IMG/VR virus record: IMGVR_UViG_3300042261_001312 | Span: 1-64,000 of that record | Direction: 5' to 3' (one strand) | Length of the DNA stretch: 64,000 nt | In this document: positions 1-64,000 of the stretch, piece after piece | Layout: each line of letters opens with the position of its first letter | Position numbering within the stretch: position 1 is the first letter of the stretch | The notes under the pieces: model-generated | Told to the model about the DNA's origin: nothing | Databases searched by the model: none | Seen by the model: the letters and a program-made list of their open reading frames with translations, nothing else | Translations under genes and position numbers: made by a program

Positions 1-205
1 TAATAGTAGTTGTTCAAAAGAATAACACCCCCCCCCCCCATGTACTCATTTTTAATTATCGAAATATTGTTGGTCTTGGAGTTTTTGAATTTGTCACATA
101 ACAACCATGATGTTTGTTATTATGTTGTGAATTGACATATCTGTCTGTTGAACATGACATGAATAATATTATTATAAATAAAGCCAATAGTGTTCTCATA
201 TAATT

Positions 206-766
206 TTAATTAAAAAATGATTTTAAATTTTTCTCTTTGATTAATGTTTTTAATTTAGACACGTACTTTTTATCCTCGGCATAATTCTGTTGAAGGTAAT
301 CAAAGTAGTCATCTTCTGATTTTAAATCGTACAGATATGTGGCGGAATAAAGAGCATAATCATGCACAGATTCAATCCAGTCTTCATAATATGCGTGTTC
401 ATTATTCGTGCCTTTGGTAAGGTTAATTCTTACACTTGCTTCTTTCATTCCAAAGAGGTTATGATTCTCTTTGAAGATAGGTGAAGTAAAGAATGAAGTT
501 TCATGCATTGCTTGAGCAAGCACGATGTGAGGGAATTTAAAATGCAATCCCTTAATCTCTTTAACCAACTTTTCTTGATTAAAAGAATTATACTTGCCCA
601 TAATCAATTTGACTTCTGTTTCGGTATAATTGCTTTTGATGTTTGGTTTAACGGACAATCCCAATATCAAAGATATTAGTACAATGCCACCAAATGCTTT
701 CAATCCAACATCAAGCCATTTGACTTTGACGAATTGAAGTTTCTGTTTGTCATACTTGTAGAACAT
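206..766 (-). CDS. Glucosaminidase-domain (FlgJ/GH73-like) peptidoglycan hydrolase with N-terminal TM anchor
   Basis: LAQAMHETS...NHNLFGMK...YEDWIESVHDY...YAEDKKY motifs; hydrophobic segment at aa 20-38. Confidence 0.75.
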   Translation of the reverse strand: MFYKYDKQKLQFVKVKWLDVGLKAFGGIVLISLILGLSVKPNIKSNYTETEVKLIMGKYNSFNQEKLVKEIKGLHFKFPHIVLAQAMHETSFFTSPIFKENHNLFGMKEASVRINLTKGTNNEHAYYEDWIESVHDYALYSATYLYDLKSEDDYFDYLQQNYAEDKKYVSKLKTLIKEKNLKSFFN

Positions 767-838
767 AGCAATATTATTTTAGTTGTACATTGGTATTATA
801 CGTACATTGATTAATAATTGTTACAATACGTTTTTTAA

Positions 839-1156
839 TTAATAATCACTAACACGTTCTGTTGTGCCAACGTACAATGCGCCAACACGTTCTGCGGTTT
901 TATTATATCTTTTGTTGAAGTAGATTAACAATTCAGATTCGAATTTACTTATATCAAAATCTTTTATTAATTTATTAATCTCAATCATATCCCACCAATA
1001 GTACAATAGTGTATTAGGTTTATGGAAATAACCATATGGGTCAAAACCAAATTTTAATTTCTTATTTATACCATCGGTGAATTTAGACATGGTGATTATG
1101 CCACTCTTACGTTCATTTAAATTACCATACAACTTTTTAAATAATTCTTCGTACAT
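839..1156 (-). CDS. Hypothetical protein
   Basis: Open frame on local coding strand, AT-rich leader. Confidence 0.6.
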   Translation of the reverse strand: MYEELFKKLYGNLNERKSGIITMSKFTDGINKKLKFGFDPYGYFHKPNTLLYYWWDMIEINKLIKDFDISKFESELLIYFNKRYNKTAERVGALYVGTTERVSDY

Positions 1157-1176
1157 TGGTATATGTGTATTATTAA

Positions 1177-1329
1177 TTAAAAATGATTACGATTGTCTTT
1201 ACGACTATATGCTTTCTTTGATTTATGTACTTTGGTGACGGATTTAAATCTACCATCATTCTCCATTTCAGCATCACGTGAACCTTTACGACTTGCTTTA
1301 ATAAATGGGTCAAGTTTTTTCTTCTTCAT
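1177..1329 (-). CDS. Small basic protein (50 aa) MKKKKLDPFIKASRKGSRDAEMENDGRFKSVTKVHKSKKAYSRKDNRNHF
   Basis: Translated by hand; follows ECF promoter 1417 and hairpin 1348; leader ttaatttaaaaacaATG. Confidence 0.7.
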   Translation of the reverse strand: MKKKKLDPFIKASRKGSRDAEMENDGRFKSVTKVHKSKKAYSRKDNRNHF

Positions 1330-1347
1330 TGTTTTTAAATTAAAAAA

Positions 1348-1382
1348 GGTGCAGTTGCTATGGTAGGCAAAAATTCTGCACC
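1348..1382 (-). ncRNA. Conserved hairpin motif, copy 1
   Basis: GGTGCAG-aattt-TTGC-ctaccata-GCAA-CTGCACC then U-run. Confidence 0.7.
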
Positions 1383-1444
1383 CTTGTAGATTAAAACAAA
1401 AACATTGAATTTGTTATACGTACATTGGTACAGAAAGGTTACAA

Positions 1445-1609
1445 CTACTTACTATCATTAACTTCATAGTCCAGAATTTCGCTATCAAGTACATCGAATC
1501 CTTCACCCGAATTGAATGAGTAATCAATTTGTTCCATTACTTCAGATAGTTCAATATCTGTGTCAATGACAAGTCATACTTTTACTTCCAAGAATATTTT
1601 GCGTGACAT
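1445..1609 (-). pseudogene. Small acidic protein with in-frame TGA at codon 12 (MSRKIFLEVKV*LVIDTDIELSEVMEQIDYSFNSGEGFDVLDSEILDYEVNDSK)
   Basis: Good start context; TGA at 1574-1576; protein-like frame continues to TAG at 1445. Confidence 0.55.
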
Positions 1610-1681
1610 AACTTTAATTTAAAATTGTACATTATATTAAATGTCCCAACCATTTTAATTAGTGGTTGGGACATTATTAAT

Positions 1682-2257
1682 TTATCTCCACAAATATCTC
1701 TGATATGCATTCTCATTAAGAAGGATTTCTTGCAACTTCACCAATTTCCTTGTTGTGTTTGCAGACGAAAGTGCTTCCTCAACAGAATTATACTTCTCTT
1801 CACCCGAACCACTATTTGTACGTATTCTGACCAAAATTTGTTCTTTGTAAGTAGTACCAAATTCGGTATTCCACCAATCGTTCCACAACTCAATCCTGAA
1901 GGAATAATCACTATGTCTCGGAATCTCAGGATTGCCTTCATTGTGTGCTTGAACTTTTATTCGATTATTATCGAAAGAATCAATTACTGCTTCAAACGGC
2001 AGATTGCCTTTCTCAAAATCGGCATTAAGCCTTTCAGCGACACTCTTGGCAGTTTGAGTGGTCAATTGACGAATTGCTTTCTGTTGAATTCCATGCTGAA
2101 TTCTGCCATTGTTGAATCTGTTGATTTCAGCACTCAGTTTATTGATGTCGATAATGCTGAATGGTTGGTCTTCCTGACTCTTATTCAGAGCAAGAAATTC
2201 ACTTTCAAGTTTTGCAATAATTTCAACTTGTTCTTGTGTTAAAGTCTTGTTTGCCAT
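1682..2257 (-). CDS. Hypothetical protein
   Basis: 191-aa frame on local coding strand. Confidence 0.7.
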   Translation of the reverse strand: MANKTLTQEQVEIIAKLESEFLALNKSQEDQPFSIIDINKLSAEINRFNNGRIQHGIQQKAIRQLTTQTAKSVAERLNADFEKGNLPFEAVIDSFDNNRIKVQAHNEGNPEIPRHSDYSFRIELWNDWWNTEFGTTYKEQILVRIRTNSGSGEEKYNSVEEALSSANTTRKLVKLQEILLNENAYQRYLWR

Positions 2258-2274
2258 GTCGTTATAGATTTTAA

Positions 2275-2553
2275 TTAAAGATATTGTTCAAGTTCTTGGA
2301 AGCCTTCAAGGAAGTCTTTTTCGTAAAGTTTTTTGCGAAGGACTTGACCGACCACTTGGTCAGTGTAGCCAAGTTCATCCAATAGGAATTCAGCAGTTTC
2401 GCCATCCATGCCAATTGACTTTAATGTTTCAATAGCCATGTTAAATCTGACTGCATTGTTGAAAGAAGAGAGTTGAGCAGTCTTTTTGAAATACTTTGGT
2501 AAATCAAAATCTTCGGGTTTAAGGGCATTGCCCAATGTTTCAAATAAGTTCAT
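2275..2553 (-). CDS. Hypothetical protein
   Basis: Directly behind ECF promoter 2582. Confidence 0.7.
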   Translation of the reverse strand: MNLFETLGNALKPEDFDLPKYFKKTAQLSSFNNAVRFNMAIETLKSIGMDGETAEFLLDELGYTDQVVGQVLRKKLYEKDFLEGFQELEQYL

Positions 2554-2608
2554 GGTAATTGTGTATTGGTTATGACAATTATACGGACATTAATTAAAAA
2601 TGGTTACA

Positions 2609-3040
2609 TTATATTTCAACAATATCATTAACCCTTTTAATTAAATTCTTCTCTATATTTTCTGAAACGTTTGAAGAATTAGGAAGAAATTCAACTTCTT
2701 CATCAAAACCAATGCGATAATACTCGGTAACAATATACCTATTATACTTCGTTTTATGATAGTTTGACCAAGCCAGAGCATTTGCAACCACAATGAACAA
2801 TGTGAACTTACGCAAAGTTACAACATTTTTTAAATTAAGTTGAATGACTTCACCATTGTAAAGAGTTAAGGTAAGAAACTCGCTACCTTTTTCCCTGTCA
2901 ACCTTTGTACAATAGTACGTTTCATTTGCACCACCCATGCCACCACCATAACTGAACAATACTGCTGTACAATCCTCAATGGTTTCTGTTGAAATAATGG
3001 TGGACGGACTATATGTACGTCCAATTTTAATCTTCTTCAT
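2609..3040 (-). CDS. Hypothetical protein
   Basis: 143-aa frame, typical leader. Confidence 0.7.
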   Translation of the reverse strand: MKKIKIGRTYSPSTIISTETIEDCTAVLFSYGGGMGGANETYYCTKVDREKGSEFLTLTLYNGEVIQLNLKNVVTLRKFTLFIVVANALAWSNYHKTKYNRYIVTEYYRIGFDEEVEFLPNSSNVSENIEKNLIKRVNDIVEI

Positions 3041-3062
3041 GTTATTGGTTTTTAATTAAAAA

Positions 3063-3260
3063 TTACATTGCAGTTGCCTTTATAACGGATTCAAGATCAT
3101 ACCCGTACTTTCGAGTATAGACGTGTTTAAAGTAATCTATGCCATTGGCTGAATGCATATACATAAAATTACCTACGTAGTTTATATCGCTTCGATTTAG
3201 GCTGAAAATGCCTTTTGCAATAGCATTGTCAAAGGCAGTATTTAAGTCAATAAATTCCAT
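3063..3260 (-). CDS. Hypothetical protein
   Basis: Behind ECF promoter 3289. Confidence 0.65.
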   Translation of the reverse strand: MEFIDLNTAFDNAIAKGIFSLNRSDINYVGNFMYMHSANGIDYFKHVYTRKYGYDLESVIKATAM

Positions 3261-3517
3261 AGGACAATATTTAATTGTGTATCTATTATACGGATATTAA
3301 TTAAAAAAGGTTACACAAATATAAAAAAGAAATCCCGCAGTTAAGGGAACTGCGGGACTCTAACCTAACCTAATTTAAACCCAATACATGACAAAACAAT
3401 TAAACGAGCGAGAAAGAAATATTTTTGTTACATTCAATTATACGAACATTAGTTCATAAAGGTTACATAAAAAGCAAAAAAAAAGGAAGATTTCTCTTCC
3501 CTTTTCTTAACTCCCTT

Positions 3518-4388
3518 TTAATTAAGGGAGTGGAGCATATATTCCAAGACTGTGGAATCGGTCATCATCCGCTTTTCGGGGATTGCAATATTGCGATTGT
3601 CATCGAAGATGTACTGATTTACTGCATTGTAAATGAGCCAGTCATTGATCACTCCGTTGTAGCCTAAATTCGGCTTGTCGGCTTCTTCCCTGATCTTCAG
3701 CATAATTGCGTTGATCGTATTGAATTTGGCGTTATCGACTGCCACGATGCCTGATGCCTTCAGAACTTCCTCAACTCTGTTGGTTGGGTTCATTGGGATT
3801 GACTTTGCCAATGCATTGAAACGACCAGTGATTTTGTCGATGACCAATTCTGCATTGTTGACAAAGAACACCAACATTTGGGTAAGGTCAGCCAAGGACT
3901 TTTTGATGTTGATGGTATGTTTGCCACCAATGGTAAGATTGAATTCCTTCATTTCCTTTACGGGAATGGTAAGACCATTAGTACAGACAAGGCGGAAATA
4001 ACCAAACATGATGCGATAGTTGGTCTTGCCATTGTAGGAGTGCTGAACGTTCAACTTCGGGAACACAACGTCATTTGTGCCTTCAATTGAGTAGGAATAC
4101 CTTTTGTCGGTAATCGTGTAGGATGCGTAGAAACGAACGTGTTTAACGTGCGTGTAAGTGGCTTTGAACTCAATCTCTTGGCTCTCAAGGATTGCTTCAA
4201 TGTTTGGGAAAATCTCTGCATTGGGAACTAACGCATACACGTTGGAGCAGTAGTTGAGTTTCATCTCACCACGTGGAGTTTGACCTACGACGATCTTTGC
4301 GTACTCGCTGTTGGTCAGATAATTCGACAGGGAAAAGAATGTCATTCAATCCGCAAGTTGTTGCACCTTCTTTAATTCTCTTTGCCAT
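3518..4388 (-). CDS. DUF932/DUF945-family protein, apparently frameshifted near 4315
   Basis: HSYNG...FRLVCTNG family motif; the start with good context (4388, behind promoter 4425) reads MAKRIKEGATTCGLNDILFPVELSD and is out of frame with the body NSEYAKIVVG. Confidence 0.7.
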
Positions 4389-4607
4389 GATAAATAATTT
4401 TTAATTGGTTTGTATATGCAATTATACGAATTTTAATTTAAAAAGGTTACATGATTTTTAATTTATTTTCTTATTTGAACAGATTCTAAATAAGTAGACT
4501 TTCGGGTAGGAGTGGATTACTCCCACCCATTTCTGACCTCGCCCATTCCCATACAAATATACGAATTTAAATTAAAAAAGGTTACATTTCTGCAACCTTT
4601 TTTTAAT

Positions 4608-4955
4608 TTATTTTTGAAGATAATCAACAACAAATTTCCATGCAGTATCAATATCATCACATAATAGTGCATGTTTTAATCCATCAAGTTCTTCGGGTTC
4701 TTCAGATTCGATTGATATTTTGGCAATCACTTGCATTAACCAATCCCAAGAGCAATCGTATTTTGGTTTATCGACAATTTGAAAATCTTCAATGTCGTCA
4801 TCAAAATAAGTTACAATTTCATCTTCGGGATAATCCTTCATACATTTCTTAATTGAAGAATATACCTCAAAAGAATATAAGTCATCCTTTGGTTCTTTAG
4901 GTTGATAATAACCCATAAACTTAACGATCAGTTTATTTCCTTCTTTCTTTTTCAT
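4608..4955 (-). CDS. Hypothetical protein (YDCSWDWLM motif)
   Basis: Behind promoter 4983. Confidence 0.65.
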   Translation of the reverse strand: MKKKEGNKLIVKFMGYYQPKEPKDDLYSFEVYSSIKKCMKDYPEDEIVTYFDDDIEDFQIVDKPKYDCSWDWLMQVIAKISIESEEPEELDGLKHALLCDDIDTAWKFVVDYLQK

Positions 4956-5028
4956 GTTAATTTATTTTTGATTTAAAGAATATACGCATCTTAATTAAAA
5001 AAGGTTACATTTCTGCAACCTTTTTTAA

Positions 5029-5268
5029 TTAAAGTTGAATGAACTCATTAAGCACCCAATCAATTTTGACTTCGTTGTTCTCATTGTGCCAATCAATAAA
5101 ATCTTCAATTGAATAATCACTTTCAAGAACATCACGAAGATAAGGTTGAAAATCTGTCCAAGACTTACGAATTAAGTCCATGAATTTCGTAAAGTTCATT
5201 GGTTCTTCTGGAGTAACTAAACCGATAATATCTTCGGTTTCTGTGTCGTGTAAAGTAACTACATACAT
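5029..5268 (-). CDS. Hypothetical acidic protein
   Basis: Open frame with typical leader. Confidence 0.65.
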   Translation of the reverse strand: MYVVTLHDTETEDIIGLVTPEEPMNFTKFMDLIRKSWTDFQPYLRDVLESDYSIEDFIDWHNENNEVKIDWVLNEFIQL

Positions 5269-5287
5269 GATTTTTAATTTAAGTTTG

Positions 5288-5359
5288 TAGTCGGAGCAGG
5301 ACTCGAACCTGCATACATAGCCACGTTCGCCATGCGCTAACCAATTACTATATCCGACT
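5288..5359 (-). ncRNA. tRNA-like RNA with non-canonical anticodon loop GAACGTG
   Basis: Acceptor AGTCGGA/TCCGACT, T-arm GCAGG-TTCGAGT-CCTGC; no U33. Confidence 0.6.
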
Positions 5360-5428
5360 AAGAGTCCGTGCTTTCCGAACTGTCAAATGCTTCATAACAC
5401 TTAGGCATTTTAGCATTAACTAACCACG

Positions 5429-5604
5429 TAGTCAGAACAGGACTCGAACCTGTAAGTCACATCTATTCCTACTTTGCTCCCAAGTACCTATCATATGTAA
5501 TTAGTATTAAACCATCTATCTTACATAATCAATATCGAAGCATTTGGTTTTTTATTACTGCCACTCACTCGTAGAGTGTGCGTCTGCCATTCCGCCATCC
5601 GACT
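5429..5604 (-). ncRNA. tRNA-like RNA with about 100 nt insertion between D and T arms
   Basis: Acceptor AGTCGGA/TCTGACT, Leu/Ser-type D arm GGCGGAATGGCAGACGC, T-arm ACAGG-TTCGAGT-CCTGT. Confidence 0.6.
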
Positions 5605-5669
5605 GTGTTCTACTTTTGATTTTTAATTTAGTAATCGCAGAATCAAAAAGTAGTAAAATAACTGCGCTG

Positions 5670-5795
5670 TGATTGGAACAGGAATCGAACCTGTAACCTT
5701 GGCATGTTGCACCACCTGTGCCTCCTACGGGAATTGTGGAATCGAACCACTGCCCACCTCTGCCACCAATGAGTTACCTATTACTCCATCCAACC
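5670..5795 (-). ncRNA. tRNA-like RNA with two T-loops
   Basis: Acceptor GGTTGGA/TCCAATC, D arm GAGT-AATAGGTA-ACTC, GTGG-TTCGATT-CCAC and ACAGG-TTCGATT-CCTGT; 5' end 10 nt from promoter 5805. Confidence 0.6.
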
Positions 5796-5858
5796 ATTAT
5801 ATTATACGTTTTTTAATTAGAAAAGGTTACAAAGATAATCAATTTTTTTAAAAAGAAA

Positions 5859-5897
5859 AGAGTGCCGTTGCTATGGTGGGCAAAAATTCGGCACTCT
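5859..5897 (-). ncRNA. Conserved hairpin motif, copy 2
   Basis: AGAGTGCCG-aattt-TTGC-ccaccata-GCAA-CGGCACTCT then U-run; behind promoter 5919. Confidence 0.7.
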
Positions 5898-5940
5898 AAC
5901 GATCACAACATCTTAATATACGTATGGTAGAAAAGAAAGG

Positions 5941-6180
5941 TTACACTAAATCAGACCAGACGATTGAAATTGTGTAGTCACCATTACTCCACCAACCATC
6001 TTCCAGACATCCTTCCAGATAACTTTCAGCATCTGGACAACCATTCTCAATTGCTTTTGCTTTGAAAAGTGCTTCTGCTTTATCCACAACCTCTTGAGAA
6101 AGTTGTTCTTCCCACACTCCGAAGGATTCTACTCCAGAAATGCTATTGTCAACTACTTCAATAATGTTAATTACTCTCAT
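5941..6180 (-). CDS. Hypothetical acidic protein
   Basis: Open frame. Confidence 0.65.
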   Translation of the reverse strand: MRVINIIEVVDNSISGVESFGVWEEQLSQEVVDKAEALFKAKAIENGCPDAESYLEGCLEDGWWSNGDYTISIVWSDLV

Positions 6181-6199
6181 ATCGTTTTAAATTAAAAAG

Positions 6200-6379
6200 T
6201 TAATCAAATTCCCATTCAACAGAATCAGCAGTTTCCCATTTATCATCAATTAAAACTTGAAACTCTTCACCAATCCAACGATATGGTAATGGTTCTGAAT
6301 CAAGATAATATAACTTTCCAACGTGAACTGCAAGATTTGATTCTTGTAAATCTTTCCGTATTCTCGCTAATTTACTCAT
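6200..6379 (-). CDS. Small hypothetical protein (59 aa, MSKLARIRKDLQ...)
   Basis: Hand-translated; leader ttaattaaaacgacATG. Confidence 0.6.
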   Translation of the reverse strand: MSKLARIRKDLQESNLAVHVGKLYYLDSEPLPYRWIGEEFQVLIDDKWETADSVEWEFD

Positions 6380-6402
6380 GTCGTTTTAATTAAAAAGGTT
6401 AA

Positions 6403-6444
6403 AAGGGTGCAGTTGCTATGGTAGGCAATAAATTCTGCACCCTT
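6403..6444 (-). ncRNA. Conserved hairpin motif, copy 3
   Basis: AAGGGTGCAG-aattta-TTGC-ctaccata-GCAA-CTGCACCCTT. Confidence 0.7.
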
Positions 6445-6461
6445 GCTGAAAACCAGACTCT

Positions 6462-6581
6462 TTAATGCGTTATATATAAAATAAAAACCATTGTCGCTAA
6501 TGTCACAAAGAAAAGAATGATTCCAATGGATTCAATTGATTTTGATTTCTTTGCTTTTGATTTCTTTGCTTTTGCTTTCAT
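6462..6581 (-). CDS. Small membrane peptide (39 aa, MKAKAKKSKAKKSKSIESIGIILFFVTLATMVFILYITH)
   Basis: Behind promoter 6609; basic N-terminus plus one TM segment. Confidence 0.5.
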   Translation of the reverse strand: MKAKAKKSKAKKSKSIESIGIILFFVTLATMVFILYITH

Positions 6582-6740
6582 TGTGTTTATTATTGGTTGT
6601 ATCTATTATACGAATATTGATTAAGAAAGGTTACATAAAAAAGCGAAGGTGCGGTCATTCACTCCGCACCTTCTGTTAACCACTAATCATTATTAATCTA
6701 AAAATTGCTATGGAAGCAATACGTATAATCTTTTAAAGGG

Positions 6741-6781
6741 TGGAGTGCCGTTGCTATGGTAGGCAAAAATTCAGCACTCCA
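6741..6781 (-). ncRNA. Conserved hairpin motif, copy 4
   Basis: TGGAGTGCTG-aattt-TTGC-ctaccata-GCAA-CGGCACTCCA; behind promoter 6815. Confidence 0.7.
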
Positions 6782-6914
6782 AGTAGAATAGTAACGTTTC
6801 TAACTGATATATTATACGTATATTGGTACAGAAAGGTTACATATAAAAAGAAAAAACCTTCACTTTATTTTGTGAAGGTTTTTGTTGTTCGTCTAAATTA
6901 TATATAGATTACCT

Positions 6915-6956
6915 CTAGGGAGAACCTCTTTCACTATTCGGATTTAGTGTTTTCAT
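6915..6956 (-). CDS. Mini-ORF MKTLNPNSERGSP ending CCC-TAG-AGG-TAA
   Basis: Only ORF between promoter 6997 and terminator hairpin at about 6853-6882. Confidence 0.45.
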   Translation of the reverse strand: MKTLNPNSERGSP

Positions 6957-7023
6957 ACTGACTGACTTTTAATTTGCTAAAAAATGTTAATCATTATACG
7001 TACATTGCGTTGAAAAGGTTACA

Positions 7024-7281
7024 TTATCCAGCAGTACTTTTATAAGCAAGATTCCATACGTTATACGTTTTCTTAACCACATACAATTCAAAGTAACTAT
7101 CTGTGTTAGGTTGAACATTGTTAATGTGAATCACCTTATATGTTTCCATACCATACACATACTCAATGGGTTCTACACCTTTGTTAAAGTAATCCTTTAA
7201 GGAAAGTAATAACCATTTGAGGAATTCTTCACCAAAGGCTTCTTTGATTTTGTGTTGATTTCTTAAACTGAAACGTATCAT
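7024..7281 (-). CDS. Hypothetical protein
   Basis: Start MIRFSL overlaps the upstream stop (ATGA coupling). Confidence 0.65.
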   Translation of the reverse strand: MIRFSLRNQHKIKEAFGEEFLKWLLLSLKDYFNKGVEPIEYVYGMETYKVIHINNVQPNTDSYFELYVVKKTYNVWNLAYKSTAG

Positions 7282-7934
7282 TTTGATTTTACCTTTATTG
7301 AATATCCCCATTCTTTCATACCATTCTTTGACATATCGGTATCAGCAACAAACTTAATATTATTGGCTTGTGCTTTGATGAAGTCCATAGGATTGTCATA
7401 ATTGAATCTGTAATTGGGATATTTGTCTGCAATCTTTTTTATGTCAACACTAATCTCAACTACATATCTTTTGGTGAGAATATTCTTCTTGACGACTGGT
7501 TTCTTCTTTGGTTTTGGTATTAAACTTTTAACATCTTTCCATATGAGATCACCCATCTCATCTCCATCCCATAAGCCAATGCTACCATCATCATAATCAA
7601 TCTCACCGATGGTATATGCTTTGCGTTTGTAAACAATCATATCACCTTCACTGAATTGCAGTTGAAGTGGAATGTTTATTAATTTAGAATAATTGCCCTC
7701 ATCATCGATTTTAGTTTCCTCAAACAATTTTGCAAGGAGCGATGCAAGGTATTCAATATTCTTGGCACGTACATTCACGTTCTCATCATCCATTGCAACT
7801 TTATACAAGTGCAATATGCCTTCGAATGTTTTGGATTGTTTCTCATTGAGAGTATGGATATTCTCTTGGAGAATTTCAATGCCGTTCTCAATTGTATACC
7901 ATAATTCTTGGTAGCCATCAATTAATTCTTCCAT
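7278..7934 (-). CDS. Hypothetical protein
   Basis: 218-aa frame. Confidence 0.7.
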   Translation of the reverse strand: MEELIDGYQELWYTIENGIEILQENIHTLNEKQSKTFEGILHLYKVAMDDENVNVRAKNIEYLASLLAKLFEETKIDDEGNYSKLINIPLQLQFSEGDMIVYKRKAYTIGEIDYDDGSIGLWDGDEMGDLIWKDVKSLIPKPKKKPVVKKNILTKRYVVEISVDIKKIADKYPNYRFNYDNPMDFIKAQANNIKFVADTDMSKNGMKEWGYSIKVKSK

Positions 7935-7950
7935 CTTAATTAAAATTAGG

Positions 7951-8256
7951 TTAGTACAATCTCATTGTTTTAAGTTTGTCAACATCGACATACCTGTTTG
8001 AACCACCTGTGTAATCCTTGTAGTCCTTTGCAGTTCTGTAAAGCAATTTGGTATAACCAAAGTGTCTTACATCAGAACAACTGAAGTAAAATATTTGACC
8101 AAACTTGTTGGTAAAGAAGCCACTAAAGTAATAGAAGCCATAAGACATCTTTACATTAGTACATTGCATCTCTTTAAGATTTCGCATTATTCTTCGCCTT
8201 TCTCTGCTGAAGAATTCTTTGAAGTCTTGTCCTAAATCTTTTCCTTTGTAATTCAT
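7951..8256 (-). CDS. Conserved phage hypothetical protein (YRTAKDYKDYTGGSN)
   Basis: Behind promoter 8290. Confidence 0.7.
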   Translation of the reverse strand: MNYKGKDLGQDFKEFFSRERRRIMRNLKEMQCTNVKMSYGFYYFSGFFTNKFGQIFYFSCSDVRHFGYTKLLYRTAKDYKDYTGGSNRYVDVDKLKTMRLY

Positions 8257-8350
8257 CTCTCTTAATTTAAATTGGTTTGTACATTATTATACGTTTTTAA
8301 ATTAAAAAAGGTTACATTGCTGCAACCTCTTTTAATTTTCTGCTTTTGGT

Positions 8351-9073
8351 TTAGTTTAACCATTCTGCAAATACATCGGAGTAGTCATCCAAACTTTTCT
8401 CCCGAATCTCATTGTAGTTTGCTACATACTTCTCCGTGAATTTCTCCTCATTGAATTGTTTCAAGGAAGAAACATAGTGCAGGGCAAGTGCCATTCGGGA
8501 GGACATCTTGCTTCTCACGATTGCGGAGAGTTTCGCTGCAAGACTCAAAGTGTACTCAGTTTCTTTCAGCATATTCACTTTGAATGTGCCATCTTCGATC
8601 ATATCTGAAACATAACCACGTGACCGCCATCCGTACAACATTGAAGCAATTGTGGTGAAAGTGAAAGTGCAGGTCTTTTTAACATCCCTGAGAGTGATGT
8701 AATCAGGATAGTGCAGGTGGATGAACGTTTTGATGTAGTCACTCGGATTCCATTGCCTTTGTGTTGAATTCAACGATGCTACAAAGTGAACGATTTCCTC
8801 AACAGTTTTGAATTCAACATCAACTACGATGCCCGTGAATTCGATACCCAATTGTGTGGCTGTTGCCGCCCGATTCTGACCATCTGCAACGTAGTAGTAC
8901 TTCTTACCATCCGTGCTGAAAAGATCGGTGTAGATGAGGATGATTGCTCCGACAAAGCCATACTTTGCCATCTTTTCTGCTAACTCATTTCTGAAACCAT
9001 AATCCCTGTTGAAAGGTAAGTGATGTAATTTTTTGTAATCTTCTCTCGTCGTAAAATAAATAACTTTTTTCAT
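8351..9073 (-). CDS. ParB/Srx-like N-terminal domain protein
   Basis: YYVADGQNRAATA motif (DGQHR-type); behind promoter 9125. Confidence 0.55.
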   Translation of the reverse strand: MKKVIYFTTREDYKKLHHLPFNRDYGFRNELAEKMAKYGFVGAIILIYTDLFSTDGKKYYYVADGQNRAATATQLGIEFTGIVVDVEFKTVEEIVHFVASLNSTQRQWNPSDYIKTFIHLHYPDYITLRDVKKTCTFTFTTIASMLYGWRSRGYVSDMIEDGTFKVNMLKETEYTLSLAAKLSAIVRSKMSSRMALALHYVSSLKQFNEEKFTEKYVANYNEIREKSLDDYSDVFAEWLN

Positions 9074-9220
9074 AATGCGTTTGTTTTAAATTGTTGATAC
9101 TTAAATAATTGGTTGTAATAATTATACGAATCTAAATTCAAAAAGGTTACATAAATACTAAACTTTTTTTAATTAAAAAAGGGTGAAATTGCTTTCACCC
9201 TTTTAACCAATTAAAACATA

Positions 9221-9621
9221 TCAACCATAAACAATTTCATCGAACAATGCGTACTGAACAATTAAATCAGCCGTGTTTGCATCGTGATTGTCAAGTAGGT
9301 CTGACAGATTTTCGTTGTACTCGGTACAATACCATTTGATGCCTTCCAACATTTTCTCCCACGTCAACTCCCATTTGTCACTGCTTTCAGCATCGAACAA
9401 TATGAGAGTGCCACCATAACCAATAGCATCACTTGCGAATTGTACATTGGTCCATCTTCCTCAGATATGCCAAGGTAGTTCTTATTCTCATCCAATTTGA
9501 TGATTGCCTTGCGACACCAATAGTTAATGCCACCTTCTAAAGCAGACACAACAAGATTGTTAATATCTTCAGTTGTGAATTCGTGACTCTGCTCAATAGA
9601 TACTTTAAATTTCTTTTCCAT
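9221..9621 (-). pseudogene. Conserved phage protein split by a frameshift near 9452
   Basis: N-part ...SALEGGINYWC...; C-part in another frame NVQFASDAIGYGG...DANTADLIVQYALFDEIVYG to TGA at 9221. Confidence 0.6.
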
Positions 9622-9745
9622 AGTATGAATGATTTAATGGTTATATGTACATTGATACGAACATTAATTAAAAAAGGTTACAAAAAAGATAGGACATTGG
9701 CTTCAATGGTTGCACCCACATACTTTCCAATGCCCTATCAATAAT

Positions 9746-9985
9746 TTACTTCACCCCTGCCATTTTCTTCAACTCTGCTTTAATTGCCTTGGCGACAGTT
9801 CCTCTCCAAGTTCCCGCATTTGCAAGGAAATAGAGAACGATTGACTTCGCTGAGTCGTGGTAGTAGTTATCCGTGATCTTGTCCAGAGAGGACATTGCAT
9901 CTAAGTAAGGTACTGCACCAAAGTATACCTTTGTCCAGTCTTTTTTGATTTCTTTTGCGATCTGATACAGAGGACGTGTTTCCAT
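9746..9985 (-). CDS. Conserved phage hypothetical protein (RPLYQIAKEIKKDW...GAVPYLDAM...WRG)
   Basis: Recognisable small phage family of unknown function. Confidence 0.7.
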   Translation of the reverse strand: METRPLYQIAKEIKKDWTKVYFGAVPYLDAMSSLDKITDNYYHDSAKSIVLYFLANAGTWRGTVAKAIKAELKKMAGVK

Positions 9986-10015
9986 AATAATGAATTTAAT
10001 TGGTTAATAAATCAG

Positions 10016-10087
10016 TACTCCCACTCAGACTCGAACTGAGATTGACAGATTAGAAATCTGCTGTTCTATCCCTTGAACTATGGGAGC
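10016..10087 (-). tRNA. tRNA-Arg(TCT)
   Basis: Canonical cloverleaf, GCAGA-TTTCTAA-TCTGT; behind promoter 10098. Confidence 0.9.
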
Positions 10088-10124
10088 ATATCTGTTATAC
10101 GTTTCTTAATTTAAAAAGGTTACA

Positions 10125-10388
10125 TTAATATGTATAATAATCACGTATTGACATTCCTTGATACTCTTCCAGAGATTTAACAAATATCTCCCACAATTCG
10201 GCTTCGCCTTCCATTATCGCATCCTTAATTGCTTTTTTTGTTTCATATGTACCCATTTTCTCAGCAAACTTACTAACCGCTTCCTCAAAGTTGATTTTTG
10301 ATTGCATTTCACGTGCCTGTACTTTATCCTCAACTAATAATCCGTTTGACAATTTATAGGCTTCTACTTTTACTTTCTCCATTTCCAT
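10125..10388 (-). CDS. Hypothetical protein
   Basis: Behind promoter 10418. Confidence 0.65.
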   Translation of the reverse strand: MEMEKVKVEAYKLSNGLLVEDKVQAREMQSKINFEEAVSKFAEKMGTYETKKAIKDAIMEGEAELWEIFVKSLEEYQGMSIRDYYTY

Positions 10389-10447
10389 AACTAATAATTT
10401 TAATTGGTTATCTGTTATACGTTTCTTAATTTAAAAAGGTTACAATG

Positions 10448-10636
10448 CTACCTCATTTTTTTACTCGCATCTATAATGCTAATTAACTTTGCGTATAAGT
10501 ACAATAGTCCTATTATGATTAGGAAGGTAAACAATCCACCAAATGCTTCCATAATAAAATCGTAAAGGAATACATAAAAGAATAACATTGCTACAAAGAA
10601 TACTGTGGTTACGAACAATACTAAAAATGCTTTCAT
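10448..10636 (-). CDS. Small two-TM membrane protein
   Basis: Two hydrophobic stretches. Confidence 0.6.
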   Translation of the reverse strand: MKAFLVLFVTTVFFVAMLFFYVFLYDFIMEAFGGLFTFLIIIGLLYLYAKLISIIDASKKMR

Positions 10637-10692
10637 TGTATATGGTTTTAAGCGGTTATTTTTAATTAAAATTGAATGAGTGAACTATGCCC

Positions 10693-11481
10693 TTAATCAA
10701 GGGCATAGTCCTCTCTATACTTCTGTAATTCACTCTGCAAGGTTGCCCTCAATCTGAGTATATTTACCTTAACACTATTCAAAGGCATTTGACAGATTTC
10801 AGCAACTTCCTCATAAGACTTCTGCCTTAAAAAATGTGCTATTGCGATCTTCCTAAACTTCGGCTTCAACGTGCGGAATGCCTTTGCAACATCTGACAAT
10901 ACTTCCTTACTCTCAACACTTGCACTTGTATTGCTTTCAGCATTGATTTGGAAATATTCGTCACCATCAGCATCAACATAGTCGCTGATATTCGTATTGA
11001 TATTCTTGCGAACCTTCTTTGTTGAAGATACACCATATTCATTCTCAACCTCAACTTCTACTACTTTGGTAGCCTTGCGATAGTGGTCAACCATCTGATG
11101 ATAGGCAATACCTTTCAGCCACGTGTTGATCTTACTCATTTCCTTATCGTATGTAGCCAAATGCTTCTTAGCCTTCATAAAGGTATCATCGCAGATTTCC
11201 TCTGCGATTTCATAATGACCATTGCCCATTTTGAACTTCAGAAAGTTCAGAACTTCCTTATAGTATTTTGCATAGATTTCCTCAAAGGAAACTTCGGGAA
11301 TAACCAAACCATTGTCACATACCAAACGAACTGCAATTACAGTTTCAGTTGCAGTACCTTTGGCAATTGCCCAAGATTGTTTCATACAAGCGGAGAACAT
11401 TTCCATAGTCCTAACTGATTGACTACGAAACATTTGCCAAGCCCTTTTCATAATCTCTGATTTGTTGTAGGTCGTTTTCAT
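10693..11481 (-). CDS. ECF-family RNA polymerase sigma factor with short N-terminal extension
   Basis: Sigma2 region FEEIYAKY...AEEICDDTFMKA...WLKGIAYHQMVDHYRK; sigma4 region LKPKFRK...KSYEEVAEICQMPLNSVKVNILR; N-terminal IMKRAWQMFR...MKQSWAIAK helix; start set at MKTTY. Confidence 0.9.
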   Translation of the reverse strand: MKTTYNKSEIMKRAWQMFRSQSVRTMEMFSACMKQSWAIAKGTATETVIAVRLVCDNGLVIPEVSFEEIYAKYYKEVLNFLKFKMGNGHYEIAEEICDDTFMKAKKHLATYDKEMSKINTWLKGIAYHQMVDHYRKATKVVEVEVENEYGVSSTKKVRKNINTNISDYVDADGDEYFQINAESNTSASVESKEVLSDVAKAFRTLKPKFRKIAIAHFLRQKSYEEVAEICQMPLNSVKVNILRLRATLQSELQKYREDYALD

Positions 11482-11519
11482 AGCGAATAGATTAAAAAGT
11501 GAATGAATGATTAACAATG

Positions 11520-11550
11520 CAAATATAACTCTATTTTAATTAAAAACAAT
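11520..11550 (-). promoter_or_regulatory. Bacteroidota primary-sigma promoter for the ECF sigma gene
   Basis: TATATTTG (TAnnTTTG -7 box) at 11520-11527 with ATTG 19 nt upstream. Confidence 0.6.
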
Positions 11551-11561
11551 AGCCAAACGTA

Positions 11562-11611
11562 ATTTATTCTCATTCTAAATAACAACCACCTTATTTAGAA
11601 TCTGTCTAAAT
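11562..11611. promoter_or_regulatory. Two Fur-box-like palindromes
   Basis: ATTTATTCTCATTCTAAAT (11562) and ATTTAGAATCTGTCTAAAT (11593); 15/19 and 16/19 to ATTTAGAATTATTCTAAAT. Confidence 0.5.
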
Positions 11612-11707
11612 TTCAATCTTAATTAAAAATAATTACATTTTGGAGTATCACGTATTAAAATAATACCTAATATTGTATCAGTTATTCACCACTTAATTTT
11701 TTACATT

Positions 11708-12319
11708 ATGAAAAACATTATTGATTCAATCGTTAAGAAAGTTGTAAACCTCTTCGCAAACCCAATGACTTCTGCCCTTACGGGTTTATCTTCAGCCTCA
11801 TTCGTAGGCATTCGCAACTACGTTTCCTCTACTTCAGGGGAAATTGCAAACCACGTTATTCTTGCTAACTTTTCTTATGGCAATGCCGTAAAAAATGACC
11901 TGAAAAAATTGCAAAACACAACTCAATCCGACATTCAGGAAATTGTTGAAAAGTTTGGCTTCTCTGTCGAATTAATTAATACTGCAATAGCAAAGTTAAT
12001 TGATTCCTTTGTTAAAAATCAGAACCCCGAAACACGATCAAACCAAAGCAAGGGACAAACTGATGCATACGTTAATATCTCAGATTGCATCCGTTTGCAT
12101 ATCGAATCACAAAAGATTTATATCTATGGCTTGGGCATTAGCAAGGAAATTATCCAAAAAGGTGAATATAAATCTGTTAACTCTCGTGAATTAACACTAT
12201 GCCAAAATGCAGTAAAAAAACACTTCAACTTATCAACTGCCAAATTTAAGCAGTATATAATTGAACCTGACCAAATTGGTTCAGTTAAAGTTAATGGTAC
12301 TGAATATGCGGTGAATTAA
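11708..12319 (+). CDS. Hypothetical protein divergent from the sigma gene
   Basis: 203-aa frame followed by terminator GTGCAG-agaaat-CTGCAC-U-run at about 12331-12358. Confidence 0.75.
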   Translation: MKNIIDSIVKKVVNLFANPMTSALTGLSSASFVGIRNYVSSTSGEIANHVILANFSYGNAVKNDLKKLQNTTQSDIQEIVEKFGFSVELINTAIAKLIDSFVKNQNPETRSNQSKGQTDAYVNISDCIRLHIESQKIYIYGLGISKEIIQKGEYKSVNSRELTLCQNAVKKHFNLSTAKFKQYIIEPDQIGSVKVNGTEYAVN

Positions 12320-12365
12320 CTACCCAAAGAGTGCAGAGAAATCTGCACCCTTTTTTTACTGCCTT

Positions 12366-12418
12366 ATTTAGAATTAGTCTAAATAAAAATAACCACTTTA
12401 CTTATAATCATTCTAAAT
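12366..12418. promoter_or_regulatory. Two further Fur-box-like palindromes
   Basis: ATTTAGAATTAGTCTAAAT (12366, 18/19) and ACTTATAATCATTCTAAAT (12400, 16/19). Confidence 0.5.
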
Positions 12419-12517
12419 AGATTTCCTTGCCTTGTTTTAGACGATTTAAGCAACTCTGCACTCAACTGATACCTACTATCAACTATCATATAGATATACT
12501 ATCCTATGCCTTATATA

Positions 12518-12590
12518 CCCCTCCTCCTGCAGTATCCCCCCCTCCTCCCCCTCCCCCCAGACCCCCTTCAGGACGGGCGGGGTGCGACGT
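12518..12590. other. C-rich / GC-rich non-coding tract (G-quadruplex-capable on the minus strand)
   Basis: Five C-runs of 4-7 nt within 50 nt in an otherwise AT-rich genome. Confidence 0.75.
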
Positions 12591-12693
12591 TCATACCCTT
12601 TCAGAACATATAAAATTTTCTCAAAAAAAATTTTTGCTTTTTCCTAAAATCCTCGATTACAGATAGTTACATAAAATTAATGGCTTGTAAAAA

Positions 12694-12822
12694 ATTTCCA
12701 AAAAATTTTCTGTAAGGGGGTAAAACATGAACCATAATTTTTTTCCAAAAAAATTTCTGTAAGGGTAAAAAATGACTTAATAATTTTTCCAAAAAAATTT
12801 TTTCTACAAGGGTAAAATATGA
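12694..12822 (+). repeat. Three imperfect direct repeats of about 36 bp with phased A/T tracts
   Basis: tttccaaaaaa(a)ttt(t)ctgtaaggg(gg)taaaa-atga at about 12694, 12741, 12785. Confidence 0.8.
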
Positions 12823-12874
12823 TATAATTAATCTTTGATTTGTACGATGAGTATTTATGGGTAAAAGTATTGTA

Positions 12875-13450
12875 ATGGATAAGACGCAGAAGCAATTAAT
12901 AGATACTTATTTTCGTAAAAGGAAGATTGCTACGGAGCAAAATGAGGTATATGAATACAAGGGATATGAGATTGTATATGCTTTAGACAATGACATACCA
13001 ATTAATTTAAATAAAGTAAGTAATCATCAAATTGCCATTATTTTAGGTAAGCAACCATCATTAATTAATAAATTTGATTTATCTAAATTAGATGGTGATA
13101 ATATTAATGTAATTTTAAATAATCAACCATCATTAATTGATAAATTTGATTTAGATGGATTAAATGGTTATGATATTGCCACTATTTTAGGCGATCAACC
13201 ACAATTAATTAATAAATTTGATTTATCTAAATTAGATAGGCAAGATTTTGCTTATATTTTACGTAAGCAACCACAATTTGCAGATAGGTTTGATTTAAAT
13301 AAATTAAATGGTGGTTATATTGCTCATATTTTAGGTAAGCAACCATCATTAGTTGATAAATTTGATTTATCTAAATTAGATGGTAATAATATTGCCAAAA
13401 TTTTAAAATATCAACCACAATTAGAAAAATATTTTAAAGGAATATATTAA
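12875..13450 (+). CDS. 24-aa repeat (solenoid) protein, paralog 1
   Basis: MDKTQKQLIDTYFRKR N-terminus; FDLSKLDGxNIxxILxxQPxLIDK repeats. Confidence 0.8.
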   Translation: MDKTQKQLIDTYFRKRKIATEQNEVYEYKGYEIVYALDNDIPINLNKVSNHQIAIILGKQPSLINKFDLSKLDGDNINVILNNQPSLIDKFDLDGLNGYDIATILGDQPQLINKFDLSKLDRQDFAYILRKQPQFADRFDLNKLNGGYIAHILGKQPSLVDKFDLSKLDGNNIAKILKYQPQLEKYFKGIY

Positions 13451-13461
13451 ATTTTAATATA

Positions 13462-14910
13462 ATGGATAAAGCGCAGAAACAATTAATAGACACATATTAT
13501 CGCAAGAGGAATATTGCTGCGGAGCAAAATGAGATGTATTATTTGAATAAGTCAGAGGCTGAGTATTTGATTAATCATCCAGAAATGTTGTCACAATTTA
13601 AAGACGGGGATAGATTGAATGATAATGTCAGTATTGCGTTATTAAAATATTCTCCAGATAAGGAAGCGACAGCAAAATATATTGGGCATGAATCAACGAA
13701 TAGTGCTTTGTATAATTCAAATTATTTACTGAATGATGGAGATAAGGAAAATGCAAAGAAAATGGCTGAGTTCATTTTAAAGTATCGTGGGGATAATTTG
13801 TATTCGCATGATGTTGCCAATATTGTTGCTGCTGTGCCTGAATTATTAACGCCAGAGCAAATATTATCAAAAAGTGAATATATGGGAGAATGGGATATTG
13901 CCAAGATTATTGCGAATAAGCCTGAGATGATTAATCATTATGACACGAGTAGATTAAATGTTTCCAACATTAATCAGATATTAGCCTTACAGCCGAATTT
14001 ATATATTAAGTTTAAAGATAAGATATCAAAATATGAAGAAAGAGCCAAGAATGATTTAATATATAAAATGAAGGGAAATGAGTATGCTAGCAGCAATCCT
14101 GAAAAGCAAAAATTGATGACTAGTCGATTTTATAAGGTATTATCAAAGAATTCGTTTTATTTCAATTTGCTCAAAGATAGACTAGACGGTTATGATAAAG
14201 AAGATTTATTGATTATGAATCCCAAATTAGCGGATTATCTTAATTTGTCTAATTTAAGCAAATATAATATATCTGATATTTTAATAAAGCAACCTGCCTT
14301 ATTTAATAAATTAGATACGAATAAATTTGATAGATTTGATATTGTTGATTTGATGAAGAAGCAACCATTATTGGTAAATTATTTTGGTGCTGATAGTATC
14401 AATAATTGGGATGTTATTGATATAGTTAAAATACATCCCGAATTATTTGATAAGTTCGACATCTCTAAATTTTCTTCATATAATTTAAAGGAATTAATAG
14501 TAAATCATCCAGATTTATTGGATAAGATTGGTGCTGATAAATTTAATGAGTATACTATTGTTGATGCGATAATAGAGCAGCCAAAATTGGCAAGTAAATT
14601 TGATTTATCTAAATTACATGATATACAAATAGCGAAGATGGTATCTGAGCAGCCTAAAGTTATTAAATATTTATCCAAGGAGATATTGGATAAGTTGGAT
14701 TCATATGATATTAGGGATTTAATAATTAAGCATCCGTCATTGGTTAACTCATTAGATTTAAATAAATTAAGAAAATGGGATGTTAGTGACATACTATCGA
14801 AGAGACCAAAATTGGTAAATAGTTTTGATATTGATAGTTGGAATAGGTGGGATAGAGAAGATTTATTTAAAAGTGTACCGAAAATAAAACAATATATTAA
14901 TCATGGATAA
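13462..14910 (+). CDS. 24-aa repeat (solenoid) protein, paralog 2
   Basis: MDKAQKQLIDTYYRKR N-terminus; degenerate repeats. Confidence 0.8.
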   Translation: MDKAQKQLIDTYYRKRNIAAEQNEMYYLNKSEAEYLINHPEMLSQFKDGDRLNDNVSIALLKYSPDKEATAKYIGHESTNSALYNSNYLLNDGDKENAKKMAEFILKYRGDNLYSHDVANIVAAVPELLTPEQILSKSEYMGEWDIAKIIANKPEMINHYDTSRLNVSNINQILALQPNLYIKFKDKISKYEERAKNDLIYKMKGNEYASSNPEKQKLMTSRFYKVLSKNSFYFNLLKDRLDGYDKEDLLIMNPKLADYLNLSNLSKYNISDILIKQPALFNKLDTNKFDRFDIVDLMKKQPLLVNYFGADSINNWDVIDIVKIHPELFDKFDISKFSSYNLKELIVNHPDLLDKIGADKFNEYTIVDAIIEQPKLASKFDLSKLHDIQIAKMVSEQPKVIKYLSKEILDKLDSYDIRDLIIKHPSLVNSLDLNKLRKWDVSDILSKRPKLVNSFDIDSWNRWDREDLFKSVPKIKQYINHG

Positions 14911-15556
14911 AGTACAGAAACAATTAATAGATACGTATTTTCGCAAGAGGAACATTGCTGCGAAGAGTAATGATTTTTACATGTTGAAGCATCATGAAGT
15001 AATATATTCTTTAAAGAATGATATTCCCGTAGACATGTCAAATGTAAATAGTTTTGATATTAAGAATATAATAGAAGAAGACCCAATGTTGATTGTTAAA
15101 TTTACTCCTGATAATCTGAATAAATTAACTGGTAGTTATATTGCCAGTATTTTAATTAAGCATCCTCAGTTAGTTGACAAATTGAATTTATCGAAACTTA
15201 ATAATCATCATATTAGAGAAATAATTAAAAATCAACCCAAATTAATTGATTGGTTGGATTTATCGAATCTTAATGGTTATAATATTGAAGAGATATTGAT
15301 TGATCAACCACAATTGGTTGATAAATTTGATTTATCCAAACTTCAGGGGTTTAATATTGAAGAAATATTGAAGAAAAGACCTCGATTGGTGGATAGAATG
15401 GATTTATCAAAACTTGACGGTGATAACATCAGGTTTTTATTATTTTACCAACCTTCATTAATTAATAAATTAGATATATCGAAACTTAATGATGATGAAA
15501 TTGCAAGTGTTATAAGAAAACAACCTGAATTGGCAAAGTATTTCAATAAAAAATAA
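14903..15556 (+). CDS. 24-aa repeat (solenoid) protein, paralog 3
   Basis: MDKVQKQLIDTYFRKR N-terminus; same repeat. Confidence 0.8.
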   Translation: MDKVQKQLIDTYFRKRNIAAKSNDFYMLKHHEVIYSLKNDIPVDMSNVNSFDIKNIIEEDPMLIVKFTPDNLNKLTGSYIASILIKHPQLVDKLNLSKLNNHHIREIIKNQPKLIDWLDLSNLNGYNIEEILIDQPQLVDKFDLSKLQGFNIEEILKKRPRLVDRMDLSKLDGDNIRFLLFYQPSLINKLDISKLNDDEIASVIRKQPELAKYFNKK

Positions 15557-15580
15557 ATGTATTTATATAAAAAATCAACA

Positions 15581-16663
15581 ATGGACGAAAGGATAAAAAG
15601 GTTATTATACCTTGCAGAATTTGATAACAAAAAAGACAAAAGAATTATTAAGGAAAGTGTTGACGTTTTGTTTGAGTCAAAGCAAACTGAACTGCAGGCA
15701 GCATCAATATTAAAGAATATTGGTGATGAAAGATTGATTAATGATTTAATTAATAAATTTAAGAATGCTGATACGTCAAAGAATCAGGTTTTGTTGCCTG
15801 TTATGGCTAAATCATATCTTGAAGTTGGCAGCAGGGGATTGAATGAAATGCTTATATTATATAAGAGTGTTTCTGAAATGATGAATACAAATAAAATAAC
15901 AACTCCACAAGTTACGCATGCTGGTTATGTTGTTGGCGGAAAAACATTTAAGAATTATTTAGGTTTTGCTGAGTTCATTCATGGTTTGGAAGGTATGTCC
16001 AAAGGTCATGCGGAATGGAAGGGTAAAGTAAATATTGATACGGATGAGCCACCGATTTGGGAAGGTAATGGTATAAAAGTTTATGACGGTAATGATGTTG
16101 GCAAATGTATTAAGTATACTACAGGTGCGTTAACAGGAAAACATTATGGATTTTGTATTGGTCAGCCAGCGAATACGATGTGGCAGAGTTATAGAGATAC
16201 GAAGACAAGTACTTTTTATTATATCATTGATGAAAGCCGTGAGTTAAATGATCCTTTGCATATTGTTGTATTGGATTATACGGAACACGGGATTGAATTA
16301 ACGGATTCAAATAACACGACAGGAAGTATTGCTGAATATGGAAGTGATGTTGATGCATATGTGAATTATTTACGCAGCAAAGGAGTTCCAACCAATATAT
16401 TTGTCAACAAGGCAAAGACACCTGAAGAGAAAGGAGAGCAGGAAAAATTAGGTTTACAAAATAAAGACTTGGGTTGGTTTAAGAATTTATCATTTGAAGA
16501 AAAGTCCAAGTATGTTGGTAGAGGACATTTATTAAGTGATGAACAATTTGACTATCTATGGAATTTCAAAAATGACAAAGGCGGTTTTCACTTATTGCGT
16601 CAGTACTTAGATACAGGTCAAGCAATTCCTGAAGCACAGTTTAATATATTGGTAAGTGATTAA
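15581..16663 (+). CDS. Hypothetical jumbo-phage protein
   Basis: GTATTTAT motif 14 nt upstream of MDERIK. Confidence 0.75.
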   Translation: MDERIKRLLYLAEFDNKKDKRIIKESVDVLFESKQTELQAASILKNIGDERLINDLINKFKNADTSKNQVLLPVMAKSYLEVGSRGLNEMLILYKSVSEMMNTNKITTPQVTHAGYVVGGKTFKNYLGFAEFIHGLEGMSKGHAEWKGKVNIDTDEPPIWEGNGIKVYDGNDVGKCIKYTTGALTGKHYGFCIGQPANTMWQSYRDTKTSTFYYIIDESRELNDPLHIVVLDYTEHGIELTDSNNTTGSIAEYGSDVDAYVNYLRSKGVPTNIFVNKAKTPEEKGEQEKLGLQNKDLGWFKNLSFEEKSKYVGRGHLLSDEQFDYLWNFKNDKGGFHLLRQYLDTGQAIPEAQFNILVSD

Positions 16664-16664
16664 A

Positions 16665-17174
16665 CTATAGTTCGATATTTTTGTATATTTTGGGAATATA
16701 TTCGTGGAGTTCTGATAATTCTACTGCGTATCTATCACCATATTTAAAATTCATTATTCTTAATTTTTTTCTAAATTCATTGAATGAGATAATACCACAA
16801 ACATAGCCGTATTTTTCCTCTAGGTTGACAATAACAAAAACATAATATCCTTTAGGCGAAGTGGTTATGAGTTTATCAAATTTATCAATATATTCGATTA
16901 AGTGTTTTGCTTTATGTTCTTCACTGGTTTTTACCTGTACATTATATTTAAAATCAAGTCCATTATCACCACCAATTAATATTTTTTTATTCATTGGTAA
17001 TCCACTTAGAAGTGAGAATACTTTTTCACCCATAGCACCAACTAATTCATAATTTGGACTAAATGGTGTACATGATTCATAATTTTTTTTCTGCTCATGA
17101 ATTTTATTAGCGTAATCAACACATTCATCGTATTGTTCGTCGCTTAGATATATTTTATACTCCTCACCTTTCAT
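16665..17174 (-). CDS. Hypothetical protein, possible PD-(D/E)XK nuclease
   Basis: GE...DNGLDF...QVKT pattern. Confidence 0.4.
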   Translation of the reverse strand: MKGEEYKIYLSDEQYDECVDYANKIHEQKKNYESCTPFSPNYELVGAMGEKVFSLLSGLPMNKKILIGGDNGLDFKYNVQVKTSEEHKAKHLIEYIDKFDKLITTSPKGYYVFVIVNLEEKYGYVCGIISFNEFRKKLRIMNFKYGDRYAVELSELHEYIPKIYKNIEL

Positions 17175-17184
17175 ATTTTAACAT

Positions 17185-17583
17185 TTATATTATCGGGTCT
17201 TGTTCGTAATATACTATTTTCCCAATATTATTGGTGTCGAATGTTTCAAGATTTGGTTTAACCACAGAAAAATTATTTCTGTCAAAATTCTTCATGTTAA
17301 TTTGCGAAATAAAATCTGGATTGGATATTGCTTGAGTTTTTGCGTCGTGATCGTCTGTTGCATAGGTATAAAAATACAAAGCACTTCCTTTGAATTCATT
17401 TGGGTTAATATATTTAACAGCAAATACATCTTTAATTTCATTGACATATAATCTGCCTTCTGAGTTGAAATAAAGAATATTGCCATCAATTGATAATGTT
17501 ATGATATTATCATTGATGGTTTCTGTTTTAAATTCTTCTTGAACAAATCCTTGTTTGTTTAATATTTTAAGTTTTATCTTCAT
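17185..17583 (-). CDS. Hypothetical protein
   Basis: Open frame in operon. Confidence 0.6.
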   Translation of the reverse strand: MKIKLKILNKQGFVQEEFKTETINDNIITLSIDGNILYFNSEGRLYVNEIKDVFAVKYINPNEFKGSALYFYTYATDDHDAKTQAISNPDFISQINMKNFDRNNFSVVKPNLETFDTNNIGKIVYYEQDPII

Positions 17584-17584
17584 A

Positions 17585-17908
17585 TTAAAAATTATTTCCG
17601 TTATTGCTTGGAATTATGTGAGAATTTGGATTTCCTGTTCCATCCCAATTTTGAATAGCAGTTATTATTGTAGGTCTACAAATACCAGCAGTCGATATTG
17701 GGTTTTGTATTATGATTTCATAATCTACATACGGATACATTTTATTAAATGTCTCCATGTAGTCACAATTGATATTATTACACTTATGTGGGACTTGTGG
17801 TGGGTCTGTTGTCAATAGAGTTCCTGTTGGTCTTAAATGACCAATTCTACATTTAGGACATTCATAATCAACGTAAACTTGTTTAACGTCTCTTTTTATT
17901 TCTGTCAT
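17585..17908 (-). CDS. Zn-ribbon protein
   Basis: CPKC...HKCNNINC. Confidence 0.6.
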   Translation of the reverse strand: MTEIKRDVKQVYVDYECPKCRIGHLRPTGTLLTTDPPQVPHKCNNINCDYMETFNKMYPYVDYEIIIQNPISTAGICRPTIITAIQNWDGTGNPNSHIIPSNNGNNF

Positions 17909-17912
17909 AGCA

Positions 17913-19184
17913 TTATAGTGTATATGGATTATATTTTTTATCCACAACTCCTTTTACATCGTAGATGATTGAGTTGGGTAATTTGAGATAATTATATTCA
18001 TATGTTTTGAATTGATTGTGAGCAACTGCCAAAATGATTGCGTCATAATATTTTTCGTTTTTTATTATGAGGTCAATTCCATACTCTTTTTTTACCTCAT
18101 CTTTATTTGCCCAAGGATCATAAATATCAACATGGGTGTTATATGATAACAATTCATGGTAGATATCAACTACTCTTGTGTTTCGAATATCGGTACAATT
18201 TTCTTTGAAAGTAATTCCAAGAATTAAAATTTTGGCATTATCGATTCTAATATGATTCTTTGCCATTACTTTAATTACTTCACCAGCAATATATTTTCCC
18301 ATATTTGAATTAATTCTACGGGCAGTTAGTATTAATTCTGGATTATAGCCATAATCCATTGCTTTTTGGGCAAGATAATACGGGTCTACCCCAATACAGT
18401 GACCGCCAACCAAACCTGCTTTAAATGGCAGGAAATTCCATTTAGAACCTGCTGCTTCCAATACATCATTGGTGTTGATATCCATTAAATGGAAAATCAT
18501 TGCAAATTCATTAACGATGGCGATATTAATATCTCTTTGAGTATTTTCGATTATCTTGGCTGCTTCTGCAACTTTAATTGAAGATGCTTTGAATGTTCCG
18601 TTAAGCAGAACTGAATTATATACGTTATCGATTACAGTTGCAACTTCTGGTGTTGAACCAGAGGTTATTTTTTTGATTTTATCAATGGTATGTATCTTAT
18701 CGCTTGGATTTACACGTTCTGGTGAATACCCGACAAAAAAGTCCTGATTATATTTTAATCCAGACACACGTTCGAGCATTGGTACACATTCTTCTTCCGT
18801 TGCTGTTGGATAGACAGTTGATTCGTAAACGACAATATCTCCTTTTGAGATTACCTGACCGACAGAGTGTGAAGCCATTAATAATGGTCGCATATCAGGA
18901 CAGTTATGTTTATCTACGGGAGTTGGGACAGTGATGATATAAAAATTACAGTCTTCGATATCGTATAAACTGTCTGAGCAATACAAACCGACATTATCAT
19001 TGTTTGATGGTTTGAGAACTTGTTTTAATAGGTTTTCATCTACTTCTAAAGTTCTGTCGATTCCCGAATTGAGTTCATCTATTCTTTCTTTATTAATATC
19101 GACACCGACCACAGAATATTTTGTGGCAAATAGTCTGGCTAATGGCAACCCAACGTAGCCAAGTCCAATAACTGCAATCTTCAT
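17913..19184 (-). CDS. UDP-N-acetyl-hexosamine 6-dehydrogenase (WbpO/TviB/WecC family)
   Basis: GLGYVG Rossmann motif, ESTVYP, YSPER, KIIENTQRDINIA, GGHCIGVDP. Confidence 0.92.
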   Translation of the reverse strand: MKIAVIGLGYVGLPLARLFATKYSVVGVDINKERIDELNSGIDRTLEVDENLLKQVLKPSNNDNVGLYCSDSLYDIEDCNFYIITVPTPVDKHNCPDMRPLLMASHSVGQVISKGDIVVYESTVYPTATEEECVPMLERVSGLKYNQDFFVGYSPERVNPSDKIHTIDKIKKITSGSTPEVATVIDNVYNSVLLNGTFKASSIKVAEAAKIIENTQRDINIAIVNEFAMIFHLMDINTNDVLEAAGSKWNFLPFKAGLVGGHCIGVDPYYLAQKAMDYGYNPELILTARRINSNMGKYIAGEVIKVMAKNHIRIDNAKILILGITFKENCTDIRNTRVVDIYHELLSYNTHVDIYDPWANKDEVKKEYGIDLIIKNEKYYDAIILAVAHNQFKTYEYNYLKLPNSIIYDVKGVVDKKYNPYTL

Positions 19185-19187
19185 GTT

Positions 19188-19367
19188 TTAGTGGTTTACT
19201 TTATGTTTGCGAATATTTTCAATGAGATTTCTGTTTTCTTTCATGAACTTGAGGTTCTCACTGATTAAATGGCTATTTTTACTTATGTTTCTTCTGTTCA
19301 ATTGGATTTGTACAATTGCAATTATTAAAACAACGATATTGACAATTGTTAGTATTGTGATTCCCAT
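19188..19367 (-). CDS. Small protein with N-terminal TM helix (59 aa)
   Basis: Hand-translated MGITILTIVNIVVLIIAIVQ... Confidence 0.55.
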   Translation of the reverse strand: MGITILTIVNIVVLIIAIVQIQLNRRNISKNSHLISENLKFMKENRNLIENIRKHKVNH

Positions 19368-19400
19368 GATAAATTTTTTCGTAAATCTACAAATAAAATT

Positions 19401-20300
19401 TTATTTCTCCAATTGTTTTTCCAATATTTTTGCCATTTCGTGTAATTTACGAACAACAGAATTTTCGTAGAGTTTTCCAACAATTGTATTTCCGTGCATT
19501 TCTTCAATCATTGATTCTCCATACATTTCCATTACTTTTGATTCTTCGTTCATGTAATTAATTCTTGACTTATCGAACATTTTTTCAACAACGGTATAAT
19601 TCCACATTTCTTCAATTACTGAATAACCGTGCATTTCATCTACTTTAGACATATGGTTTAATTTATCTGCTTGAGACATGTTATACATATCTTCGATATT
19701 TGCATCGCCTTTGAGTATAGCAATGCGTGAATGGTTAAACATTTCCAATACTTTTGTTCTTCCCATCATTTTCATGATTTTGGAATAATCAAACATTTTC
19801 TTAACGATTGCAAAACCAGTCATTTTATTAACTTTTGTACTGTCGTGCATTTCATTGATGATAGTATCATCTGTCATATAATTTATTTCGGAATTGTTAT
19901 CAAAAATTTTCACTTTTGATTTATCATACATTGCGAATATAAGAGAATTTTTTACTTCATCAATAACTGCATTTCCACATAAGATTGCGCCTTCATGCAA
20001 GAGGATTTTTTTGCGTCCTTTTATAATCATTGATTTTATAATATCATTTAATTTATTTACAATATCAATTTTAAATTGACCAGTAAACCATTCAGGCACA
20101 TAAATTTCGTCTATATGTAAATCATATTTTTCCAATTCATCTAATCTTCCTTGGGGCATGTATGTTGCTTTGAAATATGATTTTGTCTTCTCTTCATCGT
20201 ATGATATGTATTTTGATACTAAATCTGTATGGAATTTTGCAAAAACATTATGCACAATTTCGCCATTTTTCTTGATTAATATTAAGTAAAAATTTTCCAT
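19401..20300 (-). CDS. Met-rich 11-aa repeat (beta-helix-like) protein
   Basis: MxDxSxIxxMx periodicity across the C-terminal half. Confidence 0.7.
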   Translation of the reverse strand: MENFYLILIKKNGEIVHNVFAKFHTDLVSKYISYDEEKTKSYFKATYMPQGRLDELEKYDLHIDEIYVPEWFTGQFKIDIVNKLNDIIKSMIIKGRKKILLHEGAILCGNAVIDEVKNSLIFAMYDKSKVKIFDNNSEINYMTDDTIINEMHDSTKVNKMTGFAIVKKMFDYSKIMKMMGRTKVLEMFNHSRIAILKGDANIEDMYNMSQADKLNHMSKVDEMHGYSVIEEMWNYTVVEKMFDKSRINYMNEESKVMEMYGESMIEEMHGNTIVGKLYENSVVRKLHEMAKILEKQLEK

Positions 20301-20423
20301 TTTTATATTGTTAACTAAGAATAAATACTATAAAATTTTTTTTAAATAAGTTGAATTTTTGACCAAACTATTGCAATTTGGATTATAATATATTATATTT
20401 GGATTATAAAATTTGTACTGAAT

Positions 20424-20738
20424 ATGTCAGATAAAAATATGCGTGTAATTGAATCTGCTGTTACACAGAACTACGGAACAAAAGAGGATATTCTCTTATA
20501 TGAAGAATTGTTATTATCGCTTGAACTAATGGAAGATAAGCGATTTAATCTTATTGAAAGCAGTATTGACAAAGGAATTAATTTCGGCATATCCACACCC
20601 TATCCACATGGATTGCCTGTAGAAATTGGAACATTATTTTTCAATGCTGATATGAATTATGATGTCAAGATAAAAGAAACATCAAAATGTGTGTATAATG
20701 TTGAAAGATATTTTGAAATAAAAATTAAGAAAGATTAA
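20424..20738 (+). CDS. Hypothetical protein
   Basis: Open frame converging on the next gene. Confidence 0.55.
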   Translation: MSDKNMRVIESAVTQNYGTKEDILLYEELLLSLELMEDKRFNLIESSIDKGINFGISTPYPHGLPVEIGTLFFNADMNYDVKIKETSKCVYNVERYFEIKIKKD

Positions 20739-21198
20739 ATAGGTTTTCAATTTCTTCCTGAATAATATTTTCAAGTCTCATTTTTTTCCTTATTTGTTCG
20801 ATTTGTTCAGGTGTAATTCCTGCTTTCTCAACTGCTTCTTTATTCACGTCGGTGAAATCACGAACAAATGATCCTGATTTAAAATATAACAATCTGTCCA
20901 ATCTCACACTGATTGGAGCACCCATCACTGGTCTTCCTGTTTCTGGATTTATAATTGGTTGATAATCTGCACCAAGTTTGGGTTTGTTATTGTCGAAAAT
21001 TGTGATAATATTAGCATCTTCTCTATTCCATTTACCTCTTGGACTATCGCTGGTTGATCCAGCATATATTATTTTTTTTCCGTTGGCGTATCTAATGGAA
21101 TTATCTGCTTTGATGAATGTGACTGAATGAAATTTACCACTGTTGATGATATCTTTCATTTCCTGAACTTCTTCTGGATGGGTTGCAAATAATAACAT
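20725..21198 (-). CDS. Hypothetical protein
   Basis: GTATTTAT motif 17 nt upstream. Confidence 0.7.
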   Translation of the reverse strand: MLLFATHPEEVQEMKDIINSGKFHSVTFIKADNSIRYANGKKIIYAGSTSDSPRGKWNREDANIITIFDNNKPKLGADYQPIINPETGRPVMGAPISVRLDRLLYFKSGSFVRDFTDVNKEAVEKAGITPEQIEQIRKKMRLENIIQEEIENLFNLS

Positions 21199-21238
21199 AT
21201 TTATAATCTTTTGTTATAAATACTGTGTAGAAGTTCTT

Positions 21239-21412
21239 CTAGTCTACGTATCCAATTATTTTCAAACTATCTGAGTCACAAAGCATTTTAACGTCTTTGC
21301 CATCAACTTCAATGTGTACGACAGTTTTTTTATTTATTTTATTTTCTTTGTGGTATGTTCTACCTTTCTTACCTGTTTTTGTTTCAACAAGATATCCTGA
21401 ATCTTTGCTCAT
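21239..21412 (-). CDS. Small hypothetical protein (57 aa, MSKDSGYLVETKTGKKGRTYH...)
   Basis: Hand-translated; overlaps upstream stop. Confidence 0.6.
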   Translation of the reverse strand: MSKDSGYLVETKTGKKGRTYHKENKINKKTVVHIEVDGKDVKMLCDSDSLKIIGYVD

Positions 21413-21597
21413 AATTTTCTCTCCTGTCTTCTACCTAGAACCATTGTTATTAGAATTTCATCTACCAAATTGAAGAGCATTCTTTCATTATAATAGATGA
21501 TATCCCATCCATCAATAACTAAGTCATCAAAAAATTTCTGAGTTTCGCTTTCTTTTACTATTTTGGTAATTCTTTTATATTTGATATATGCTTCCAT
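21409..21597 (-). CDS. Small hypothetical protein
   Basis: TATATTTG box at 21616-21623 upstream. Confidence 0.6.
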   Translation of the reverse strand: MEAYIKYKRITKIVKESETQKFFDDLVIDGWDIIYYNERMLFNLVDEILITMVLGRRQERKL

Positions 21598-21695
21598 ATG
21601 AAATTAATTAATCAACAAATATATAAAAACTTAACGATATTATCAAGAGTTTTAGTATTTATAATAAAAATTAGATTGATTTAAATTTTACCATT

Positions 21696-21860
21696 ATGAG
21701 TAAAGAACGAGACATTGAGATTCTAACCTTCAAAATTGTAGAGATCAAAAAGAAAATCGAGAATTTTAAAAAGTATGGAATTTCCGAAAAGAAAATAAAA
21801 GATTTGGAAATTATGCAAATGAGGTATGAAGACCAACTGGCTGAAATAGAATTAGGATAA
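21696..21860 (+). CDS. Small coiled-coil protein (54 aa)
   Basis: Hand-translated MSKERDIEIL... Confidence 0.55.
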   Translation: MSKERDIEILTFKIVEIKKKIENFKKYGISEKKIKDLEIMQMRYEDQLAEIELG

Positions 21861-21874
21861 AGAAAAAAGGTGGT

Positions 21875-22291
21875 TTAAATACCACCTTTTTTTGTCATAT
21901 GATTAATAAACATACTAACACAATTACTTTCTCTGGCATAATCATCAACGAACATTACAATACTATTCAAATAACTCTGAAATGCTTCTGAATTGATGTA
22001 GACATAGAATTCGTCGATGATTCTATATATGTCAGATTCATTATTGATTTTATCAAATAATTTTTTAATAACCACAATTGCCCAAGCCTTCCAACTTGAA
22101 TTTGCATCATTATATTGTCGATTGACATAATTGACAGCAATATCGAAAGTAACCGCAAATTGTGGAATGTATTGTTTTTGTTCAATCACTTCCAGAAGTG
22201 ATGCGTATTTTTGTATTAATATATTTACTTCTTCAACTGTTTTATTTGTTAAATCTATCATATGCACTTTTCGAGATTTGGCAAATCTCAA
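21875..22291 (-). CDS. Hypothetical protein
   Basis: Open frame; true start probably MIDLTNK. Confidence 0.6.
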   Translation of the reverse strand: MRFAKSRKVHMIDLTNKTVEEVNILIQKYASLLEVIEQKQYIPQFAVTFDIAVNYVNRQYNDANSSWKAWAIVVIKKLFDKINNESDIYRIIDEFYVYINSEAFQSYLNSIVMFVDDYARESNCVSMFINHMTKKGGI

Positions 22292-23309
22292 CTTTACCTA
22301 TAAACTCATCTAATGTTTCAGCATTGGCATAACTCATTGCATTTCTAAGATAGTGTTCGAAATTTTCAACCCATCCTTCCAGACGATATTCAACTTTTCT
22401 AAATCTCACAACACCTTCTGATGTTTTAAATGTGTTTTTTCCCATTGCCTTTTGTGCTCCTTTGGTACTCATACCTCTGAAGTACTTTTTGATTGGAAAT
22501 CCTTTATCGAATAAATATCCAGCCAATTTTCTATTAATCTTTATTCCATATAAATAATTGTCTGCACAACTTTCAAGTGATTTGTTAAATATTGACCCAA
22601 CCATCACATAATCAGCACCTAATGCCAATGCTTTGATAATGTCTGAATAGTCTTTCATACCACCGTCAGCAACAATTGCGGGAACTTTTTGACTAATGAA
22701 TTTTTGTTTCTCCAAATATACTTCATGAATTAATGAAGCCATTGGATGACCAACTCCTGATTGTTTTGTTGTTAAGCATCCACCGCCGTTGCCAATACCT
22801 ACACGGATATAATCAACGCAATCTTGTTCAGCATACCAAGTATATGTTTGAGGATTGGCGATATTTCCCACCATGATTTTGATATCTGGTCGAATGTTTT
22901 TTATTTTATTTGCATATTCAACAATTTTCTTCATATGACCGTTTGCAACATCAATCAAAATATGTGTGTTTGGTTGAAAATGCTGTAATTTTTCATATTT
23001 AATATGATAATCTACTTCTTCAAAACCTAAACTTATAAAAATACTCTCAAAGACCGCACGATTATAATAATAATTGCTACTATATTTTAGATAGTCTGGA
23101 TATTTTACAGTTCTTGGTAATGTGACATTAATTTTATTTTCTAAAAAAAAGTCAAAATTATCAAGATTCACAACGGTGTCCATTGGTGCAGTAAAAAGAG
23201 GTAATCTATCTGGTAGGATAACGTCTTTATATCTACTGGTAATATCACTTGAAACTGATGGCATAATTAATATGTCATCAAAGTCGAATTTTGTATTTGA
23301 AATATTCAT
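22242..23309 (-). CDS. guaC: GMP reductase / IMP dehydrogenase family protein
   Basis: FDDILIMP, APMDTV, IDVANGH, RVGIGNGGGCLT, ADGG, GADYVMVG, FRGM, SEG. Confidence 0.8.
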   Translation of the reverse strand: MNISNTKFDFDDILIMPSVSSDITSRYKDVILPDRLPLFTAPMDTVVNLDNFDFFLENKINVTLPRTVKYPDYLKYSSNYYYNRAVFESIFISLGFEEVDYHIKYEKLQHFQPNTHILIDVANGHMKKIVEYANKIKNIRPDIKIMVGNIANPQTYTWYAEQDCVDYIRVGIGNGGGCLTTKQSGVGHPMASLIHEVYLEKQKFISQKVPAIVADGGMKDYSDIIKALALGADYVMVGSIFNKSLESCADNYLYGIKINRKLAGYLFDKGFPIKKYFRGMSTKGAQKAMGKNTFKTSEGVVRFRKVEYRLEGWVENFEHYLRNAMSYANAETLDEFIGKVEICQISKSAYDRFNK

Positions 23310-23487
23310 ATTTTTTTAAATTGAAAAAGTGTGTGTTTGCAACTAATTACATATCGAAAATTGAGTTTTAAGTCTTGATTCTTAAATCTTTAAGCCATGA
23401 ATTCAGGATTCTTGAACATTCAAATCTCTATCATTTTATCCATAGCGGAAATGATATAAATTAATTGTCAAACAGCACACTTCTATG

Positions 23488-23940
23488 TTATTCCGCTGTG
23501 TCCCAAGGGATGTCAGTGGTATAATTATATGTGTCGATTTCTTCTTGAAGTGCATCGACTTTCTTTTGATATTCTTTGACGATTTCATTGCGTCTTTTTT
23601 CGTCAATTTGTACCTTATATTCACGTACATTATCTGAGTATCCAATTGTTTGTGAACCTTCAACCACGCTCACTTCATTCCAAAATGCGATAAGTGCTTT
23701 ATATTCAGAAAGAACATAAATTTTTGATTGAATCTCCCTATTGGCTTCATTGATTACGAATTTCAATCCAACGAGTTGATCAATTTTTTCTTGGAGTTCT
23801 TCATATAGTTTATTTACATCGAATTTTTCGCCATTCAATGAACCAACTAAATATGAATTCTTTTCTTTGATTTGTTGTTTTAGTTTGGTGATTTCTCCAA
23901 CTAAATTTTTTCTTAATTTAAGTGCTTTATACAATTTCAT
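23488..23940 (-). CDS. Conserved coiled-coil protein (MKLxKALKLRKNL...EIDTYNYTT)
   Basis: Recognisable conserved hypothetical pattern. Confidence 0.65.
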   Translation of the reverse strand: MKLYKALKLRKNLVGEITKLKQQIKEKNSYLVGSLNGEKFDVNKLYEELQEKIDQLVGLKFVINEANREIQSKIYVLSEYKALIAFWNEVSVVEGSQTIGYSDNVREYKVQIDEKRRNEIVKEYQKKVDALQEEIDTYNYTTDIPWDTAE

Positions 23941-23991
23941 ATTGATAAATTTTAGTTTACAATATTAGTAATTTTTTTCAAATAATGCAAG

Positions 23992-24864
23992 TTATATTTT
24001 GGTTTTTATTCTAAAATCAACAGACCATCCATATGGCATGAATTGGGGTTGCATGGTATCGATGAAATGATTTCTCCAGAGTTTCACAAATTCTTTAATT
24101 TTTTCTTCAGTGTCTAGTTTTTGTATAACATAATATCCATGCTCATACAAATGCCTAGAATCTTTCTTAAATTGTTGAACGTCTGAAATATGTTGTTTTT
24201 TCAATAACTGATATAATTTATACATTTGAATATAATTTAAATTCGCTAATTCGTCAAATGATAAATTGCTATTATCTGCAATGAATTGAAGTTTTTCACA
24301 TTTAACTTCTTCTGGCATTTTATTATAGTTCTTGAATAATGAATGCATTACATTCAATAAAACCGAATTATCTTTACCGTTTTCCCGAAGTTTGCTAGTG
24401 TATTCAACATTCAATTCATCAATTGATTTAACGCCGTAAATTCTAGCAATTTCATCTTTATAACAATTAGCCATTTGCTCATATTCGGCATGTTTTTTAT
24501 CGTTAATTAAAACAACGTCATGATGATTTTTTGATTTATATTGCTCTGGAAAATATGTTCTATAGCAATATGGTACAATATGATGGCGTTGCAAGTCGTG
24601 TTCAACACCACTTACAACGCATCTTGCTTCACGACTTCCACGACCAAAATCCTCATTATCTTCAAATCCGTTTCCTTTTGGATCAAATAAAAATTTAATT
24701 TGTCTATCACCAATAATTTCAGCCAAATTTTTGGTGAGATACCAGTAAGCCTTTTTTTCACCACACGTAAACATATGTCTACCATTTGGATGATAAACTT
24801 TCCAATTCTCTGAATTTAAATTCTTACTACCTACTTTTAGTATATTATTATTTAAATTAGCCAT
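23992..24864 (-). CDS. HNH-like protein resembling the C-terminal domain of EXD2
   Basis: VYHPNGRHMFTC.EKKA.WYL, CVVSG...RHHIVPYCYR..FP..YKS.NHHDVV. Confidence 0.6.
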   Translation of the reverse strand: MANLNNNILKVGSKNLNSENWKVYHPNGRHMFTCGEKKAYWYLTKNLAEIIGDRQIKFLFDPKGNGFEDNEDFGRGSREARCVVSGVEHDLQRHHIVPYCYRTYFPEQYKSKNHHDVVLINDKKHAEYEQMANCYKDEIARIYGVKSIDELNVEYTSKLRENGKDNSVLLNVMHSLFKNYNKMPEEVKCEKLQFIADNSNLSFDELANLNYIQMYKLYQLLKKQHISDVQQFKKDSRHLYEHGYYVIQKLDTEEKIKEFVKLWRNHFIDTMQPQFMPYGWSVDFRIKTKI

Positions 24865-25855
24865 TATATACTTCAAAAAAACGATTATAGATTTGTGAAA
24901 ATGTTCCATTCAGAACAAATTCATTATAATTATCACCCAAGGCATTTTTAAATTTACCTATTGCTTCACCTAATTCTTTTCCTTTAAGATTTGGAAGCCA
25001 CTCCATTACAATATCACCATTGAATTTTTGTGAGATTATACTATTTTTCCTATCAATTTCATTTAGTTCTTCGAGTTTCTCCATCAGCATTGCTTCTGGG
25101 AAAAAACTATCTATTACATTAAGATAGGAATTTTTATCTCTGTTAAATTCATATTTTTTATCTATGTTATTGTCTTTCAAATAATTTAAGAATATATGAT
25201 ATGAATCACGTTTACGATTTCTTTTCCTATCAATATGTTTAAGATTTTCAATTTGAAACATTTCGGAATCAAAATATTTACCATTGATAGTGAATTTAAG
25301 AATATCTTCTAGAGTTTCAAAACCTTGAAGATATCTGTCATAATCATATCCACCAAATTCAAATATTTTTTTAGTATCTGTTGATATTAATATATCAGCA
25401 ACTTCATTTCCATTAAAATTCCTATACTTGTAATACAGACCTTTCCAGCCATAAGATAGATTGAATTTGTGATAGGTTTTTCCCATGATATTTCCAAGTG
25501 GGTCATATGAATAGTATATATTCGCAATTTCCCACTTGTCGGCATTTATTGGTATAATGTCTATCTGGAAATTCTTATAGTCAAAAGAAAAAACACCACC
25601 ATTGTTATAAATGGCGTTTGGCTTGAAAGTAAATTCAATATAGTTTCTCCAGTTGACGTTATAAGACTTATCACACTTTATAAGCAAATCTAAATCACCA
25701 TGATCTGCTTTAGTATGATAGCATTTAACAACTTGGCTAAACAGTCCTAAATCTAAAGATATCTTATTGTTAATTTCATTAGCAATTTGTCTGAATTCAT
25801 CGGTGTTTTTTCTTTCGGTGAAAACACCGTATTGTTTTAATGCATTTCCTCCCAT
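24857..25855 (-). CDS. Putative Pol-beta-superfamily nucleotidyltransferase
   Basis: MGGNAL start; KADHGDLDLLI (GDxD) and FQIDII motifs. Confidence 0.6.
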   Translation of the reverse strand: MGGNALKQYGVFTERKNTDEFRQIANEINNKISLDLGLFSQVVKCYHTKADHGDLDLLIKCDKSYNVNWRNYIEFTFKPNAIYNNGGVFSFDYKNFQIDIIPINADKWEIANIYYSYDPLGNIMGKTYHKFNLSYGWKGLYYKYRNFNGNEVADILISTDTKKIFEFGGYDYDRYLQGFETLEDILKFTINGKYFDSEMFQIENLKHIDRKRNRKRDSYHIFLNYLKDNNIDKKYEFNRDKNSYLNVIDSFFPEAMLMEKLEELNEIDRKNSIISQKFNGDIVMEWLPNLKGKELGEAIGKFKNALGDNYNEFVLNGTFSQIYNRFFEVYNG

Positions 25856-25908
25856 AACATATTTTTTATGCAATGATACGAAAAAGAAATGTAATATGTT
25901 ACTAAAAT

Positions 25909-26244
25909 TTAAAAAATTTTGAAGGAAATTGTATCGTCAATAATTTCAGAATCACTAATAGTCCAATTTTCAGTTTCATCTAACTCATCTAACAACATTT
26001 CAAGTTTTTGAAAATCACCTTCATATGATTCTAATAATAACTCTTCTGAACTTGGTGAATCAAATTGAAAGTCTAATAAATCGTCTTCTTCGTCATCTGT
26101 ATAAATTGTTGAAGTATAGTCGAAATTATCATTTTCTAATTCATATGACCAAGAAATGCAGTTTCCTTGTAATGTAAATTCACCTTTTATATCATCAGCA
26201 GGGAATCTATCTTGTATAATTTCATATAATTCATTAATATTCAT
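25909..26244 (-). CDS. Acidic hypothetical protein
   Basis: Open frame. Confidence 0.6.
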   Translation of the reverse strand: MNINELYEIIQDRFPADDIKGEFTLQGNCISWSYELENDNFDYTSTIYTDDEEDDLLDFQFDSPSSEELLLESYEGDFQKLEMLLDELDETENWTISDSEIIDDTISFKIF

Positions 26245-26319
26245 AAAAAATAAATTATGGGTAAAAATAATTTTACCCATAAATAGAAAATTTTTTCGAA
26301 AAAACTTTTTTTGCTATAA

Positions 26320-27201
26320 TTAAGTTCCAGATACTACACTTTTCGCATTCCAACTATAATCACTATCACTATAATAACCACTGATATTAGAAAGTGCCCT
26401 AGAACCACCTTCAACAAACCATGTTGCTAAATCAGAACGTTGGTGAACAATATTTAGCATTTTATCAATAATAACAACTTTCTTCTCTGCGTTGTTTTCT
26501 TTTGCTAATTCAAATGCAAGATTAACTAATGGGTCTGTGCCATAATCACTTAGAATATTGTGTCCTTGTGAATCAACGCTATAATATTCATAAAAATGTT
26601 CTGTTAGAATTTCCATTAAATCTTTTTTGATTGTTTGGGGATTTAAATCGTTCTCATGTTCTTCCACATAATTCTGAAATGGAATATTTCTAATATTATC
26701 AAAATTAGAATTTGGTTCAAATGGTTCTCGATATGGTTTTCTTTTATGTGGTTGTGTTGGGTCTTCAAATGGAATTTCTGTTTGGTCTACATCTGCGTAA
26801 GGTTGCGGCATAACTCTACCAATATAATCATCAACATAATAACCCCATGCTTCTTCAAAATCATAATCAGGGTCACTACTGGTATGACCAGCCAATTCTG
26901 TCATTACCTGTAATTTTAATGCATTGGAAATCATGATACTTTCAATCATATCCAGACCTTTTTCATCACGTACAACACCATGACGAATAAAATCTTCCCA
27001 AATCTTTTTCAAACGTGCTGCTGGAACAACTCGCCAAGGAATTCTTTTGGTTAATTCGGGATTATTTCTATATAAAAAATCATGTAGAATTTGGAATTTT
27101 ATATCATTTTGTTTTTCATATAAATCCCAATCAACTTCTTCACCTTCATATTCTTTTAGAAAATTAATAACTTCTTCTTTTATAATTCCAAATATTTTCA
27201 T
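26320..27201 (-). CDS. Hypothetical protein with IIKEE-type leader
   Basis: MKIFGIIKEEVINFLKEY; TATTTAT motif 17 nt upstream. Confidence 0.7.
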   Translation of the reverse strand: MKIFGIIKEEVINFLKEYEGEEVDWDLYEKQNDIKFQILHDFLYRNNPELTKRIPWRVVPAARLKKIWEDFIRHGVVRDEKGLDMIESIMISNALKLQVMTELAGHTSSDPDYDFEEAWGYYVDDYIGRVMPQPYADVDQTEIPFEDPTQPHKRKPYREPFEPNSNFDNIRNIPFQNYVEEHENDLNPQTIKKDLMEILTEHFYEYYSVDSQGHNILSDYGTDPLVNLAFELAKENNAEKKVVIIDKMLNIVHQRSDLATWFVEGGSRALSNISGYYSDSDYSWNAKSVVSGT

Positions 27202-27261
27202 TGCATGATGATTTTTACATAAATAGTTTATGGGAAATAAAAAAAGCCAGAAAATCTGGCT

Positions 27262-27903
27262 TTAAATTTCAATTAGAATCGGATCATATGTTCTTATATA
27301 ATCATCATTCAAAATTGATGCGTTGACGAATAAAGTTGGTGTTGTGTTTTCAACAACTCTAATTCCATATCCATCGTGAATATGACCATAACAATGAACA
27401 GTTGGTTTAACCCTTGTTAGTACTTCTTCACGCAATGAAGGTGAACCTACATGGTCTTTAGTCATTGGAGTATAATCACCAAATCCATATGGTGGTGAAT
27501 GTGTAATTAGAACATCCACATTATCTGGAATTGCTTCCCAATGCTGTTTTAATTTTTCTTCTGGGCGATTGAATGCCCAATTCTCAAATGGTGATTGAAC
27601 AGGTGAGCCATAAAAGTACTTTCCTTCGATTTCAATACCATTGTCTTCAAGATAGATCACATTATCAGGAACAAGACTTCTTGCCAATAGACCATTTTTT
27701 TCAAATAGCCAATCGTGATTTCCCGCAACAAAAATCTTATATTTATATTGACTCAGTTTGGAAAACCATTTCAAAAAACTAATTATTTCATGCTCATAAC
27801 CCATAGAAGTCATATCACCGCAATGGATAATTACATCAGCATTGGGTAAATTTTTAATTCGTTTATGTTTATTGTGAGTATCTGATATAATACAGAGCAG
27901 CAT
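27262..27903 (-). CDS. Metallophosphoesterase (MPPED-like)
   Basis: SDTH, HCGD, AGNHD, THSPP, GHIH. Confidence 0.9.
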   Translation of the reverse strand: MLLCIISDTHNKHKRIKNLPNADVIIHCGDMTSMGYEHEIISFLKWFSKLSQYKYKIFVAGNHDWLFEKNGLLARSLVPDNVIYLEDNGIEIEGKYFYGSPVQSPFENWAFNRPEEKLKQHWEAIPDNVDVLITHSPPYGFGDYTPMTKDHVGSPSLREEVLTRVKPTVHCYGHIHDGYGIRVVENTTPTLFVNASILNDDYIRTYDPILIEI

Positions 27904-27906
27904 GTC

Positions 27907-28260
27907 TTATTTTTTTTGATAGTTATTTGGAATGATATTCATGTTGATGAATTTTTTGAGCATTTCTTTATCATAATTGCCATATTCAATCATCATCATA
28001 TGTTGTCCATTATTTATTATAATTGTTTCATCAAGTTTTTTATTGATATCAGCATCTACTTTATCGATTTTTTTGTTAGTTTCATCGATTTTTTCTTCAA
28101 TGTTATCCAATCTATTAAAGAAATTAGATTTGACTTCTCCAACGGTAAATGCACTAACAATCAATGTTAATGAAACACCAACTATCCATTTAATAATTAA
28201 TTTCGATTTATTCGGTTTAATTTCGATTTCATCTACGATATCATCCAAGACATTACTCAT
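27907..28260 (-). CDS. Single-TM coiled-coil protein
   Basis: TM segment then heptad-like region. Confidence 0.6.
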   Translation of the reverse strand: MSNVLDDIVDEIEIKPNKSKLIIKWIVGVSLTLIVSAFTVGEVKSNFFNRLDNIEEKIDETNKKIDKVDADINKKLDETIIINNGQHMMMIEYGNYDKEMLKKFINMNIIPNNYQKK

Positions 28261-28307
28261 ATAAACATTTTCACATATCAATAAATACGTAAAAATACCT
28301 ATTTGGA

Positions 28308-38164: not shown

Positions 38165-38244
38165 CTGACAGGGTGGAATTTGAATCCACTTGCTTGCTAC
38201 TATAGTATATGTAAGCGTTTTAACAAATAATAAACTACCCATCA
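38165..38244 (-). ncRNA. tRNA-like RNA with expanded anticodon arm
   Basis: Acceptor TGATGGG/CCTGTCA, T arm GTGGA-TTCAAAT-TCCAC; GCTT...AAGC stem enclosing 17 nt. Confidence 0.55.
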
Positions 38245-38247
38245 ATT

Positions 38248-38323
38248 TGGTGGAACAGACTGGAATTGAACCAGTATCCACGGATTTTCAGTCCGCCGCA
38301 TAGACCAACTTTGCTACTGTTCC
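38248..38323 (-). tRNA. tRNA-Phe(GAA)
   Basis: GCGGA-CTGAAAA-TCCGT; CCA encoded. Confidence 0.9.
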
Positions 38324-38340
38324 ATAGTTTTAAAAAATAA

Positions 38341-38490
38341 GTTCTGGTGTGAGCCTCATACTCACGACCCCCGTAAACATTACAATCTACTAAATGTCTC
38401 GGAGAATTTTCATACATCATTAGTATTGCCAAGTACCCGTGTATGGGATTCCAACTGAACATTAGGGCAGCGTCCTATGCAGACCAGAAC
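38341..38490 (-). ncRNA. Unidentified 150-nt structured RNA candidate
   Basis: Terminal 8-bp stem GTTCTGGT/ACCAGAAC, internal hairpins, inside tRNA array. Confidence 0.5.
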
Positions 38491-38565
38491 TTCTACATCT
38501 AAAGATTCATGACTTCTTTTCGATGCATAAATCAATGTGATGTAATCCAATGCACATCGATTTTG

Positions 38566-38651
38566 CGGAGGAAGTAGGATTCGGACCCACGCACCTTTTA
38601 CAGCCTAGTTGTTTTCAAGACAACCCTCTTAAACCACTTGAGTATTCCTCC
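38566..38651 (-). tRNA. tRNA-Ser(TGA)
   Basis: GTTGT-CTTGAAA-ACAAC; long variable arm. Confidence 0.9.
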
Positions 38652-38658
38652 ATTTTTG

Positions 38659-38732
38659 TTGTCTTGCTGAGACTTGAACTCAGGACTTCTTCCTTATCAG
38701 GGAAGTGCTCTAACCAACTGAACTACAAGACA
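38659..38732 (-). tRNA. tRNA-Ile(GAT)
   Basis: CTTCC-CTGATAA-GGAAG. Confidence 0.9.
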
Positions 38733-38737
38733 ATATG

Positions 38738-38808
38738 AGTCGGGTACTGGAATCGAACCAGTGATATTGGTTTTGCAGACCACCGCCTTACCGCTTGGCT
38801 AACCCGAC
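38738..38808 (-). tRNA. tRNA-Cys(GCA)
   Basis: GTGGT-CTGCAAA-ACCAA; U73. Confidence 0.88.
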
Positions 38809-38837
38809 AATTATAATTTTCCAGTATGTCAATGAAC

Positions 38838-38872
38838 AAAAAAACCCGAAACTTTTTTGGTTTCGGGTTTTG
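38838..38872 (-). terminator. Attenuator terminator A
   Basis: AAAACCCGAAAC-caaaaaa-GTTTCGGGTTTT plus U-run. Confidence 0.85.
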
Positions 38873-38894
38873 TTTTTTTAAGCAACTTCACAGT

Positions 38895-39014
38895 TTAACT
38901 TTTATGAAAACCAAAACCCGTACCTTTAATATTTCTGCCAAAACAGAATATACCATTTCCATTGCGACTTGATGTCGTGAATGTCGATGTTGATATGGTA
39001 CTAATTGCTTTCAT
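38895..39014 (-). CDS. Leader peptide A: MKAISTISTSTFTTSSRNGNGIFCFGRNIKGTGFGFHKS
   Basis: 120-nt frame; 33 of 39 residues are I/S/T/F/R/N/G/C, the amino acids of the downstream tRNAs. Confidence 0.85.
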   Translation of the reverse strand: MKAISTISTSTFTTSSRNGNGIFCFGRNIKGTGFGFHKS

Positions 39015-39045
39015 AATTCTAATATTTTATTCGTTTTTATCTAAA

Positions 39046-39072
39046 TACGTTGCAAAGATATAAAATGTTACA
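39046..39072 (-). promoter_or_regulatory. Composite promoter of tRNA cluster A
   Basis: TGTAAC-N17-CGTA with nested TATCTTTG and overlapping GTATTTA. Confidence 0.8.
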
Positions 39073-39123
39073 ATATCTGCAAACTATTTTTAACTTTTTT
39101 TAAAAAATATTTTTAATTATTTC

Positions 39124-39435
39124 TTAATCATTTGATTTTGAGGCAGTTTCTTTTGATTTTGATTTTAAACTAAATGTGACAGCATCGATAGTTGTTGAGT
39201 ATCTTTCATAAGAAATCATTTCAAATCTAATTTTGGTAATATCTGAACTATTTTTTAATTTAAAATGACCGTCAAAATCAGTATATGTAGTATCTTTATC
39301 AGTAATGACACTTACACCACATAATGTTTCATGCGTTTGTTTGTCGTAAACAGTACCAGATATTACTGGTTGGGTCATATTACTTGTAAATGTGACCATG
39401 AGTGGAAATAAAAGAGGGAGTAATGTCTTTGGCAT
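39124..39435 (-). CDS. Stand-alone CarboxypepD_reg-like (SusC N-terminal-type) domain with signal peptide
   Basis: ISGTVYDKQTHETLCGVSV...TYTDFDGHFKL. Confidence 0.7.
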   Translation of the reverse strand: MPKTLLPLLFPLMVTFTSNMTQPVISGTVYDKQTHETLCGVSVITDKDTTYTDFDGHFKLKNSSDITKIRFEMISYERYSTTIDAVTFSLKSKSKETASKSND

Positions 39436-39566
39436 AATTTTCTGTTTACAAATAATTACCCATTCAATTTCAAATATTGGTTACAAAATGATTACTTTAT
39501 AGTTACATTAATATAACAAAAAATCCCGAATAAAATTCGGGATTTAATTATTCAACATTCAGTCTT

Positions 39567-41810
39567 TTAGATTTTCACTTCTTTTTCAGATTGATCAAAA
39601 GTGAACTCTAAATCCTGATCATCCAGTTTAATATTCAACTTATTTTCGTCAAAAGATTTAAATTCTGTAAACCATTTTTTGGAAAGAATAAGAGCAAACT
39701 TGATTTGTGCAATTTCTTGCATAACTCTGCGTTTGTTTTTATTCAAAATGTCAGATTTGGTAATCAAGTATGTTTTTAACACACCTTCTTTTTGCTCATC
39801 TGACAGTGAGGTAAACATATCAGACTGTGTTTGTGCAATATATTTATTAATTGCATCAGACATAATCCATTCATTTAATTTTAATGGTTTACCATCTTTA
39901 ATTTTGGCAACAACATCTTCTACTTTTGGTAGTGAAGACAATCCCTTGACCTTGGTTGCCAAATTAACTGACATGTAGAAGTCTGTTGATTCTTCTTCTG
40001 TTACTTTTGGTACGAATCCATTGAAATCGGTGATACCAATTTCTTTAAGCCAATCTGCACATTCCTGACCCAACATTTCAACAAATGATTTGCTTGTTTT
40101 TGGGAATAAAGATTTTCTGTAATAATCATAAACCTTTTTATCGGCTTGTAATTTCAAAAGTTCCCATTCTTGTTTTGCAAGTCCATTTGCAGATACTGCT
40201 TTCACCATACCTTTATTAACAATAGGAAGTGAAGTAAGATCAATAACAACAGTATTGTCGAAGTTATCTTTCATGCTATAAACTTTATACTTCACGCCAT
40301 TTGCATTCAATATTGAAAGCAACTCAGGTGAATTACTTACTGGAAGTTTATCAACATTAACAATACCATCTTTTACGAGCGTAAAGGTATTGTATTTAAA
40401 AGAAGCAACTTTGTCGATATTATATTTATTTTTAGGTAGAATTGCTTCACCTTCAATATAGATACGAATACTGAGATTTGCACGTTCTTCATTCCAAACC
40501 AAATCAGTCAAAGGATAACCTCTATCTGGATTGGAGTTAACAAATTTAACTTCGACATTTTTCTCTTTGAGTTCTTCGAGAATTTTGTTTGCTTCTTCAA
40601 CATTCTTTGCTTCAGATAGCCTTTGTTTATCTGCATCAGATAAATTACCACCTTTTGCAACACGTTTTCTACCAATCCTGTTGTAAGTAAAATCAGGATG
40701 GTTTGAGTAGAATAGACAATTTTCAATATTGCCCAAATCATTAATAAGATTCATAAAGCAATATGCGTTATCGTCTACTTTTTGGATTTTTGCAACTCCT
40801 TCAGGAAACCTTTTGGACACGTCTGCGACACATTCTTTGATTGCGGTTTTAAACGCATTCAATTTCTGTTTTCCAAATGCATTGGCTAACATTTTGTAGT
40901 AATGATTGTCGCCAAGTGCGTAGAAAACTTTCTCCGCATCGTCATTCATAAGTTTATCTGCGAGAACATAAATTCCAGCATACATTGCTGTGTGAGGAAG
41001 ACTTTCCACACCAACTTTTTGCGGTGCAAAGAAATAGACTTCTTTAACATCTGAACTAACCATGATTTTGTTGTCAACAATATTGTATAACAATACACTT
41101 CCATTGTTTACACTAAATGCAAAATCATACAGATATTTGTCAGCAATTTCAACAACCGTTTTTTTGCCACCCATAATTTCCGAAGAAATTTTGCTGTCAA
41201 ATACGGGTTCAAAATCATCAAAGCCATCACAACTGATTTTTTCACCACCAAGTACGGATGCCATTTGAGTTAGTTTTTGTGTATCTGCATAATAGCCATA
41301 TTCAACAAATGTTGAGGATACGATGTCATTTTCAAGGTTTTTTAACGCCTTAATAACTTCATTCCAAGGACAGTCGTTGTTATAACCATCAGTAAGGAAT
41401 ACCATTGAGAATACACTGTCAGGTCTGTTTTTCTTGATTCTTTCAACCAACTCTTTTACAAGTTCCAACGGTTTCAAAAACGCCGTTAAACCGACAGTTT
41501 GAAGCCATTTGTCAATAGCGTTGTTCAAATCACTAAGTGTTTTAAGTGATTTTACTTCAACCTCTTCTTTCAAGATTCCAGCATCATGTCTTCCAGAAAA
41601 CCAAACAATTGAAATGGTATCACCATCCCTCATAATGTTGGACAATTTGTTTTTCAATTGGGTTCTGATTAATGGTAACTCGCTATACATCGAGCCAGAT
41701 ACGTCAACCACGAAGATGTGGTTTGTTTTCTTTGCAACTTCTACAGTTACATCACTATTGACCTCTTGTGTAGCAAGGTAATAGTTTTCGTCAAGTTTTA
41801 CATGTTTCAT
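39567..41810 (-). CDS. Large vWA-domain protein
   Basis: VVDVSGSM MIDAS motif, FLTDG. Confidence 0.8.
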   Translation of the reverse strand: MKHVKLDENYYLATQEVNSDVTVEVAKKTNHIFVVDVSGSMYSELPLIRTQLKNKLSNIMRDGDTISIVWFSGRHDAGILKEEVEVKSLKTLSDLNNAIDKWLQTVGLTAFLKPLELVKELVERIKKNRPDSVFSMVFLTDGYNNDCPWNEVIKALKNLENDIVSSTFVEYGYYADTQKLTQMASVLGGEKISCDGFDDFEPVFDSKISSEIMGGKKTVVEIADKYLYDFAFSVNNGSVLLYNIVDNKIMVSSDVKEVYFFAPQKVGVESLPHTAMYAGIYVLADKLMNDDAEKVFYALGDNHYYKMLANAFGKQKLNAFKTAIKECVADVSKRFPEGVAKIQKVDDNAYCFMNLINDLGNIENCLFYSNHPDFTYNRIGRKRVAKGGNLSDADKQRLSEAKNVEEANKILEELKEKNVEVKFVNSNPDRGYPLTDLVWNEERANLSIRIYIEGEAILPKNKYNIDKVASFKYNTFTLVKDGIVNVDKLPVSNSPELLSILNANGVKYKVYSMKDNFDNTVVIDLTSLPIVNKGMVKAVSANGLAKQEWELLKLQADKKVYDYYRKSLFPKTSKSFVEMLGQECADWLKEIGITDFNGFVPKVTEEESTDFYMSVNLATKVKGLSSLPKVEDVVAKIKDGKPLKLNEWIMSDAINKYIAQTQSDMFTSLSDEQKEGVLKTYLITKSDILNKNKRRVMQEIAQIKFALILSKKWFTEFKSFDENKLNIKLDDQDLEFTFDQSEKEVKI

Positions 41811-41928
41811 TTTTACAATTTTTAAAATTACAGTTATTAATATTTCAATTATCAATTGCAATTGAAGTGTTCAAAATACAAAAGATTTCTAACACTTCAA
41901 AGCATTTTTTATTTATTTTCATTCTAAA

Positions 41929-44493
41929 TTAGCCACATTTTGAATTTCCACATGCCATACAGGTTAAGCATCCTTCTTTATATTCAAGATGGTCTGAACT
42001 GCCACAATTCTGGCACTTACCTTTGCCCTTTTCGCCATCCTTGATGTATCTTTTGATGACACGAGCGACACCATTCTTCCAAGTATTAATATAATCTTCT
42101 TTGAAGTTCAATGAAGCAACCAATTCATATTGATATATCACTGGCATACCATGTCTCATAATACCCGAAATTAATTTAGCATAGTTCCAAAATTCAGGAT
42201 TGAATGCATGATTAAGTCCAGTATGTACTTGCTTATTACCATCGATGTCAATATATTCGATATCATATCTCTTAATTCTTTCAACATTACCTTCAGCATC
42301 GACTTTTTCAATGATGTTTTTAACAACTTCACATTCTTTTACATGTGGCGGTAATTTGCTTAAACCATTTTCAAATTTACCAGTAAAGATTTCGTATGGT
42401 CTTCCATCTTTCAAACCAACAACTGCAATCCATTTTTCCAATGCATTTTGGAAACGATGAATTTCTGCTTTCAATCTTTTTGGACGTTTTGGCGCATGAT
42501 TTTCGTGCAATTTGGCATCTTTTTCTTTATTTTCTTCAACACCAACAAGTACACCGCTACGTGAACCATCACGATATACGGTAATACCTTTACAACCTGA
42601 ACGCCATCCAGTTTCATATACTTTGGCAACAATCTCTTCAGTTGTTTCTTTTGGAAGATTAACTGTAACTGAGATTGAATGGTCAATGTGTTTTTGTATG
42701 CGACCTTGCATTTCAACTTTTTTCACCCAATCGACATCATTTGATGTTGCTTTATAATATGGTGATTTCTTAATGATTTCATCGAGTTGTTCTTTGTTCA
42801 TGCTTTTAACAACTTTGATGTCATAACCATTAATTTCTAACCACATTTCAAATTTGTGGTGAAATACTGGATATTCCATCCAAGCAATGCCTTCCTCATC
42901 AACAAAATCAATACGGACATCTTTTTCCTGTGGATTGATTTTTCTTCTTCTCATATATAATGGTAAGAAAACTGGCTCAATACCTGATGTTGTTTGTGTC
43001 ATAAGACTTGCTGTACCAGTTGGAGCAAGTGTCAACAAAGCAATATTCCTACGACCATATGTAACCATTTCGGCATATAATTGAGGGTCTTCATTTAAAA
43101 TCCTAGTAATGAATGGATTATTCAATTCTCTTTCTGCATTCCAAATTGGAAATGCTCCACGTTCTTTAGCCATGATAACTGATGAACGATATGCACTTAA
43201 TTTCAACGTTTTATGAATTTCTTCACTAACTGCAGTTGCTTCATCAGTTCCATAACGATAACCTAAAGCAGCAAGCATATCACCTTCAGCAGTTACACCA
43301 AGACCAGTTCTACGACCATTGATTGTCATTTGCTTAATCTTTTCCCACAAATTGATTTCATATAACTTAATGAATTCATCTTCAGGGTCTGCCTTTATTT
43401 TGGCAATAATTGAATCAATCTTTTCAATTTCCAAATCAATGAGGTCGTCCATATATCTTTGGGCAATAATTACATCATGAATAAATAATTCCCAATCAAA
43501 ATACGCATGTTGAGTAAATGGATTGATAATATATCCAAATAAATTGATTGCGATTAATCTACAACTATCATTCGGACATAAAGGAATTTCACCACATGGA
43601 TTTGTTGATACTGTTTTAAAACCTAAATCTGCGTAACAGTCAGGAACGCTTTCACGTATGATGGTATCCCAGAATAAGATACCCGGTTCGGCTGATTTCC
43701 ATGCATTAAAAATGATTTTTTTCCAGATTTTTTGTGCATCTACTTCCTTAACATATTTGGGATTTGAACCTTCGATTGGATATTGTTGTGTGAATGATTC
43801 ACCGTTTAGTGCGGCGTTCATGAATTCATCAGTCAATTTTACTGAAATATTTGCACCTGTAACTTTTCCCTGCTCTAATTTAGCATCAATGAATCTTTCT
43901 GAATCTGGATGTTTAATTGATGTACTAAGCATTAATGCACCTCTTCTACCATCTTGTGCAACTTCTTTGGTACTATTGGAATATCTTTCCATAAATGGAA
44001 CAACTCCTGTTGATGTGATTGCGGAGTTTTTAACAGGACTTCCTGTTGGTCGGATGAATGATAAATCTAATCCAACACCACCACGTCTTTTTTGCAACTG
44101 AACCATTTCTTGGTCAAGTTTCATAATTCCGCCGTAACTGTCGCTGTCTTTCTCATTTCCAATAACAAAGCAATTAGATAAAGAAACCACTTGGAAATCA
44201 TTACCAATGCCTGACATTGGAGACCCTTGTGGTACAATTCTTTTGAAATTTTTGAATGTTTCGTAAATTTCGTCTTCAGTAAGTGGATTTGGATATTTTG
44301 CTTCTATTCTTGCGAATTCTTTTGCCATCCTTCGATGCATGTCGTCTGGAGTTAGTTCGTAATATTCTTTATCATCCTTTAAACAGTACTTATTCGCCCA
44401 GACATTTGCGGCAAGTTCATCGCCATTAAAATACTGTGAGGTAGCCTTTTCGACCTCTTGTTTTGTATAAGTTTTGATTTTTTTTTCTGTCAT
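41929..44493 (-). CDS. nrdJ: Class II (adenosylcobalamin-dependent) ribonucleotide reductase
   Basis: SLSNC, TNPCGEIPL, APTGT, GIEPVF, GCKGITVYR; C-terminal TSCPD/Zn ribbon; no nrdB seen. Confidence 0.92.
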   Translation of the reverse strand: MTEKKIKTYTKQEVEKATSQYFNGDELAANVWANKYCLKDDKEYYELTPDDMHRRMAKEFARIEAKYPNPLTEDEIYETFKNFKRIVPQGSPMSGIGNDFQVVSLSNCFVIGNEKDSDSYGGIMKLDQEMVQLQKRRGGVGLDLSFIRPTGSPVKNSAITSTGVVPFMERYSNSTKEVAQDGRRGALMLSTSIKHPDSERFIDAKLEQGKVTGANISVKLTDEFMNAALNGESFTQQYPIEGSNPKYVKEVDAQKIWKKIIFNAWKSAEPGILFWDTIIRESVPDCYADLGFKTVSTNPCGEIPLCPNDSCRLIAINLFGYIINPFTQHAYFDWELFIHDVIIAQRYMDDLIDLEIEKIDSIIAKIKADPEDEFIKLYEINLWEKIKQMTINGRRTGLGVTAEGDMLAALGYRYGTDEATAVSEEIHKTLKLSAYRSSVIMAKERGAFPIWNAERELNNPFITRILNEDPQLYAEMVTYGRRNIALLTLAPTGTASLMTQTTSGIEPVFLPLYMRRRKINPQEKDVRIDFVDEEGIAWMEYPVFHHKFEMWLEINGYDIKVVKSMNKEQLDEIIKKSPYYKATSNDVDWVKKVEMQGRIQKHIDHSISVTVNLPKETTEEIVAKVYETGWRSGCKGITVYRDGSRSGVLVGVEENKEKDAKLHENHAPKRPKRLKAEIHRFQNALEKWIAVVGLKDGRPYEIFTGKFENGLSKLPPHVKECEVVKNIIEKVDAEGNVERIKRYDIEYIDIDGNKQVHTGLNHAFNPEFWNYAKLISGIMRHGMPVIYQYELVASLNFKEDYINTWKNGVARVIKRYIKDGEKGKGKCQNCGSSDHLEYKEGCLTCMACGNSKCG

Positions 44494-44684
44494 TTTAAAA
44501 TTATTTTTATTAAAATTATTTTTACAAATATATTTACAAGTTCCTATAAATACAAGGGTTTAGTGAAATATTGCAAAAAATTTTTAAATATTTTTTAATT
44601 GATTATCCCATAAACATTTACAAAAAAAGGGTGCAAAATGCACCCTCTAAAAAAAACGGAAATATATACAAAACAAAAAATTAT

Positions 44685-45476
44685 TTACTTGTGTTTGCTT
44701 AAATTGCTGCTGTTAGTGACAGATGTACTTGAGCCACTACTATCAGTAGATGCAATACCAGAACTTGAAATAGTACCTGCGCTATAATCATCATCAATAA
44801 GATTTTTTGATTTCTTTTTGAAGTCAGCATCATTGCTACTCATACTTCTGTAAGAAAAGGAAGCATTGTTTAATGTCATTGACATATTTGCGACACCAAC
44901 TGAATTTGCGGTATAAGTATATGTGTTGCTTGTGCTAATACCAAATCCAGACCCGACAGTCATTGCATCTTGATTTGCTGCCAAGTAGATGAAGTTCCAA
45001 TCTTCTTCTTCACATTGCTTAATTAATTTTTTAATATTGTCCTTGTTGTATTCTTTACTTGCATTTTCAAGACCGTCAGTTACAATGCAAACCAATACTT
45101 TGGCTGGTTTTTCGTCGCCAAGTTTGACAAAATTTGCTTTTTCATTGCTAATTGTCTTTCCAATTGCGTCATACAATGCAGTCATTCCCCTTGGCATCCA
45201 AGTTTTTTCTGTAAGTTCCTCTGCTTTCTTAATATCTACATTATCATAAAGCAAATCATATTTATCATCGAATAACGCAACTGTGATTGTTGCTTCATCT
45301 GGAAGTTTCTTCTGTTCTTTCAAAAATGTATTAAATCCACCAATGGAATCGCCAATAATGCTTGACATTGAACCACTGCGGTCTAGAATACATATAATGT
45401 GAGTTTTTTCATTTGTTGAAATGAATTCTTCTGTAACTGTTGTGGTCGTTGTCACCTTCTTTATTTTTTTAGCCAT
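44685..45476 (-). CDS. vWA-domain protein
   Basis: ILDRSGSM, TALYDAIG, IVTDGLENAS. Confidence 0.85.
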   Translation of the reverse strand: MAKKIKKVTTTTTVTEEFISTNEKTHIICILDRSGSMSSIIGDSIGGFNTFLKEQKKLPDEATITVALFDDKYDLLYDNVDIKKAEELTEKTWMPRGMTALYDAIGKTISNEKANFVKLGDEKPAKVLVCIVTDGLENASKEYNKDNIKKLIKQCEEEDWNFIYLAANQDAMTVGSGFGISTSNTYTYTANSVGVANMSMTLNNASFSYRSMSSNDADFKKKSKNLIDDDYSAGTISSSGIASTDSSGSSTSVTNSSNLSKHK

Positions 45477-45579
45477 TTGTTATAAAATATTTAAGCATAA
45501 AATAATTTTGTAACAAATATACAACATTTAAATCAAAAATGCAAGGATTATTTTTATTTAGACTAAATTAATTTAATGT

Positions 45580-46239
45580 TCAATTTTTATTTAAAATTTC
45601 AACTACTTTAGTTATGCAATTTATGACATTTTCTTTAACTTCTTTGGCAGTAAATCGAACAACAATCCATCCATTATCAATACTGAATTTATCTCTACGC
45701 TCGTCAATTTTTATTACCCGTTCTTGCTTATGTGTTCCACCATCGATTTCAATATCAATTTTATGTTCTGGAAATGCAAAATCATATGAATAAATGCCGT
45801 TTCGATAATTATACATCCATCCAGTAATATTGGCAGAAATCAAGGCGTTTTCAAATATTTTTTCAGGATAACTCATTTTACTTGAGTGGTTAATGACATA
45901 AGGGACTCTATCTGGATGTTCATTTAAATATTTTAACATTCCATCACTTATTCTCTTTTTGTCTTCATCAGACCATTTAAAATTTTTATTTTGATTAGAC
46001 TTGGTGACTTTTTCTAAATTATTGTTGTAATTTGGGTTTTGTTTGCAATGGGGTATATGTCCACCTAATTTAAAAGCATTGTCAAATTCAATACCACAAT
46101 GTTGACACGTAGTTTTTGGTAATTTATTTTTTCTTGAACTTGATTTTAAAGGTCTAATGTAATTTGAATGTATACGGCAATGTGCAATATATGATTGACG
46201 TTTTTCAAATTCTTTATTACATTTATCGCAATTGTACAT
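45580..46239 (-). mobile_element. Putative homing endonuclease (C2H2 fingers plus DUF559/Vsr-like domain)
   Basis: SYPEK, YSYDFA, IDIEIDGGTH, D..RD. Confidence 0.75.
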
Positions 46240-46331
46240 ATTTATTTGATTTTATCATAAATACGTGGCAAAATAAAAAAGCATCGCACTCATTCAATTT
46301 TTTTGGAATAGGTGTGATGCTTAACATTTTG

Positions 46332-46404
46332 TGTACCCGGGCAGATTCGAACTGCCAGTCTCGCATATTAAAAGTATGGGGTTTTACCATTAAACTACGG
46401 GTAC
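46332..46404 (-). tRNA. tRNA-Lys(TTT)
   Basis: CCATA-CTTTTAA-TATGC. Confidence 0.88.
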
Positions 46405-46435
46405 ATCAATAAATATCACCATTTTTTGGTAACAG

Positions 46436-46520
46436 TGAGAGTAGAGGGATTCGAACCCCCTGAGTATCAAAGTCTTGGTTTTACAGACCAGTGCCACTCC
46501 GCCATCGTGACCGTACTCTC
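46436..46520 (-). tRNA. tRNA-Tyr(GTA)
   Basis: CTGGT-CTGTAAA-ACCAA; long variable arm. Confidence 0.88.
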
Positions 46521-46530
46521 AAATAAATTG

Positions 46531-46604
46531 TGCATCCAGAGGGATTCGAACCCTCGACTCTCGCATTAAAGGTGCGATACTCTAGCCAACTGAGTTACGG
46601 ATGC
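46531..46604 (-). tRNA. tRNA-Lys(TTT) with C33
   Basis: TCGCA-CCTTTAA-TGCGA. Confidence 0.82.
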
Positions 46605-46612
46605 ATACAAAA

Positions 46613-46644
46613 TAAAAAAACCCGAATCTTTCGAATCGGGTTTT
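46613..46644 (-). terminator. Attenuator terminator B
   Basis: AAAACCCGATTC-GAAA-GATTCGGG plus U-run. Confidence 0.85.
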
Positions 46645-46672
46645 ATATTGCTTAGTTAGTTATGTATTTTGT

Positions 46673-46762
46673 TTACATACTATTTTGGCAAACCAATCCC
46701 GATTCCATAAGATGTTTCTTATAAGATTTATAACCGTAATATGATTTACCAAATGTTTTCAT
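46673..46762 (-). CDS. Leader peptide B: MKTFGKSYYGYKSYKKHLMESGLVCQNSM
   Basis: 8 of codons 6-16 are Lys/Tyr; downstream tRNAs are Lys, Tyr, Lys. Confidence 0.85.
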   Translation of the reverse strand: MKTFGKSYYGYKSYKKHLMESGLVCQNSM

Positions 46763-46784
46763 CGCTTTAATTATTAAATTTTTA

Positions 46785-46827
46785 CAAAGATACACATAAA
46801 TACGTAACTTCCAAATAAAAAGTTACA
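46785..46827 (-). promoter_or_regulatory. Composite promoter of tRNA cluster B
   Basis: TGTAAC-N17-CGTA (46801-46827), GTATTTAT and TATCTTTG (46785-46792). Confidence 0.8.
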
Positions 46828-46843
46828 AAAATTGAAATTATTT

Positions 46844-47632
46844 TTATTCAACCAATCTTATTGTCCAGAAGTCAGATGCTAAGTTGTTGGTAATGTAGCC
46901 ATAAGGTAAATAAAAATATCCATTTAATCCCCACTTAGTTCCCCAACTATTTCTAATAATAAACGATTCTTTTGAATCATCGTATCCGACAGCCATGATT
47001 GCATGACCGCCTTGAGGTCGTTCATTATTCCTTGGCATTTCAGCAATACCTGTGCGTGCAACTTTTGGTGACATGAATGATTCGTATATCATAAATCCAA
47101 ATACAACGGGATATCCTTCTGCAAGACATTGCTTAACATCACGTACCGTTTTATTAACACTATAATATGACAATACTTGGTTATTTAATGCAGCGTCATA
47201 ACATTCTTGTGGTGGTTTCTGACTAAATTTGCTTGGTATGTATTCCCACATCGTTTCTGGACAAACTCCATCTTTAACCAATGTTTTCATACCGTCCCTA
47301 ATTATTGCACCAGCATCTTCATAAATTGTTCCTTCCATTGCCCTTTCATTATAATAAACAAAAAGTCTTGATGGAATGAAGTTTTCCTTACCTTGTTTCA
47401 TTTCCTCAAACTGATAAGCAGCATTTAATGCATTCGCTGTACAACTACCAAGTTCACCTTGATCGTATACTGGTGGACATTTTGGACGTAAATCAATTAA
47501 TGGTGGTAAGTCAATAGGTGCACTAACCTTATACTTGTAATCTCTGTCGTCAATAGGGTCAGGTTTCCATCCTAATTTTCTTGGTATTGGCTTTTTCTTA
47601 AAAAGACCTAAAATAAATTTAAATAGTTTCAT
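46844..47632 (-). CDS. C1-family (papain-like) cysteine peptidase
   Basis: DQGELGSCTAN, GGHAI, IRNSWG..WG..GY. Confidence 0.92.
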   Translation of the reverse strand: MKLFKFILGLFKKKPIPRKLGWKPDPIDDRDYKYKVSAPIDLPPLIDLRPKCPPVYDQGELGSCTANALNAAYQFEEMKQGKENFIPSRLFVYYNERAMEGTIYEDAGAIIRDGMKTLVKDGVCPETMWEYIPSKFSQKPPQECYDAALNNQVLSYYSVNKTVRDVKQCLAEGYPVVFGFMIYESFMSPKVARTGIAEMPRNNERPQGGHAIMAVGYDDSKESFIIRNSWGTKWGLNGYFYLPYGYITNNLASDFWTIRLVE

Positions 47633-47706
47633 AATATTTCGTTTTATCATAAATACTGTGAAACCACTCAAATCAAAAAAAATGGCTGTAAAATACAGCC
47701 ATTTAA

Positions 47707-48798
47707 TTATGCAATATATTCGTATCCATCTTTGAATGGTTTACTATATACTGGTCTTATTTCTTTCCAAATTATTTCATCATATGGTTTTTTGTCATAT
47801 AATTTGAATAATATGGAACGATATTTTGATTTTATTGCTTCCATTGCAAATTTTTTACGTTCAACGATGTCATTGACATGATAAATTCTTATAAAATCTA
47901 TCAAAGCAAGTCTTTCAATTTCATTATATTCAATTTGCAAGTGCTTGATTGTTCTTTTCAACCAGTCGTAAAATTCGTCAGGTACTCTATCGAGTAATAT
48001 GTTGAAATCATAGTTATTTTTCAAGTGTTCCCATACAGTTAAGTTTGAAACATTTGTTAAAATACCGTGCAACCTAACATATTCGCTGAATTTAACCTTA
48101 ACTCTCATACCACTTGAAAACTTAACAACAAAACCTTCCATGTTATCTTCTTCAAGTCTTTTCAATTCCATCAAATTTTTGACATTATTCATGTCATATC
48201 TATTTACAATTGTAAAGTACTTGTGATAATTAACAGCCATGTCTCTGTATGTTAATTCCAAACCAGTTTTAGTGTCAATTACTGTAAGCAGTATCAAGTC
48301 ACGCATGTCGCCATAGTTGACAACGATTCTGTTTTCAGGATATATGACTTCAAAAACATATGTGAATAACTTATTTAATTTATCAAAAACATTCGTTTTT
48401 GATATTAGCATTTTTGTTGCTTCAGTCATTTGTTCAGAAATAAATGATCCTCTAGATGCAACAATCCATTTATTAACTGCTTCGTAATGAAACAATAAAA
48501 TCAACGAACCATCCATCTTTTCAAAAACTTCAAAGTCTTGCGACATATCAATTTCTGATGGATCATGTTCTTCATAATTTTTGAACTTAACCATTGGTCT
48601 TGCCAATATGTTACCTTCAGCATCAACAACCATTCCACGACATGAAAGCGTATATTCATCCCAAAATTTCTGTGATTGAGTTTTTGGTGAATAGTTTAAT
48701 ATCCAAATGTCATATTCTGGATGCTTATTTGATACAATAAGATTATTTTCAATGTATTCATTTAATACATTCCAATCAATTTTCTTCAATAATTCCAT
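47707..48798 (-). CDS. T4 Rnl1-type RNA ligase
   Basis: CRG, KFKN, EKMDGSL, SRGSF, EGFVV, RVKVK. Confidence 0.88.
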   Translation of the reverse strand: MELLKKIDWNVLNEYIENNLIVSNKHPEYDIWILNYSPKTQSQKFWDEYTLSCRGMVVDAEGNILARPMVKFKNYEEHDPSEIDMSQDFEVFEKMDGSLILLFHYEAVNKWIVASRGSFISEQMTEATKMLISKTNVFDKLNKLFTYVFEVIYPENRIVVNYGDMRDLILLTVIDTKTGLELTYRDMAVNYHKYFTIVNRYDMNNVKNLMELKRLEEDNMEGFVVKFSSGMRVKVKFSEYVRLHGILTNVSNLTVWEHLKNNYDFNILLDRVPDEFYDWLKRTIKHLQIEYNEIERLALIDFIRIYHVNDIVERKKFAMEAIKSKYRSILFKLYDKKPYDEIIWKEIRPVYSKPFKDGYEYIA

Positions 48799-49846
48799 CT
48801 CTTTTTACTATATATTGTGATTCATATTTTTTTACAAATAAAAACATTGGTTCATATTTAAACTTTACATCTTTGTTACGTAAATTTACGTTAGATAATG
48901 CTAAATAAAATTTTTTAATCAATTTAAAGCCAACTTTTTCTGCTACAGCAATTGTTTCATTCTCAAGATTGAGATTATTTTTCCCCTGAACGTCTGCAAT
49001 ATTGATAATCATACATCCATCAGGTTTTAAGCCAAAATGACAATTTTCAAATGTTTGAGTTAGAAAACCATCAACCCATTCCTTCTTTGTTGGAAATTTA
49101 ATGTAACTTTGATTACGTTCATCACTATATTTTTCCAAATCGAAATATGGAGGTGAAGTAAAGCATAAATCCAAAGAATTGCGCAGTGGTCGATACTCCT
49201 CACTTCCACAATTCAAAAAACTCCAATTCATTTTAGTTGGAAAATCATTTACAATATTAACCAATCCGTCTAATGTTAATGATGATGGTTCTGTCGCAAT
49301 ATAGGTATCAACACCACTTGCGATTGCACCAAGCAATCTTCCACCCCATCCGCCTGACATATCCCAAACAACACCGTTATTTGCAAACATGTCATAAATG
49401 ACTGCTGCAGCAGTTGGTCTGAAATTTGAAACACCTTGAACTCCAGAATATATCTTCAACATTTTTCTAATTCCCGAATCAGATATATATGTGCCCATTT
49501 TCAATCTTTTACGTATGATCTTTATAAAGATTTCATCATCCATAAATGCTTCATATGGTGTTAATCTGCCATTGCACTTGACGTTGAATGCGTGTGGAAA
49601 ATATGACCAAGCAAGACCTAATCCGTGCATTGATTGTTTAACAACATCATCTTCGAAAAGTTTGCTTCTATCATACTCCATCAATGAATTAAAATCTTTG
49701 ACTCTGATTTCCCTATCCGTTGGATGATACGGGAATCCGTTCTCACGATAATAATCAAATATTTTCGTAGCAAATGCATTCAACTCACTTTCTGACATAT
49801 TTCTCCAGTGGCTTTCATTTACAAATATTTCTTCTTTTCTAATCAT
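48776..49846 (-). CDS. Amino-DNA methyltransferase (SPPY type)
   Basis: NFRPTAA, DMSGGWGGRL, FTSPPYF. Confidence 0.85.
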   Translation of the reverse strand: MIRKEEIFVNESHWRNMSESELNAFATKIFDYYRENGFPYHPTDREIRVKDFNSLMEYDRSKLFEDDVVKQSMHGLGLAWSYFPHAFNVKCNGRLTPYEAFMDDEIFIKIIRKRLKMGTYISDSGIRKMLKIYSGVQGVSNFRPTAAAVIYDMFANNGVVWDMSGGWGGRLLGAIASGVDTYIATEPSSLTLDGLVNIVNDFPTKMNWSFLNCGSEEYRPLRNSLDLCFTSPPYFDLEKYSDERNQSYIKFPTKKEWVDGFLTQTFENCHFGLKPDGCMIINIADVQGKNNLNLENETIAVAEKVGFKLIKKFYLALSNVNLRNKDVKFKYEPMFLFVKKYESQYIVKRDGIIEEN

Positions 49847-50349
49847 TTTGTTGCAAATATTATTCCACGTTTCAATTTTGCATTCGGAAATATTTCCTTA
49901 ACAATTTCGAGATAATCTTTCTGTTTTAAATAATGCTGAAATGTACCAGATTTGGTCACTCCAGAGGCTTTATTTGGATTCATATATGTTGATCGAACAA
50001 ATATATATCCACCATCTTTTAGTGCATCAAAAGCCAATTTAAGCGTGTTTATTTGTATCTCACGTTCTTTAATAACATTTAGCACGTTGAAAATTGTTAC
50101 TGTTTCAACTTTACGTGACATACAAAATTCTAACATAAGTGCATTATGCACTTCGCTCCTATTATACGGATCATATATGCAATTTGTTACACTTTTTTCT
50201 GATAATTTTTCAGACATCAAATCGTATTTTCCGCCACCAATATCAAAATTAACAGTGTTGGCTTTCCACCCAAAATATTTATCAATGATTCCAAAACCTG
50301 CTGGAACTTGTTTCATTGAAGTTTTGGCTGACGTATATTCTTGTTCCAT
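49843..50349 (-). CDS. Small SAM-dependent methyltransferase-fold protein
   Basis: FDIGGGKYD, YDPYN, NVLNVI. Confidence 0.7.
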   Translation of the reverse strand: MEQEYTSAKTSMKQVPAGFGIIDKYFGWKANTVNFDIGGGKYDLMSEKLSEKSVTNCIYDPYNRSEVHNALMLEFCMSRKVETVTIFNVLNVIKEREIQINTLKLAFDALKDGGYIFVRSTYMNPNKASGVTKSGTFQHYLKQKDYLEIVKEIFPNAKLKRGIIFATK

Positions 50350-50426
50350 ATTATACCGTATTAAGGTACAAATCTACACAGAATTTTAAACAAAAGCAAA
50401 GTATTTATGTAAAAATTGTGATAATT

Positions 50427-50858
50427 ATGAAGTTAAATGAAATAATTCAAGAAGAAATGGTAAATGTTCTGAATGAAGCATATTCAATGGAACATGAAAA
50501 TTTCAGATTTCGTCAAAGGGTTAGAGATTCTTGGTTTAATAATTATGAAGGATTCTCAAATGATTATGATACCGATATTACTGAAAGTGATATTATTGTT
50601 AATTGGCATATTATTTTTTGGTTAAATGATTTTGGCGTTGAAAATTTTGTTATTAATGTTGACAGTGTTGAAGGTATTTATAGAGTTCAATTACTTAATA
50701 AACAGACTGATATGACTGAACAAGAAGTAGATAAAGACATTTCAGAAATTGATTGGAAATTTGAAGTTGGTGATGCTGCACTTCAATTAAATGGAAGTCT
50801 TTATGTTACTGGATTGAATTTCGATTTTAAAACTAATGTTTGTAGAGTACAATTTTAA
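50427..50858 (+). CDS. Acidic hypothetical protein with IIQEE-type leader
   Basis: GTATTTAT at 50401; MKLNEIIQEEMVNVLNEAY. Confidence 0.7.
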   Translation: MKLNEIIQEEMVNVLNEAYSMEHENFRFRQRVRDSWFNNYEGFSNDYDTDITESDIIVNWHIIFWLNDFGVENFVINVDSVEGIYRVQLLNKQTDMTEQEVDKDISEIDWKFEVGDAALQLNGSLYVTGLNFDFKTNVCRVQF

Positions 50859-50862
50859 ATCA

Positions 50863-51690
50863 ATGAGTAAATTAATTGAAATAATCAACGAAGAAATAGT
50901 AAAGTCATTCAGAAATATTGAGTATGATGACGATGATATTATAAATCCAGATGAAATTGATTTGCGTAGTGAGTACAACAAATTAAATGCACAATTATTT
51001 AATGATAGATTACCAGAAGTTCCAATAATGTGGGGTGGTAGAAAAACTGCATTGGGACATGTTACTGCAAATATTAATAAAAGAACTGGCGAAATTATTA
51101 TAAAATCTTTAACAATATCAAACTTCCGTGCATTACCATACAGATCATTTTTAAATGTTTTAGCACATGAAATGATTCATGTTGAATTATTTGATGATGG
51201 ATATTATAATCCAAATGATCACCATGACTATAGATTTATGTCAGAAGCACGTAGAATTAATGGAATGGGTCTTGGACTTAATATTACTAAAAGAAATGAC
51301 GAACCATTAGGTGTTTCGGATGTGGTCAAAGCGAGGACAAAAGGAAAACGAATGATTGCAGTTCTTTTGAATATTGACGGCAAAACATTTGGATGTACAA
51401 CAACAGAAAGTGCATATAATTCTGAATTCGGCAGCATTGTTTACATGTATCAGAATTTTGTTAATCAGGGAAAATACAATACTGTGGAAATAACTGTGAT
51501 TAATTCAGCGAATAGTGAATTATTGAGATTTCCAATGAAAAGAACATTTAGGAGGGGAATTTCATATGTACCAATTTCAAGAGAATTATATGATCAATTG
51601 TTGGGTGACTATGAACTATTCCACAAAAAAATAGTAAAAGGCGCATTATACGAAGAAGATAGTGAATGGGAAGAAATAATAGTAAGTTAA
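50863..51690 (+). CDS. SprT-like zinc metalloprotease domain protein
   Basis: YNKLNAQLF, LAHEMIHV, HHD..F. Confidence 0.75.
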   Translation: MSKLIEIINEEIVKSFRNIEYDDDDIINPDEIDLRSEYNKLNAQLFNDRLPEVPIMWGGRKTALGHVTANINKRTGEIIIKSLTISNFRALPYRSFLNVLAHEMIHVELFDDGYYNPNDHHDYRFMSEARRINGMGLGLNITKRNDEPLGVSDVVKARTKGKRMIAVLLNIDGKTFGCTTTESAYNSEFGSIVYMYQNFVNQGKYNTVEITVINSANSELLRFPMKRTFRRGISYVPISRELYDQLLGDYELFHKKIVKGALYEEDSEWEEIIVS

Positions 51691-51702
51691 AAAATATAGA
51701 AA

Positions 51703-52398
51703 ATGAAAGATAGTAAACAAAGACTTTTTGAAGTCATGCAAAGAGTAGACCCCAACTTTAAACCCAAAATGGTTGAAATAACACCTAAAATGGCTGGGGT
51801 TGCAATAAATCGTAATTTAGGGGGTGATTTGAGAACTAAAAGAATATCAAAAGATGCTATTACAAGTTTATTCAGTAAATATATTGGCAAAAGTATTCCA
51901 TTTTATCTCAAGGTTAGTGATACTGATAAACCAACAAAATATGAATTGGTTGAAGTCACATTTAATCGAGACCCTTCAATGCGTACCGATTATTCTTCTC
52001 TTGATGAAGGTGGAGATTATGTATTAAAATTATATTTCTATAATGATGCAGGCACTGATGATGACGCACCGTATGCAGAAAATAAGAAAAATATTGTATT
52101 GTCGTATGTTTTAATAAATGATAAATATGACTCACCAGAAAGGAGTTTCTATTATAATCAATTTGCAATCAATTTATTACTATATGCAGCAAACGTTATA
52201 AGAAAAGCATACTTCAGTGCATTTCCAATACGTACTGAACTTGGAGATGGTAGTTATGGCATCAACACTAGCGTAACAGAAGAAAAAATGAAATCTAATT
52301 TGACTAAACAAAGTTTTAGACAATTCCCGTTTAGTTCAAGTGATATGGAAAATCGAAGTAACATTAAACCAGAACCAACTGAAGATGGTTACTTCTAA
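51703..52398 (+). CDS. Hypothetical protein with KQRLFE leader
   Basis: MKDSKQRLFEVMQRVDPNFK. Confidence 0.7.
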   Translation: MKDSKQRLFEVMQRVDPNFKPKMVEITPKMAGVAINRNLGGDLRTKRISKDAITSLFSKYIGKSIPFYLKVSDTDKPTKYELVEVTFNRDPSMRTDYSSLDEGGDYVLKLYFYNDAGTDDDAPYAENKKNIVLSYVLINDKYDSPERSFYYNQFAINLLLYAANVIRKAYFSAFPIRTELGDGSYGINTSVTEEKMKSNLTKQSFRQFPFSSSDMENRSNIKPEPTEDGYF

Positions 52399-52427
52399 AA
52401 ATAATAGTAATTTAAATTAAAATTTGT

Positions 52428-52622
52428 ATGAGAAAATTGTGGGAAAAGGTAAAAGCGTGGTTCTTGAAAAATTGGCTTATGGTAGTAAATTATTTAGTAA
52501 TACTTATTGCATATTCTAATGTACAAGGAAAAGACGGTGTTGTATTAGCAGAAGTTCTTTTAGGACTTTGGATATTTACATCAGTTGCATATGGCGGATA
52601 TAAATGGTTTAAGAAACAATAA
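52428..52622 (+). CDS. Small two-TM membrane protein
   Basis: Two hydrophobic helices, basic C-terminus. Confidence 0.6.
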   Translation: MRKLWEKVKAWFLKNWLMVVNYLVILIAYSNVQGKDGVVLAEVLLGLWIFTSVAYGGYKWFKKQ

Positions 52623-52624
52623 AT

Positions 52625-52655
52625 AAAAAAACCCTGAATTTCTTCAGGGTTTTTT
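52625..52655. terminator. Bidirectional terminator between converging units
   Basis: A-run-ACCCTGAA-tttc-TTCAGGGT-T-run. Confidence 0.85.
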
Positions 52656-52656
52656 G

Positions 52657-52727
52657 TTGCGACAATGGAAGTCGAATCCATATCAACTCCTTATGAGAGA
52701 GGTGTCCTACCTTTGGACGATATCGCA
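52657..52727 (-). tRNA. tRNA-Met(CAT) (elongator Met or Ile2)
   Basis: CCTCT-CTCATAA-GGAGT. Confidence 0.8.
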
Positions 52728-52729
52728 GT

Positions 52730-53017
52730 TTAAAATTTTACTTTAAAATGTGAAAATTCATTGTGTTTAATTACTTCTTCCAAAACCAACGATTTTTCCA
52801 TCCATTGTTTTCTATTTTTAGAAACAAGTTTCCAATTAGGAAATCTAACCTCATTTCTAATAAAACCGCCATACCATTTACCATCATAATTTTCATTGCT
52901 GTGATATTTACAATATGAACAATGAATACCATTTTTTCTGTGCGTCAAATATGACTTGTATGCACGATTATAATCACCACGATTAGTGGTATTTTCAACA
53001 ATTTTTTTCGACTTCAT
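52730..53017 (-). CDS. Hypothetical protein
   Basis: Open frame. Confidence 0.6.
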   Translation of the reverse strand: MKSKKIVENTTNRGDYNRAYKSYLTHRKNGIHCSYCKYHSNENYDGKWYGGFIRNEVRFPNWKLVSKNRKQWMEKSLVLEEVIKHNEFSHFKVKF

Positions 53018-53072
53018 TTCTTATAAGCCGCATTAGAGCGAACTTATAAGACTTTAAATTTTTCTTTCATAA

Positions 53073-53555
53073 TTATCTACCTAACTTTAATTGTATATGT
53101 TTAACAAATAATGCATCTGCCACTTCTTTTGACAACGGTGTTGATCCAACAGCCGACCCCATCAATTTTGATCTTTCATCATGCGGAATTGAAAATGCTG
53201 CATGTAAAATTTCATGAAAAACCACTTGTCTTAAATAACCTTGATACATTCCACTCAAACAATCTTCGGGAATCCAAATCTCTTTAGCACCCATTGTTGC
53301 AGTCCCTAAAGAATGTTTACGAATAACTTCGTTTGGGTCTTTATCAACAACTCTTGCCTGAATTCTAGGCAAATCAACGCCAATGCTTGCAGCCAATCTT
53401 TTGGCTTCATAAATTACATCAATGACTTTCCTTCTTTTTTCATATACTTCTGGATTCATTTCTTTTTTAATGTAACCAGCAGGTGTATATTCTTTACGTC
53501 TTGGTCTATCACCGTAATCACGTCTTGGTCTGTTTCCGTATTCTTCAATTGCCAT
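53073..53555 (-). CDS. HExxH zinc metallopeptidase-like protein
   Basis: VVFHEILHAAFSIPHD. Confidence 0.65.
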   Translation of the reverse strand: MAIEEYGNRPRRDYGDRPRRKEYTPAGYIKKEMNPEVYEKRRKVIDVIYEAKRLAASIGVDLPRIQARVVDKDPNEVIRKHSLGTATMGAKEIWIPEDCLSGMYQGYLRQVVFHEILHAAFSIPHDERSKLMGSAVGSTPLSKEVADALFVKHIQLKLGR

Positions 53556-53588
53556 GTTAAATGTTTTAAGATAAATACACTAATGGTT

Positions 53589-53711
53589 TTATTTAGGTGA
53601 TTTTTTCTTTATGATTTTTTTAACACCAGCGTTTTTTCTTCGTGGATCATTAATCTTTAATGGTTTTCCGCAACCACAATCATCTTCTTTACTATTCTTT
53701 GTATTTGCCAT
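53589..53711 (-). CDS. Small basic protein (40 aa, MANTKNSKEDDCGCGKP...)
   Basis: Hand-translated. Confidence 0.5.
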   Translation of the reverse strand: MANTKNSKEDDCGCGKPLKINDPRRKNAGVKKIIKKKSPK

Positions 53712-53889
53712 GACTAAGCCTTATTTCATCATTTTTATTTACTTTGCACAAACCCATGCCATCGTGCTCATAAAGTCTGCCTTCTGCTTTTAATTCACGA
53801 ATACGTTCAGGGTCTTCAACTTTTGTATATCCATACCCATCATCTTCGTAATATCCCTTATCAAGCCAATTATGAAATAATAAACTCAT
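53692..53889 (-). CDS. Small hypothetical protein
   Basis: Open frame. Confidence 0.55.
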   Translation of the reverse strand: MSLLFHNWLDKGYYEDDGYGYTKVEDPERIRELKAEGRLYEHDGMGLCKVNKNDEIRLSHGKYKE

Positions 53890-53909
53890 ATATCATCAAT
53901 AATAATTTG

Positions 53910-54016
53910 TAGCGGGGAAGGGATTTGAACCCTCACGGTCATTACTGACCACCAGATTTGGGTTACTTTGTATGAAGTACTAAGTCTGGGATGTCTACCA
54001 ATTTCATCACCCCGCC
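53910..54016 (-). tRNA. Leu-type tRNA with a 21-nt insertion in the anticodon loop
   Basis: Class II body; CCAGA/TCTGG stem closes a 28-nt loop CTTAGTACTTCATACAAAGTAACCCAAA. Confidence 0.75.
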
Positions 54017-54021
54017 ATTTT

Positions 54022-54453
54022 TTATATCGCCAAAACCAATCTCAAATCTTCTTTGTTATAGATATGAACTACTGTACCTTGACCAAATATCATTTGAAAA
54101 TAATAGCCATTGAAATCACAGACTTCATTTGGAAATGAACAATCTAATTTTGGTACTTTAACAGATTCACCATTTCTAAAAACATAGTCAATAATAAATT
54201 GCATTTTGTTATTTGGATATGGCATAAATCCATTATGATAGCAATTAGTGATATAATTATCATCATGCTCTAAAATAACCCGATACATTAATTTATCGAA
54301 ATCATTATGTTTCAGCCATTTCCCAAATCGTTTAAAACGATTTAATTTAATATCTTCTTCTTTATTTTTAGACCCAAAATATTCTTTACCTTCTTCAGAT
54401 TCTGCCCATTCTTTGAGTTCTTTAATAATAATATCTATGTTAATTTTACTCAT
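54022..54453 (-). CDS. Hypothetical protein
   Basis: Open frame. Confidence 0.65.
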   Translation of the reverse strand: MSKINIDIIIKELKEWAESEEGKEYFGSKNKEEDIKLNRFKRFGKWLKHNDFDKLMYRVILEHDDNYITNCYHNGFMPYPNNKMQFIIDYVFRNGESVKVPKLDCSFPNEVCDFNGYYFQMIFGQGTVVHIYNKEDLRLVLAI

Positions 54454-54456
54454 TTA

Positions 54457-54810
54457 TCAATTATTAATATGTCCAACAATAGTTCTTTTCATTCCATTTT
54501 TATCAACAACAACTGCGGTTGAGTCACTTCCAATGAAATCAATTCTACATTTTCTCACGGATTGAAATGCAAACCAATTATTGTCGTCGATTTCAATGTA
54601 ATCACCGACTGAGTACAATTCTCCTCTAAATTCAAATTTTCTTTCCACTTGGTTCTTTTCTAAAACTCCATTTGTCAAATCCGAATTGTTCGATTTTGTA
54701 CTTGTCAGCAACTTCGACAATTTCTTTTTCACCTTTTCCCAAAACGCCACCCAAAAACATTTCAATCTCCTGAAATGCTTGGAATGCATCAAATATTTTA
54801 TAAAATTCAT
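54457..54810 (-). CDS. Hypothetical protein; only the C-terminal part is likely real
   Basis: N-part overlaps 54632-55333; a GTG start near 54648 is possible. Confidence 0.4.
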   Translation of the reverse strand: MNFIKYLMHSKHFRRLKCFWVAFWEKVKKKLSKLLTSTKSNNSDLTNGVLEKNQVERKFEFRGELYSVGDYIEIDDNNWFAFQSVRKCRIDFIGSDSTAVVVDKNGMKRTIVGHINN

Positions 54811-55333
54811 ATTCTTTCAATATTGGATTGAGATAAAATTTACCATTACGTCTACTATTATAATCATAATCATCATAAACAAAAACAGGCACATTAAATT
54901 CTCTAAAAATTTCAATCGGATTATAATTCATGATATAATTATAGTCTTCAGTTAAATTGGAGTGCCATCCTTCATTTTGAACAATTTCTCGAACCACATC
55001 AAAATCATATGTTGTTAAGACATTATCAACTTCACCGAATTTATGTGGTGTATAAAATTGAAATCCAACATAAAGTTTTCCACAGAATCCAACAATAAAA
55101 TGTGAATATGTTTCATATATTGAACGATATTCTTTCTTGAAAACATTACCTCCCAATCTCGTAAAAGCATTTCTGATTTTGTTTTCAGTACGATTGTCTT
55201 TTAATCTGAACATTGAAGGAAAATCTTTGCTTTCAACTTCAGTCAATTCACGATTATAAACAAGTGTTTTATCAACACCCATTGTACCTACAACACCATC
55301 GTAATAATCTTTTTTCTTTGAAATAATTAACAT
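54632..55333 (-). CDS. Conserved phage hypothetical protein (MLIIS..KDYYD...GFDKWSFR)
   Basis: Behind ECF promoter 55392. Confidence 0.7.
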   Translation of the reverse strand: MLIISKKKDYYDGVVGTMGVDKTLVYNRELTEVESKDFPSMFRLKDNRTENKIRNAFTRLGGNVFKKEYRSIYETYSHFIVGFCGKLYVGFQFYTPHKFGEVDNVLTTYDFDVVREIVQNEGWHSNLTEDYNYIMNYNPIEIFREFNVPVFVYDDYDYNSRRNGKFYLNPILKEYEFYKIFDAFQAFQEIEMFLGGVLGKGEKEIVEVADKYKIEQFGFDKWSFRKEPSGKKI

Positions 55334-55391
55334 TGTGATTTTAATTTACGGTTTCAAAAATAAAACATTTATTAATAATAAACAAGCGTTA

Positions 55392-55418
55392 TACGTAAAT
55401 AATGTTTAAAAGGTTACA
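55392..55418 (-). promoter_or_regulatory. ECF-type promoter
   Basis: TGTAAC-N17-CGTA. Confidence 0.75.
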
Positions 55419-56119
55419 TTATTTTTAATCCATTTTCGAATTGTGTTATCACTAACGCCATATTTTTTGCCTGTAGAAACATAACCAATTTCATTAACAT
55501 ACTTTAATAATTCATTCAAATCTGGTCGTACTTTTAATTTACGTAAATTAATGTGGTGACATTTTTTACATGTAGTACTTTCGTTGTTTATAATTGTACC
55601 ACATTTACAAAAATTATGCTTTGAACTCTTTTTAACTTTTTTGACTTTTTTTGAACATTTATTATTTTTACCACCAAATGTTTCTGATTGTGAATGACAA
55701 TTAGGGCATAAAAACTCCAAATTTTGAATTCTATTATCATTATTCACACCATTTTTGTGTTCTAATTGTAATGATAATTTTTTGCCGTTCCAATGACCAT
55801 TATTACCACATTTACATTTATATTCTAGCAACCCTTCACTTACCAAACGATTTTTTAATGTTGCTCTATTTGTATATGTGGAATTTTCAATTAGAATACT
55901 TTCAATTGGAATTCTATTTTTATTTTTCCCACTCTCGCCATAATAATGGTATTTAGGAATTTCAATGTTTCTTTTTTTTAATTGTGATTTAATTGTTGCA
56001 TATCCACCACTACCATTACTACAATAGCCAAATGTTATTAATGCTTCTCTTAATGATTTACTTTGTGACAATACACAAATAATTTCCTTGTTACTGTACT
56101 TCTCAATTTTACTGCTCAT
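55406..56119 (-). mobile_element. HNH homing endonuclease with C-terminal HTH
   Basis: LQLEHKNG.NNDNR..NL..LCPNCHSQ. Confidence 0.88.
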
Positions 56120-56184
56120 AATAATCTTTTTTATATAAATACGATATCGAACAGCAAAAGTATATTTACAGCATAACTAATTTG

Positions 56185-56256
56185 CACGTCTGGAAGTAAT
56201 CGAAACCTCATCAACGGGTTTGGAATCCGCTATCTTAACCATTAGACGACAGACGT
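56185..56256 (-). tRNA. tRNA-Trp(CCA)
   Basis: GCGGA-TTCCAAA-CCCGT; G73. Confidence 0.85.
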
Positions 56257-56284
56257 GTATGTTGTCTGGAATCTCCAGACGTTT

Positions 56285-56755
56285 TTAAAATAATGCTTTA
56301 CCTAAAACATAGCATATTGAACCAAACGCAACCAATTCAAGCCACCAAGTTTTATTTTTAATGTTGGTTAATAATATAATCAAACTCATAATGATAAAAA
56401 ATGCATTCACATAATACATTTTAAAATCAAATGCGATTGATAACTGACTGAATATAACTCCAGCAATTGCGCTGACTTCGTGCATTGTTTTATCATTGTC
56501 TTTGAATGCTGCTGCTGCCCCGACAAAACAAATTCCACCTGTTGCTAAAAACATTAGAAAATTATCAGTCAAATCAATACCAACAATCATCGCTGGAAGC
56601 GCAAAACCCCAACAAAATAATGTGAACAAAAAATTAATGTTCTTCGGTAATACATAATAACTATCCGAAATTGATGGCAATACACCATACTTATTCCAAA
56701 TAAATCCAACATATCCTGCAAATACTGCAAGCATAATAAAATAAAGTGCAATCAT
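56285..56755 (-). CDS. Multi-pass membrane protein
   Basis: Five to six hydrophobic helices. Confidence 0.75.
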   Translation of the reverse strand: MIALYFIMLAVFAGYVGFIWNKYGVLPSISDSYYVLPKNINFLFTLFCWGFALPAMIVGIDLTDNFLMFLATGGICFVGAAAAFKDNDKTMHEVSAIAGVIFSQLSIAFDFKMYYVNAFFIIMSLIILLTNIKNKTWWLELVAFGSICYVLGKALF

Positions 56756-56803
56756 AATTTATATTTTTTCAATAAATACTGATGTCTGGAGATTCCAGAA
56801 ATG

Positions 56804-56876
56804 TATCCCGTCTCAGATTCGAACTGAGAAACTTGGGTTTTGAATCCAATACGGTTGCCAATTACGTCAACGGGAC
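56804..56876 (-). tRNA. tRNA-Leu(CAA), short variable arm
   Basis: TTGGA-TTCAAAA-CCCAA. Confidence 0.82.
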
Positions 56877-56881
56877 ATATG

Positions 56882-56956
56882 TGGAATCGAAGGGCATCGA
56901 ACCCTCACGTCTTCTGAGTGCAAATCAGATGTTTTAGCCAATTAAACTACGACCCC
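56882..56956 (-). tRNA. tRNA-Ala(TGC)
   Basis: GGGGTCG/CGATTCC with G3:U70; TCTGA-TTTGCAC-TCAGA. Confidence 0.9.
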
Positions 56957-56968
56957 ATGTTAATTTTG

Positions 56969-57041
56969 TACTCTCGGTGAGATTCGAACTCACAACATTT
57001 TCATTCTAAGTGAAACGACTCTGCCGTTGGTCTACGAGAGC
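56969..57041 (-). tRNA. tRNA-Leu(TAG), short variable arm
   Basis: TTTCA-CTTAGAA-TGAAA. Confidence 0.85.
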
Positions 57042-57047
57042 ATATTG

Positions 57048-57120
57048 TACACTCGGTGAGATTCGAACCCACACTGGACAGTTTCTTAGACTGACGACTC
57101 TACCGTTGGTCTACGAGTGC
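57048..57120 (-). tRNA. tRNA-Leu(AAG), short variable arm
   Basis: TCAGT-CTAAGAA-ACTGT. Confidence 0.82.
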
Positions 57121-57126
57121 ATATTG

Positions 57127-57200
57127 TGACTCAAGTCGGACTCGAACCGACACTGTATTGCTTTTAAAACAATTGTCTCCTGCCGTTGGACTACTGAGCC
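57127..57200 (-). tRNA. tRNA-Leu(TAA), short variable arm
   Basis: ATTGT-TTTAAAA-GCAAT. Confidence 0.85.
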
Positions 57201-57203
57201 ATA

Positions 57204-57256
57204 ATTTATAGGCGAATTAACCGATATTATACATTTATAGGCGAATTAACCGATAT
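57204..57256. repeat. 24-bp perfect direct repeat at the HNH gene 3' end
   Basis: atttataggcgaattaaccgatat at 57204 and 57233. Confidence 0.85.
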
Positions 57257-57761
57257 AATTCTTATATTTCCTTAAATATATATTTCTTTTAGTTTCTTTT
57301 ATATTATTAATACCACCTTTATTTGTAATTTGTTGTGAATGACAATTAGGACAAATTAATCTAAGATTATCTGGCATACAATTATCTGAATTTCCATCAA
57401 TATGGTCAACTTCTAATGTTAACGGCTTGTCATTCCATTCATTTCCACATCCACATTCAACACAATTTTCGCCATGTAATTTAATCAATATTTTTCGTAA
57501 TGTGACATTCTGATATACTTTACCAGCATAAAACTTAGTCAATGTCTTATTTTCGTATTGAAAATTATTATAACATTTTATGTCACAAAATCTATTAATA
57601 TTTTTCTCTAAAATATTTCCACAATACAAACAATTTTTTATTTCTTTGTTTTTTTTCGGATAAATTTTGTTATTATATTTAGTCGCACAACTTTTATTAC
57701 AAAATTTATTATTTTGATTATTTAAATCATTACCACATTCTAAGCATTTTTTCGAATTCAT
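57246..57761 (-). mobile_element. HNH homing endonuclease
   Basis: LEVDHIDGNSDN...NLRLICPNCHSQ. Confidence 0.88.
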
Positions 57762-57828
57762 GATTATTAATTTTTTTATAAATACTCGATAATTCGAAAT
57801 ATGCAAACATTCTGAAGAAAAAATATTG

Positions 57829-64000: not shown

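What the first reader, a model, noticed from the sequence alone, without database searches (positions are those of the whole stretch)
799..11550. Phage-encoded ECF sigma factor with its visible regulon (23 perfect promoters)
TGTAAC-N17-CGTA occurs 18 times in the first 10.5 kb and at 34060, 39046, 46801, 55392 and 59000, with a variant at 25877. It fits the ECF consensus (AAC in -35, CGT in -10; compare B. subtilis SigX/SigW). The sigma gene closes this arm and itself has a host TAnnTTTG promoter, suggesting a cascade from host sigma to phage ECF to regulon. A host ECF could alternatively read these promoters.
Basis: partly seen in the sequence, partly recalled or inferred. Interest (0 to 1): 0.75.

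Follow-up and report, generated by a model that had tools for sequence, protein, structure and literature searches.

The report
Phage sigma factor and its promoters
A 328-kb uncultured freshwater phage, probably of Bacteroidota, carries about 60 near-identical ECF-type promoters (TGTAAC-N17-CGTATAAT) and an ECF-type sigma factor gene at the head of the densest array, which points to a phage-run transcription cascade of a known kind in a little-studied phage group.

Summary
TGTAAC-N17-CGTA occurs 24 times in the window, all on the minus strand, against 0.03 expected. The AGTAAC variant at 25877 is real.

The whole 327,676-bp phage has 56 exact sites plus 5 with one mismatch. The spacing is strictly N17. 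Of the 61 sites, 55 are intergenic and 58 point at the next gene. The full consensus TGTAACcTTTt...CGTATAAt matches the B. subtilis SigW-type ECF promoter, including the T-tract.

The ORF at 10693-11481(-) is a two-domain ECF-type sigma (TIGR02937; best solved relative SigW; ECF fold). A Bacteroidota-type TTG-N19-TATATTTG promoter precedes it. It heads the arm rather than closing it.

Motif, sigma and their synteny recur in ten related phage records, nine of about 250-357 kb and one a 128-kb fragment.

One caveat: the phage has a second ECF-type sigma at 239 kb and a second promoter class, GTATTTAT, in front of terminase, portal and sheath genes. Assigning sigma 1 to TGTAAC is therefore inference (about 0.7). 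No transcript data exist. This is a new member of a known kind.

The parts
10693..11481 (-). Sigma 1: ECF-type sigma factor gene (262 aa from the ATG at 11481; stop at 10693-10695). It has a conserved ~45-aa N-terminal helical hairpin, then sigma domain 2, a long linker with a predicted beta-hairpin, and sigma domain 4.
   Evidence: Pfam r2 plus r4_2. TIGR02937 82 bits. Best PDB sequence hit is SigW 5wuq, E=4e-8, across both domains. AF2 model with Foldseek: all top hits are ECF sigmas. Homologue alignment A1.
11520..11549 (-). Host-type (Bacteroidota sigma-A) promoter of sigma 1: TTG-N19-TATATTTG, ending 39 nt before the ATG.
   Evidence: The consensus TTTG/TAnnTTTG comes from PMC6847099. Function is inferred.
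10448..10636 (-). 62-aa hydrophobic ORF directly after sigma 1 with no promoter of its own, probably co-transcribed. It is not a conserved anti-sigma.
   Evidence: It is conserved only in the close relative L009.
10418..10444 (-). ECF-type promoter, followed by the 87-aa ORF 10125-10388
10098..10124 (-). ECF-type promoter, followed by tRNA-Arg(TCT) 10015-10087 and then ORF 9746-9985
9656..9682 (-). ECF-type promoter, followed by ORF 9364-9621
9125..9151 (-). ECF-type promoter, followed by the 240-aa ORF 8351-9073. A terminator hairpin lies just upstream.
8290..8316 (-). ECF-type promoter, followed by ORFs 7951-8256 and 7278-7934. Its -35 and T-run form the 3' arm of a terminator-like hairpin (8304-8333).
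6997..7023 (-). ECF-type promoter, followed by a short ORF
6815..6841 (-). ECF-type promoter, followed by the conserved-loop hairpin element 6722-6780
6609..6635 (-). ECF-type promoter, followed by a short ORF that ends at hairpin element 6384-6442
5919..5945 (-). ECF-type promoter, followed by the conserved-loop hairpin element 5839-5897
5805..5831 (-). ECF-type promoter, followed by an array of tRNA-like sequences (about 5290-5800, four GGTTCGA T-arm motifs) and then ORF 5029-5268
   Evidence: Rfam tRNA at 32.3 bits for 5288-5359.
4983..5009 (-). ECF-type promoter, followed by ORF 4608-4955. Its -35 lies in a terminator-like hairpin (4997-5026).
4560..4586 (-). ECF-type promoter, followed by a ~100-nt non-coding stretch that is repeated at G000 327378-327471. 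Its -35 lies in a terminator-like hairpin (4574-4603).
4425..4451 (-). ECF-type promoter, followed by the DUF932 gene 3518-4345
3441..3467 (-). ECF-type promoter, followed by a short transcript that would end at terminator 3330-3360
3289..3315 (-). ECF-type promoter, followed by ORF 3063-3260
2582..2608 (-). ECF-type promoter, followed by ORF 2275-2553
1417..1443 (-). ECF-type promoter, followed by the conserved-loop hairpin element 1326-1384
799..825 (-). ECF-type promoter, followed by the glucosaminidase-domain gene 206-766
25877..25903 (-).
   Evidence: matrix score 21.9
34060..34086 (-). ECF-type promoter, followed by tRNA with anticodon CTA (33976-34047)
39046..39082 (-). Composite promoter. 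A complete host-type TTG-N19-TATCTTTG is superimposed on TGTAAC-N17-CGTA, ahead of a tRNA cluster (38808 down to 37694).
46801..46827 (-). ECF-type promoter ahead of tRNA-Lys and tRNA-Tyr (46331-46604). A host-type box overlaps it at 46785-46814.
50165..50191 (-). Exact motif inside ORF 49843-50349. It may be an internal promoter or a chance site.
55392..55418 (-). ECF-type promoter, followed by ORF 54632-55333
59000..59036 (-). Composite host-type plus ECF-type promoter (TTG-N19-TATATTTG nested in the spacer)

Best explanation
The window is the first 64 kb of a circularly assembled 327.7-kb phage genome from lake water. Its translation signals indicate a Bacteroidota host. TGTAACcTTTt-N-CGTATAAt is a promoter for an ECF-type sigma factor bound to the host core RNA polymerase. 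The most likely reader is the phage's own sigma 1 (10693-11481, minus strand).

Proposed sequence of events, with inferred steps marked. Host sigma-A holoenzyme starts at TTG-N19-TATATTTG and makes sigma 1 (inferred). Sigma 1 joins host core enzyme; its domain 4 reads TGTAAC plus the T-tract, and its domain 2 reads CGTA (inferred from family knowledge). This switches on about 61 units: the minus-strand arm 11.5 kb -> 1 -> 327.6 -> 306.6 kb, the plus-strand arm 266-306 kb, and scattered units at 34-65 kb.

These units encode small ORFs, tRNAs, short hairpin RNAs, DUF932, a glucosaminidase, homing endonucleases, an adenylosuccinate synthetase and a helicase. Many are single-gene modules bounded by terminator hairpins that overlap the next -35 element.

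A second phage sigma (239203-239829, after a DnaG-like primase gene) most likely reads the second phage promoter class, GTATTTAT. That class has no -35 element and lies 22-32 nt before the structural genes.
For: The motif is real and highly specific: 56 exact sites, N17 only, controls 0-2. Only 5 further near-matches exist, and 0 in shuffled sequence.

The sites behave like promoters: 55 of 61 are intergenic in a genome that is 9.8% non-coding, and 58 of 61 are co-oriented with the next gene. About half lie 17-63 nt before a called ATG; most others precede tRNAs or short non-coding units.

The architecture equals the B. subtilis ECF consensus tGAAACnTTTt ... CGTA, where CGTA is the SigW-selective -10 (PMC5758882; logo).

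Sigma 1 is an ECF-type sigma. Its best solved relative by sequence is SigW across both domains (E=4e-8), and its domain-4 helix keeps the conserved R-x-R.

Sigma 2 matches solved ECF sigmas well only in domain 2. Its family-invariant domain-4 helix TSSTVSNKINYIKTKLKK lacks those arginines. This fits the late class, which has no -35 element.

There are two phage sigmas and two phage-specific promoter classes, and no gp55-like factor was found.

In the related records G001-G010 the motif recurs 27-63 times against 0-9 for the reversed-pattern controls. It also recurs 5-20 times in each of four metagenome loci. The sigma 1 homologue lies within 1 kb upstream of a dense co-directional array in G000, G001, G004, G006, G007, G008, L005 and L009.

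Sigma 1 is preceded by a full host-type promoter and by neither phage motif.

Sigma 1 diverges fast (26-55% identity), and its motif varies between phages in spacer (N16 or N17) and flank. Sigma 2 (43-60%) and GTATTTAT are nearly invariant.
Against: There is no transcript or biochemical evidence. No listed public RNA run holds this phage.

Every complete relative has both sigma 1 and sigma 2, so co-occurrence cannot separate them.

The host-type promoter upstream of sigma 1 is seen in G000 and G004 but not in G003 or G005. TAnnTTTG alone is not enriched upstream of genes.

No anti-sigma partner and no autoregulatory promoter were found, both of which are usual for cellular ECF sigmas.

Host Flavobacterium ECF promoters also carry a CGT -10 box (PMC9723704). 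One of 151 Bacteroidia genomes shows 13 motif hits against 1 control.

Spacer preference does not track any obvious sigma 1 feature.
Confidence: 0.7

Rival explanations
1. The promoters are real ECF-type promoters, but the reader is the phage's second ECF-type sigma (G000 239203-239829). Sigma 1 would then read something else, for example the GTATTTAT class.
For: Sigma 2 also passes TIGR02937 (74 bits) and has r2 and r4_2 matches. It co-occurs with the motif in every complete relative. Its operon also has a host-type promoter.
Against: Its domain-4 recognition helix lacks the ECF-typical arginines, yet it is invariant across the family. That fits a different target or a partner protein. It lies behind two GTATTTAT motifs, in an operon with a DnaG-like primase gene, far from the TGTAAC arrays. 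Its near-invariance matches the invariant GTATTTAT, not the variable TGTAAC spacing. Sigma 1, not sigma 2, is syntenic with the arrays.
Confidence: 0.12
2. A host ECF sigma reads the promoters. The phage would be exploiting a stress sigma of its Bacteroidota host, and the phage sigmas would serve other roles.
For: Flavobacterial ECF promoters carry a CGT -10 box, and flavobacteria have several ECF sigmas (PMC9723704). One sampled Bacteroidia genome (G066) has 13 chromosome-wide hits to TGTAAC-N16/17-CGTATAA against 1 control.
Against: In the other 150 Bacteroidia genomes the motif is at chance level, 0-5 hits per genome of mostly 2-7 Mb, similar to the controls. The phage has about 130 per Mb. 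Spacer preference differs sharply between related phages (N17 only in G000, N16 only in G003), which is easier to explain by a co-evolving phage factor. The phage sigma gene is conserved at the head of the arrays. Host ECFs are normally held inactive by anti-sigmas (family knowledge). The best host ECFs in four sampled Bacteroidota genomes are only 27-28% identical to sigma 1.
Confidence: 0.08
3. The sites work by sigma appropriation, as at T4 middle promoters. TGTAAC would be the box of a phage activator, and TATAAT (within CGTATAAT) would be read by the host primary sigma.
For: The -10 region extends to TATAAT. T4-like jumbo phages use such schemes (PMC7824862).
Against: Bacteroidota primary sigma reads TAnnTTTG, not TATAAT (PMC6847099). 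The host signals here are Bacteroidota-like: no Shine-Dalgarno motif, and A-rich positions at -11 to -13 and -3. The invariant part is CGTA, not TATAAT. The TGTAAC-to-TATAAT distance of 19 bp is fixed like a sigma spacer. The -35-proximal T-tract is an ECF feature.
Confidence: 0.04
4. The repeats are mainly mobile or recombination cassettes that shuffle small genes, like the promoter-stem-loop modules of T4-type phages, and have little promoter role.
For: The motif often overlaps terminator-like hairpins and brackets single small ORFs. Assembly contigs break at these repeats.
Against: Only the two sigma-contact blocks, TGTAAC(c)TTT and CGTATAAt, are conserved while the spacer varies. Orientation and distance to start codons are promoter-like. 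The same bipartite core persists in phages whose surrounding sequence is unrelated. A shuffling role could coexist with promoter function.
Confidence: 0.03

Closest known systems
B. subtilis ECF sigma W (and sigma X, M, V) and their promoters
   Same: Sigma 1 has the same two-domain sigma2/sigma4 build. SigW is its best solved relative by sequence. The promoter has the same build: an AAC-containing -35, a -35-proximal T-tract, a 16-17 bp spacer and a CGTA -10 (PMC5758882, against the logo).
   Different: Sigma 1 is phage-encoded. It has no adjacent anti-sigma and no autoregulatory promoter. It carries an extra conserved N-terminal helical hairpin and a long linker. Its -35 is TGTAAC rather than TGAAAC. 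It drives about 61 phage units, not a stress regulon. Sequence identity is only about 20%.
Bacillus phage SPO1 gp28 and gp33/34 sigma cascade (recalled from the literature, not re-read here)
   Same: The host sigma makes a phage sigma that redirects host core polymerase to a phage promoter class, and a second phage sigma activity serves late genes.
   Different: The sigma lineages and promoter sequences differ. Here both sigmas are ECF-type, and each has a host-type promoter upstream (sigma 1 at its own gene, sigma 2 at its operon), so the order may be parallel rather than strictly serial.
Coliphage phiEco32 gp36 (with gp79)
   Same: It is a phage-encoded, distantly sigma-like two-domain factor that directs host core enzyme to middle and late promoters (PMC12276001). 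Its structure 9m7y_F appears among the fold matches to sigma 1 (rank 29).
   Different: gp36 promoters are defined by a -10-like AATGTA, and gp36 needs gp79 to stabilise its C-terminal domain. That resembles sigma 2 with GTATTTAT more than sigma 1, whose promoters have a strong canonical -35.
T4 gp55 late sigma with the TATAAATA late promoter
   Same: The second promoter class here, GTATTTAT(A), is a single -10-type box without a -35 element, lying in front of structural genes.
   Different: No gp55-family gene (phrog_234) was found in this genome. The box sequence and the candidate factor (a two-domain ECF-type sigma) are different.

Membership tests
ECF (group 4) sigma-70 family | Only sigma domains 2 and 4 are present, with no region 1.1 or region 3 | tested here: met
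   Pfam finds Sigma70_r2 and Sigma70_r4_2 only. TIGR02937 sigma70-ECF scores 82.2 bits against a cut-off of 42.9. The AF2 model shows two helical domains joined by a linker.
ECF (group 4) sigma-70 family | Three-dimensional fold matching solved ECF sigmas | tested here: met
   In the Foldseek PDB search the top 23 hits (E<=1e-3, probability 1.00) are all ECF sigmas: SigH, SigE, AlgU, SigW, RpoE, SigL and BldN. The model's mean pLDDT is 74, so domain folds are reliable but domain arrangement is not.
ECF (group 4) sigma-70 family | Cognate promoter with AAC in the -35 and CGT in the -10, 16-17 bp apart | tested here: met
   TGTAAC-N17-CGTA occurs 56 times. Relatives use N16 or N17. The link to this particular sigma is inferred.
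ECF (group 4) sigma-70 family | Co-encoded anti-sigma factor | tested here: not met
   The downstream 62-aa two-TM ORF has no anti-sigma domain and is conserved only in one close relative. An anti-sigma is typical of the family but not a universal requirement.
ECF (group 4) sigma-70 family | Positive autoregulation (own promoter upstream of the sigma gene) | tested here: not met
   No TGTAAC-type site lies upstream of sigma 1 in the four genomes examined (G000, G003, G004, G005). A host-type promoter is there instead in G000 and G004.
ECF (group 4) sigma-70 family | Binds core RNA polymerase and directs initiation at its promoters | not testable with these tools
   This needs in vitro transcription or in vivo reporters. 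No RNA run was listed that holds the phage.
Phage sigma cascade (SPO1-type temporal control) | The phage sigma gene is transcribed by the host holoenzyme | tested here: inconclusive
   TTG-N19-TATATTTG lies 39 nt before the ATG. A host-type box is also seen in G004 but not in G003 or G005. No expression data exist.
Phage sigma cascade (SPO1-type temporal control) | Distinct promoter classes on distinct gene sets | tested here: met
   The TGTAAC class precedes small-ORF arms, tRNAs and nucleotide or DNA enzymes. The GTATTTAT class precedes terminase, portal and tail sheath genes. There are also 22 intergenic host-type promoters.
T4 gp55-type late sigma | A gp55-family protein is present | tested here: not met
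   phrog_234, the family of T4 gp55, gives no match in G000 at E<=1.

The most novel reading that the evidence does not exclude
A whole family of uncultured ~300-357-kb freshwater Bacteroidota phages would run a three-class transcription programme using two anti-sigma-free ECF-type sigmas. Sigma 1 would read a canonical but extremely stringent ECF promoter whose spacer rule switches between N16 and N17 among relatives. Sigma 2 would read a -35-less GTATTTAT box. Composite host-plus-phage promoters on tRNA clusters, and -35 elements embedded in terminator hairpins, would give compact single-gene modules. If so, this is a natural set of sigma/promoter pairs orthogonal to the unusual Bacteroidota primary sigma.
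Probability: 0.5. Interest if true: 0.6.

Novelty: new member of a known kind. Interest (0 to 1): 0.5.

Why it matters
Phage-encoded sigmas that retarget host polymerase are textbook for Bacillus and E. coli phages. In my searches I found no described case for phages of Bacteroidota, whose primary sigma and promoters are atypical and whose genetic tools are scarce.

This locus gives a cleanly defined, family-conserved candidate pair of sigma and promoter, plus a second pair. These could be tested directly in Flavobacterium or Bacteroides as orthogonal expression parts.

The locus also gives a promoter-based temporal map for an uncultured jumbo-phage lineage. The N16/N17 switch between relatives is a natural experiment on what sets spacer length in ECF sigmas.

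The concept itself is not new.

Tried and rejected
1. Megablast of 1-12000 against cultured phages found no match. tblastn of sigma 2 found none. Sigma 1 gave only 23-27% hits to uncultured phage sigmas, including one annotated sigma-W in a crAss-like phage.
2. Transcript evidence: both searches for sequencing runs listed DNA holders only. Laying the three 'RNA' runs of the same study on 4400-10300 gave 0 contigs, so no transcription start could be mapped. This is not evidence of absence.
3. I tried to separate sigma 1 from sigma 2 by co-occurrence. All complete relatives have both. G010 has the motif and only sigma 2, but it is 75% complete and its array runs to the contig end, so it is uninformative.
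4. Distant sigma 1-like loci L016-L022 lack the motif and belong to different phages.
5. gp55-like late sigma: none found.
6. Anti-sigma next to sigma 1: none conserved.
7. The N-terminal 46 aa searched as a stand-alone protein gave no candidates. It matches only phrog_8305, of unknown function.
8. TAG recoding, suggested by the tRNA-CTA, is not supported. TAG ends 26 of 405 ORFs, and read-through does not extend them.
9. Rfam found only tRNAs. The weak ylbH hit at 4507-4607 (27.6 bits against a gathering score of 50) is rejected.
10. Spacer preference showed no consistent relation to sigma 1 linker length or the N-terminal extension.
11. The E. coli-type promoter scan gave no enrichment: 48 found against 50 expected.
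12. A genome-contig scan with alignment A1 failed for lack of a conserved stretch.

Full report
**What is there**

The pattern TGTAAC-N17-CGTA occurs 24 times in the 64-kb window, always on the minus strand. Dinucleotide-preserving shuffles give 0.03. Eighteen sites lie between 799 and 10444. The others start at 34060, 39046, 46801, 50165, 55392 and 59000.

The window is the first 64 kb of a 327,676-bp IMG/VR virus record. The record's ends overlap by about 153 bp, differing only in a poly-C run length and one SNP. The assembly is therefore circular or terminally redundant. DNA runs that hold it come from lake and freshwater metagenomes.

Genome-wide there are 56 exact sites (16 plus-strand, 40 minus-strand), against 0 and 2 for the reversed pattern. 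Spacers of 14-16 and 18-20 give 0-1 sites each. A weight matrix built from the sites finds only five more, each with one mismatch, and none in shuffled sequence. The motif is unusually invariant.

The sites form three blocks. One is the minus strand from 11.5 kb through the record ends to 306.6 kb. One is the plus strand at 266-306 kb. The third is a scatter at 34-65 kb. Only two exact sites and one near-match lie between 66 and 263 kb.

**Do the sites behave like promoters?**

Of the 61 sites, 55 are intergenic in a genome that is 9.8% non-coding. Fifty-eight point at the next gene. About half end 17-63 nt before a called ATG. Most of the rest precede tRNAs or short non-coding units.

The aligned consensus is TGTAACcTTTt ... 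T.CGTATAAt. This is the ECF promoter design worked out in B. subtilis: an AAC-containing -35, a -35-proximal homopolymeric T-tract (tGAAACnTTTt), and a CGTA -10 that is selective for sigma W (PMC5758882).

It is not an E. coli-type promoter, since that scan shows no enrichment. It is also not the Bacteroidota primary promoter TTTG/TAnnTTTG (PMC6847099).

**The sigma gene**

The ORF 10693-11517(-) really begins at the ATG at 11481, giving 262 aa. The N-terminus from that ATG is conserved in homologues, although the collection's own gene call is shorter.

It has Sigma70_r2 and Sigma70_r4_2 only. It passes TIGR02937 sigma70-ECF at 82 bits against a cut-off of 42.9. Its best solved relative by sequence is B. 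subtilis SigW across both domains (E=4e-8).

An AlphaFold model (mean pLDDT 74) shows four parts: a confident N-terminal helical hairpin (residues 7-40), domain 2, a long linker with a beta-hairpin, and domain 4. Foldseek returns only ECF sigmas at the top, and phiEco32 gp36 at rank 29.

No anti-sigma is conserved beside it, and no TGTAAC site precedes it. Instead, TTG-N19-TATATTTG lies 39 nt before the ATG.

On the minus strand the gene is the first gene of the arm. It heads the arm rather than closing it.

**Host**

Start codons lack Shine-Dalgarno motifs: 17 genes have one in the expected position, against 15 in a control window. Adenine is enriched at -11 to -13 (0.59-0.70) and at -3 (0.64). 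That is the Bacteroidota pattern (PMC6847099).

Full host-type promoters (TTG-N18-20-TAHHTTTG) number 54, and 22 of them are intergenic. The nearest cellular homologues of the phage's adenylosuccinate-synthetase-like gene are all Bacteroidota. No cultured phage is related.

The genome has a second ECF-type sigma at 239203-239829(+). It scores 74 bits on TIGR02937 and overlaps the end of a DnaG-like primase gene.

There is also a second over-represented upstream motif, GTATTTAT(A). It occurs 95 times in upstream regions against 13.7 expected. It usually lies 22-32 nt before the ATG and has no -35 element. It precedes the terminase large subunit, portal and tail sheath genes, so it looks like the late class.

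No gp55-family gene is present. There are thus two phage sigmas and two phage promoter classes. The sigma 2 operon has a host-type promoter (237193-237222) and two GTATTTAT boxes.

**Which sigma reads TGTAAC?**

This is inferred, not shown. Five points favour sigma 1.

- It aligns with SigW through domain 4 and keeps the R-x-R of the recognition helix. Sigma 2's domain-4 helix TSSTVSNKINYIKTKLKK is invariant in its family but lacks those arginines. That suits a class with no -35 element.
- The sigma 1 homologue sits within 1 kb upstream of a dense co-directional array in G000, G001, G004, G006, G007, G008 and the metagenome contigs L005 and L009.
- Sigma 1 carries neither phage motif upstream.
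- Sigma 1 evolves fast (26-55% identity), and its motif varies in spacer (N17 only in G000, N16 almost only in G003, mixed elsewhere) and in the base after TGTAAC. Sigma 2 (43-60%) and GTATTTAT are nearly constant.
- The arms rich in TGTAAC sites look like early or middle genes: small ORFs, tRNAs, homing endonucleases, an adenylosuccinate synthetase, a RecD/Pif1-like helicase, DUF932 and a glucosaminidase.

Two points count against certainty. All complete relatives carry both sigmas. There are no transcript data.

**Host ECF alternative**

Flavobacterial ECF promoters also have a CGT -10 box (PMC9723704). In 151 sampled Bacteroidia genomes, TGTAAC-N16/17-CGTATAA occurs at about the rate of the reversed control. 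The exception is one genome with 13 hits against 1. Host ECFs in four sampled Bacteroidota genomes are only 27-28% identical to sigma 1. The phage carries about 130 sites per Mb. A host reader is possible but less economical.

**Verdict**

It works like the SPO1 or phiEco32 sigma-replacement schemes, and its promoters look like SigW promoters. On sequence and fold it qualifies as an ECF-type sigma, but it lacks the anti-sigma and autoregulation typical of cellular ECFs. It is a new member of a known kind, of moderate interest.

Noticed in passing
G000 239203-239829(+) (L001:2703-3329), outside the window: A second ECF-type sigma gene (208 aa) overlaps the end of a DnaG-like primase gene. It is conserved at 43-60% identity in 45 viral contigs, with an invariant C-terminal helix TSSTVSNKINYIKTKLKK.
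   Followed up: yes
window 20322-20328(-), 21217-21223(-), 35156-35162(-), 56136-56142(-), 61273-61279(+), and about 120 sites genome-wide: A second promoter-like motif, aGTATTTATa..aAAa, lies 22-32 nt before start codons and has no -35 element. It precedes terminase, portal and tail sheath genes and is conserved in G003, G004 and G005. It is probably the late class.
   Followed up: yes
window 33976-34047(-): A tRNA with anticodon CTA (an amber suppressor, which ARAGORN calls 'Pyl') lies directly behind an ECF-type promoter. The genome shows no sign of TAG recoding: TAG ends 26 of 405 ORFs, and read-through does not extend them.
   Followed up: partly
window 10015-63911: There are 33 tRNA genes in the window, in clusters on the minus strand. 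Several clusters lie behind ECF-type or composite promoters.
   Followed up: partly
window 5290-5800(-): Four GGTTCGA(T/G)TCC T-arm-like motifs lie in about 500 nt behind promoter 5805-5831. ARAGORN calls none of them. Rfam gives one tRNA hit at 32.3 bits (5288-5359) and one at 23 bits. They may be odd, split or degenerate tRNAs.
   Followed up: no
window 1326-1384, 5839-5897, 6384-6442, 6722-6780 (all minus strand): There are four copies of a hairpin with an invariant 21-nt loop, AATTT(A)TTGCCYACCATAGCAA. The stems differ between copies by compensatory changes (CAG/CTG against CCG/CGG). Three copies end in a T-run and the 6722-6780 copy does not. Three copies lie directly behind ECF-type promoters, which would give RNAs of about 70 nt. 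No Rfam family matches, no antisense target exists in the phage, and G003-G005 lack the element.
   Followed up: partly
window 4574-4603, 4997-5026, 8304-8333 (minus strand): The -35 element and T-tract (TGTAACCTTTTTT) form the descending arm of a terminator-like hairpin with an upstream AAAAGGTTGCA. The terminator of one unit therefore overlaps the promoter of the next. Relatives place hairpins inside the spacer instead, for example G001 cccTGTAacatcTACAGGGgttttt.
   Followed up: partly
window 39046-39082 and 59000-59036; G000 272617, 322140: These are composite promoters. A complete host-type TTG-N19-TA(t/c)(a/c)TTTG is nested in register inside TGTAAC-N17-CGTA, and the box ends 3 nt before CGTA. 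The same arrangement recurs in G001, G006, G007, G008 and G010. Two of the four G000 examples precede tRNAs.
   Followed up: partly
window 4452-4559(-) and G000 327378-327471(-): Two similar ~100-nt non-coding stretches (...gaggtc(a/t)gaaa(t/a)gggtgggagtaatcca...) each lie directly behind an ECF-type promoter. No Rfam family reaches its threshold.
   Followed up: no
window 1-153 and G000 327524-327676: The record ends overlap by about 153 bp, with a poly-C length difference and one SNP. The 'linear' record is really a closed or terminally redundant assembly, and the minus-strand arm continues across the join.
   Followed up: yes
L009 10589-12318 (relative contig): An IS200/IS605-type element (Y1 transposase plus an OrfB/TnpB-like gene) is inserted in the small-ORF arm of a relative, between two ECF-type promoters.
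   Followed up: no
G066 (unnamed Bacteroidia genome, 4.8 Mb): It has 13 chromosome-wide hits to TGTAAC-N16/17-CGTATAA against 1 for the control. This may be a cellular ECF regulon with the same specificity. Its best ECF is only 27% identical to sigma 1.
   Followed up: partly
window 10693-11481, residues 1-45 of sigma 1: A conserved N-terminal helical hairpin (MKxxYNKSxIMKRAWKLF...MFSxCLKQSWxIAK) is fused to the sigma in one sub-clade (G000, G001, G002 and metagenome homologues). It is absent from the G003, G004 and G005 orthologues. It matches only phrog_8305, of unknown function.
   Followed up: partly
G000 262631-263626(-) and 268534-269301(+): LAGLIDADG homing-endonuclease genes lie directly behind ECF-type promoters. 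An adenylosuccinate-synthetase-like gene follows the second one.
   Followed up: no

What the first reader, a model, noticed from the sequence alone, without database searches (positions are those of the whole stretch)
1348..6781. Four-copy hairpin RNA family with covarying outer stem and invariant CCAUAGCAA core
Copies at 1348, 5859, 6403 and 6741 keep aattt-TTGC-c(t/c)accata-GCAA while the outer stem changes compensatorily (GGTGCAG/CTGCACC vs AGAGTGCCG/CGGCACTCT, with one U-G wobble). A minimal fifth copy TTGC-ttccata-GCAA is at 6705-6719. Three lie 20-35 nt behind an ECF promoter, and copy 2 forms an ORF-less transcript of about 60 nt. Candidates: protein-binding decoy or antitoxin-mimic sRNA, or a nut/put-like antitermination site. 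The core is also complementary to TTGCTATG at the start of gene 206-766, which may be chance.
Basis: partly seen in the sequence, partly recalled or inferred. Interest (0 to 1): 0.72.

Follow-up and report, generated by a model that had tools for sequence, protein, structure and literature searches.

The report
Conserved ACCA-loop RNA hairpins in a jumbo phage
A freshwater jumbo phage and its relatives carry a previously undescribed family of two-storey RNA hairpins that keep an ACCA loop while their stems change by matched mutations, so the hairpins are probably docking sites for an unknown factor that controls phage transcripts.

Summary
Four hairpins lie on the transcribed (minus) strand, plus one truncated copy. 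They share the core TTGCCYACCATAGCAA (4 found, 0.04 expected) and occur nowhere else in the 328-kb phage genome.

The family extends to relatives. I found 18 distinct members in at least eight phage lineages. All have:
- a GC-rich lower stem of 7-10 bp;
- an A/U-rich bulge of 2-6 nt on the 5' side only;
- an upper stem of 4-5 bp;
- a loop that is either UAACCAG (12 members) or CYACCAWA (6 members).

Seven of 14 pairs change on both sides, 99% of cells stay paired, and a G-C, G.U, A-U series is present. G.U pairs fit only the transcribed strand.

"CCAUAGCAA" is therefore invariant only within this genome. Only ACCA is invariant across the family.

The hairpins occur in three settings:
- between an ECF-type promoter and a 50-aa basic protein gene (7 lineages);
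- in promoter-driven units without an ORF, holding one or two hairpins (4 lineages);
- after ORFs, followed by a U-tract.

No Rfam family matches, no bacterial counterpart was found, and no listed RNA run holds the region.

My best reading (about 0.4) is a factor-binding RNA operator built into attenuator or terminator hairpins of the phage sigma-factor regulon. Plain terminators, a put-like element and a decoy sRNA remain open. The complementarity to the start of gene 206-766 is chance.

The parts
1345..1385 (-). Hairpin c1 (class 2). Layout: AAGGGUGCAG-AAUUU-UUGC-CUACCAUA-GCAA-CUGCACCUUU, then a U-tract. It lies in the leader of the 50-aa basic ORF, and the stem ends about 15 nt before the AUG.
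1415..1443 (-). ECF-type promoter-like element TGTAACCTTTCTGTACCAATGTACGTATA upstream of c1. The -10 box ends 30 nt before the stem.
   Evidence: The same spacer type precedes the orthologous hairpins in L267, L275, L299 and L306.
1177..1329 (-). 50-aa basic ORF (P0002; motif VTKVHKSKKAYSRK) directly downstream of c1.
   Evidence: The order promoter, hairpin, this ORF is kept in 7 lineages.
5859..5897 (-). Hairpin c2 (class 2, loop CCACCAUA) followed by UUUUCUUUUU. With its promoter it forms a predicted unit of about 60 nt without an ORF.
5917..5945 (-). ECF-type promoter-like element upstream of c2. The -10 box ends 20 nt before the stem, and the spacer itself contains CTACCATA.
5803..5831 (-). 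Next ECF-type promoter, 28 nt after c2. It drives the tRNA-like array.
6403..6444 (-). Hairpin c3 (class 2, bulge AAUUUA). It lies between the 39-aa ORF 6462-6581 and the 59-aa ORF 6200-6379 and is followed by UUUUAACCUUUUU.
6741..6781 (-). Hairpin c4 (class 2, one U.G wobble, no U-tract). It is the first element of a predicted unit of about 170 nt without an ORF.
6813..6841 (-). ECF-type promoter-like element upstream of c4. The -10 box ends 32 nt before the stem.
6704..6720 (-). Minimal copy c5: AUUGC-UUCCAUA-GCAAU followed by UUUUU. It has the upper module only, with no lower stem or bulge.
6637..6673 (-). Ordinary strong terminator (GAAGGUGCGG...CCGCACCUUC followed by U6) that closes the c4/c5 unit.
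10693..11517 (-). Phage ECF-type sigma factor gene (Sigma70_r2 plus Sigma70_r4_2) at the head of the promoter cluster. It is the inferred reader of the TGTAACC-N16-CGTATA promoters.

Best explanation
The hairpins are cis-acting RNA elements of the transcripts made from the phage's ECF-type promoters. Each has two parts.

- The lower part is a GC-rich stem of 7-10 bp, usually followed by a U-tract. This gives the element the properties of an intrinsic terminator or attenuator.
- The upper part is a 5'-side A/U bulge, a 4-5 bp stem and an ACCA loop. I infer that this is a sequence-specific docking site for a trans-acting factor, most likely a protein.

In the leader position, between promoter and basic ORF, factor binding would set how much transcription or translation passes into the gene. 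In the units without an ORF, the same module is released as a small RNA of about 60-170 nt, which could titrate the same factor. After ORFs, the element ends the transcript.

Shown: the structure, the strand, the conservation, the positions and the absence of any known family.
Inferred: that the elements are transcribed from those promoters, that they terminate, that a factor binds them, and what that factor is.
For: 1. Structure under selection. In 10 class-1 members, 7 of 14 pairs change on both sides, 99.3% of cells are paired, and 0 of 500 shuffles reach the observed values. Searches agree.

2. Evolutionary intermediates. One upper-stem pair shows the series G-C (L267B), G.U (L299), A-U (L275/L278). 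Every G.U pair would be a C.A mismatch on the other strand, so the fold belongs to the transcribed strand.

3. Loop kept while stems are replaced. UAACCAG sits on upper stems UUGCU, UUACU, GUAGU and UUGUU, and on lower stems GGUGCAG, GAGUGCCG, GAAUGCGG, UGUAUGG, GGGGCG and CCCGUUG. Model R2 recovered the G002 and G008 members, which were not used to build it.

4. Fixed position. The -10 box ends 20-32 nt before the stem in 9 of the first 14 members. The stem ends 13-18 nt before the AUG of the basic ORF in all 5 leaders tabulated, and the L304 and L306 leaders show the same short A/U-rich spacer.

5. Units without an ORF recur in four lineages: G000 (c2; c4 plus c5), L275 839/885, L306 8205/8247 and G002.

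6. Terminator-like features. 9 of the first 13 members have a U-tract, and 7 lie just upstream of the next promoter.

7. Architecture. A lower stem, a 5' bulge, a short upper stem and a conserved loop is the layout of classic protein-binding hairpins such as IRE, TAR, and the MS2 and PP7 operators (general knowledge). The phi21 boxB loop is CUAACC (PMC12550061), which resembles UAACC here.
Against: - There is no transcript evidence. No listed RNA run holds the region.
- No binding factor is identified. The adjacent basic protein is absent from G002, which is complete and has a hairpin. Its cellular homologs have no hairpin. It therefore cannot be the general partner.
- The complex prediction was not run by the tool.
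- Several members lack a U-tract (c4, L275_839, L278), so termination is not universal.
- The resemblance to protein-binding hairpins is an analogy, not a test.
- The family size is modest: 18 members, many from closely related phages.
Confidence: 0.4

Rival explanations
1. The hairpins are ordinary intrinsic terminators, or terminator-promoter cassettes like the PeSLs of T4-type phages. They spread by duplication and gene conversion through a mosaic early region, and the conserved top is only inherited baggage.
For: - 9 of the first 13 members have a U-tract, and 7 sit right before the next promoter.
- An ordinary terminator at 12326-12356 uses nearly the same lower stem (AGAGUGCAGA-GAAA-UCUGCACCC followed by U7) without the upper module.
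- Copies sit at mosaic breakpoints between G000, L267 and L275.
- Within G000 all copies carry the same upper module, which fits gene conversion.
Against: - The loop UAACCAG is identical in phages whose two stems have diverged completely (G002, G008 and the L275 group). Neutral baggage would have drifted.
- Some members lack any U-tract.
- Seven lineages keep the hairpin between a promoter and the gene it drives, where an efficient unregulated terminator would silence the gene.
- Dedicated units without an ORF, holding two hairpins, are conserved.
Confidence: 0.17
2. The hairpin is a nut- or put-like processive antitermination element. Once transcribed near the promoter, it binds the elongating RNAP, either directly (put-like) or through a small basic protein (N-like). 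The polymerase can then read through the many terminators of this region.
For: - It is promoter-proximal at a near-constant distance in 9 members.
- There are several same-orientation copies in one early region packed with terminators.
- The loop UAACC resembles the phi21 boxB hexaloop CUAACC.
- A Lys/Arg-rich 50-aa ORF follows the leader copy, as N follows nutL.
- A short linear motif ATTC(A/G)AT precedes 5 of 9 leader hairpins and 0 of 165 other promoter leaders. Four of those five are orthologs.
Against: - No boxA (CGCTCTT) and no N, Q or Nun homolog was found by Pfam, PHROGs or NCBIfam.
- The basic protein also occurs in bacterial chromosomes without the hairpin and is missing from G002.
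- Many copies are themselves followed by U-tracts, or sit at gene ends with no promoter upstream (c3, L267A, L275_2603, G008). This is unlike nut and put sites.
- put has two specific stem-loops with no sequence likeness here.
Confidence: 0.15
3. The elements act in trans as small RNAs. The units without an ORF (c2; c4 plus c5; the tandem pairs in L275 and L306; G002) make small RNAs whose ACCA loops soak up a host or phage RNA-binding protein, or a defence component. The leader copies are the regulated targets of the same protein.
For: - Promoter-driven units without an ORF, holding one or two hairpins, are conserved in four lineages.
- The c4 unit folds into three discrete hairpins with z = -4.0.
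- The same loop appears in the cis and trans settings.
Against: - No partner is known.
- There is no bacterial counterpart or CRISPR-repeat-like array with this sequence in 185,579 species genomes. The patterns were stringent.
- No conserved complementary target was found in the relatives' sampled regions.
- No expression data exist.
Confidence: 0.15
4. The hairpins work at the DNA level as single-stranded-DNA hairpins: N4-type promoters, replication or priming signals, or recombination/transposition hairpins of the REP or IS200/605 kind.
For: - Covariation alone cannot tell RNA from same-strand ssDNA.
- All copies share one orientation and cluster in one part of the genome.
- A TnpB-like ORF lies next to L267A.
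Against: - Positions are fixed relative to promoters and start codons rather than to any replication feature.
- N4 promoter hairpins have 3-nt loops.
- No Y1 transposase context was seen in the window's ORFs.
- U-tracts and the next promoter follow the hairpins, as expected for RNA-level elements.
Confidence: 0.05

Closest known systems
boxB hairpins of the lambdoid nut sites, especially phi21 boxB (PDB 1NYB)
   Same: - A small promoter-proximal RNA hairpin in phage early transcripts.
- Several copies per genome.
- Loop sequence conserved while stems vary.
- The phi21 loop CUAACC shares UAACC with the class-1 loop UAACCAG (PMC12550061).
- A small basic ORF follows one copy, as N follows nutL.
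   Different: - No boxA and no N homolog.
- Here the hairpin has two stems with a 5' bulge and is usually followed by a U-tract.
- Some copies lie at gene ends.
- The host is probably a Bacteroidota member, and the promoters are ECF-type.
HK022 put RNA
   Same: A cis-acting structured RNA near early promoters, present in more than one copy, with stems supported by covariation. No protein partner is required in principle.
   Different: put is about 70 nt with two specific stem-loops that act on the RNAP beta-prime subunit. There is no sequence likeness, single hairpins suffice here, and many copies look like terminators.
PeSL cassettes (promoter-early stem-loops) of T4-type phages, and intrinsic terminators in general
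   Same: Repeated stem-loop plus promoter modules between small early genes in a mosaic, hyperplastic region. A GC-rich stem with a U-tract lies upstream of the next promoter.
   Different: An extra upper module with an invariant loop is kept across phages whose stems have diverged. Copies also occur downstream of promoters, in leaders, and without U-tracts.
Bulged protein-binding hairpins (IRE, HIV TAR, MS2 and PP7 operators)
   Same: The architecture matches: a variable lower stem, a bulge on the 5' side only, an upper stem of 4-5 bp and a conserved loop of 6-8 nt. As with the IRE, the same element is used both in 5' leaders and at 3' ends.
   Different: These are unrelated organisms and sequences. 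The likeness is architectural only, and no binding protein is known here.
T7 RNase III processing sites
   Same: A family of similar bulged hairpins between early genes, the first just downstream of the early promoters. After cleavage they can stabilise 3' ends.
   Different: T7 sites have about 20 bp of helix with a two-sided internal loop. Here there are only 12-15 bp, the bulge is on the 5' side only, and the apical loop is the conserved part.

Membership tests
Any Rfam 15 family | A covariance-model match at or near the family's gathering score. | tested here: not met
   At gathering thresholds the 64-kb window yields only tRNAs. A permissive search (E up to 10) of 1-8000 gives no hit that overlaps any hairpin.
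Intrinsic (Rho-independent) terminator | A GC-rich stem immediately followed by a U-tract. | tested here: inconclusive
   9 of the first 13 members have at least 4-5 U directly after the stem, 2 have interrupted U runs and 2-3 have none. The simple terminator scan does not call them, because the bulge breaks the stem. Termination itself was not measured.
Lambdoid nut site (boxA plus boxB with an N protein) | A boxB-type hairpin with a conserved loop, downstream of an early promoter. | tested here: inconclusive
   A promoter-proximal hairpin with a conserved loop is present. The loop shares UAACC with phi21 boxB, but it has 7-8 nt and sits on a bulged two-stem hairpin.
Lambdoid nut site (boxA plus boxB with an N protein) | A boxA element (CGCTCTT-like) a few nt upstream of boxB. 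| tested here: not met
   The leaders read contain no boxA-like sequence. Only a weak ATTC(A/G)AT motif is seen, mostly in orthologous leaders.
Lambdoid nut site (boxA plus boxB with an N protein) | An N-family antiterminator encoded nearby. | tested here: not met
   The window ORFs scanned between 206 and 12319 have no Pfam match to an antiterminator, and those up to 6180 that were also scanned against PHROGs have none either. The basic 50-aa protein has no family, has cellular homologs and is absent from G002.
HK022 put | Two adjacent stem-loops of about 70 nt that make RNAP termination-resistant in cis. | not testable with these tools
   Tandem pairs exist in L275 and L306, but single hairpins are the rule. 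The functional test needs transcription assays.
ToxI-like antitoxin RNA or pseudo-ToxI | Tandem direct repeats of about 34-36 nt processed by a ToxN-type nuclease. | tested here: not met
   The copies are dispersed over 5.4 kb rather than tandem. The only adjacent pairs are hairpins separated by unrelated spacers.
RNA anti-CRISPR (solitary CRISPR-repeat mimic) | Sequence likeness to a CRISPR repeat of a host genome. | tested here: not met
   Scans of 185,579 species genomes with the class-1 and class-2 cores plus stem gave 0 and 3 hits. All 3 are isolated chance matches without the hairpin. Stems also differ between copies in one phage. The patterns were stringent, so a diverged repeat could have been missed.
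tRNA or tRNA-like element | A match to the tRNA model or an ARAGORN call. | tested here: not met
   Neither ARAGORN nor the Rfam tRNA model reports anything at the hairpins on either strand.

The most novel reading that the evidence does not exclude
The ACCA-loop hairpin is an RNA device that acts directly on the transcription machinery of a phage sigma-factor regulon. It would either bind RNAP or the phage ECF sigma holoenzyme itself (in a put-like or 6S-like manner), or capture a conserved host factor. The units without an ORF would then be dedicated regulatory small RNAs of jumbo phages. This would be an RNA-based layer of temporal control not described for Bacteroidota phages.
Probability: 0.15. 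Interest if true: 0.8.

Novelty: new variant of a known kind. Interest (0 to 1): 0.58.

Why it matters
Very little is known about how jumbo phages of Bacteroidota time their gene expression.

This work defines three things:
- a phage-encoded ECF-type sigma factor gene;
- about 25 near-identical promoters immediately downstream of it;
- a structured RNA motif embedded in that regulon, well supported by covariation, with an invariant loop.

The motif offers a compact and testable handle on regulated termination, antitermination or protein titration in these phages. It is also a candidate new RNA family for Rfam-type databases.

The recurring pairing of the hairpin with a 50-aa basic protein points to a small regulatory circuit that could be rebuilt in a model Flavobacterium. 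That protein also occurs in bacterial chromosomes.

Tried and rejected
- Exact-core scan of IMG/VR (TTGCCNACCATAGCAA): 91 hits, all chance matches without the hairpin.
- Model R1 on 100 promoter-bearing loci and on six jumbo-phage records: nothing significant.
- First metagenome pattern (with the 5-nt bulge): 0 hits. The second pattern gave the key relative, L267.
- IMG/VR scan for the class-1 upper module: 14 hits, none with a lower stem.
- Two scans of bacterial genomes: 0 hits and 3 chance hits.
- Merged model R3 on 47 viral records: only G008 again, plus ordinary terminators.
- A loose descriptor search for ACCA-loop bipartite hairpins in 2.8 Mb: no further convincing members.
- Neighbouring ORF 1682-2257 and the sigma factor as probes in IMG/VR: no close relatives.
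- Antisense-target idea: no conserved CUGGUUA or UAUGGUAG site on the transcribed strand of the relatives. TTGCTATG occurs at chance frequency.
- Basic protein as obligatory partner: rejected as a general rule, because G002 lacks it and its cellular homologs lack the hairpin.
- Complex prediction of the basic protein with the hairpin: the tool did not fold it, so this is not evidence either way.
- RNA-seq support: no listed RNA run holds the region. DNA contigs are identical to the window.
- Literature searches for the promoter or hairpin sequence: nothing relevant.
- tRNA D-arm, T-arm and anticodon-arm mimicry, and complementarity to the 16S 790 loop: considered from the sequence but dropped, because the canonical positions do not fit and no tool supports them.

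Full report
**What the window is**

The window is the first 64 kb of a 327,676-bp IMG/VR virus record that CheckV rates 100% complete. The record comes from lake or freshwater metagenomes. It carries 33 tRNA genes in these 64 kb.

Its DUF932 protein has homologs only in Flavobacterium and Bacteroides phages among isolates. A Bacteroidota host is therefore likely, though this is an inference. All genes in 1-11.5 kb are on the minus strand, so I read the finding on that strand.

**The observation**

The 16-mer TTGCCYACCATAGCAA occurs four times, against 0.04 expected. With the truncated copy at 6704-6720, these are the only occurrences of CCATAGCAA in the whole genome.

Each full copy folds into:
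- a 9-10 bp lower stem;
- a bulge of 5-6 nt on the 5' side (AAUUU or AAUUUA);
- a 4-bp upper stem UUGC/GCAA;
- an 8-nt loop CYACCAUA.

Free energies are -16 to -19 kcal/mol and z-scores are -3.6 to -4.3. The flanks outside the hairpin do not align, apart from the upstream promoter. The repeated unit is therefore the hairpin itself.

Three lower-stem pairs change on both sides and two G.U wobbles occur. Only two stem types exist within this genome, however.

**The promoters**

TGTAACC-N16-CGTATA occurs 25 times, always with the same spacing, and 23 of the 25 are on the minus strand. Sixteen lie in 1-10.5 kb and six in 313-327.6 kb. This is one region split by the record's ends.

An ECF-type sigma factor gene (Sigma70_r2 plus Sigma70_r4_2) lies directly upstream of the first promoter, at 10693-11517. 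It is preceded by a TATATTTG box that resembles the Bacteroidota housekeeping -7 element.

I infer that this sigma factor is made early and reads the cluster. Relatives keep the same gene order: sigma, small ORFs, DUF932, basic ORF, glucosaminidase, GP88. Sigma-70-type promoter matches are not enriched (45 found against 48.9 expected).

**Finding relatives**

- The exact core is not found in IMG/VR beyond chance.
- Model R1 finds nothing in other jumbo phages that share the promoter type.
- A metagenome scan with the core plus part of the stem gave one real relative, L267.
- Homologs of the 50-aa basic ORF and of the sigma factor led to further contigs: L275-L279, L299/L300, L304 and L306.
- Synteny and the promoter pattern pointed to a hairpin in the 363-kb phage G002.
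- Model R2 was built from five class-1 hairpins. It recovered the G002 hairpin (E = 0.003) and a new one in G008 (E = 9e-5). Neither was in the model.

**Anatomy of the family**

There are 18 distinct members.

Class 1 has 12 members:
- lower stem of 7-10 bp;
- bulge AAU, AAC, UU or UA;
- 5-bp upper stem;
- loop UAACCAG, identical in all 12.

Class 2 has 6 members (the four in the window, L267:944-988 and L275:2603-2648):
- bulge AAUU, AAUUU, AAUUUA or AUAUU;
- upper stem UUGC/GCAA;
- loop CYACCAWA.

Aligned by sequence, class 2 is class 1 with the closing U-A pair turned into C.A and one loop A lost. The two classes are therefore homologous.

Four features are constant across all members: ACCA in the loop, the A that follows the loop, a bulge on the 5' strand only, and a G-C pair directly beneath it.

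The stems are not constant:
- upper stems: UUGCU/AGCAA, UUACU/AGUAA, UUGCU/AGUAA, GUAGU/ACUAC, UUGUU/AACGA;
- lower stems: GGUGCAG, GAGUGCCG, GAAUGCGG, UGUAUGG, GGGGCG, CCCGUUG.

On ten class-1 members, 7 of 14 pairs change on both sides and 99.3% of cells pair. No shuffle in 500 reaches the observed values, and sliding the partner by 1-3 columns collapses pairing to 31-53%.

The G-C, G.U, A-U series in one upper-stem pair, and the other G.U pairs, fit only the transcribed strand. This is strong evidence for a selected fold on the transcribed strand.

**Where the hairpins sit**

*Setting I: leader of the basic ORF.* The order is promoter, hairpin, then the 50-aa basic ORF, in seven lineages: G000 c1, L267, L275, L278, L299, L304 and L306. 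The -10 box ends 27-31 nt before the stem (about 40 nt in L304). The stem ends 13-18 nt before the AUG.

*Setting II: promoter-driven units without an ORF.*
- c2, about 60 nt, ended by a U-tract and the next promoter.
- c4 plus c5 plus a strong terminator, about 170 nt, folding as three separate hairpins with z = -4.0.
- Tandem pairs in L275 (839/885) and L306 (8205/8247).
- The single G002 hairpin, between two promoters.

*Setting III: after ORFs, with a U-tract and usually the next promoter.* These are c3, L267A, L275_2603 and G008.

Overall, 9 of the first 13 members carry a U-tract and 9 of the first 14 lie 20-32 nt behind a promoter.

**What it is not**

- No Rfam family matches.
- It is not a tRNA.
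- It is not a tandem ToxI-like array.
- No bacterial counterpart or CRISPR-like array was found in 185,579 species genomes, using stringent patterns.
- No conserved antisense target was found.

**How it most likely works**

The lower stem plus U-tract gives terminator or attenuator behaviour. The upper module is conserved in sequence while both stems turn over, so something must recognise it specifically.

The architecture (variable lower stem, 5' bulge, short upper stem, conserved loop) is that of classic protein-binding hairpins. The class-1 loop also shares UAACC with the phi21 boxB hexaloop CUAACC.

I therefore favour a factor-binding operator built into attenuators and terminators of the phage sigma regulon. 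The units without an ORF could act as titrators.

The partner is unknown. The neighbouring basic protein is an attractive candidate within the G000 clade, where it is linked to the hairpin in 7 of 7 lineages. It cannot be the general partner, for two reasons:
- G002 has the hairpin but no detectable homolog.
- Cellular homologs of the protein lack the hairpin.

The attempt to model the protein-RNA pair was not executed by the tool.

No RNA data exist for this phage. Transcription, termination and binding are therefore all inferred.

**Rivals**

- Plain terminators do not explain the invariant loop or the leader copies.
- A nut- or put-like element fits the promoter-proximal copies. It does not fit the gene-end copies, the missing boxA or the missing N-type protein.
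- A trans-acting decoy sRNA fits the units without an ORF and is compatible with the main model.
- A DNA-level role is unlikely, given the fixed relation to promoters and start codons.

**Novelty and scores**

This is an undescribed structured RNA motif of a known general kind: a phage cis-regulatory or terminator-embedded hairpin. I rate it a new variant of a known kind, with interest 0.58. My confidence that the structured element is real is about 0.9. My confidence in the proposed mechanism is about 0.4.

Noticed in passing
window ~4455-4555 (-); G000 ~327360-327465 (-); L267 ~1036-1135 and ~4190-4290; L275 ~2690-2790; G002 ~272560-272660 and ~274980-275080: A second promoter-driven RNA family without an ORF. 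It holds GCGAGGUY..GGUGGGAGUAAUCCAC.CCUACC plus a 3' hairpin UUUAGAAU...AUUCUAAAU. There are seven copies in four phages, each 30-41 nt behind an ECF-like promoter. The only Rfam likeness is a weak match to the ylbH leader (27.6 bits against a gathering score of 50).
   Followed up: partly
window 5283-5800 (-): A tRNA-like array behind promoter 5803-5831. The Rfam tRNA model scores 32.3 bits at 5288-5359 and 23 bits at 5429-5521, but ARAGORN calls nothing there. Several T-arm-like GGTTCGA(T/G)TCC motifs are present, and one candidate appears to be interrupted by an insert of about 150 nt.
   Followed up: partly
window 4574-4603 and 4997-5023 (-): Terminator-promoter overlap cassettes. The hairpin GGTTGCA-GAAA-TGTAACC is followed by a T-run, and its 3' arm is the -35 box of the next ECF-like promoter. 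Logan contigs break at these repeats.
   Followed up: partly
window 10693-11517 (-): A phage ECF-type sigma factor gene (Sigma70_r2 plus Sigma70_r4_2) at the head of the promoter cluster. It is preceded by a TATATTTG box that resembles the Bacteroidota housekeeping -7 element. A second gene with a Sigma70_r2 domain lies at G000 239274-239483 (+).
   Followed up: partly
window 1177-1329 (-); P0002-P0007: A family of 50-65 aa Lys/Arg-rich proteins (motif VTKVHKSKKAY.RK). It is shared by these phages and by Bacteroidota-like chromosomes, for example next to proB/proA and next to thioredoxin/DUF5652. It has no Pfam or NCBIfam family, and its function is unknown.
   Followed up: partly
window 3518-4388 (-): The DUF932 gene is split over two frames in this record (4266-4388 and 3518-4345). 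In L267 it is one ORF (1203-2080). This may be a real frameshift or an assembly error. The DNA contigs of two other runs show no difference here.
   Followed up: partly
window 33976-34047 (-): A tRNA with anticodon CTA, which looks like an amber suppressor and which ARAGORN labels Pyl. It is one of 33 tRNA genes in 64 kb. Possible stop-codon reassignment was not examined.
   Followed up: no
window 6852-7023 (-): Another unit without an ORF: promoter 6995-7023 followed by about 130 nt and the terminator at 6852-6883. It holds only a 13-codon reading frame that ends at TAG.
   Followed up: no
window 12326-12356: An ordinary bidirectional terminator (AGAGUGCAGA-GAAA-UCUGCACCC followed by U7). It uses almost the same lower stem as the hairpin family but lacks the upper module.
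   Followed up: yes
window 29-41: A run of 12-13 C residues close to the start of the record.
   Followed up: no
L267 1-640: A TnpB/IS605 OrfB-like reading frame at the start of the relative's contig, just upstream of hairpin L267A.
   Followed up: no

Follow-up and report, generated by a model that had tools for sequence, protein, structure and literature searches.

Putative leader-peptide attenuators in front of the tRNA gene clusters of a jumbo phage

In Proteobacteria, several amino-acid biosynthetic operons are controlled by leader-peptide attenuators, in which a promoter is followed by a short ORF enriched in regulatory codons, an intrinsic terminator, and an antiterminator that uses the 3' part of the ORF and the 5' arm of the terminator and excludes the terminator hairpin (general mechanism reviewed in PMC1183508). 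These leaders include trpL, hisL, leuL and pheL, as well as the multivalent leaders ilvL (Leu, Val and Ile codons) and thrL (Thr and Ile codons), in which one leader senses several amino acids. Attenuation is also applied to the translation apparatus; the pheM leader of the E. coli pheST operon controls an aminoacyl-tRNA synthetase in response to Phe. In Firmicutes, T-box riboswitches likewise choose between a terminator and an antiterminator according to whether a given tRNA is charged, but they bind uncharged tRNA directly, without translation, through a specifier codon and a conserved T-box sequence. Large phages such as T4, T5 and other jumbo or huge phages carry arrays of tRNA genes interspersed with homing-endonuclease genes. 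These tRNA genes are usually treated as constitutive helpers for codon usage or, more recently, as decoys against tRNA-cleaving defences.

Architecture of the four elements

The window, meaning the whole stretch of DNA that was analysed, is the first 64 kb (64,000 nucleotides) of a 327,676-bp IMG/VR contig of 31% G+C (IMGVR_UViG_3300042261_001312). The contig is a jumbo phage with 33 tRNA calls in the window, all on the minus strand. A sequence-only reading had proposed that a leader rich in Ser, Thr, Ile, Phe, Gly, Arg, Asn and Cys codons lies in front of one of these clusters and samples nearly every downstream anticodon. Every part of this observation that was checked is in the sequence as described. 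Element A consists of the following features:

39042..39084 (minus strand), promoter of the Bacteroidota type, with the -33 TTTG at 39083-39080, then 19 nt, and the -7 box TATCTTTG at 39060-39053
38895..39014 (minus strand), leader ORF A, 39 codons plus a TAA stop, starting ATG AAA, the proposed codon sampler
38943..38969 (minus strand), conserved core of leader A, AGT CGC AAT GGA AAT GGT ATA TTC TGT
38912..38920 (minus strand), region 2, the antiterminator strand, CGGGTTTTG, codons 32-35
38864..38872 (minus strand), its partner CAAAACCCG in the terminator
38838..38871 (minus strand), intrinsic terminator A, a 12-bp stem, 7-nt loop and T7 tract, whose 5' arm is region 3 of the attenuator
33976..38808 (minus strand), proposed regulated unit A, with 16 tRNA calls (Cys, Ile, Ser, Phe, Gly, Ile, a doubtful 'Cys-aca', Asn, Thr, Arg x3, Gly, Ser and an amber suppressor), small ORFs and two HNH-type endonuclease genes

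The first gene of the cluster, tRNA-Cys, begins 29 nt after the T-tract. The tRNA list from 38808 to 34360 matches ARAGORN and Rfam, except for a doubtful 'Cys(aca)' call at 37790-37861 that Rfam does not support. Residues 23-25 of the leader, of which the sequence-only reading was unsure, are Phe-Cys-Phe (TTC TGT TTT), and the peptide contains no L, V, D, E, W, Y, Q or P, as stated. There is no sign in this window of TAG recoding, which would have affected how the ORFs are read. The gene upstream encodes a CarbopepD_reg_2-domain protein and the next one a VWA protein.

Two further elements with this architecture lie within the window, and the distal part of a fourth regulated unit lies at its edge:

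46785..46815 (minus strand), promoter of element B
46673..46762 (minus strand), leader ORF B, 29 codons with 5 Lys and 4 Tyr, with region 2, GGAATCGGGA, at 46706-46697
46614..46644 (minus strand), attenuator terminator B
46275..46604 (minus strand), regulated unit B, tRNA-Lys, tRNA-Tyr and tRNA-Lys (46604-46331), then an end-of-operon terminator (46322-46275)
58996..59038 (minus strand), promoter of element C, near-identical to that of element A
58883..58969 (minus strand), leader ORF C, 28 codons, rich in Leu, Val, Ala, Asp, Glu and Trp, with region 2, CTGTCGGGTA, at 58893-58884 overlapping the stop codon
58816..58852 (minus strand), attenuator terminator C
56184..58779 (minus strand), regulated unit C, tRNAs Asp, Glu, Val, Leu(taa), Leu(aag), Leu(tag), Ala, Leu(caa) and Trp, with inserted endonuclease-like ORFs and a membrane-protein-like ORF
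62820..63911 (minus strand), distal part of regulated unit D, tRNA-His, an ATP-grasp ORF and tRNA-Gln x3

Before the region upstream of the last cluster was inspected, it was predicted to contain a leader rich in His, Gln and whatever else the cluster contained. The flanking sequence from IMG/VR shows two tRNA-Pro genes upstream of tRNA-His, preceded by a promoter, a 24-codon leader with the core P-Q-P-Q-Q-H-P, and a terminator; the leader, terminator and two tRNA-Pro genes lie just beyond the window end, at L034 8434-9109 (the prefix L denotes individual loci). Between them, the four leaders cover 19 amino acids, and tRNA-Met stands alone.

Terminators B and C have an internal mismatch or a 9-nt loop; they were missed by a first terminator scan and found with an RNAfold-based scan. 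Of about 40 terminator-like hairpins in the window, only the three leader units have the promoter motif within 320 nt upstream. A sigma-70 promoter scan was uninformative, with counts equal to the shuffled expectation, and the exact Bacteroidota-type promoter pattern returned only the source contig from IMG/VR.

Correspondence between leaders and tRNA clusters

In leader A, 33 of 38 residues belong to the eight amino acids served by the downstream tRNAs, whereas 0.41 is expected from the long ORFs of the phage (P = 8e-9). At the codon level, 32 of 38 codons are readable by the downstream anticodons under conservative wobble rules (expected 0.40, P = 3e-8). Moreover, 13 of the 14 distinct anticodons are sampled, all but Arg-CCT; in simulation from the phage's own codon usage, the mean is 8.4 and P = 0.008. 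The other two reading frames of the same DNA give 0.21 and 0.39, so nucleotide composition alone does not explain the match. Some leader residues nonetheless have no downstream tRNA, namely Lys, Ala and His in A, and Asp, Glu, Leu and Val in the 3' parts of relatives' leaders, where RNA pairing constrains the sequence. By eye, the order of leader codons does not follow the order of the tRNA genes.

The other leaders track their own clusters. The match is 19 of 27 residues for leader C (P = 5e-5), 7 of 23 for leader D (P = 2e-3) and 9 of 28 for leader B (P = 0.02). Leader B is weak on its own, and its force comes from the conserved Tyr/Lys run in relatives (YYYGKKSYKK). In the 4 x 4 comparison of leaders with clusters, every diagonal cell is enriched and every off-diagonal cell is at or below expectation. 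Leader C uses CTC, TTA, TTG and CTA, one codon for each of the four Leu isoacceptors downstream.

Annotated records of cultured phages gave no help; a DNA search of the phage collection found only tRNA-to-tRNA matches, and the neighbouring VWA protein is at most 33% identical to proteins of cultured phages. A search of the genome collection for a host returned only phage contigs binned as candidate-phyla-radiation MAGs. Protein-anchored searches, by contrast, returned about 45 loci from related jumbo phages of 320-365 kb, in which the VWA protein is 56-77% identical and synteny is kept in the order D, C, B, VWA gene, A. Leader A is present in 19 loci, B in 17, C in 7 and D in 4, each with its terminator. 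For A, the motif TTTG-N17-21-TAnnTTTG starts 69-101 nt upstream of the ATG in 17 of 18 leaders. The class-A ORF is conserved at 39-45 codons in most of the 19 loci, although L022 reads 64 from its first in-frame ATG. The nucleotide alignment of class A has 59% mean column identity. The amino-terminal third of the peptide differs in nearly every relative yet stays rich in Ile, Ser, Thr and Asn, whereas a core of nine codons (AGT CGY AAY GGR AAT GGT ATA TTC TGT) is strongly conserved, with synonymous changes at third positions and replacements mostly within the allowed amino-acid set. Almost every one of these codons is read by a different tRNA species of the cluster, and the core pattern is found in 20 IMG/VR contigs. 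Frame 0 gives the best match in 49 of the 50 leader-cluster pairs scored and clearly exceeds the other two frames in 46; in the other four it is equalled or weak. This is the pattern expected if codons are selected for the tRNA that reads them, not for the peptide they build.

More distant phages have clusters of other compositions, and leaders that follow them. In L045 and L035, a K-, R-, Y-, T-, L-, G-, D-, W- and E-rich leader precedes Trp, Glu, Asp, Lys, Lys, Arg, Gly, Thr, Gly, Leu, Tyr, Tyr; a second leader in L045, rich in N, I, S, Q, F, P, H and V, precedes Gln, Pro, Pro, Phe, Asn, Val, Ile, Ser, His. In L051 and L041, S-, K-, H-, F- and W-rich leaders precede Lys, His, Phe, Ser and Trp, and in L052 an S-, R-, W-, M- and F-rich leader precedes Ser, Phe, Met, Arg and Trp. 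With eight independent leader-cluster pairs, the true assignment has the highest summed enrichment of all 40,320 permutations. The feature is clade-limited, however, as several clusters in distant relatives have no leader (L043, L053-L055 and parts of L045).

These observations bear on two alternatives. Short ORFs are common in AT-rich DNA, and a 39-codon open frame is estimated to have roughly a 4% chance at this base composition, but a chance ORF in an AT-rich spacer is rejected by the statistics above and by conservation of the ORF in about 30 contigs that share about 59% nucleotide identity. It is also very unlikely that the small ORFs encode functional micro-proteins, each with its own terminator, with the tRNAs transcribed by read-through or from promoters of an unrecognised type. 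The conserved class-A core (SRNGNGIFCS) and the amphipathic or hydrophobic appearance of leader C could be read this way. However, the sequence outside the core drifts freely while composition is kept, and several unrelated peptide families (classes A-D in this clade and three or four more in distant phages) each match the tRNAs behind them.

Independent promoters driving most cluster A tRNAs are likewise not supported. The space between T-tract and first tRNA is usually 10-40 nt, too short for the promoter type used here, and no minus-strand terminator lies inside cluster A. In 109 kb of class-A clusters, only 8 promoter motifs occur, close to chance (about 4.6 expected from the window's shuffles); their positions are not conserved, and 10 of 18 relatives have none. 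The window has one, at 38047-38078, 13 nt before tRNA-Ile(tat), which may give that part of the cluster some independent expression.

Alternative RNA folds and a proposed switch

The full-length leader A folds better than shuffles (z = -3.9), forming the terminator with region 2 paired to the start-codon region. When the RNA is cut off before the 3' arm of the terminator, region 2 (38920-38912) pairs instead with 38872-38864 in the 5' arm (duplex -14.6 kcal/mol). In nearly every unit of every class, a segment in the last 4-10 codons of the ORF is complementary to the 5' arm of that unit's own terminator (-9 to -20 kcal/mol; z typically -3 to -6), with energies similar to those of the terminator itself. 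The complementarity follows the arm where the arm differs: ACGGGTTTTG for A, GAATCGGG for B, GTCGGGT for C, GAATGGGG for D, and CGAGTCTT in L015, whose arm reads AAGACTCG, a compensatory change. Of 15 representatives, 12 pair best with their own arm, and 0 of 100,000 permutations do as well (P < 1e-5), a covariation that a protein-coding constraint would not produce. RNAalifold on the whole MAFFT alignment showed covariation of the terminator stem but recovered only the terminator and two invariant hairpins inside the ORF; because indels misalign the antiterminator, it was tested sequence by sequence.

Folding with a masked ribosome footprint, as the sequence-only reading had proposed, indicates that the alternative fold depends on ribosome position. 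In the nascent RNA, the helix between regions 2 and 3 has P = 0.96 with no ribosome or with the A site at codons 26 or earlier, and about 0 with the A site at codons 28-38. Across 51 units, a ribosome at codon 8 allows the antiterminator in 50, whereas a ribosome six codons before the stop mostly abolishes it; in about ten units, region 2 is sequestered when no ribosome is present and freed by one at codon 8. At equilibrium, the full-length leader folds into the terminator whatever the mask (P = 0.94 for most ribosome positions), so the switch must be kinetic, as it is in the trp leader. How the terminator wins after normal translation is not fully explained, since in element A a 30-nt footprint with the A site on the stop codon only just reaches region 2 (P = 0.86 for the helix between regions 2 and 3). 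Re-pairing of region 2 with the start-codon region is one possibility.

Taken from sequence alone, the likely explanation is that element A is a ribosome-mediated transcription attenuator gating a phage tRNA operon, although translation of the ORF, stalling, the direction of the switch and the physiological trigger are inferred. In the proposed sequence of events, transcription starts at the Bacteroidota-type promoter, and a ribosome translates the leader while RNA polymerase moves on to the terminator. If every charged tRNA the leader asks for is plentiful, the ribosome runs into codons 28-39 and covers region 2, the terminator hairpin forms, and transcription stops before tRNA-Cys. If any of those charged tRNAs is scarce, the ribosome stalls earlier, region 2 pairs with the 5' arm of the terminator as soon as that arm emerges, and the polymerase reads into the tRNA cluster. 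The new tRNAs relieve the stall, making a closed negative-feedback loop. In this scheme, elements B, C and D work the same way for their own clusters.

A less specific reading, considered unlikely, is that the terminator is a leaky insulator or general throttle and that the leader reports overall translation capacity or transcription-translation coupling, for example host shut-off or ribosome availability, with codon content secondary. In its favour, the alternative pairing responds to any ribosome position rather than to particular codons, and the terminator always wins at equilibrium. However, this reading does not explain why four leaders in one genome have mutually exclusive amino-acid sets that match their own clusters, why leaders change along with cluster content in distant phages, or why leader C uses one codon per Leu isoacceptor.

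A further reading is possible but tentative: the four leaders may form a phage-borne surveillance and replacement circuit for the whole tRNA pool. Loss of any one tRNA species, through host anticodon nucleases or other tRNA-depleting defences, host shut-off, or a codon-usage mismatch, would stall the ribosome and switch on the replacement tRNAs until decoding recovers. On this reading, the compact element B would be a dedicated counter-defence module; Lys and Tyr tRNAs appear to be nuclease targets in other systems. This would be the first case of attenuation controlling tRNA genes, and the first regulated phage tRNA supply.

Comparison with described attenuators and phage tRNA clusters

Like the tRNA clusters of T4, T5 and other jumbo or huge phages, those described here are interspersed with endonuclease genes. 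No leader-peptide attenuator in front of such clusters was found in full-text searches of one literature library, which is not proof of absence. A demand-driven, self-limiting supply would change how the cost and benefit of phage tRNAs are understood and would show that phages monitor the decoding state of the infected cell codon by codon. Because the leaders predict from sequence alone which tRNAs lie downstream, they help annotation of huge-phage genomes, and they could also serve as compact, codon-specific sensors for synthetic biology.

Although terminator and antiterminator folds alternate here as they do in riboswitches, an untranslated T-box-like sensor of uncharged tRNA or of another ligand is very unlikely. 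No T-box (RF00230) or other riboswitch family matches even at E <= 10 in 38800-39100, and only tRNAs reach gathering threshold anywhere in the window. Furthermore, the match to the tRNA set is specific to one reading frame, an ATG-AAA start and an in-frame stop are kept in all relatives, and one RNA could hardly bind 13 different tRNAs. The element also falls outside the Rfam leader families; Thr_leader (RF00506), Trp_leader (RF00513) and His_leader (RF00514) score 21.6, 14.3 and 14.0 bits against thresholds of 55, 41 and 49, with matches covering only the terminator hairpin. Nothing in Rfam matches the insert upstream of tRNA-Pro.

The pheM leader shares with these elements the application of attenuation to the translation apparatus, but it senses a single amino acid, regulates a protein-coding gene, and is cellular rather than viral. 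The multivalent ilvL and thrL leaders share the layout, with promoter, short enriched ORF, intrinsic terminator and mutually exclusive antiterminator in the same arrangement. Unlike these leaders of biosynthetic operons, however, the phage elements use Bacteroidota-type promoters, and they sample up to 13 anticodons and 8 amino acids, often with one or two codons each, rather than runs of one codon. They precede tRNA genes, with inserted endonuclease and small ORFs, instead of enzymes, so that the sensed quantity is the product's own activity.

Further leader units and an insertion

Beyond element A, the same phage carries three additional units in which a leader precedes tRNA genes, two of them inside the window and one just outside it (L034 denotes the flanking contig sequence):

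46815-46275 (- strand): element B
59038-56184 (- strand): element C
L034 8434-9109 (contig about 65.4-64.7 kb, just outside the window): element D

Element B is a compact, self-contained operon consisting of a promoter, a Lys/Tyr-rich leader of 29 codons, an attenuator, tRNA Lys-Tyr-Lys, and an end terminator at 46322-46275. Element C has a promoter near-identical to that of element A, and its leader, which is rich in Leu, Val, Ala, Asp, Glu and Trp and uses four different Leu codons, is followed by an attenuator and then by tRNAs for Asp, Glu, Val, Leu x4, Ala and Trp. Element D comprises a promoter, a 24-codon leader with a Pro/Gln/His core, a terminator (arms CCCCATTC and GATTGGGG), and then tRNA-Pro x2; the unit continues into the window with His and Gln x3. 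In this phage only, about 240 nt of G+C-richer sequence (L034 8690-8925) lies between terminator D and the first tRNA-Pro. This sequence folds well (-77 kcal/mol, z = -3.5) with paired ends and matches no Rfam family, and may be an unknown structured RNA or a mobile insert.

An insertion appears to have affected a leader itself. In one relative (L064, the contig of locus L017; positions 1098-2113), the first 30 codons of leader A are duplicated 878 nt apart, flanking an insertion. Only the second copy continues to the terminator, so an insertion seems to have landed inside the leader.

tRNA genes, intervening genes and a promoter-like motif

Several features lie within or outside the tRNA clusters:

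37790-37861 (- strand): tRNA-Cys call with anticodon ACA
33976-34047 (- strand): amber-suppressor tRNA (anticodon CTA)
52727-52625 (- strand): tRNA-Met and its terminator
38047-38078 (- strand): promoter-like motif
36211-36969 (- strand): likely homing-endonuclease gene, HNH by Pfam
34454-35137, 55406-56119, about 57760-57260 and about 58655-58010 (- strand): other likely homing-endonuclease genes

The tRNA-Cys with anticodon ACA was called by ARAGORN but is not reported by Rfam's tRNA model, and it may be an aberrant or degenerate tRNA. The amber-suppressor tRNA is the last gene of cluster A. However, only 2 of 56 long ORFs in the window end in TAG, and reading through adds fewer than 10 residues, so there is no sign of TAG recoding in this part of the genome. 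tRNA-Met is the only amino-acid class outside the four leader-controlled clusters; it directly follows a protein gene and is followed by its own strong terminator.

Likely homing-endonuclease genes lie between tRNA genes. While one of these is identified as HNH by Pfam, the others contain Cys-rich, HNH-like or GIY-YIG-like motifs that were judged by eye from the sequence. On the attenuator model, these genes would be co-regulated with the tRNAs. Additionally, a full promoter-like motif (TTTG-N20-TACATTTG) lies inside cluster A, 13 nt upstream of tRNA-Ile(tat), although it is not conserved in position among relatives.

Contigs in the genome collection and the gene upstream of element A

Contigs carrying the leader-A core (L074-L077, from the genome collection) are deposited as MAGs of Paceibacterota, Patescibacteria, Zixiibacteriota and Bdellovibrionales. 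One of these is the same 362,763-bp scaffold as an IMG/VR phage contig, and they look like jumbo-phage contigs binned as small-genome bacteria. Within the window, the gene just upstream of element A is as follows:

39124-39435 (- strand): gene for a 103-aa protein with a CarbopepD_reg_2 domain

This domain appears to be typical of Bacteroidota outer-membrane proteins, in agreement with the Bacteroidota-type promoters.

What the first reader, a model, noticed from the sequence alone, without database searches (positions are those of the whole stretch)
46613..46827. Attenuator B: Lys/Tyr leader upstream of tRNA-Lys, Tyr, Lys
KSYYGYKSYKK (AAA/AAG, TAT/TAC) precedes GAATCGGG (46698-46705), which is complementary to CCCGATTC (46633-46640) in the terminator. 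tRNA-Lys(UUU) is the PrrC target and tRNA-Tyr is cut by several defence toxins, so a dedicated small cluster is plausible. Caveat: the antiterminator lies at codons 20-22, close behind the sensing block, so which stall positions favour readthrough is not obvious from sequence.
Basis: partly seen in the sequence, partly recalled or inferred. Interest (0 to 1): 0.85.

Follow-up and report, generated by a model that had tools for sequence, protein, structure and literature searches.

The report
Leader-peptide attenuator gating phage tRNA genes
A huge phage places a short Lys/Tyr-rich reading frame and a switchable terminator in front of its tRNA-Lys/Tyr genes, apparently making these tRNAs only when ribosomes run short of them; this is a trp-operon-style switch applied to tRNA genes, which I could not find described.

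Summary
On the minus strand, a promoter-like element is followed by a 29-codon ORF (46762..46673), an intrinsic terminator (46644..46614) and tRNA-Lys/Tyr/Lys, the first starting 9 nt after the U-tract.

Folding shows a classic four-region attenuator:
- 1:2 hairpin: covers codons 4-10.
- 2:3 antiterminator: GAATCGGG pairs with CCCGATTC.
- 3:4 terminator.

Homologues support it:
- About 90 homologous leaders from large phage contigs keep this layout, and all that are not cut off are followed by Lys/Tyr tRNAs.
- The 1:2 helix covaries.
- Region 2 is conserved as RNA although it is read in different frames.
- In 63 of 71 units found without constraining it, region 2 is a perfect 8-bp complement of the terminator's 5' arm. 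The terminator's own 3' arm never is.

The same phage has three sister units whose leaders mirror their own operons:
- A: T/S/I/N/F/C/G/R.
- C: D/E/V/L/A/W.
- D: P/Q/H.

Best explanation: ribosome stalling at Lys/Tyr codons causes read-through, which gives demand-driven feedback on tRNA supply. This is inferred, not tested. It is a new variant of leader-peptide attenuation. Literature searches found no prior description. The PrrC link remains speculation.

The parts
46797..46828 (-). Conserved upstream element TTGTAAC-N17-CGTATTTA; probable promoter or regulatory site specific to the tRNA-operon leader units.
   Evidence: It occurs exactly 3 times in the window (0.01 expected), each time upstream of a leader unit. 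In IMG/VR it is followed by tRNA operons in many phage contigs.
46785..46815 (-). Bacteroidota-type promoter candidate: TTTG (46815..46812), 19 nt, TATCTTTG (46792..46785). The predicted start is near 46780.
   Evidence: Read from the sequence. The consensus -33/-7 TTTG/TANNTTTG is taken from PMC6847099. The same motif is present in the homologues. Inferred, not mapped.
46673..46762 (-). Leader ORF of 29 codons plus TAA: MKTFGKSYYGYKSYKKHLMESGLVCQNSM.
   Evidence: The ATG and the ORF are conserved in 21 IMG/VR and about 72 metagenome homologues. No Pfam or PHROG family matches.
46715..46747 (-). Sensing block, codons 6-16 (K S Y Y G Y K S Y K K): four AAA, one AAG, three TAT, one TAC.
   Evidence: The block Y-Y-x-x-(K)-K-S-Y-K is conserved across the family.
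46732..46753 (-). Region 1 (anti-antiterminator strand), covering codons 4-10; pairs with region 2 when no ribosome sits on it.
   Evidence: MFE fold. The same hairpin is predicted in all 21 homologues. Covariation: 84% of cells paired against 41-48% in slid controls, and 11 pairs changed on both sides with 0 of 500 shuffles reaching that.
46705..46724 (-). Apical hairpin of the 1:2 structure (CUUAUAAG-N4-CUUAUGG in the window; TCTTATAAG...CTTATAGGA in most homologues), spanning the S-Y-K-K codons.
   Evidence: One pair shows a G-C to A-U compensatory change in 4 sequences.
46684..46705 (-). Region 2. The core GAATCGGG (46705..46698) pairs either with region 1 or with region 3 (antiterminator).
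   Evidence: It is a perfect 8-bp complement of the terminator's 5' arm in 63 of 71 units found without constraining it. It is conserved as nucleotides but translated as GIG, RIG, ESG or GFG.
46633..46644 (-). Region 3: A-tract plus CCCGATTC, the 5' arm of the terminator.
46614..46628 (-). Region 4 (GATTCGGG, 46628..46621) plus the U-tract T7 (46620..46614). With region 3 it forms an intrinsic terminator with a GAAA loop and one T.T mismatch.
   Evidence: -14.2 kcal/mol, z = -3.8. The 3' arm is an imperfect complement in 71 of 71 family members.
46331..46604 (-). Regulated genes: tRNA-Lys(UUU, C33 variant) 46604..46530, tRNA-Tyr(GUA) 46520..46435, tRNA-Lys(UUU) 46404..46331. The first tRNA starts 9 nt after the U-tract, which leaves no room for a promoter.
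46275..46322 (-). Terminator-like hairpin plus T-run that closes the three-tRNA operon.
   Evidence: -16.1 kcal/mol, z = -5.0.
38809..39073 (-). Sister unit A: the same upstream element, a 39-codon leader ORF (39014..38895) rich in T/S/I/N/F/C/G/R, a terminator (38871..38838) and a boxA-like GTTCATTGACA (38837..38827). It precedes tRNA Cys, Ile, Ser, Phe, Gly, Ile, Asn, Thr, Arg x3, Gly, Ser.
   Evidence: Own-set enrichment is 33 of 38, P = 9e-9.
58780..59027 (-). Sister unit C: the same upstream element, a 28-codon leader ORF (58969..58883) rich in D/E/V/L/A/W, with region 2 (GTCGGGT) overlapping the stop codon, a terminator (58852..58816) and a boxA-like GTTCTTTGAAA (58806..58796). It precedes tRNA Asp, Glu, Val, Leu x4, Ala, Trp.
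   Evidence: Own-set enrichment is 19 of 27, P = 6e-5.

Best explanation
This is a ribosome-mediated (leader-peptide) transcription attenuator that gates a phage tRNA-Lys/Tyr/Lys operon.

Transcription starts at a Bacteroidota-type promoter about 18 nt upstream of the ATG and reads a 29-codon ORF. The RNA has four segments:
- Region 1: codons 4-10.
- Region 2: core GAATCGGG plus its 3' flank.
- Region 3: CCCGATTC.
- Region 4: GATTCGGG followed by U7.

If Lys and Tyr are decoded quickly, the ribosome runs over and past region 2 while RNA polymerase makes regions 3 and 4. The 3:4 terminator then forms, and transcription stops 9 nt before the first tRNA.

If charged tRNA-Lys or tRNA-Tyr is scarce, the ribosome stalls in the K/Y block (codons 6-16). 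This melts region 1 but leaves region 2 exposed. Region 2 is a perfect complement of region 3, whereas region 4 is not, so it captures region 3 and the polymerase reads into the tRNA genes. The new tRNAs relieve the stall, which closes a negative-feedback loop.

With no ribosome on the leader, the 1:2 hairpin probably forms first and the default state is termination. This default is less certain.

What is shown: the sequence elements, the alternative pairings, their conservation and covariation, and the match between leader composition and downstream tRNA identity.

What is inferred: the promoter and start site, translation of the ORF, coupling of ribosome and polymerase, and the direction of the switch.

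The unit is one of four in this phage (A, B and C in the window, D just beyond its end). Together they divide nearly all amino acids among four leader-gated tRNA operons.
For: Anatomy
- The ORF, the terminator and the 8-bp complement are at the stated coordinates.
- The first tRNA starts 9 nt after the U-tract, so it can only be transcribed through the terminator.

Four-region fold
- The free RNA forms the 1:2 and 3:4 helices (-41.3 kcal/mol, z = -5.4).
- Masking a ribosome at codons 6, 9 or 12 switches the MFE to the 2:3 helix.
- With the RNA cut before region 4, the antiterminator forms for A-site positions 2-16. Pairing declines from codon 17 and is absent from codon 20.

Family conservation
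- 21 distinct IMG/VR homologues and about 72 metagenome homologues keep the ORF, region 2 and the terminator.
- In the metagenome set, 49 units have Lys and Tyr among the first tRNAs, 14 have Lys only, 6 have Lys plus one other isotype, and 11 contigs are cut off.

RNA-level constraint
- 1:2 helix: 84.2% of cells are paired against 41-48% in slid controls. 11 pairs and 25 cells change on both sides, and 0 of 500 shuffles reach that.
- RNAalifold's consensus on the full alignment is the 2:3 helix.
- Region 2 is a perfect 8-bp complement of the 5' arm in 63 of 71 units found without constraining it. Region 4 is perfect in 0 of 71.
- The nucleotides GGAATCGGGA are kept while the reading frame differs: GIG 39, RIG 27, ESG 4, GFG 1.
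- L002 carries a compensatory pair, ATTCGGG with CCCGAAT.

Sister units
- Each leader is enriched only in its own operon's amino acids: A 33 of 38 (P = 9e-9), C 19 of 27 (P = 6e-5), D 9 of 23 (P = 4e-5). Every off-diagonal comparison is at or below background.
- Across 83 distinct leaders the cross-family matrix has a diagonal of 0.43-0.53 and off-diagonals of 0.00-0.26.
- Region 2 and region 3 differ in sequence between families but stay complementary, for example TGGTCGAGA with TCTCGACCA in L177, and GAATGGGG with CCCCATTC against GAACGGGG with CCCTGTTC in type D.
- In units A and C a boxA-like motif abuts the U-tract, so as an RNA signal it could only be made by read-through (consensus from PMC13753749).

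The shared upstream element occurs only at the three units in the window (3 found, 0.01 expected).
Against: - There are no expression data. The promoter, translation of the ORF, terminator efficiency and the response to tRNA supply are all inferred.
- K+Y enrichment over the whole peptide is modest (9 of 28, P = 0.025), and Lys and Tyr are common in this AT-rich genome.
- Region 2 and region 3 are almost invariant within family B. Direct covariation for the 2:3 helix therefore comes mainly from L002 and from the sister families.
- The stop codon lies 7 codons beyond region 2, so a terminating ribosome does not physically cover region 2. Blocking then depends on the ribosome sitting between regions 2 and 3 and on timing.
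- With region 4 absent and no ribosome, the MFE of unit B already prefers the 2:3 helix. The untranslated default state is therefore ambiguous.
- Full-length MFE folds of units A and C always choose the terminator. The model needs co-transcriptional kinetics.
- Transcription-translation coupling is unknown for the likely Bacteroidota host.
- One type-C homologue (L099) has ATA where the others have ATG.
Confidence: 0.8

Rival explanations
1. The ORF is an independent micro-protein gene with its own promoter and an ordinary terminator. The tRNAs are made by constitutive leaky read-through or from upstream transcripts, and the leader senses nothing.
For: The peptide is conserved over about 90 homologues. 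The promoter-ORF-terminator layout is also that of a simple small gene. Some homologues have 120-250 nt of extra sequence, which could hold a promoter, between the terminator and the first tRNA.
Against: - The peptide downstream of the K/Y block is not conserved and is read in different frames, while the RNA is conserved.
- Region 2 is a better complement of the terminator's 5' arm than the terminator's own 3' arm in 63 of 71 units.
- The 1:2 helix covaries.
- Four unrelated leaders each mirror the tRNA set that follows them.
- No Pfam or PHROG family matches.
- In the window there are only 9 nt between the U-tract and the tRNA.
Confidence: 0.07
2. The RNA switch is real, but a trans factor (a protein, or a tRNA binding directly as in a T-box) sets it rather than a translating ribosome, and the ORF is incidental.
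For: The alternative helices and their conservation do not by themselves require translation. The upstream element TTGTAAC-N17-CGTATTTA suggests dedicated regulation.
Against: - Leader amino-acid composition matches the downstream tRNA isotypes in four families, which only decoding explains.
- The ATG and an open frame through the sensing block are conserved, and indels there come in threes.
- The sensing block ends just where a stalled ribosome would begin to cover region 2.
- There is no T-box or other Rfam match.
Confidence: 0.06
3. The switch depends on the ribosome but has the opposite polarity: stalling favours termination and smooth translation favours read-through.
For: The polarity has not been measured. 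In unit B the stop codon lies well past region 2, and without a ribosome the truncated RNA already prefers the 2:3 helix.
Against: - A ribosome on codons 6-16 covers region 1 and not region 2, whereas a ribosome further on covers region 2.
- In type C, region 2 overlaps the stop codon, so a terminating ribosome masks the antiterminator as in the trp operon.
- Making more tRNA when decoding is already easy has no obvious logic.
Confidence: 0.04
4. The layout is a chance juxtaposition of a spurious AT-rich ORF with the terminator of the upstream protease gene.
For: Short K/Y-rich ORFs are easy to find in a genome of 31% G+C, and the whole-peptide enrichment is only P = 0.025.
Against: The layout is conserved and covaries in about 90 homologues, always ahead of Lys/Tyr tRNAs. 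The upstream element lies between the protease gene and the ORF. The 8-mer pair is expected about 5e-4 times by chance (my estimate from the counts).
Confidence: 0.01

Closest known systems
Leader-peptide transcription attenuators of amino-acid biosynthetic operons (trp, his, leu, thr, ilvGMEDA, pheA; established knowledge, Yanofsky model)
   Same: - A short ORF rich in the cognate codons.
- Four RNA segments forming mutually exclusive 1:2, 2:3 and 3:4 helices, with an intrinsic terminator.
- Stalling on the cognate codons exposes the antiterminator.
- Units A and C sample several amino acids, like the multivalent ilv and thr leaders.
   Different: - The regulated genes are tRNA genes, not enzymes, so the product acts directly on the sensor.
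- The element is phage-encoded, with a Bacteroidota-type promoter and no Shine-Dalgarno sequence.
- Cognate codons are interspersed (K-S-Y-Y-G-Y-K-S-Y-K-K) rather than in a pure run.
- Four such units divide the amino acids among them.
- There is no sequence membership in the Rfam leader families.
E. coli pheST (pheM leader) attenuation of phenylalanyl-tRNA synthetase (established knowledge)
   Same: A leader-peptide attenuator that controls a component of the translation apparatus in response to the supply of charged cognate tRNA.
   Different: It controls a synthetase protein gene and a single amino acid, and it is cellular. Here the tRNA genes themselves are controlled.
T-box riboswitches
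   Same: The same physiological variable (tRNA status) is converted into a choice between terminator and antiterminator upstream of translation-related genes.
   Different: A T-box binds uncharged tRNA directly through a specifier codon and the conserved T-box sequence, with no translation. No T-box match was found, and here an ORF with many cognate codons is conserved.
rrn-type boxA (NusB/S10) antitermination
   Same: Sister units A, C and D carry GTTCTTTGA(A/C)A or a near variant right after the attenuator terminator. This is close to the B. subtilis boxA AUGAUCUUUGAAA and the E. coli UGCUCUUUAACA (PMC13753749). It would protect long untranslated tRNA transcripts.
   Different: Unit B in the window has no boxA-like motif. 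BoxA is a processivity signal, not a sensor. The assignment rests on sequence resemblance only.

Membership tests
Ribosome-mediated leader-peptide transcription attenuator (mechanistic class) | A short translatable ORF immediately upstream of the regulated genes | tested here: met
   A 29-codon ATG ORF at 46762..46673. The ATG and the frame through the sensing block are conserved in the homologues, and indels there come in threes. Translation itself was not measured.
Ribosome-mediated leader-peptide transcription attenuator (mechanistic class) | The leader is enriched in codons cognate to the regulated product | tested here: met
   K+Y make up 9 of 17 residues upstream of region 2 (P = 4.5e-4). 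The sister leaders match their own operons with P between 9e-9 and 4e-5 and are depleted for the other sets.
Ribosome-mediated leader-peptide transcription attenuator (mechanistic class) | An intrinsic terminator between the leader ORF and the regulated genes | tested here: met
   A hairpin plus U7 at 46644..46614, -14.2 kcal/mol, z = -3.8. It is present in all homologues. Its efficiency was not measured.
Ribosome-mediated leader-peptide transcription attenuator (mechanistic class) | An antiterminator helix (2:3) mutually exclusive with the terminator | tested here: met
   An 8-bp perfect duplex, -14.4 kcal/mol. It is the RNAalifold consensus, is perfect in 63 of 71 units, and covaries between families.
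Ribosome-mediated leader-peptide transcription attenuator (mechanistic class) | An anti-antiterminator or pause helix (1:2) overlapping the regulatory codons | tested here: met
   (z = -4.8). Covariation: 11 pairs changed on both sides, with 0 of 500 shuffles reaching that.
Ribosome-mediated leader-peptide transcription attenuator (mechanistic class) | Read-through responds to the supply of charged cognate tRNA in vivo or in vitro | not testable with these tools
   This needs reporter, Term-seq or coupled in-vitro assays.
Rfam leader families (Trp_leader RF00513, Thr_leader RF00506, His/Leu/Phe leaders) | A covariance-model score at or above the family's gathering threshold | tested here: not met
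   No hit at gathering thresholds. With permissive settings, Trp_leader scores 21.0 bits (threshold 41) and Thr_leader 19.1 bits (threshold 55), driven by the terminator.
T-box riboswitch | A match to the T-box covariance model (specifier loop and conserved T-box sequence) | tested here: not met
   No T-box match in the window or the locus.
boxA (Nus-factor) antitermination site | A boxA-like consensus in the transcribed leader | tested here: not met
   Absent from unit B, where only 9 nt separate the U-tract and the tRNA. It is present in sister units A and C and D. The consensus is from PMC13753749.

The most novel reading that the evidence does not exclude
A clade of 200-365 kb phages runs its whole tRNA complement through four leader-peptide attenuators. 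Each leader samples the codons served by its own operon: A = T/S/I/N/F/C/G/R, B = K/Y, C = D/E/V/L/A/W, D = P/Q/H. The phage would thereby measure, channel by channel, whether the infected cell can still decode its messages. It would make tRNAs only for the groups that run short, for instance after host tRNA decay, a codon-usage mismatch, or cleavage by anticodon nucleases. That would be an autoregulated, demand-driven tRNA supply with no cellular precedent that I could find.
Probability: 0.65. Interest if true: 0.9.

Novelty: new variant of a known kind. Interest (0 to 1): 0.85.

Why it matters
- Target: leader-peptide attenuation is a textbook mechanism, but its known targets are amino-acid biosynthesis and a few synthetase genes. 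Here the target is the tRNA genes themselves, so the product feeds straight back on the sensor.
- Open question: it offers a concrete, testable answer to how and when phage tRNA genes are expressed and why large phages carry near-complete tRNA sets. The tRNAs would be supplied on demand, per codon group.
- Gene order: it explains why tRNAs in these genomes are grouped by amino acid into fixed operons.
- Experimental handle: the leader, terminator and tRNA make a cassette of about 170 nt that could be tested in vitro for sensing of tRNA depletion or cleavage during infection.
- Annotation: these ORFs of 24-45 codons are regulatory leaders, not hypothetical proteins.
- Scope: the family is widespread in lake-sediment, sludge and other metagenomes, and the one scan made found it in none of 185,579 reference bacterial and archaeal species except on one mis-binned phage contig.

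Tried and rejected
- Nucleotide similarity: megablast of the locus against GenBank phages found nothing. Distant blastn found only tRNA-level hits and one 595-kb uncultured phage matching the protease gene.
- Rfam: only tRNAs at gathering thresholds. Permissive settings gave sub-threshold Trp and Thr leader hits, which I do not count.
- Leader peptides: no Pfam or PHROG family.
The tighter pattern and leader-based patterns worked.
- Genome-contig scan: 20 of 21 hits were chance matches without an ORF or tRNAs.
- Full-length MFE with a masked ribosome: always chose the terminator for units A and C. I judged equilibrium folding of the finished RNA the wrong model and replaced it with RNA truncated before region 4.
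- RNAalifold on MAFFT alignments: did not recover the 1:2 helix, because a 1-nt indel shifts the register in three sequences. I tested the helix with single-sequence folds and an explicit structure.
- Internal promoter: I looked for a Bacteroidota -7 motif (TAnnTTTG) between the ORF and the tRNA and saw none in the sequence.
- Spacer RNAs: Rfam gave no identity for the RNAs of about 250 nt between terminator and tRNAs in L003, L047 and L048.
- Literature: six full-text searches found no paper linking leader peptides or attenuators to phage tRNA genes.
Full report
**Context**

The window is AT-rich (31.4% G+C) and carries 33 tRNA genes, all on the minus strand. It matches a 327,676-bp IMG/VR contig (3300042261_001312), that is, a huge phage. 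Genes upstream of the finding on the minus strand are:
- a T4 Rnl1-like RNA ligase (48798..47707);
- a papain-family protease (47671..46844).

Downstream lies a zinc-finger/DUF559 endonuclease-like ORF (46239..45580).

**1. The observation**

Reading the minus strand, the elements come in this order:
- the element TTGTAAC-N17-CGTATTTA (46828..46797);
- TTTG-N19-TATCTTTG (46815..46785);
- an ATG ORF of 29 codons (46762..46673), with Lys or Tyr at 8 of the 11 positions 6-16;
- GAATCGGG (46705..46698);
- the hairpin CCCGATTC-GAAA-GATTCGGG followed by T7 (46640..46614);
- nine bases later, tRNA-Lys(UUU), then tRNA-Tyr(GUA) and tRNA-Lys(UUU), closed by another terminator-like hairpin (46322..46275).

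Tests against chance:
- The 8-mer occurs three times in the window on both strands (0.61 expected). Two of these are this inverted pair.
- K+Y enrichment is 9 of 17 upstream of region 2 (P = 4.5e-4) and 9 of 28 overall (P = 0.025).

**2. What the RNA can do**

- The free leader RNA folds into a long hairpin. Codons 4-10 (region 1, 46753..46732) pair with GGAAUCGGG and its 3' flank (region 2, 46705..46684). The terminator (3:4) forms as well. The fold is -41.3 kcal/mol, z = -5.4, with no shuffle as stable.
- Masking a ribosome footprint at codons 6, 9 or 12 switches the minimum-energy fold to the 2:3 antiterminator.
- The 2:3 duplex (-14.4 kcal/mol) is about as stable as the terminator hairpin (-13.7), which carries a T.T mismatch.
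- In a co-transcriptional approximation the RNA ends before region 4, and only RNA 3' of the ribosome may pair. Region 3 is then captured by region 2 for every A-site position from codon 2 to 16. Pairing declines over codons 17-19 and is gone from codon 20.
- The last Lys codon is codon 16, so the sensing block ends just where a stalled ribosome would start to occlude the antiterminator.

**3. Relatives**

The protease gene led to two related contigs with the same leader, terminator and Lys/Tyr tRNAs. Further scans gave:
- A leader-based pattern found 21 distinct units in IMG/VR, all followed by a terminator. All are then followed by Lys/Tyr tRNAs except L003, which reaches the contig end.
- A metagenome scan with a pattern that constrains neither region 2 nor the 5' arm gave 81 distinct matches, about 72 of them true leaders. 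The first tRNAs include Lys and Tyr in 49, Lys only in 14, and Lys plus one other isotype in 6. Eleven contigs are cut off.

What the homologues show:
- In every one of the 21, the nascent RNA is predicted to form the same 1:2 hairpin, from different sequences.
- With that structure imposed on alignment A2, 84.2% of cells pair against 41-48% when the partner is slid by 1-3 columns. 11 pairs and 25 cells change on both sides, and no shuffle of 500 reaches that.
- RNAalifold on the full-length alignment returns the 2:3 antiterminator as the consensus helix.
- In the unconstrained set, region 2 is a perfect 8-bp complement of the 5' arm in 63 of 71 units. The terminator's own 3' arm is perfect in none. 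That bias favours the antiterminator whenever region 2 is free.
- The nucleotides GGAATCGGGA are kept although they are translated as G-I-G (39), R-I-G (27), E-S-G (4, including the window) or G-F-G (1). Upstream, in the sensing block, indels come in threes.

The pattern is therefore a peptide-level constraint in the sensing block and an RNA-level constraint behind it, as expected for an attenuator and not for a functional small protein.

**4. Sister units**

The upstream element occurs exactly three times in the window (0.01 expected), each time before the same layout.

| Unit | Location | Leader | Downstream tRNAs | Own-set enrichment |
|---|---|---|---|---|
| A | 39073..38809 | MKAISTISTSTFTTSSRNGNGIFCFGRNIKGTGFGFHKS | Cys, Ile, Ser, Phe, Gly, Ile, Asn, Thr, Arg x3, Gly, Ser | 33 of 38, P = 9e-9 |
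| B | 46828..46614 | MKTFGKSYYGYKSYKKHLMESGLVCQNSM | Lys, Tyr, Lys | 9 of 28, P = 0.025 |
| C | 59027..58780 | MKKVLDILMVALEAVLLWDAEDMLYTVG | Asp, Glu, Val, Leu x4, Ala, Trp | 19 of 27, P = 6e-5 |
| D | beyond the window end (L306) | MKNLVNIVPQPQQHPNNVEWGNYC | Pro x2, His, Gln x3 | not computed for L306; the L047 homologue gives 9 of 23, P = 4e-5 |

- Unit D was fetched from the same contig, with region 2 GAATGGGG facing CCCCATTC.
- Every off-diagonal comparison is at or below background.
- Over 83 distinct leaders from many contigs, the leader-by-operon matrix has a diagonal of 0.43-0.53 and off-diagonals of 0.00-0.26.
- Each family has its own region 2 / region 3 sequences, and they remain complementary:
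  - C: AGTCGGGT with ACCCGACT;
  - L177: TGGTCGAGA with TCTCGACCA;
  - A in L163: GTGTCGGG with CCCGACAC;
  - D in L047: GAACGGGG with CCCTGTTC.
- In type C, region 2 overlaps the stop codon, the classical geometry in which a terminating ribosome masks the antiterminator.
- Units A, C and D carry GTTCTTTGA(A/C)A or a near variant directly after the U-tract. This resembles boxA (B. subtilis AUGAUCUUUGAAA, E. coli UGCUCUUUAACA; PMC13753749). As an RNA signal it could only be made by read-through. Unit B has none.

**5. Mechanism**

Best supported is ribosome-mediated attenuation with trp-like polarity:
- Fast decoding of Lys and Tyr leads to termination.
- Stalling in the K/Y block leads to the antiterminator and to synthesis of tRNA-Lys and tRNA-Tyr. 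These relieve the stall.

The promoter assignment rests on the Bacteroidota consensus TTTG/TANNTTTG and on the absence of Shine-Dalgarno sequences in that phylum (PMC6847099). The host is therefore inferred to be a member of the Bacteroidota.

Not shown: the start site, translation, coupling, terminator efficiency and polarity.

Weak points:
- The 2:3 helix is nearly invariant within family B.
- The stop codon lies 7 codons beyond region 2.
- Without a ribosome, the truncated RNA of unit B already prefers 2:3.
- One type-C homologue has ATA in place of ATG.

**6. Comparison and novelty**

- It works like the trp/his/leu/ilv/pheA and pheST attenuators, and it meets every structural criterion of that mechanistic class that can be tested here.
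- It is not a member of any Rfam leader family and is not a T-box.
- The differences are the target (tRNA genes), the carrier (a phage), and the organisation into four channels that split the amino acids.
- The one pattern scan of 185,579 reference bacterial and archaeal species found the B leader only on a 362,763-bp contig binned as a Paceibacterota MAG. An IMG/VR phage contig has the same length.
- Six full-text literature searches found no description of leader-peptide control of phage tRNA genes. The library is incomplete, so this is absence of evidence only.

**7. The defence idea**

Nothing here tests it. Two facts are compatible with it:
- An Rnl1-type RNA ligase lies two genes upstream.
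- The first tRNA-Lys(UUU) has C instead of the near-universal U at position 33. This variant recurs in 26 of 108 tRNA-Lys(UUU) genes of these operons, next to a canonical copy.

**Verdict**

- It is a new variant of a known mechanism.
- Confidence in the mechanism is 0.8, and interest is high.

Noticed in passing
window 46530-46604 (minus); homologous operons in L191-L290: The first tRNA-Lys(UUU) has the anticodon loop CCUUUAA, with C at position 33 instead of the near-universal U. The second copy (46331-46404) is canonical. The C33 form recurs in 26 of 108 tRNA-Lys(UUU) genes and 2 of 38 tRNA-Lys(CUU) genes of these operons. It may be a variant that resists anticodon nucleases cutting next to position 34.
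   Followed up: partly
window 47707-48798 (minus): A T4 Rnl1-like RNA ligase (PF09511, E = 3.8e-18) lies two genes upstream of the Lys/Tyr tRNA operon. In T4 this enzyme repairs tRNA-Lys cut by PrrC (from my own knowledge). I did not check whether the synteny is conserved.
   Followed up: no
window 38827-38837 and 58796-58806 (minus); L306 about 5595-5606 (minus): A boxA-like motif, GTTCTTTGA(A/C)A or a near variant, lies directly after the attenuator terminators of units A, C and D and of most homologues. This suggests Nus-factor antitermination on the long untranslated tRNA transcripts.
   Followed up: partly
L306 about 5350-5600 (minus); L047 about 4040-4300; also L003 5600-5760, L048 2560-2790 and L202: Conserved RNAs of about 250 nt lie between the terminator/boxA and the first tRNA. 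The one before tRNA-Pro starts GAAGAGG and ends with a T-arm-like GTGGGTTAAAGTCCCAC plus CCTCTTCA, so it may be a tRNA-like RNA with a large insertion. The Lys/Tyr-operon version shares CGTGAGCAGnGGAAGG..CTGACAGGCAC. Rfam finds no match.
   Followed up: partly
window 33976-34047 (minus): A tRNA with anticodon CUA, which ARAGORN calls 'Pyl', is an amber suppressor. It sits at the end of the unit-A operon and hints at TAG recoding in part of this phage's genes.
   Followed up: no
window 57201-57260 (minus): A tandem direct repeat, TATATCGGTTAATTCGCCTATAAAT x2, lies immediately upstream of tRNA-Leu(UAA) and downstream of an HNH-like ORF.
   Followed up: no
window 45580-46239, 57246-57806, 58007-58654, 36211-36969, 34454-35137 (minus): ORFs that look like homing endonucleases (zinc-finger/DUF559, HNH-like C-terminal motifs) are interspersed between tRNA genes inside the operons. 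Only 45580-46239 was checked against Pfam.
   Followed up: partly
L056, L057, L058, L059, L072, L103: A different phage group carries the same TTGTAAC-N-CGTATTTA element about 100 nt upstream of a second TAnnTTTG promoter, a boxA-like motif and tRNA genes, with no leader ORF or terminator. The element is therefore linked to tRNA transcription more widely than the attenuators are.
   Followed up: no
L191, L193, L194, L207, L208, L210 (between terminator and first tRNA): Arrays of short repeats (GCATAAAAACGCATA and (C/T)ATGAAAAACG) fill 120-200 nt between the B-type terminator and the tRNAs in one subgroup. They may be binding sites or additional promoters.
   Followed up: no
window 37790-37861 (minus): ARAGORN calls a tRNA 'Cys' with the unusual anticodon ACA. 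Rfam did not list it among the tRNA hits, so it may be a mis-folded or degenerate tRNA.
   Followed up: no
L099 1318-1405: This type-C leader homologue has ATA where all the others have ATG, directly after an in-frame TAA. It is either a non-canonical start or a decaying attenuator.
   Followed up: partly

Follow-up and report, generated by a model that had tools for sequence, protein, structure and literature searches.

In the literature we searched, the characterised tRNA introns of bacteria and phages are self-splicing group I introns, such as that of cyanobacterial and plastid tRNA-Leu(UAA), which sits between U34 and A35, is at least 200 nt long and is autocatalytic. The "enigmatic" introns in tRNA genes of Lak megaphages (Devoto et al. 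2019, PMC6784885) are non-group-I insertions in the anticodon loop of Tyr, Phe, Gly and Thr tRNAs (at the position that tRNAscan assigns), present in some genomes and lacking from others at the same gene, and their splicing remains unexplained; the one whose sequence we examined (tRNA-Tyr of A1, Table S6) is 93 nt long and holds a T-arm-like hairpin, and a second is reported to encode a possible tRNA. The protein-spliced tRNA introns of archaea and eukaryotes are short introns of the anticodon loop whose sequence evolves freely while their structure and length are kept, processed by EndA/Sen plus RtcB or Trl1 (a bulge-helix-bulge (BHB) motif of 3-4-3 with a splice site in each bulge, position 37/38). 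T4 Pnkp and Rnl1 repair anticodon-loop breaks made by the host nuclease PrrC, and can replace yeast tRNA ligase in the joining step of tRNA splicing. Finally, collaborative or trans homing by free-standing homing endonucleases is documented in phages (cyanophage S-PM2 F-CphI with the psbA intron, T4 mobE with I-TevIII, T4 SegB in the tRNA cluster; PMC2790892, PMC2988022, PMC3984707, PMC6083498): an endonuclease gene sits next to an ORF-less intervening sequence and not inside it, the two are inherited together with the flanking exon, the intervening sequence lies where it would split a target in a conserved gene, and the known partners are self-splicing group I introns of more than 200 nt.

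We analyzed a stretch of 64,000 nucleotides (hereafter the window), which is the first 64 kb of a single 327,676-bp contig with 31% G+C, classed as a complete virus record, from freshwater lake metagenomes. It carries about 40 tRNA genes. One of these, a leucine tRNA gene, is split inside its anticodon by a 21-nt hairpin that is conserved in related phages and linked to a homing-endonuclease gene; this looks like a kind of tRNA intron not described for bacteria or phages, its removal from the RNA being inferred from sequence alone. Literature searches for short phage tRNA introns found only the Lak report, and we found no report of a 21-nt endonuclease-linked element inside an anticodon. The features discussed below are collected in the following table.

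Table. Features of the interrupted tRNA gene and of associated loci (window coordinates unless stated otherwise).
Position	Strand	Feature	Basis
53910..54016	-	Interrupted type-II tRNA-Leu gene, 107 nt, no encoded CCA	Rfam RF00005, 40.8 bits (gathering score 29, E 1.1e-6); cloverleaf MFE; syntenic with uninterrupted tRNA-Leu(UAA) genes in relatives
53981..54016	-	5' exon (tRNA positions 1-35; ends ...CUUA)	Alignments against nine uninterrupted orthologues
53960..53980	-	21-nt intervening sequence GTACTTCATACAAAGTAACCC, between anticodon bases A35 and A36	Exact 21-nt gap against orthologues; unique in the 327.7-kb genome; homologous 21-22-nt inserts at the same site in three other alleles
53964..53979	-	Hairpin within the insert: bases 2-6 pair with 13-17, 6-nt loop	MFE fold; RNAalifold on four alleles
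53910..53959	-	3' exon (AAA of the anticodon loop, stem, long variable arm, T arm, acceptor, A73)	Alignments against orthologues
54022..54453	-	Conserved 143-aa ORF immediately upstream, synteny anchor, function unknown	102 homologues; same neighbour tRNA in relatives; confident model (pLDDT 94.8) without convincing fold match; no PHROG or NCBIfam hit
55406..56119	-	Free-standing HNH endonuclease gene, 1.4 kb upstream of the interrupted tRNA	phrog_10822, E 2.9e-41; about 34% identical to the HNH ORFs abutting the interrupted tRNA in L025 and L027; absent at this place in L001
57246..57806	-	Second HNH endonuclease gene in the tRNA cluster	phrog_10822 / phrog_1271, E about 3e-21
47707..48798	-	T4 RnlA (Rnl1)-like RNA ligase, candidate sealing enzyme	phrog_562, E 3.8e-65; TIGR02308, E 7e-24 / 1.9e-23, below the equivalog cut-off; conserved in the same cluster in relatives with and without the insert
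57126..57200	-	Second tRNA with anticodon UAA (75 nt, short variable loop), possible functional back-up	ARAGORN; Rfam 51.1 bits
genome 96570-97106		Kinase module, 178 aa	phrog_505, E 5.6e-17; TIGR04075, E 2.1e-14
genome 274224-274393		tRNA with Lak-like insert of ~83 nt	

An earlier note, made from the letters alone, had described here a Leu-type tRNA with a 21-nt mini-intron-like hairpin in the anticodon loop, and this observation was confirmed. The gene reads as a cloverleaf with a 7-bp acceptor stem (G1-U72), a 3-bp D stem with a Leu-like D loop, a 5-bp anticodon stem (CCAGA/UCUGG), a 5-bp variable arm, a standard T arm and A73, and in the Rfam alignment 24 loop residues stand where the model has 3. 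Its anticodon loop thus holds 28 nt instead of the 7 nt of a loop able to decode, a length that it would regain only upon excision. The MFE fold gives the cloverleaf plus the hairpin UACUU-cauaca-AAGUA inside the loop (-35.2 kcal/mol, z -2.4), and a 5-bp hairpin arises in only 3.7% of shuffles of the 21-mer. The identical sequence, insert included, lies in Logan contigs of three DNA runs from two studies, which may include the source sample, and no insert-less variant was seen among them.

To determine what the uninterrupted gene looks like, we used the conserved upstream ORF to pinpoint syntenic loci in metagenomic jumbo-phage contigs, which share the surrounding gene order. Nine of these loci (numbered L001, L009-L014, L019 and L047) carry an ordinary 86-91-nt tRNA-Leu(UAA) at the corresponding place, whose loop is CUUAAAA in eight and CUUAAAC in L009, and whose sequence is 69-83% identical to the window exons; the insert-less genomes of L011 and L012 are 348 kb and 372 kb long. 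Every alignment places the insert between CUUA and AAA, so that its removal restores CUUAAAA and the simplest product is tRNA-Leu(UAA), with junctions A35|G and Y|A36. The earlier note had proposed that excision could leave UAG (Leu) or CCA (a Trp anticodon on a Leu body) and did not list UAA. Splicing in another register, which we consider improbable, would give tRNA-Leu(UAG), with the first insert base kept as base 36, or a Leu-bodied tRNA with anticodon CCA or UCA that reads UGG or UGA. UAG remains possible, as the first base of the insert is G in all alleles and CUUAG+AA can be formed in all four. CCA is only the register of ARAGORN, which becomes UCA in two of the other alleles (L025 and L027) and gives no 7-nt loop in the third (L007), and we reject it. 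Against these registers, the orthologues show UAA, the phage has its own tRNA-Trp, and reading TAG or TGA as sense does not lengthen ORFs beyond chance, so the code is standard. In long ORFs, UUA is the commonest leucine codon (44% of Leu codons) and UUR codons make up 69%, while CUA plus CUG make up only 9%.

To assess whether the insert is conserved, we scanned for interrupted genes by sequence pattern and found three more alleles in syntenic relatives whose proteins are roughly 45-57% identical to those of the window: L007, from a sediment metagenome (insert of 22 nt), L025, identical to L029, from IMG/VR (21 nt), and L027, from IMG/VR (21 nt). L025 and L027 lie on contigs of 83 kb and 34 kb. 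L027 and L007 score 42.0 and 35.2 bits with the Rfam tRNA model. Two strict DNA patterns had found no insert-bearing homologue in IMG/VR, a scan of genome contigs gave one false hit (an ordinary bacterial tRNA-Leu whose variable arm matched), and two relaxed IMG/VR scans added only non-tRNA chance hits, so that the known set is four alleles. Similarity searches of the region and of the tRNA against 50,697 phage records yielded only a partial hit to a crAss-like tRNA-Leu. In all four alleles the insert lies after CUUA and before AAA. The inserts are 10-17/21 identical to one another, against 67-99% for the exons, with G1, U5U6, A14 and A17A18 invariant. The hairpin keeps its register and was predicted independently by RNAalifold, with pair 3-16 going from A-U to G-C and pair 4-15 from C-G to G-C, and none of 500 shuffles reached the observed covariation for the whole structure, although four sequences is a small sample. 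A G1-N21 closing pair was considered and dropped because the insert of L007 is 22 nt; for the same reason two of the MAFFT alignments misplace the 3' anticodon-stem strand of L007, and the 75% pairing obtained for that helix is an alignment artefact. One condition that the note gave for its refutation, an insert that is unique and degenerate, is therefore not fulfilled.

We then compared L025 and L027, which both carry the insert with an HNH gene in front. Their HNH genes and downstream DNA are only 75-80% identical, whereas their exons are 85/86 identical, the 15 stem and tail bases of the insert are identical, and all four differences in the insert fall in the 6-base hairpin loop. At the divergence of the flanks, about 17-20 exon differences would be expected if the gene were dead. 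This argues against a decaying pseudogene and indicates that the interrupted gene is under purifying selection, and that the hairpin stem and tails matter while the loop sequence does not.

The insert-bearing alleles fall in three exon clades, each with insert-less close relatives (L027 is 99% identical to L012, L025 95% to L047, and L007 84% to L001). The clearest case is L025 against insert-less L047: there is no difference over 1,814 nt starting at the first base after the insert, while before that point L025 carries the 21-nt insert, four substitutions in the 36-nt 5' exon, all of the L027 type, and 2.1 kb that L047 lacks. The last gene of that 2.1 kb is an HNH endonuclease gene (phrog_10822, E about 1e-28) ending one or two bases before the tRNA, at L025 5251-5715, and L027 has the same arrangement, with its HNH gene at L027 1156-1608. 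The chimera leaves a U-C mismatch in the anticodon stem of L025. This is the footprint expected from double-strand-break repair in endonuclease-driven gene conversion, and it matches phage precedents in which a free-standing endonuclease mobilises a neighbouring ORF-less intron (PMC2790892, PMC2988022, PMC6083498), although the direction of the L025/L047 event, gain or loss, and the cleavage specificity are inferences. The window and L007 lack an HNH gene directly next to the tRNA; in the window a gene of the same family is the nearest copy, and on the 5.5-kb contig of L007 no endonuclease match was seen, the one downstream ORF scanned giving no family.

To identify how the RNA might be handled, we searched the phage genome for known splicing machinery. 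A scan of the four alleles for a 3-4-3 BHB motif with flanking helices of at least 2 bp found none, and MFE and suboptimal folds put both junctions at the base of one hairpin. A search with TIGR00324 found no EndA in the phage genome (E<=1), while the control search found it in 4 archaea, and no RtcB, LigT or Rnl2 was found. An archaeal/eukaryal-type intron cut at a BHB by an EndA-like enzyme is thus very unlikely, despite its typical length and its place in the anticodon loop, and its position is 35/36, not 37/38. At Rfam gathering scores the genome has no group I or II intron, ribozyme, RNase P RNA or tmRNA. A related viral contig (L032) has a genuine 203-nt group I intron in the same tRNA one base upstream, at U34|A35 (RF00028, 70.8 bits), which could suggest that the insert is a degenerate remnant of the classical intron. 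However, the inserts show no significant similarity to it, the insertion site differs in three of four alleles, and neither the window nor the genome gives an RF00028 signal. We regard such a remnant as very unlikely, and equally an assembly or chance artefact, as the sequence is identical in three runs and homologous in independent metagenomes. The phage does encode the Rnl1-like ligase, inside the tRNA cluster, and the Pnk-like kinase module elsewhere in the genome. T4 PseT matches the latter only over its residues 4-49, the neighbouring ORFs hit no family, and no phosphatase/CPDase module for healing 3' ends was found. As T4 Pnkp plus Rnl1 reseal anticodon-loop breaks and can carry out the joining step of yeast tRNA splicing, sealing is plausible, whereas no cutting enzyme is identified, and the ligase, being present in insert-less relatives too, is not specific to the insert. 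The only metatranscriptome from the same study holds nothing from this region.

The note's reading as a mini-intron is thus partly supported. It was right that this is a Leu-type class II tRNA, that the insert is 21 nt, forms a hairpin and is far too short for a group I intron, that there is no clean BHB and that the phage encodes an Rnl1 ligase; the anticodon needs correcting as described above, "intron" implies an excision for which there is no RNA evidence, and the HNH-linked gene conversion could not be seen from its material. Our preferred explanation, held with moderate confidence, is a conserved, horizontally mobile 21-22-nt intervening sequence that splits the anticodon of a jumbo-phage tRNA-Leu(UAA) and travels at the DNA level with a free-standing HNH homing-endonuclease gene. 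We infer that the endonuclease cuts the uninterrupted tRNA-Leu gene of co-infecting relatives near the anticodon, that repair then copies the endonuclease gene, the 5' exon and the insert into the recipient, and that the insert splits the target site so that carriers are immune, which would be collaborative homing with a 21-nt element in place of a group I intron. As the interrupted gene stays under purifying selection, we further infer that the hairpin is cut out of the precursor by a protein endonuclease not yet identified, phage or host. The two tRNA halves, held together by the cloverleaf, would then be resealed in the anticodon loop, most plausibly by the Rnl1-like ligase after 5' phosphorylation by the Pnk-like kinase, to give a tRNA-Leu(UAA) reading the commonest leucine codon of the phage. 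Our analysis itself establishes the structure, the position, conservation and covariation of the insert, the selection on the exons, the recombination junction with the mobility and HNH linkage, and the enzyme inventory, whereas the endonuclease target and immunity, the excision (about as likely as not), the cutting and sealing enzymes and the exact junctions rest on inference.

An unlikely but possible alternative is that the insert is a selfish target-site disruptor that is never spliced, only protects carriers from the HNH endonuclease and spreads by gene conversion, the dead tRNA being tolerated because another tRNA(UAA) and the host tRNAs exist. The HNH linkage and conversion junction, the lack of splicing machinery among the families searched, the back-up tRNA(UAA), which makes the gene possibly dispensable, and the stem mismatch tolerated by L025 are in line with this. 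However, immunity at the DNA level alone would not select for the near-identity of the L025 and L027 exons, for the invariance of the CUUA and AAA loop bases in all four alleles, or for compensatory changes in the hairpin with substitutions confined to its loop. It is also conceivable, though doubtful, that the unspliced RNA is the functional product, a tRNA-like molecule that cannot decode. Bacterial LeuRS does not read the anticodon, so the RNA could still be leucylated and act as a decoy for a host anticodon nuclease, or as a leucine donor or regulator. The conserved body, the structured hairpin replacing the anticodon, other Leu-like type-II bodies with enlarged anticodon loops in the same genome, and the evolution in phage tRNAs of anticodon loops that escape host nucleases (PMC10264068) speak for it. 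Against it, all seven canonical loop bases are kept unchanged around the insert, which a non-decoding RNA would not need, the alleles alternate with ordinary tRNA-Leu(UAA) at the same locus in near-identical phages, and the hairpin loop, its most exposed part, is the least conserved.

Compared with the Lak introns, the present insert is far smaller, a simple hairpin without a tRNA-like or T-arm element, lies inside the anticodon and is HNH-linked, while in the parts of the Lak report and its supplement that we consulted no hairpin covariation, selection test, endonuclease linkage or conversion tract is reported. Compared with collaborative homing, the partner is a 21-nt hairpin with no ribozyme, so harmlessness must come from trans-acting enzymes or from redundancy. 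Compared with T4 repair, the breaks would be programmed and two in number, with loss of 21 nt. The case can be analyzed by comparison, as the ancestral uninterrupted gene is known, four diverged copies show what is constrained (site, length, hairpin stem, G1 and an A-rich tail), the interrupted gene is kept by selection and one recombination junction is mapped to the base. If the RNA is spliced, this would reveal a new endonuclease, give phage Rnl1/Pnk a physiological role beyond damage repair and show that a homing endonuclease can partner with a 21-nt element instead of a ribozyme. Tentatively, phages of this family may possess a tRNA-splicing pathway of a kind not known in bacteria or their viruses, in which an as-yet-unidentified endonuclease recognises the tRNA body plus the 21-22-nt hairpin and cuts inside the anticodon at 35|36, an Rnl1-type ligase reseals the loop, and the intron is a minimal mobile element kept in circulation by a free-standing HNH endonuclease; this would give T4-type tRNA repair enzymes, and possibly bacterial tRNA-half ligases, a natural splicing substrate. 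If the RNA is not spliced, this is a clear example of endonuclease drive maintaining a disrupted gene, or of a non-decoding tRNA-like RNA.

The 21-mer has no other copy or near-complement in the genome at up to 5 mismatches, so a guide or antisense role within the phage is not supported. For the predicted structure of the 143-aa upstream ORF, Foldseek and VIA-align returned no match of note (best Z 5.5, on a beta-meander). ORFs next to the other enlarged-loop tRNA-like loci show no endonuclease. Default ARAGORN misses the interrupted gene, calling it Trp(cca) i(35,21) only with introns allowed, and the default filters of Rfam also drop it when the search space is large, so that such interrupted tRNAs are probably under-counted in phage annotation.

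The ORF that is always found just upstream of the interrupted tRNA-Leu is predicted to fold with very high confidence (pLDDT 94.8) into five helices plus a four-stranded sheet, and we found no family and no convincing structural relative for it. Two of the related contigs that carry an insert in this tRNA-Leu, L007 and L025, have a tmRNA gene (Rfam 85 and 110 bits, respectively) located between the homologue of this ORF and that of window ORF 54632-55333. The window's own genome has no tmRNA at the Rfam gathering score. The positions of all these features are summarized in the table.

Positions of the additional tRNA-related and neighboring features
Sequence	Positions	Feature
window	56803-57200	four short tRNA genes with leucine anticodons
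L001	1170-1243	short tRNA gene with a leucine anticodon
window; genome (locus L006)	62895-62979 and 37694-37779; 64712-64803 (L006 712-803)	tRNAs with long variable arms and anticodons UUG, GUU and UGG
window	33976-34047	tRNA with anticodon CUA
genome (locus L003)	274224-274393 and 274512-274631 (L003 2224-2393 and 2512-2631)	Leu-like class II bodies with enlarged anticodon loops
window	5288-5795	cluster of three tRNA-like elements
L007; L025	4073-4448; 8577-8929	tmRNA genes
L032	2337-2626	tRNA-Leu(UAA) with a group I intron
L025 vs L027	insert bases 7-12	hairpin loop of the insert
window	54022-54453	ORF just upstream of the interrupted tRNA-Leu
window	53910-54016	interrupted tRNA-Leu gene

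Between L025 and L027 (a further insert-bearing relative), the insert stems, the insert tails and the 5' exon are identical, while the hairpin loop of the insert differs at 4 of 6 bases. This is more than the 20-25% divergence of the flanks would predict, and may reflect chance, a relaxed site or diversifying change. The same tRNA gene is interrupted in a different way in L032, a viral contig with a similar tRNA-Leu(UAA)/Leu(CAA) arrangement, where a genuine and very short (203-nt) group I intron lies at U34|A35 of tRNA-Leu(UAA), so that two kinds of interruption of this gene occur among phages. As the interrupted gene of the window is missed both by ARAGORN with default settings and by Rfam cmscan with gathering filters on a large input, interrupted phage tRNAs are probably under-annotated.

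Elsewhere in the genome we identified two further Leu-like class II bodies (A73, leucine-type D loop) with enlarged anticodon loops. One has an insert of ~83 nt that starts after UUUA with GUA and holds a T-arm-like hairpin, like the Lak phage intron that we read, and it scores 29.1 bits in Rfam, while the other has a loop of ~36 nt. Both lie in a 1-kb non-coding stretch, with no endonuclease gene beside them. A separate cluster of three tRNA-like elements shares acceptor stems of the AGTCGG type (Rfam 32.3 and 23 bits, with “introns” of 85 and 36 nt called by ARAGORN); these may be degenerate or rearranged tRNA genes.

Four tRNA genes of the window, and one in L001 (a syntenic relative without the insert), have leucine anticodons (UAA, AAG, UAG and CAA) but are only 74-75 nt long, with short variable loops and A73, although leucine tRNAs are normally class II. 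The converse also occurs, with tRNAs that have long, paired variable arms but anticodons UUG (Gln), GUU (Asn) and UGG (Pro), each sitting beside a normal-length isoacceptor. Relatives show similar cases, including an 88-nt Asp and an 82-nt Glu tRNA in L025, an 84-nt Lys tRNA in L029 (which carries the same insert allele as L025) and an 84-nt Trp tRNA in L001. Finally, the window encodes a tRNA with anticodon CUA (amber suppressor type, Rfam 64 bits) in a genome whose ORFs give no sign of TAG recoding, TAG being the stop codon of 17 of 259 long ORFs.
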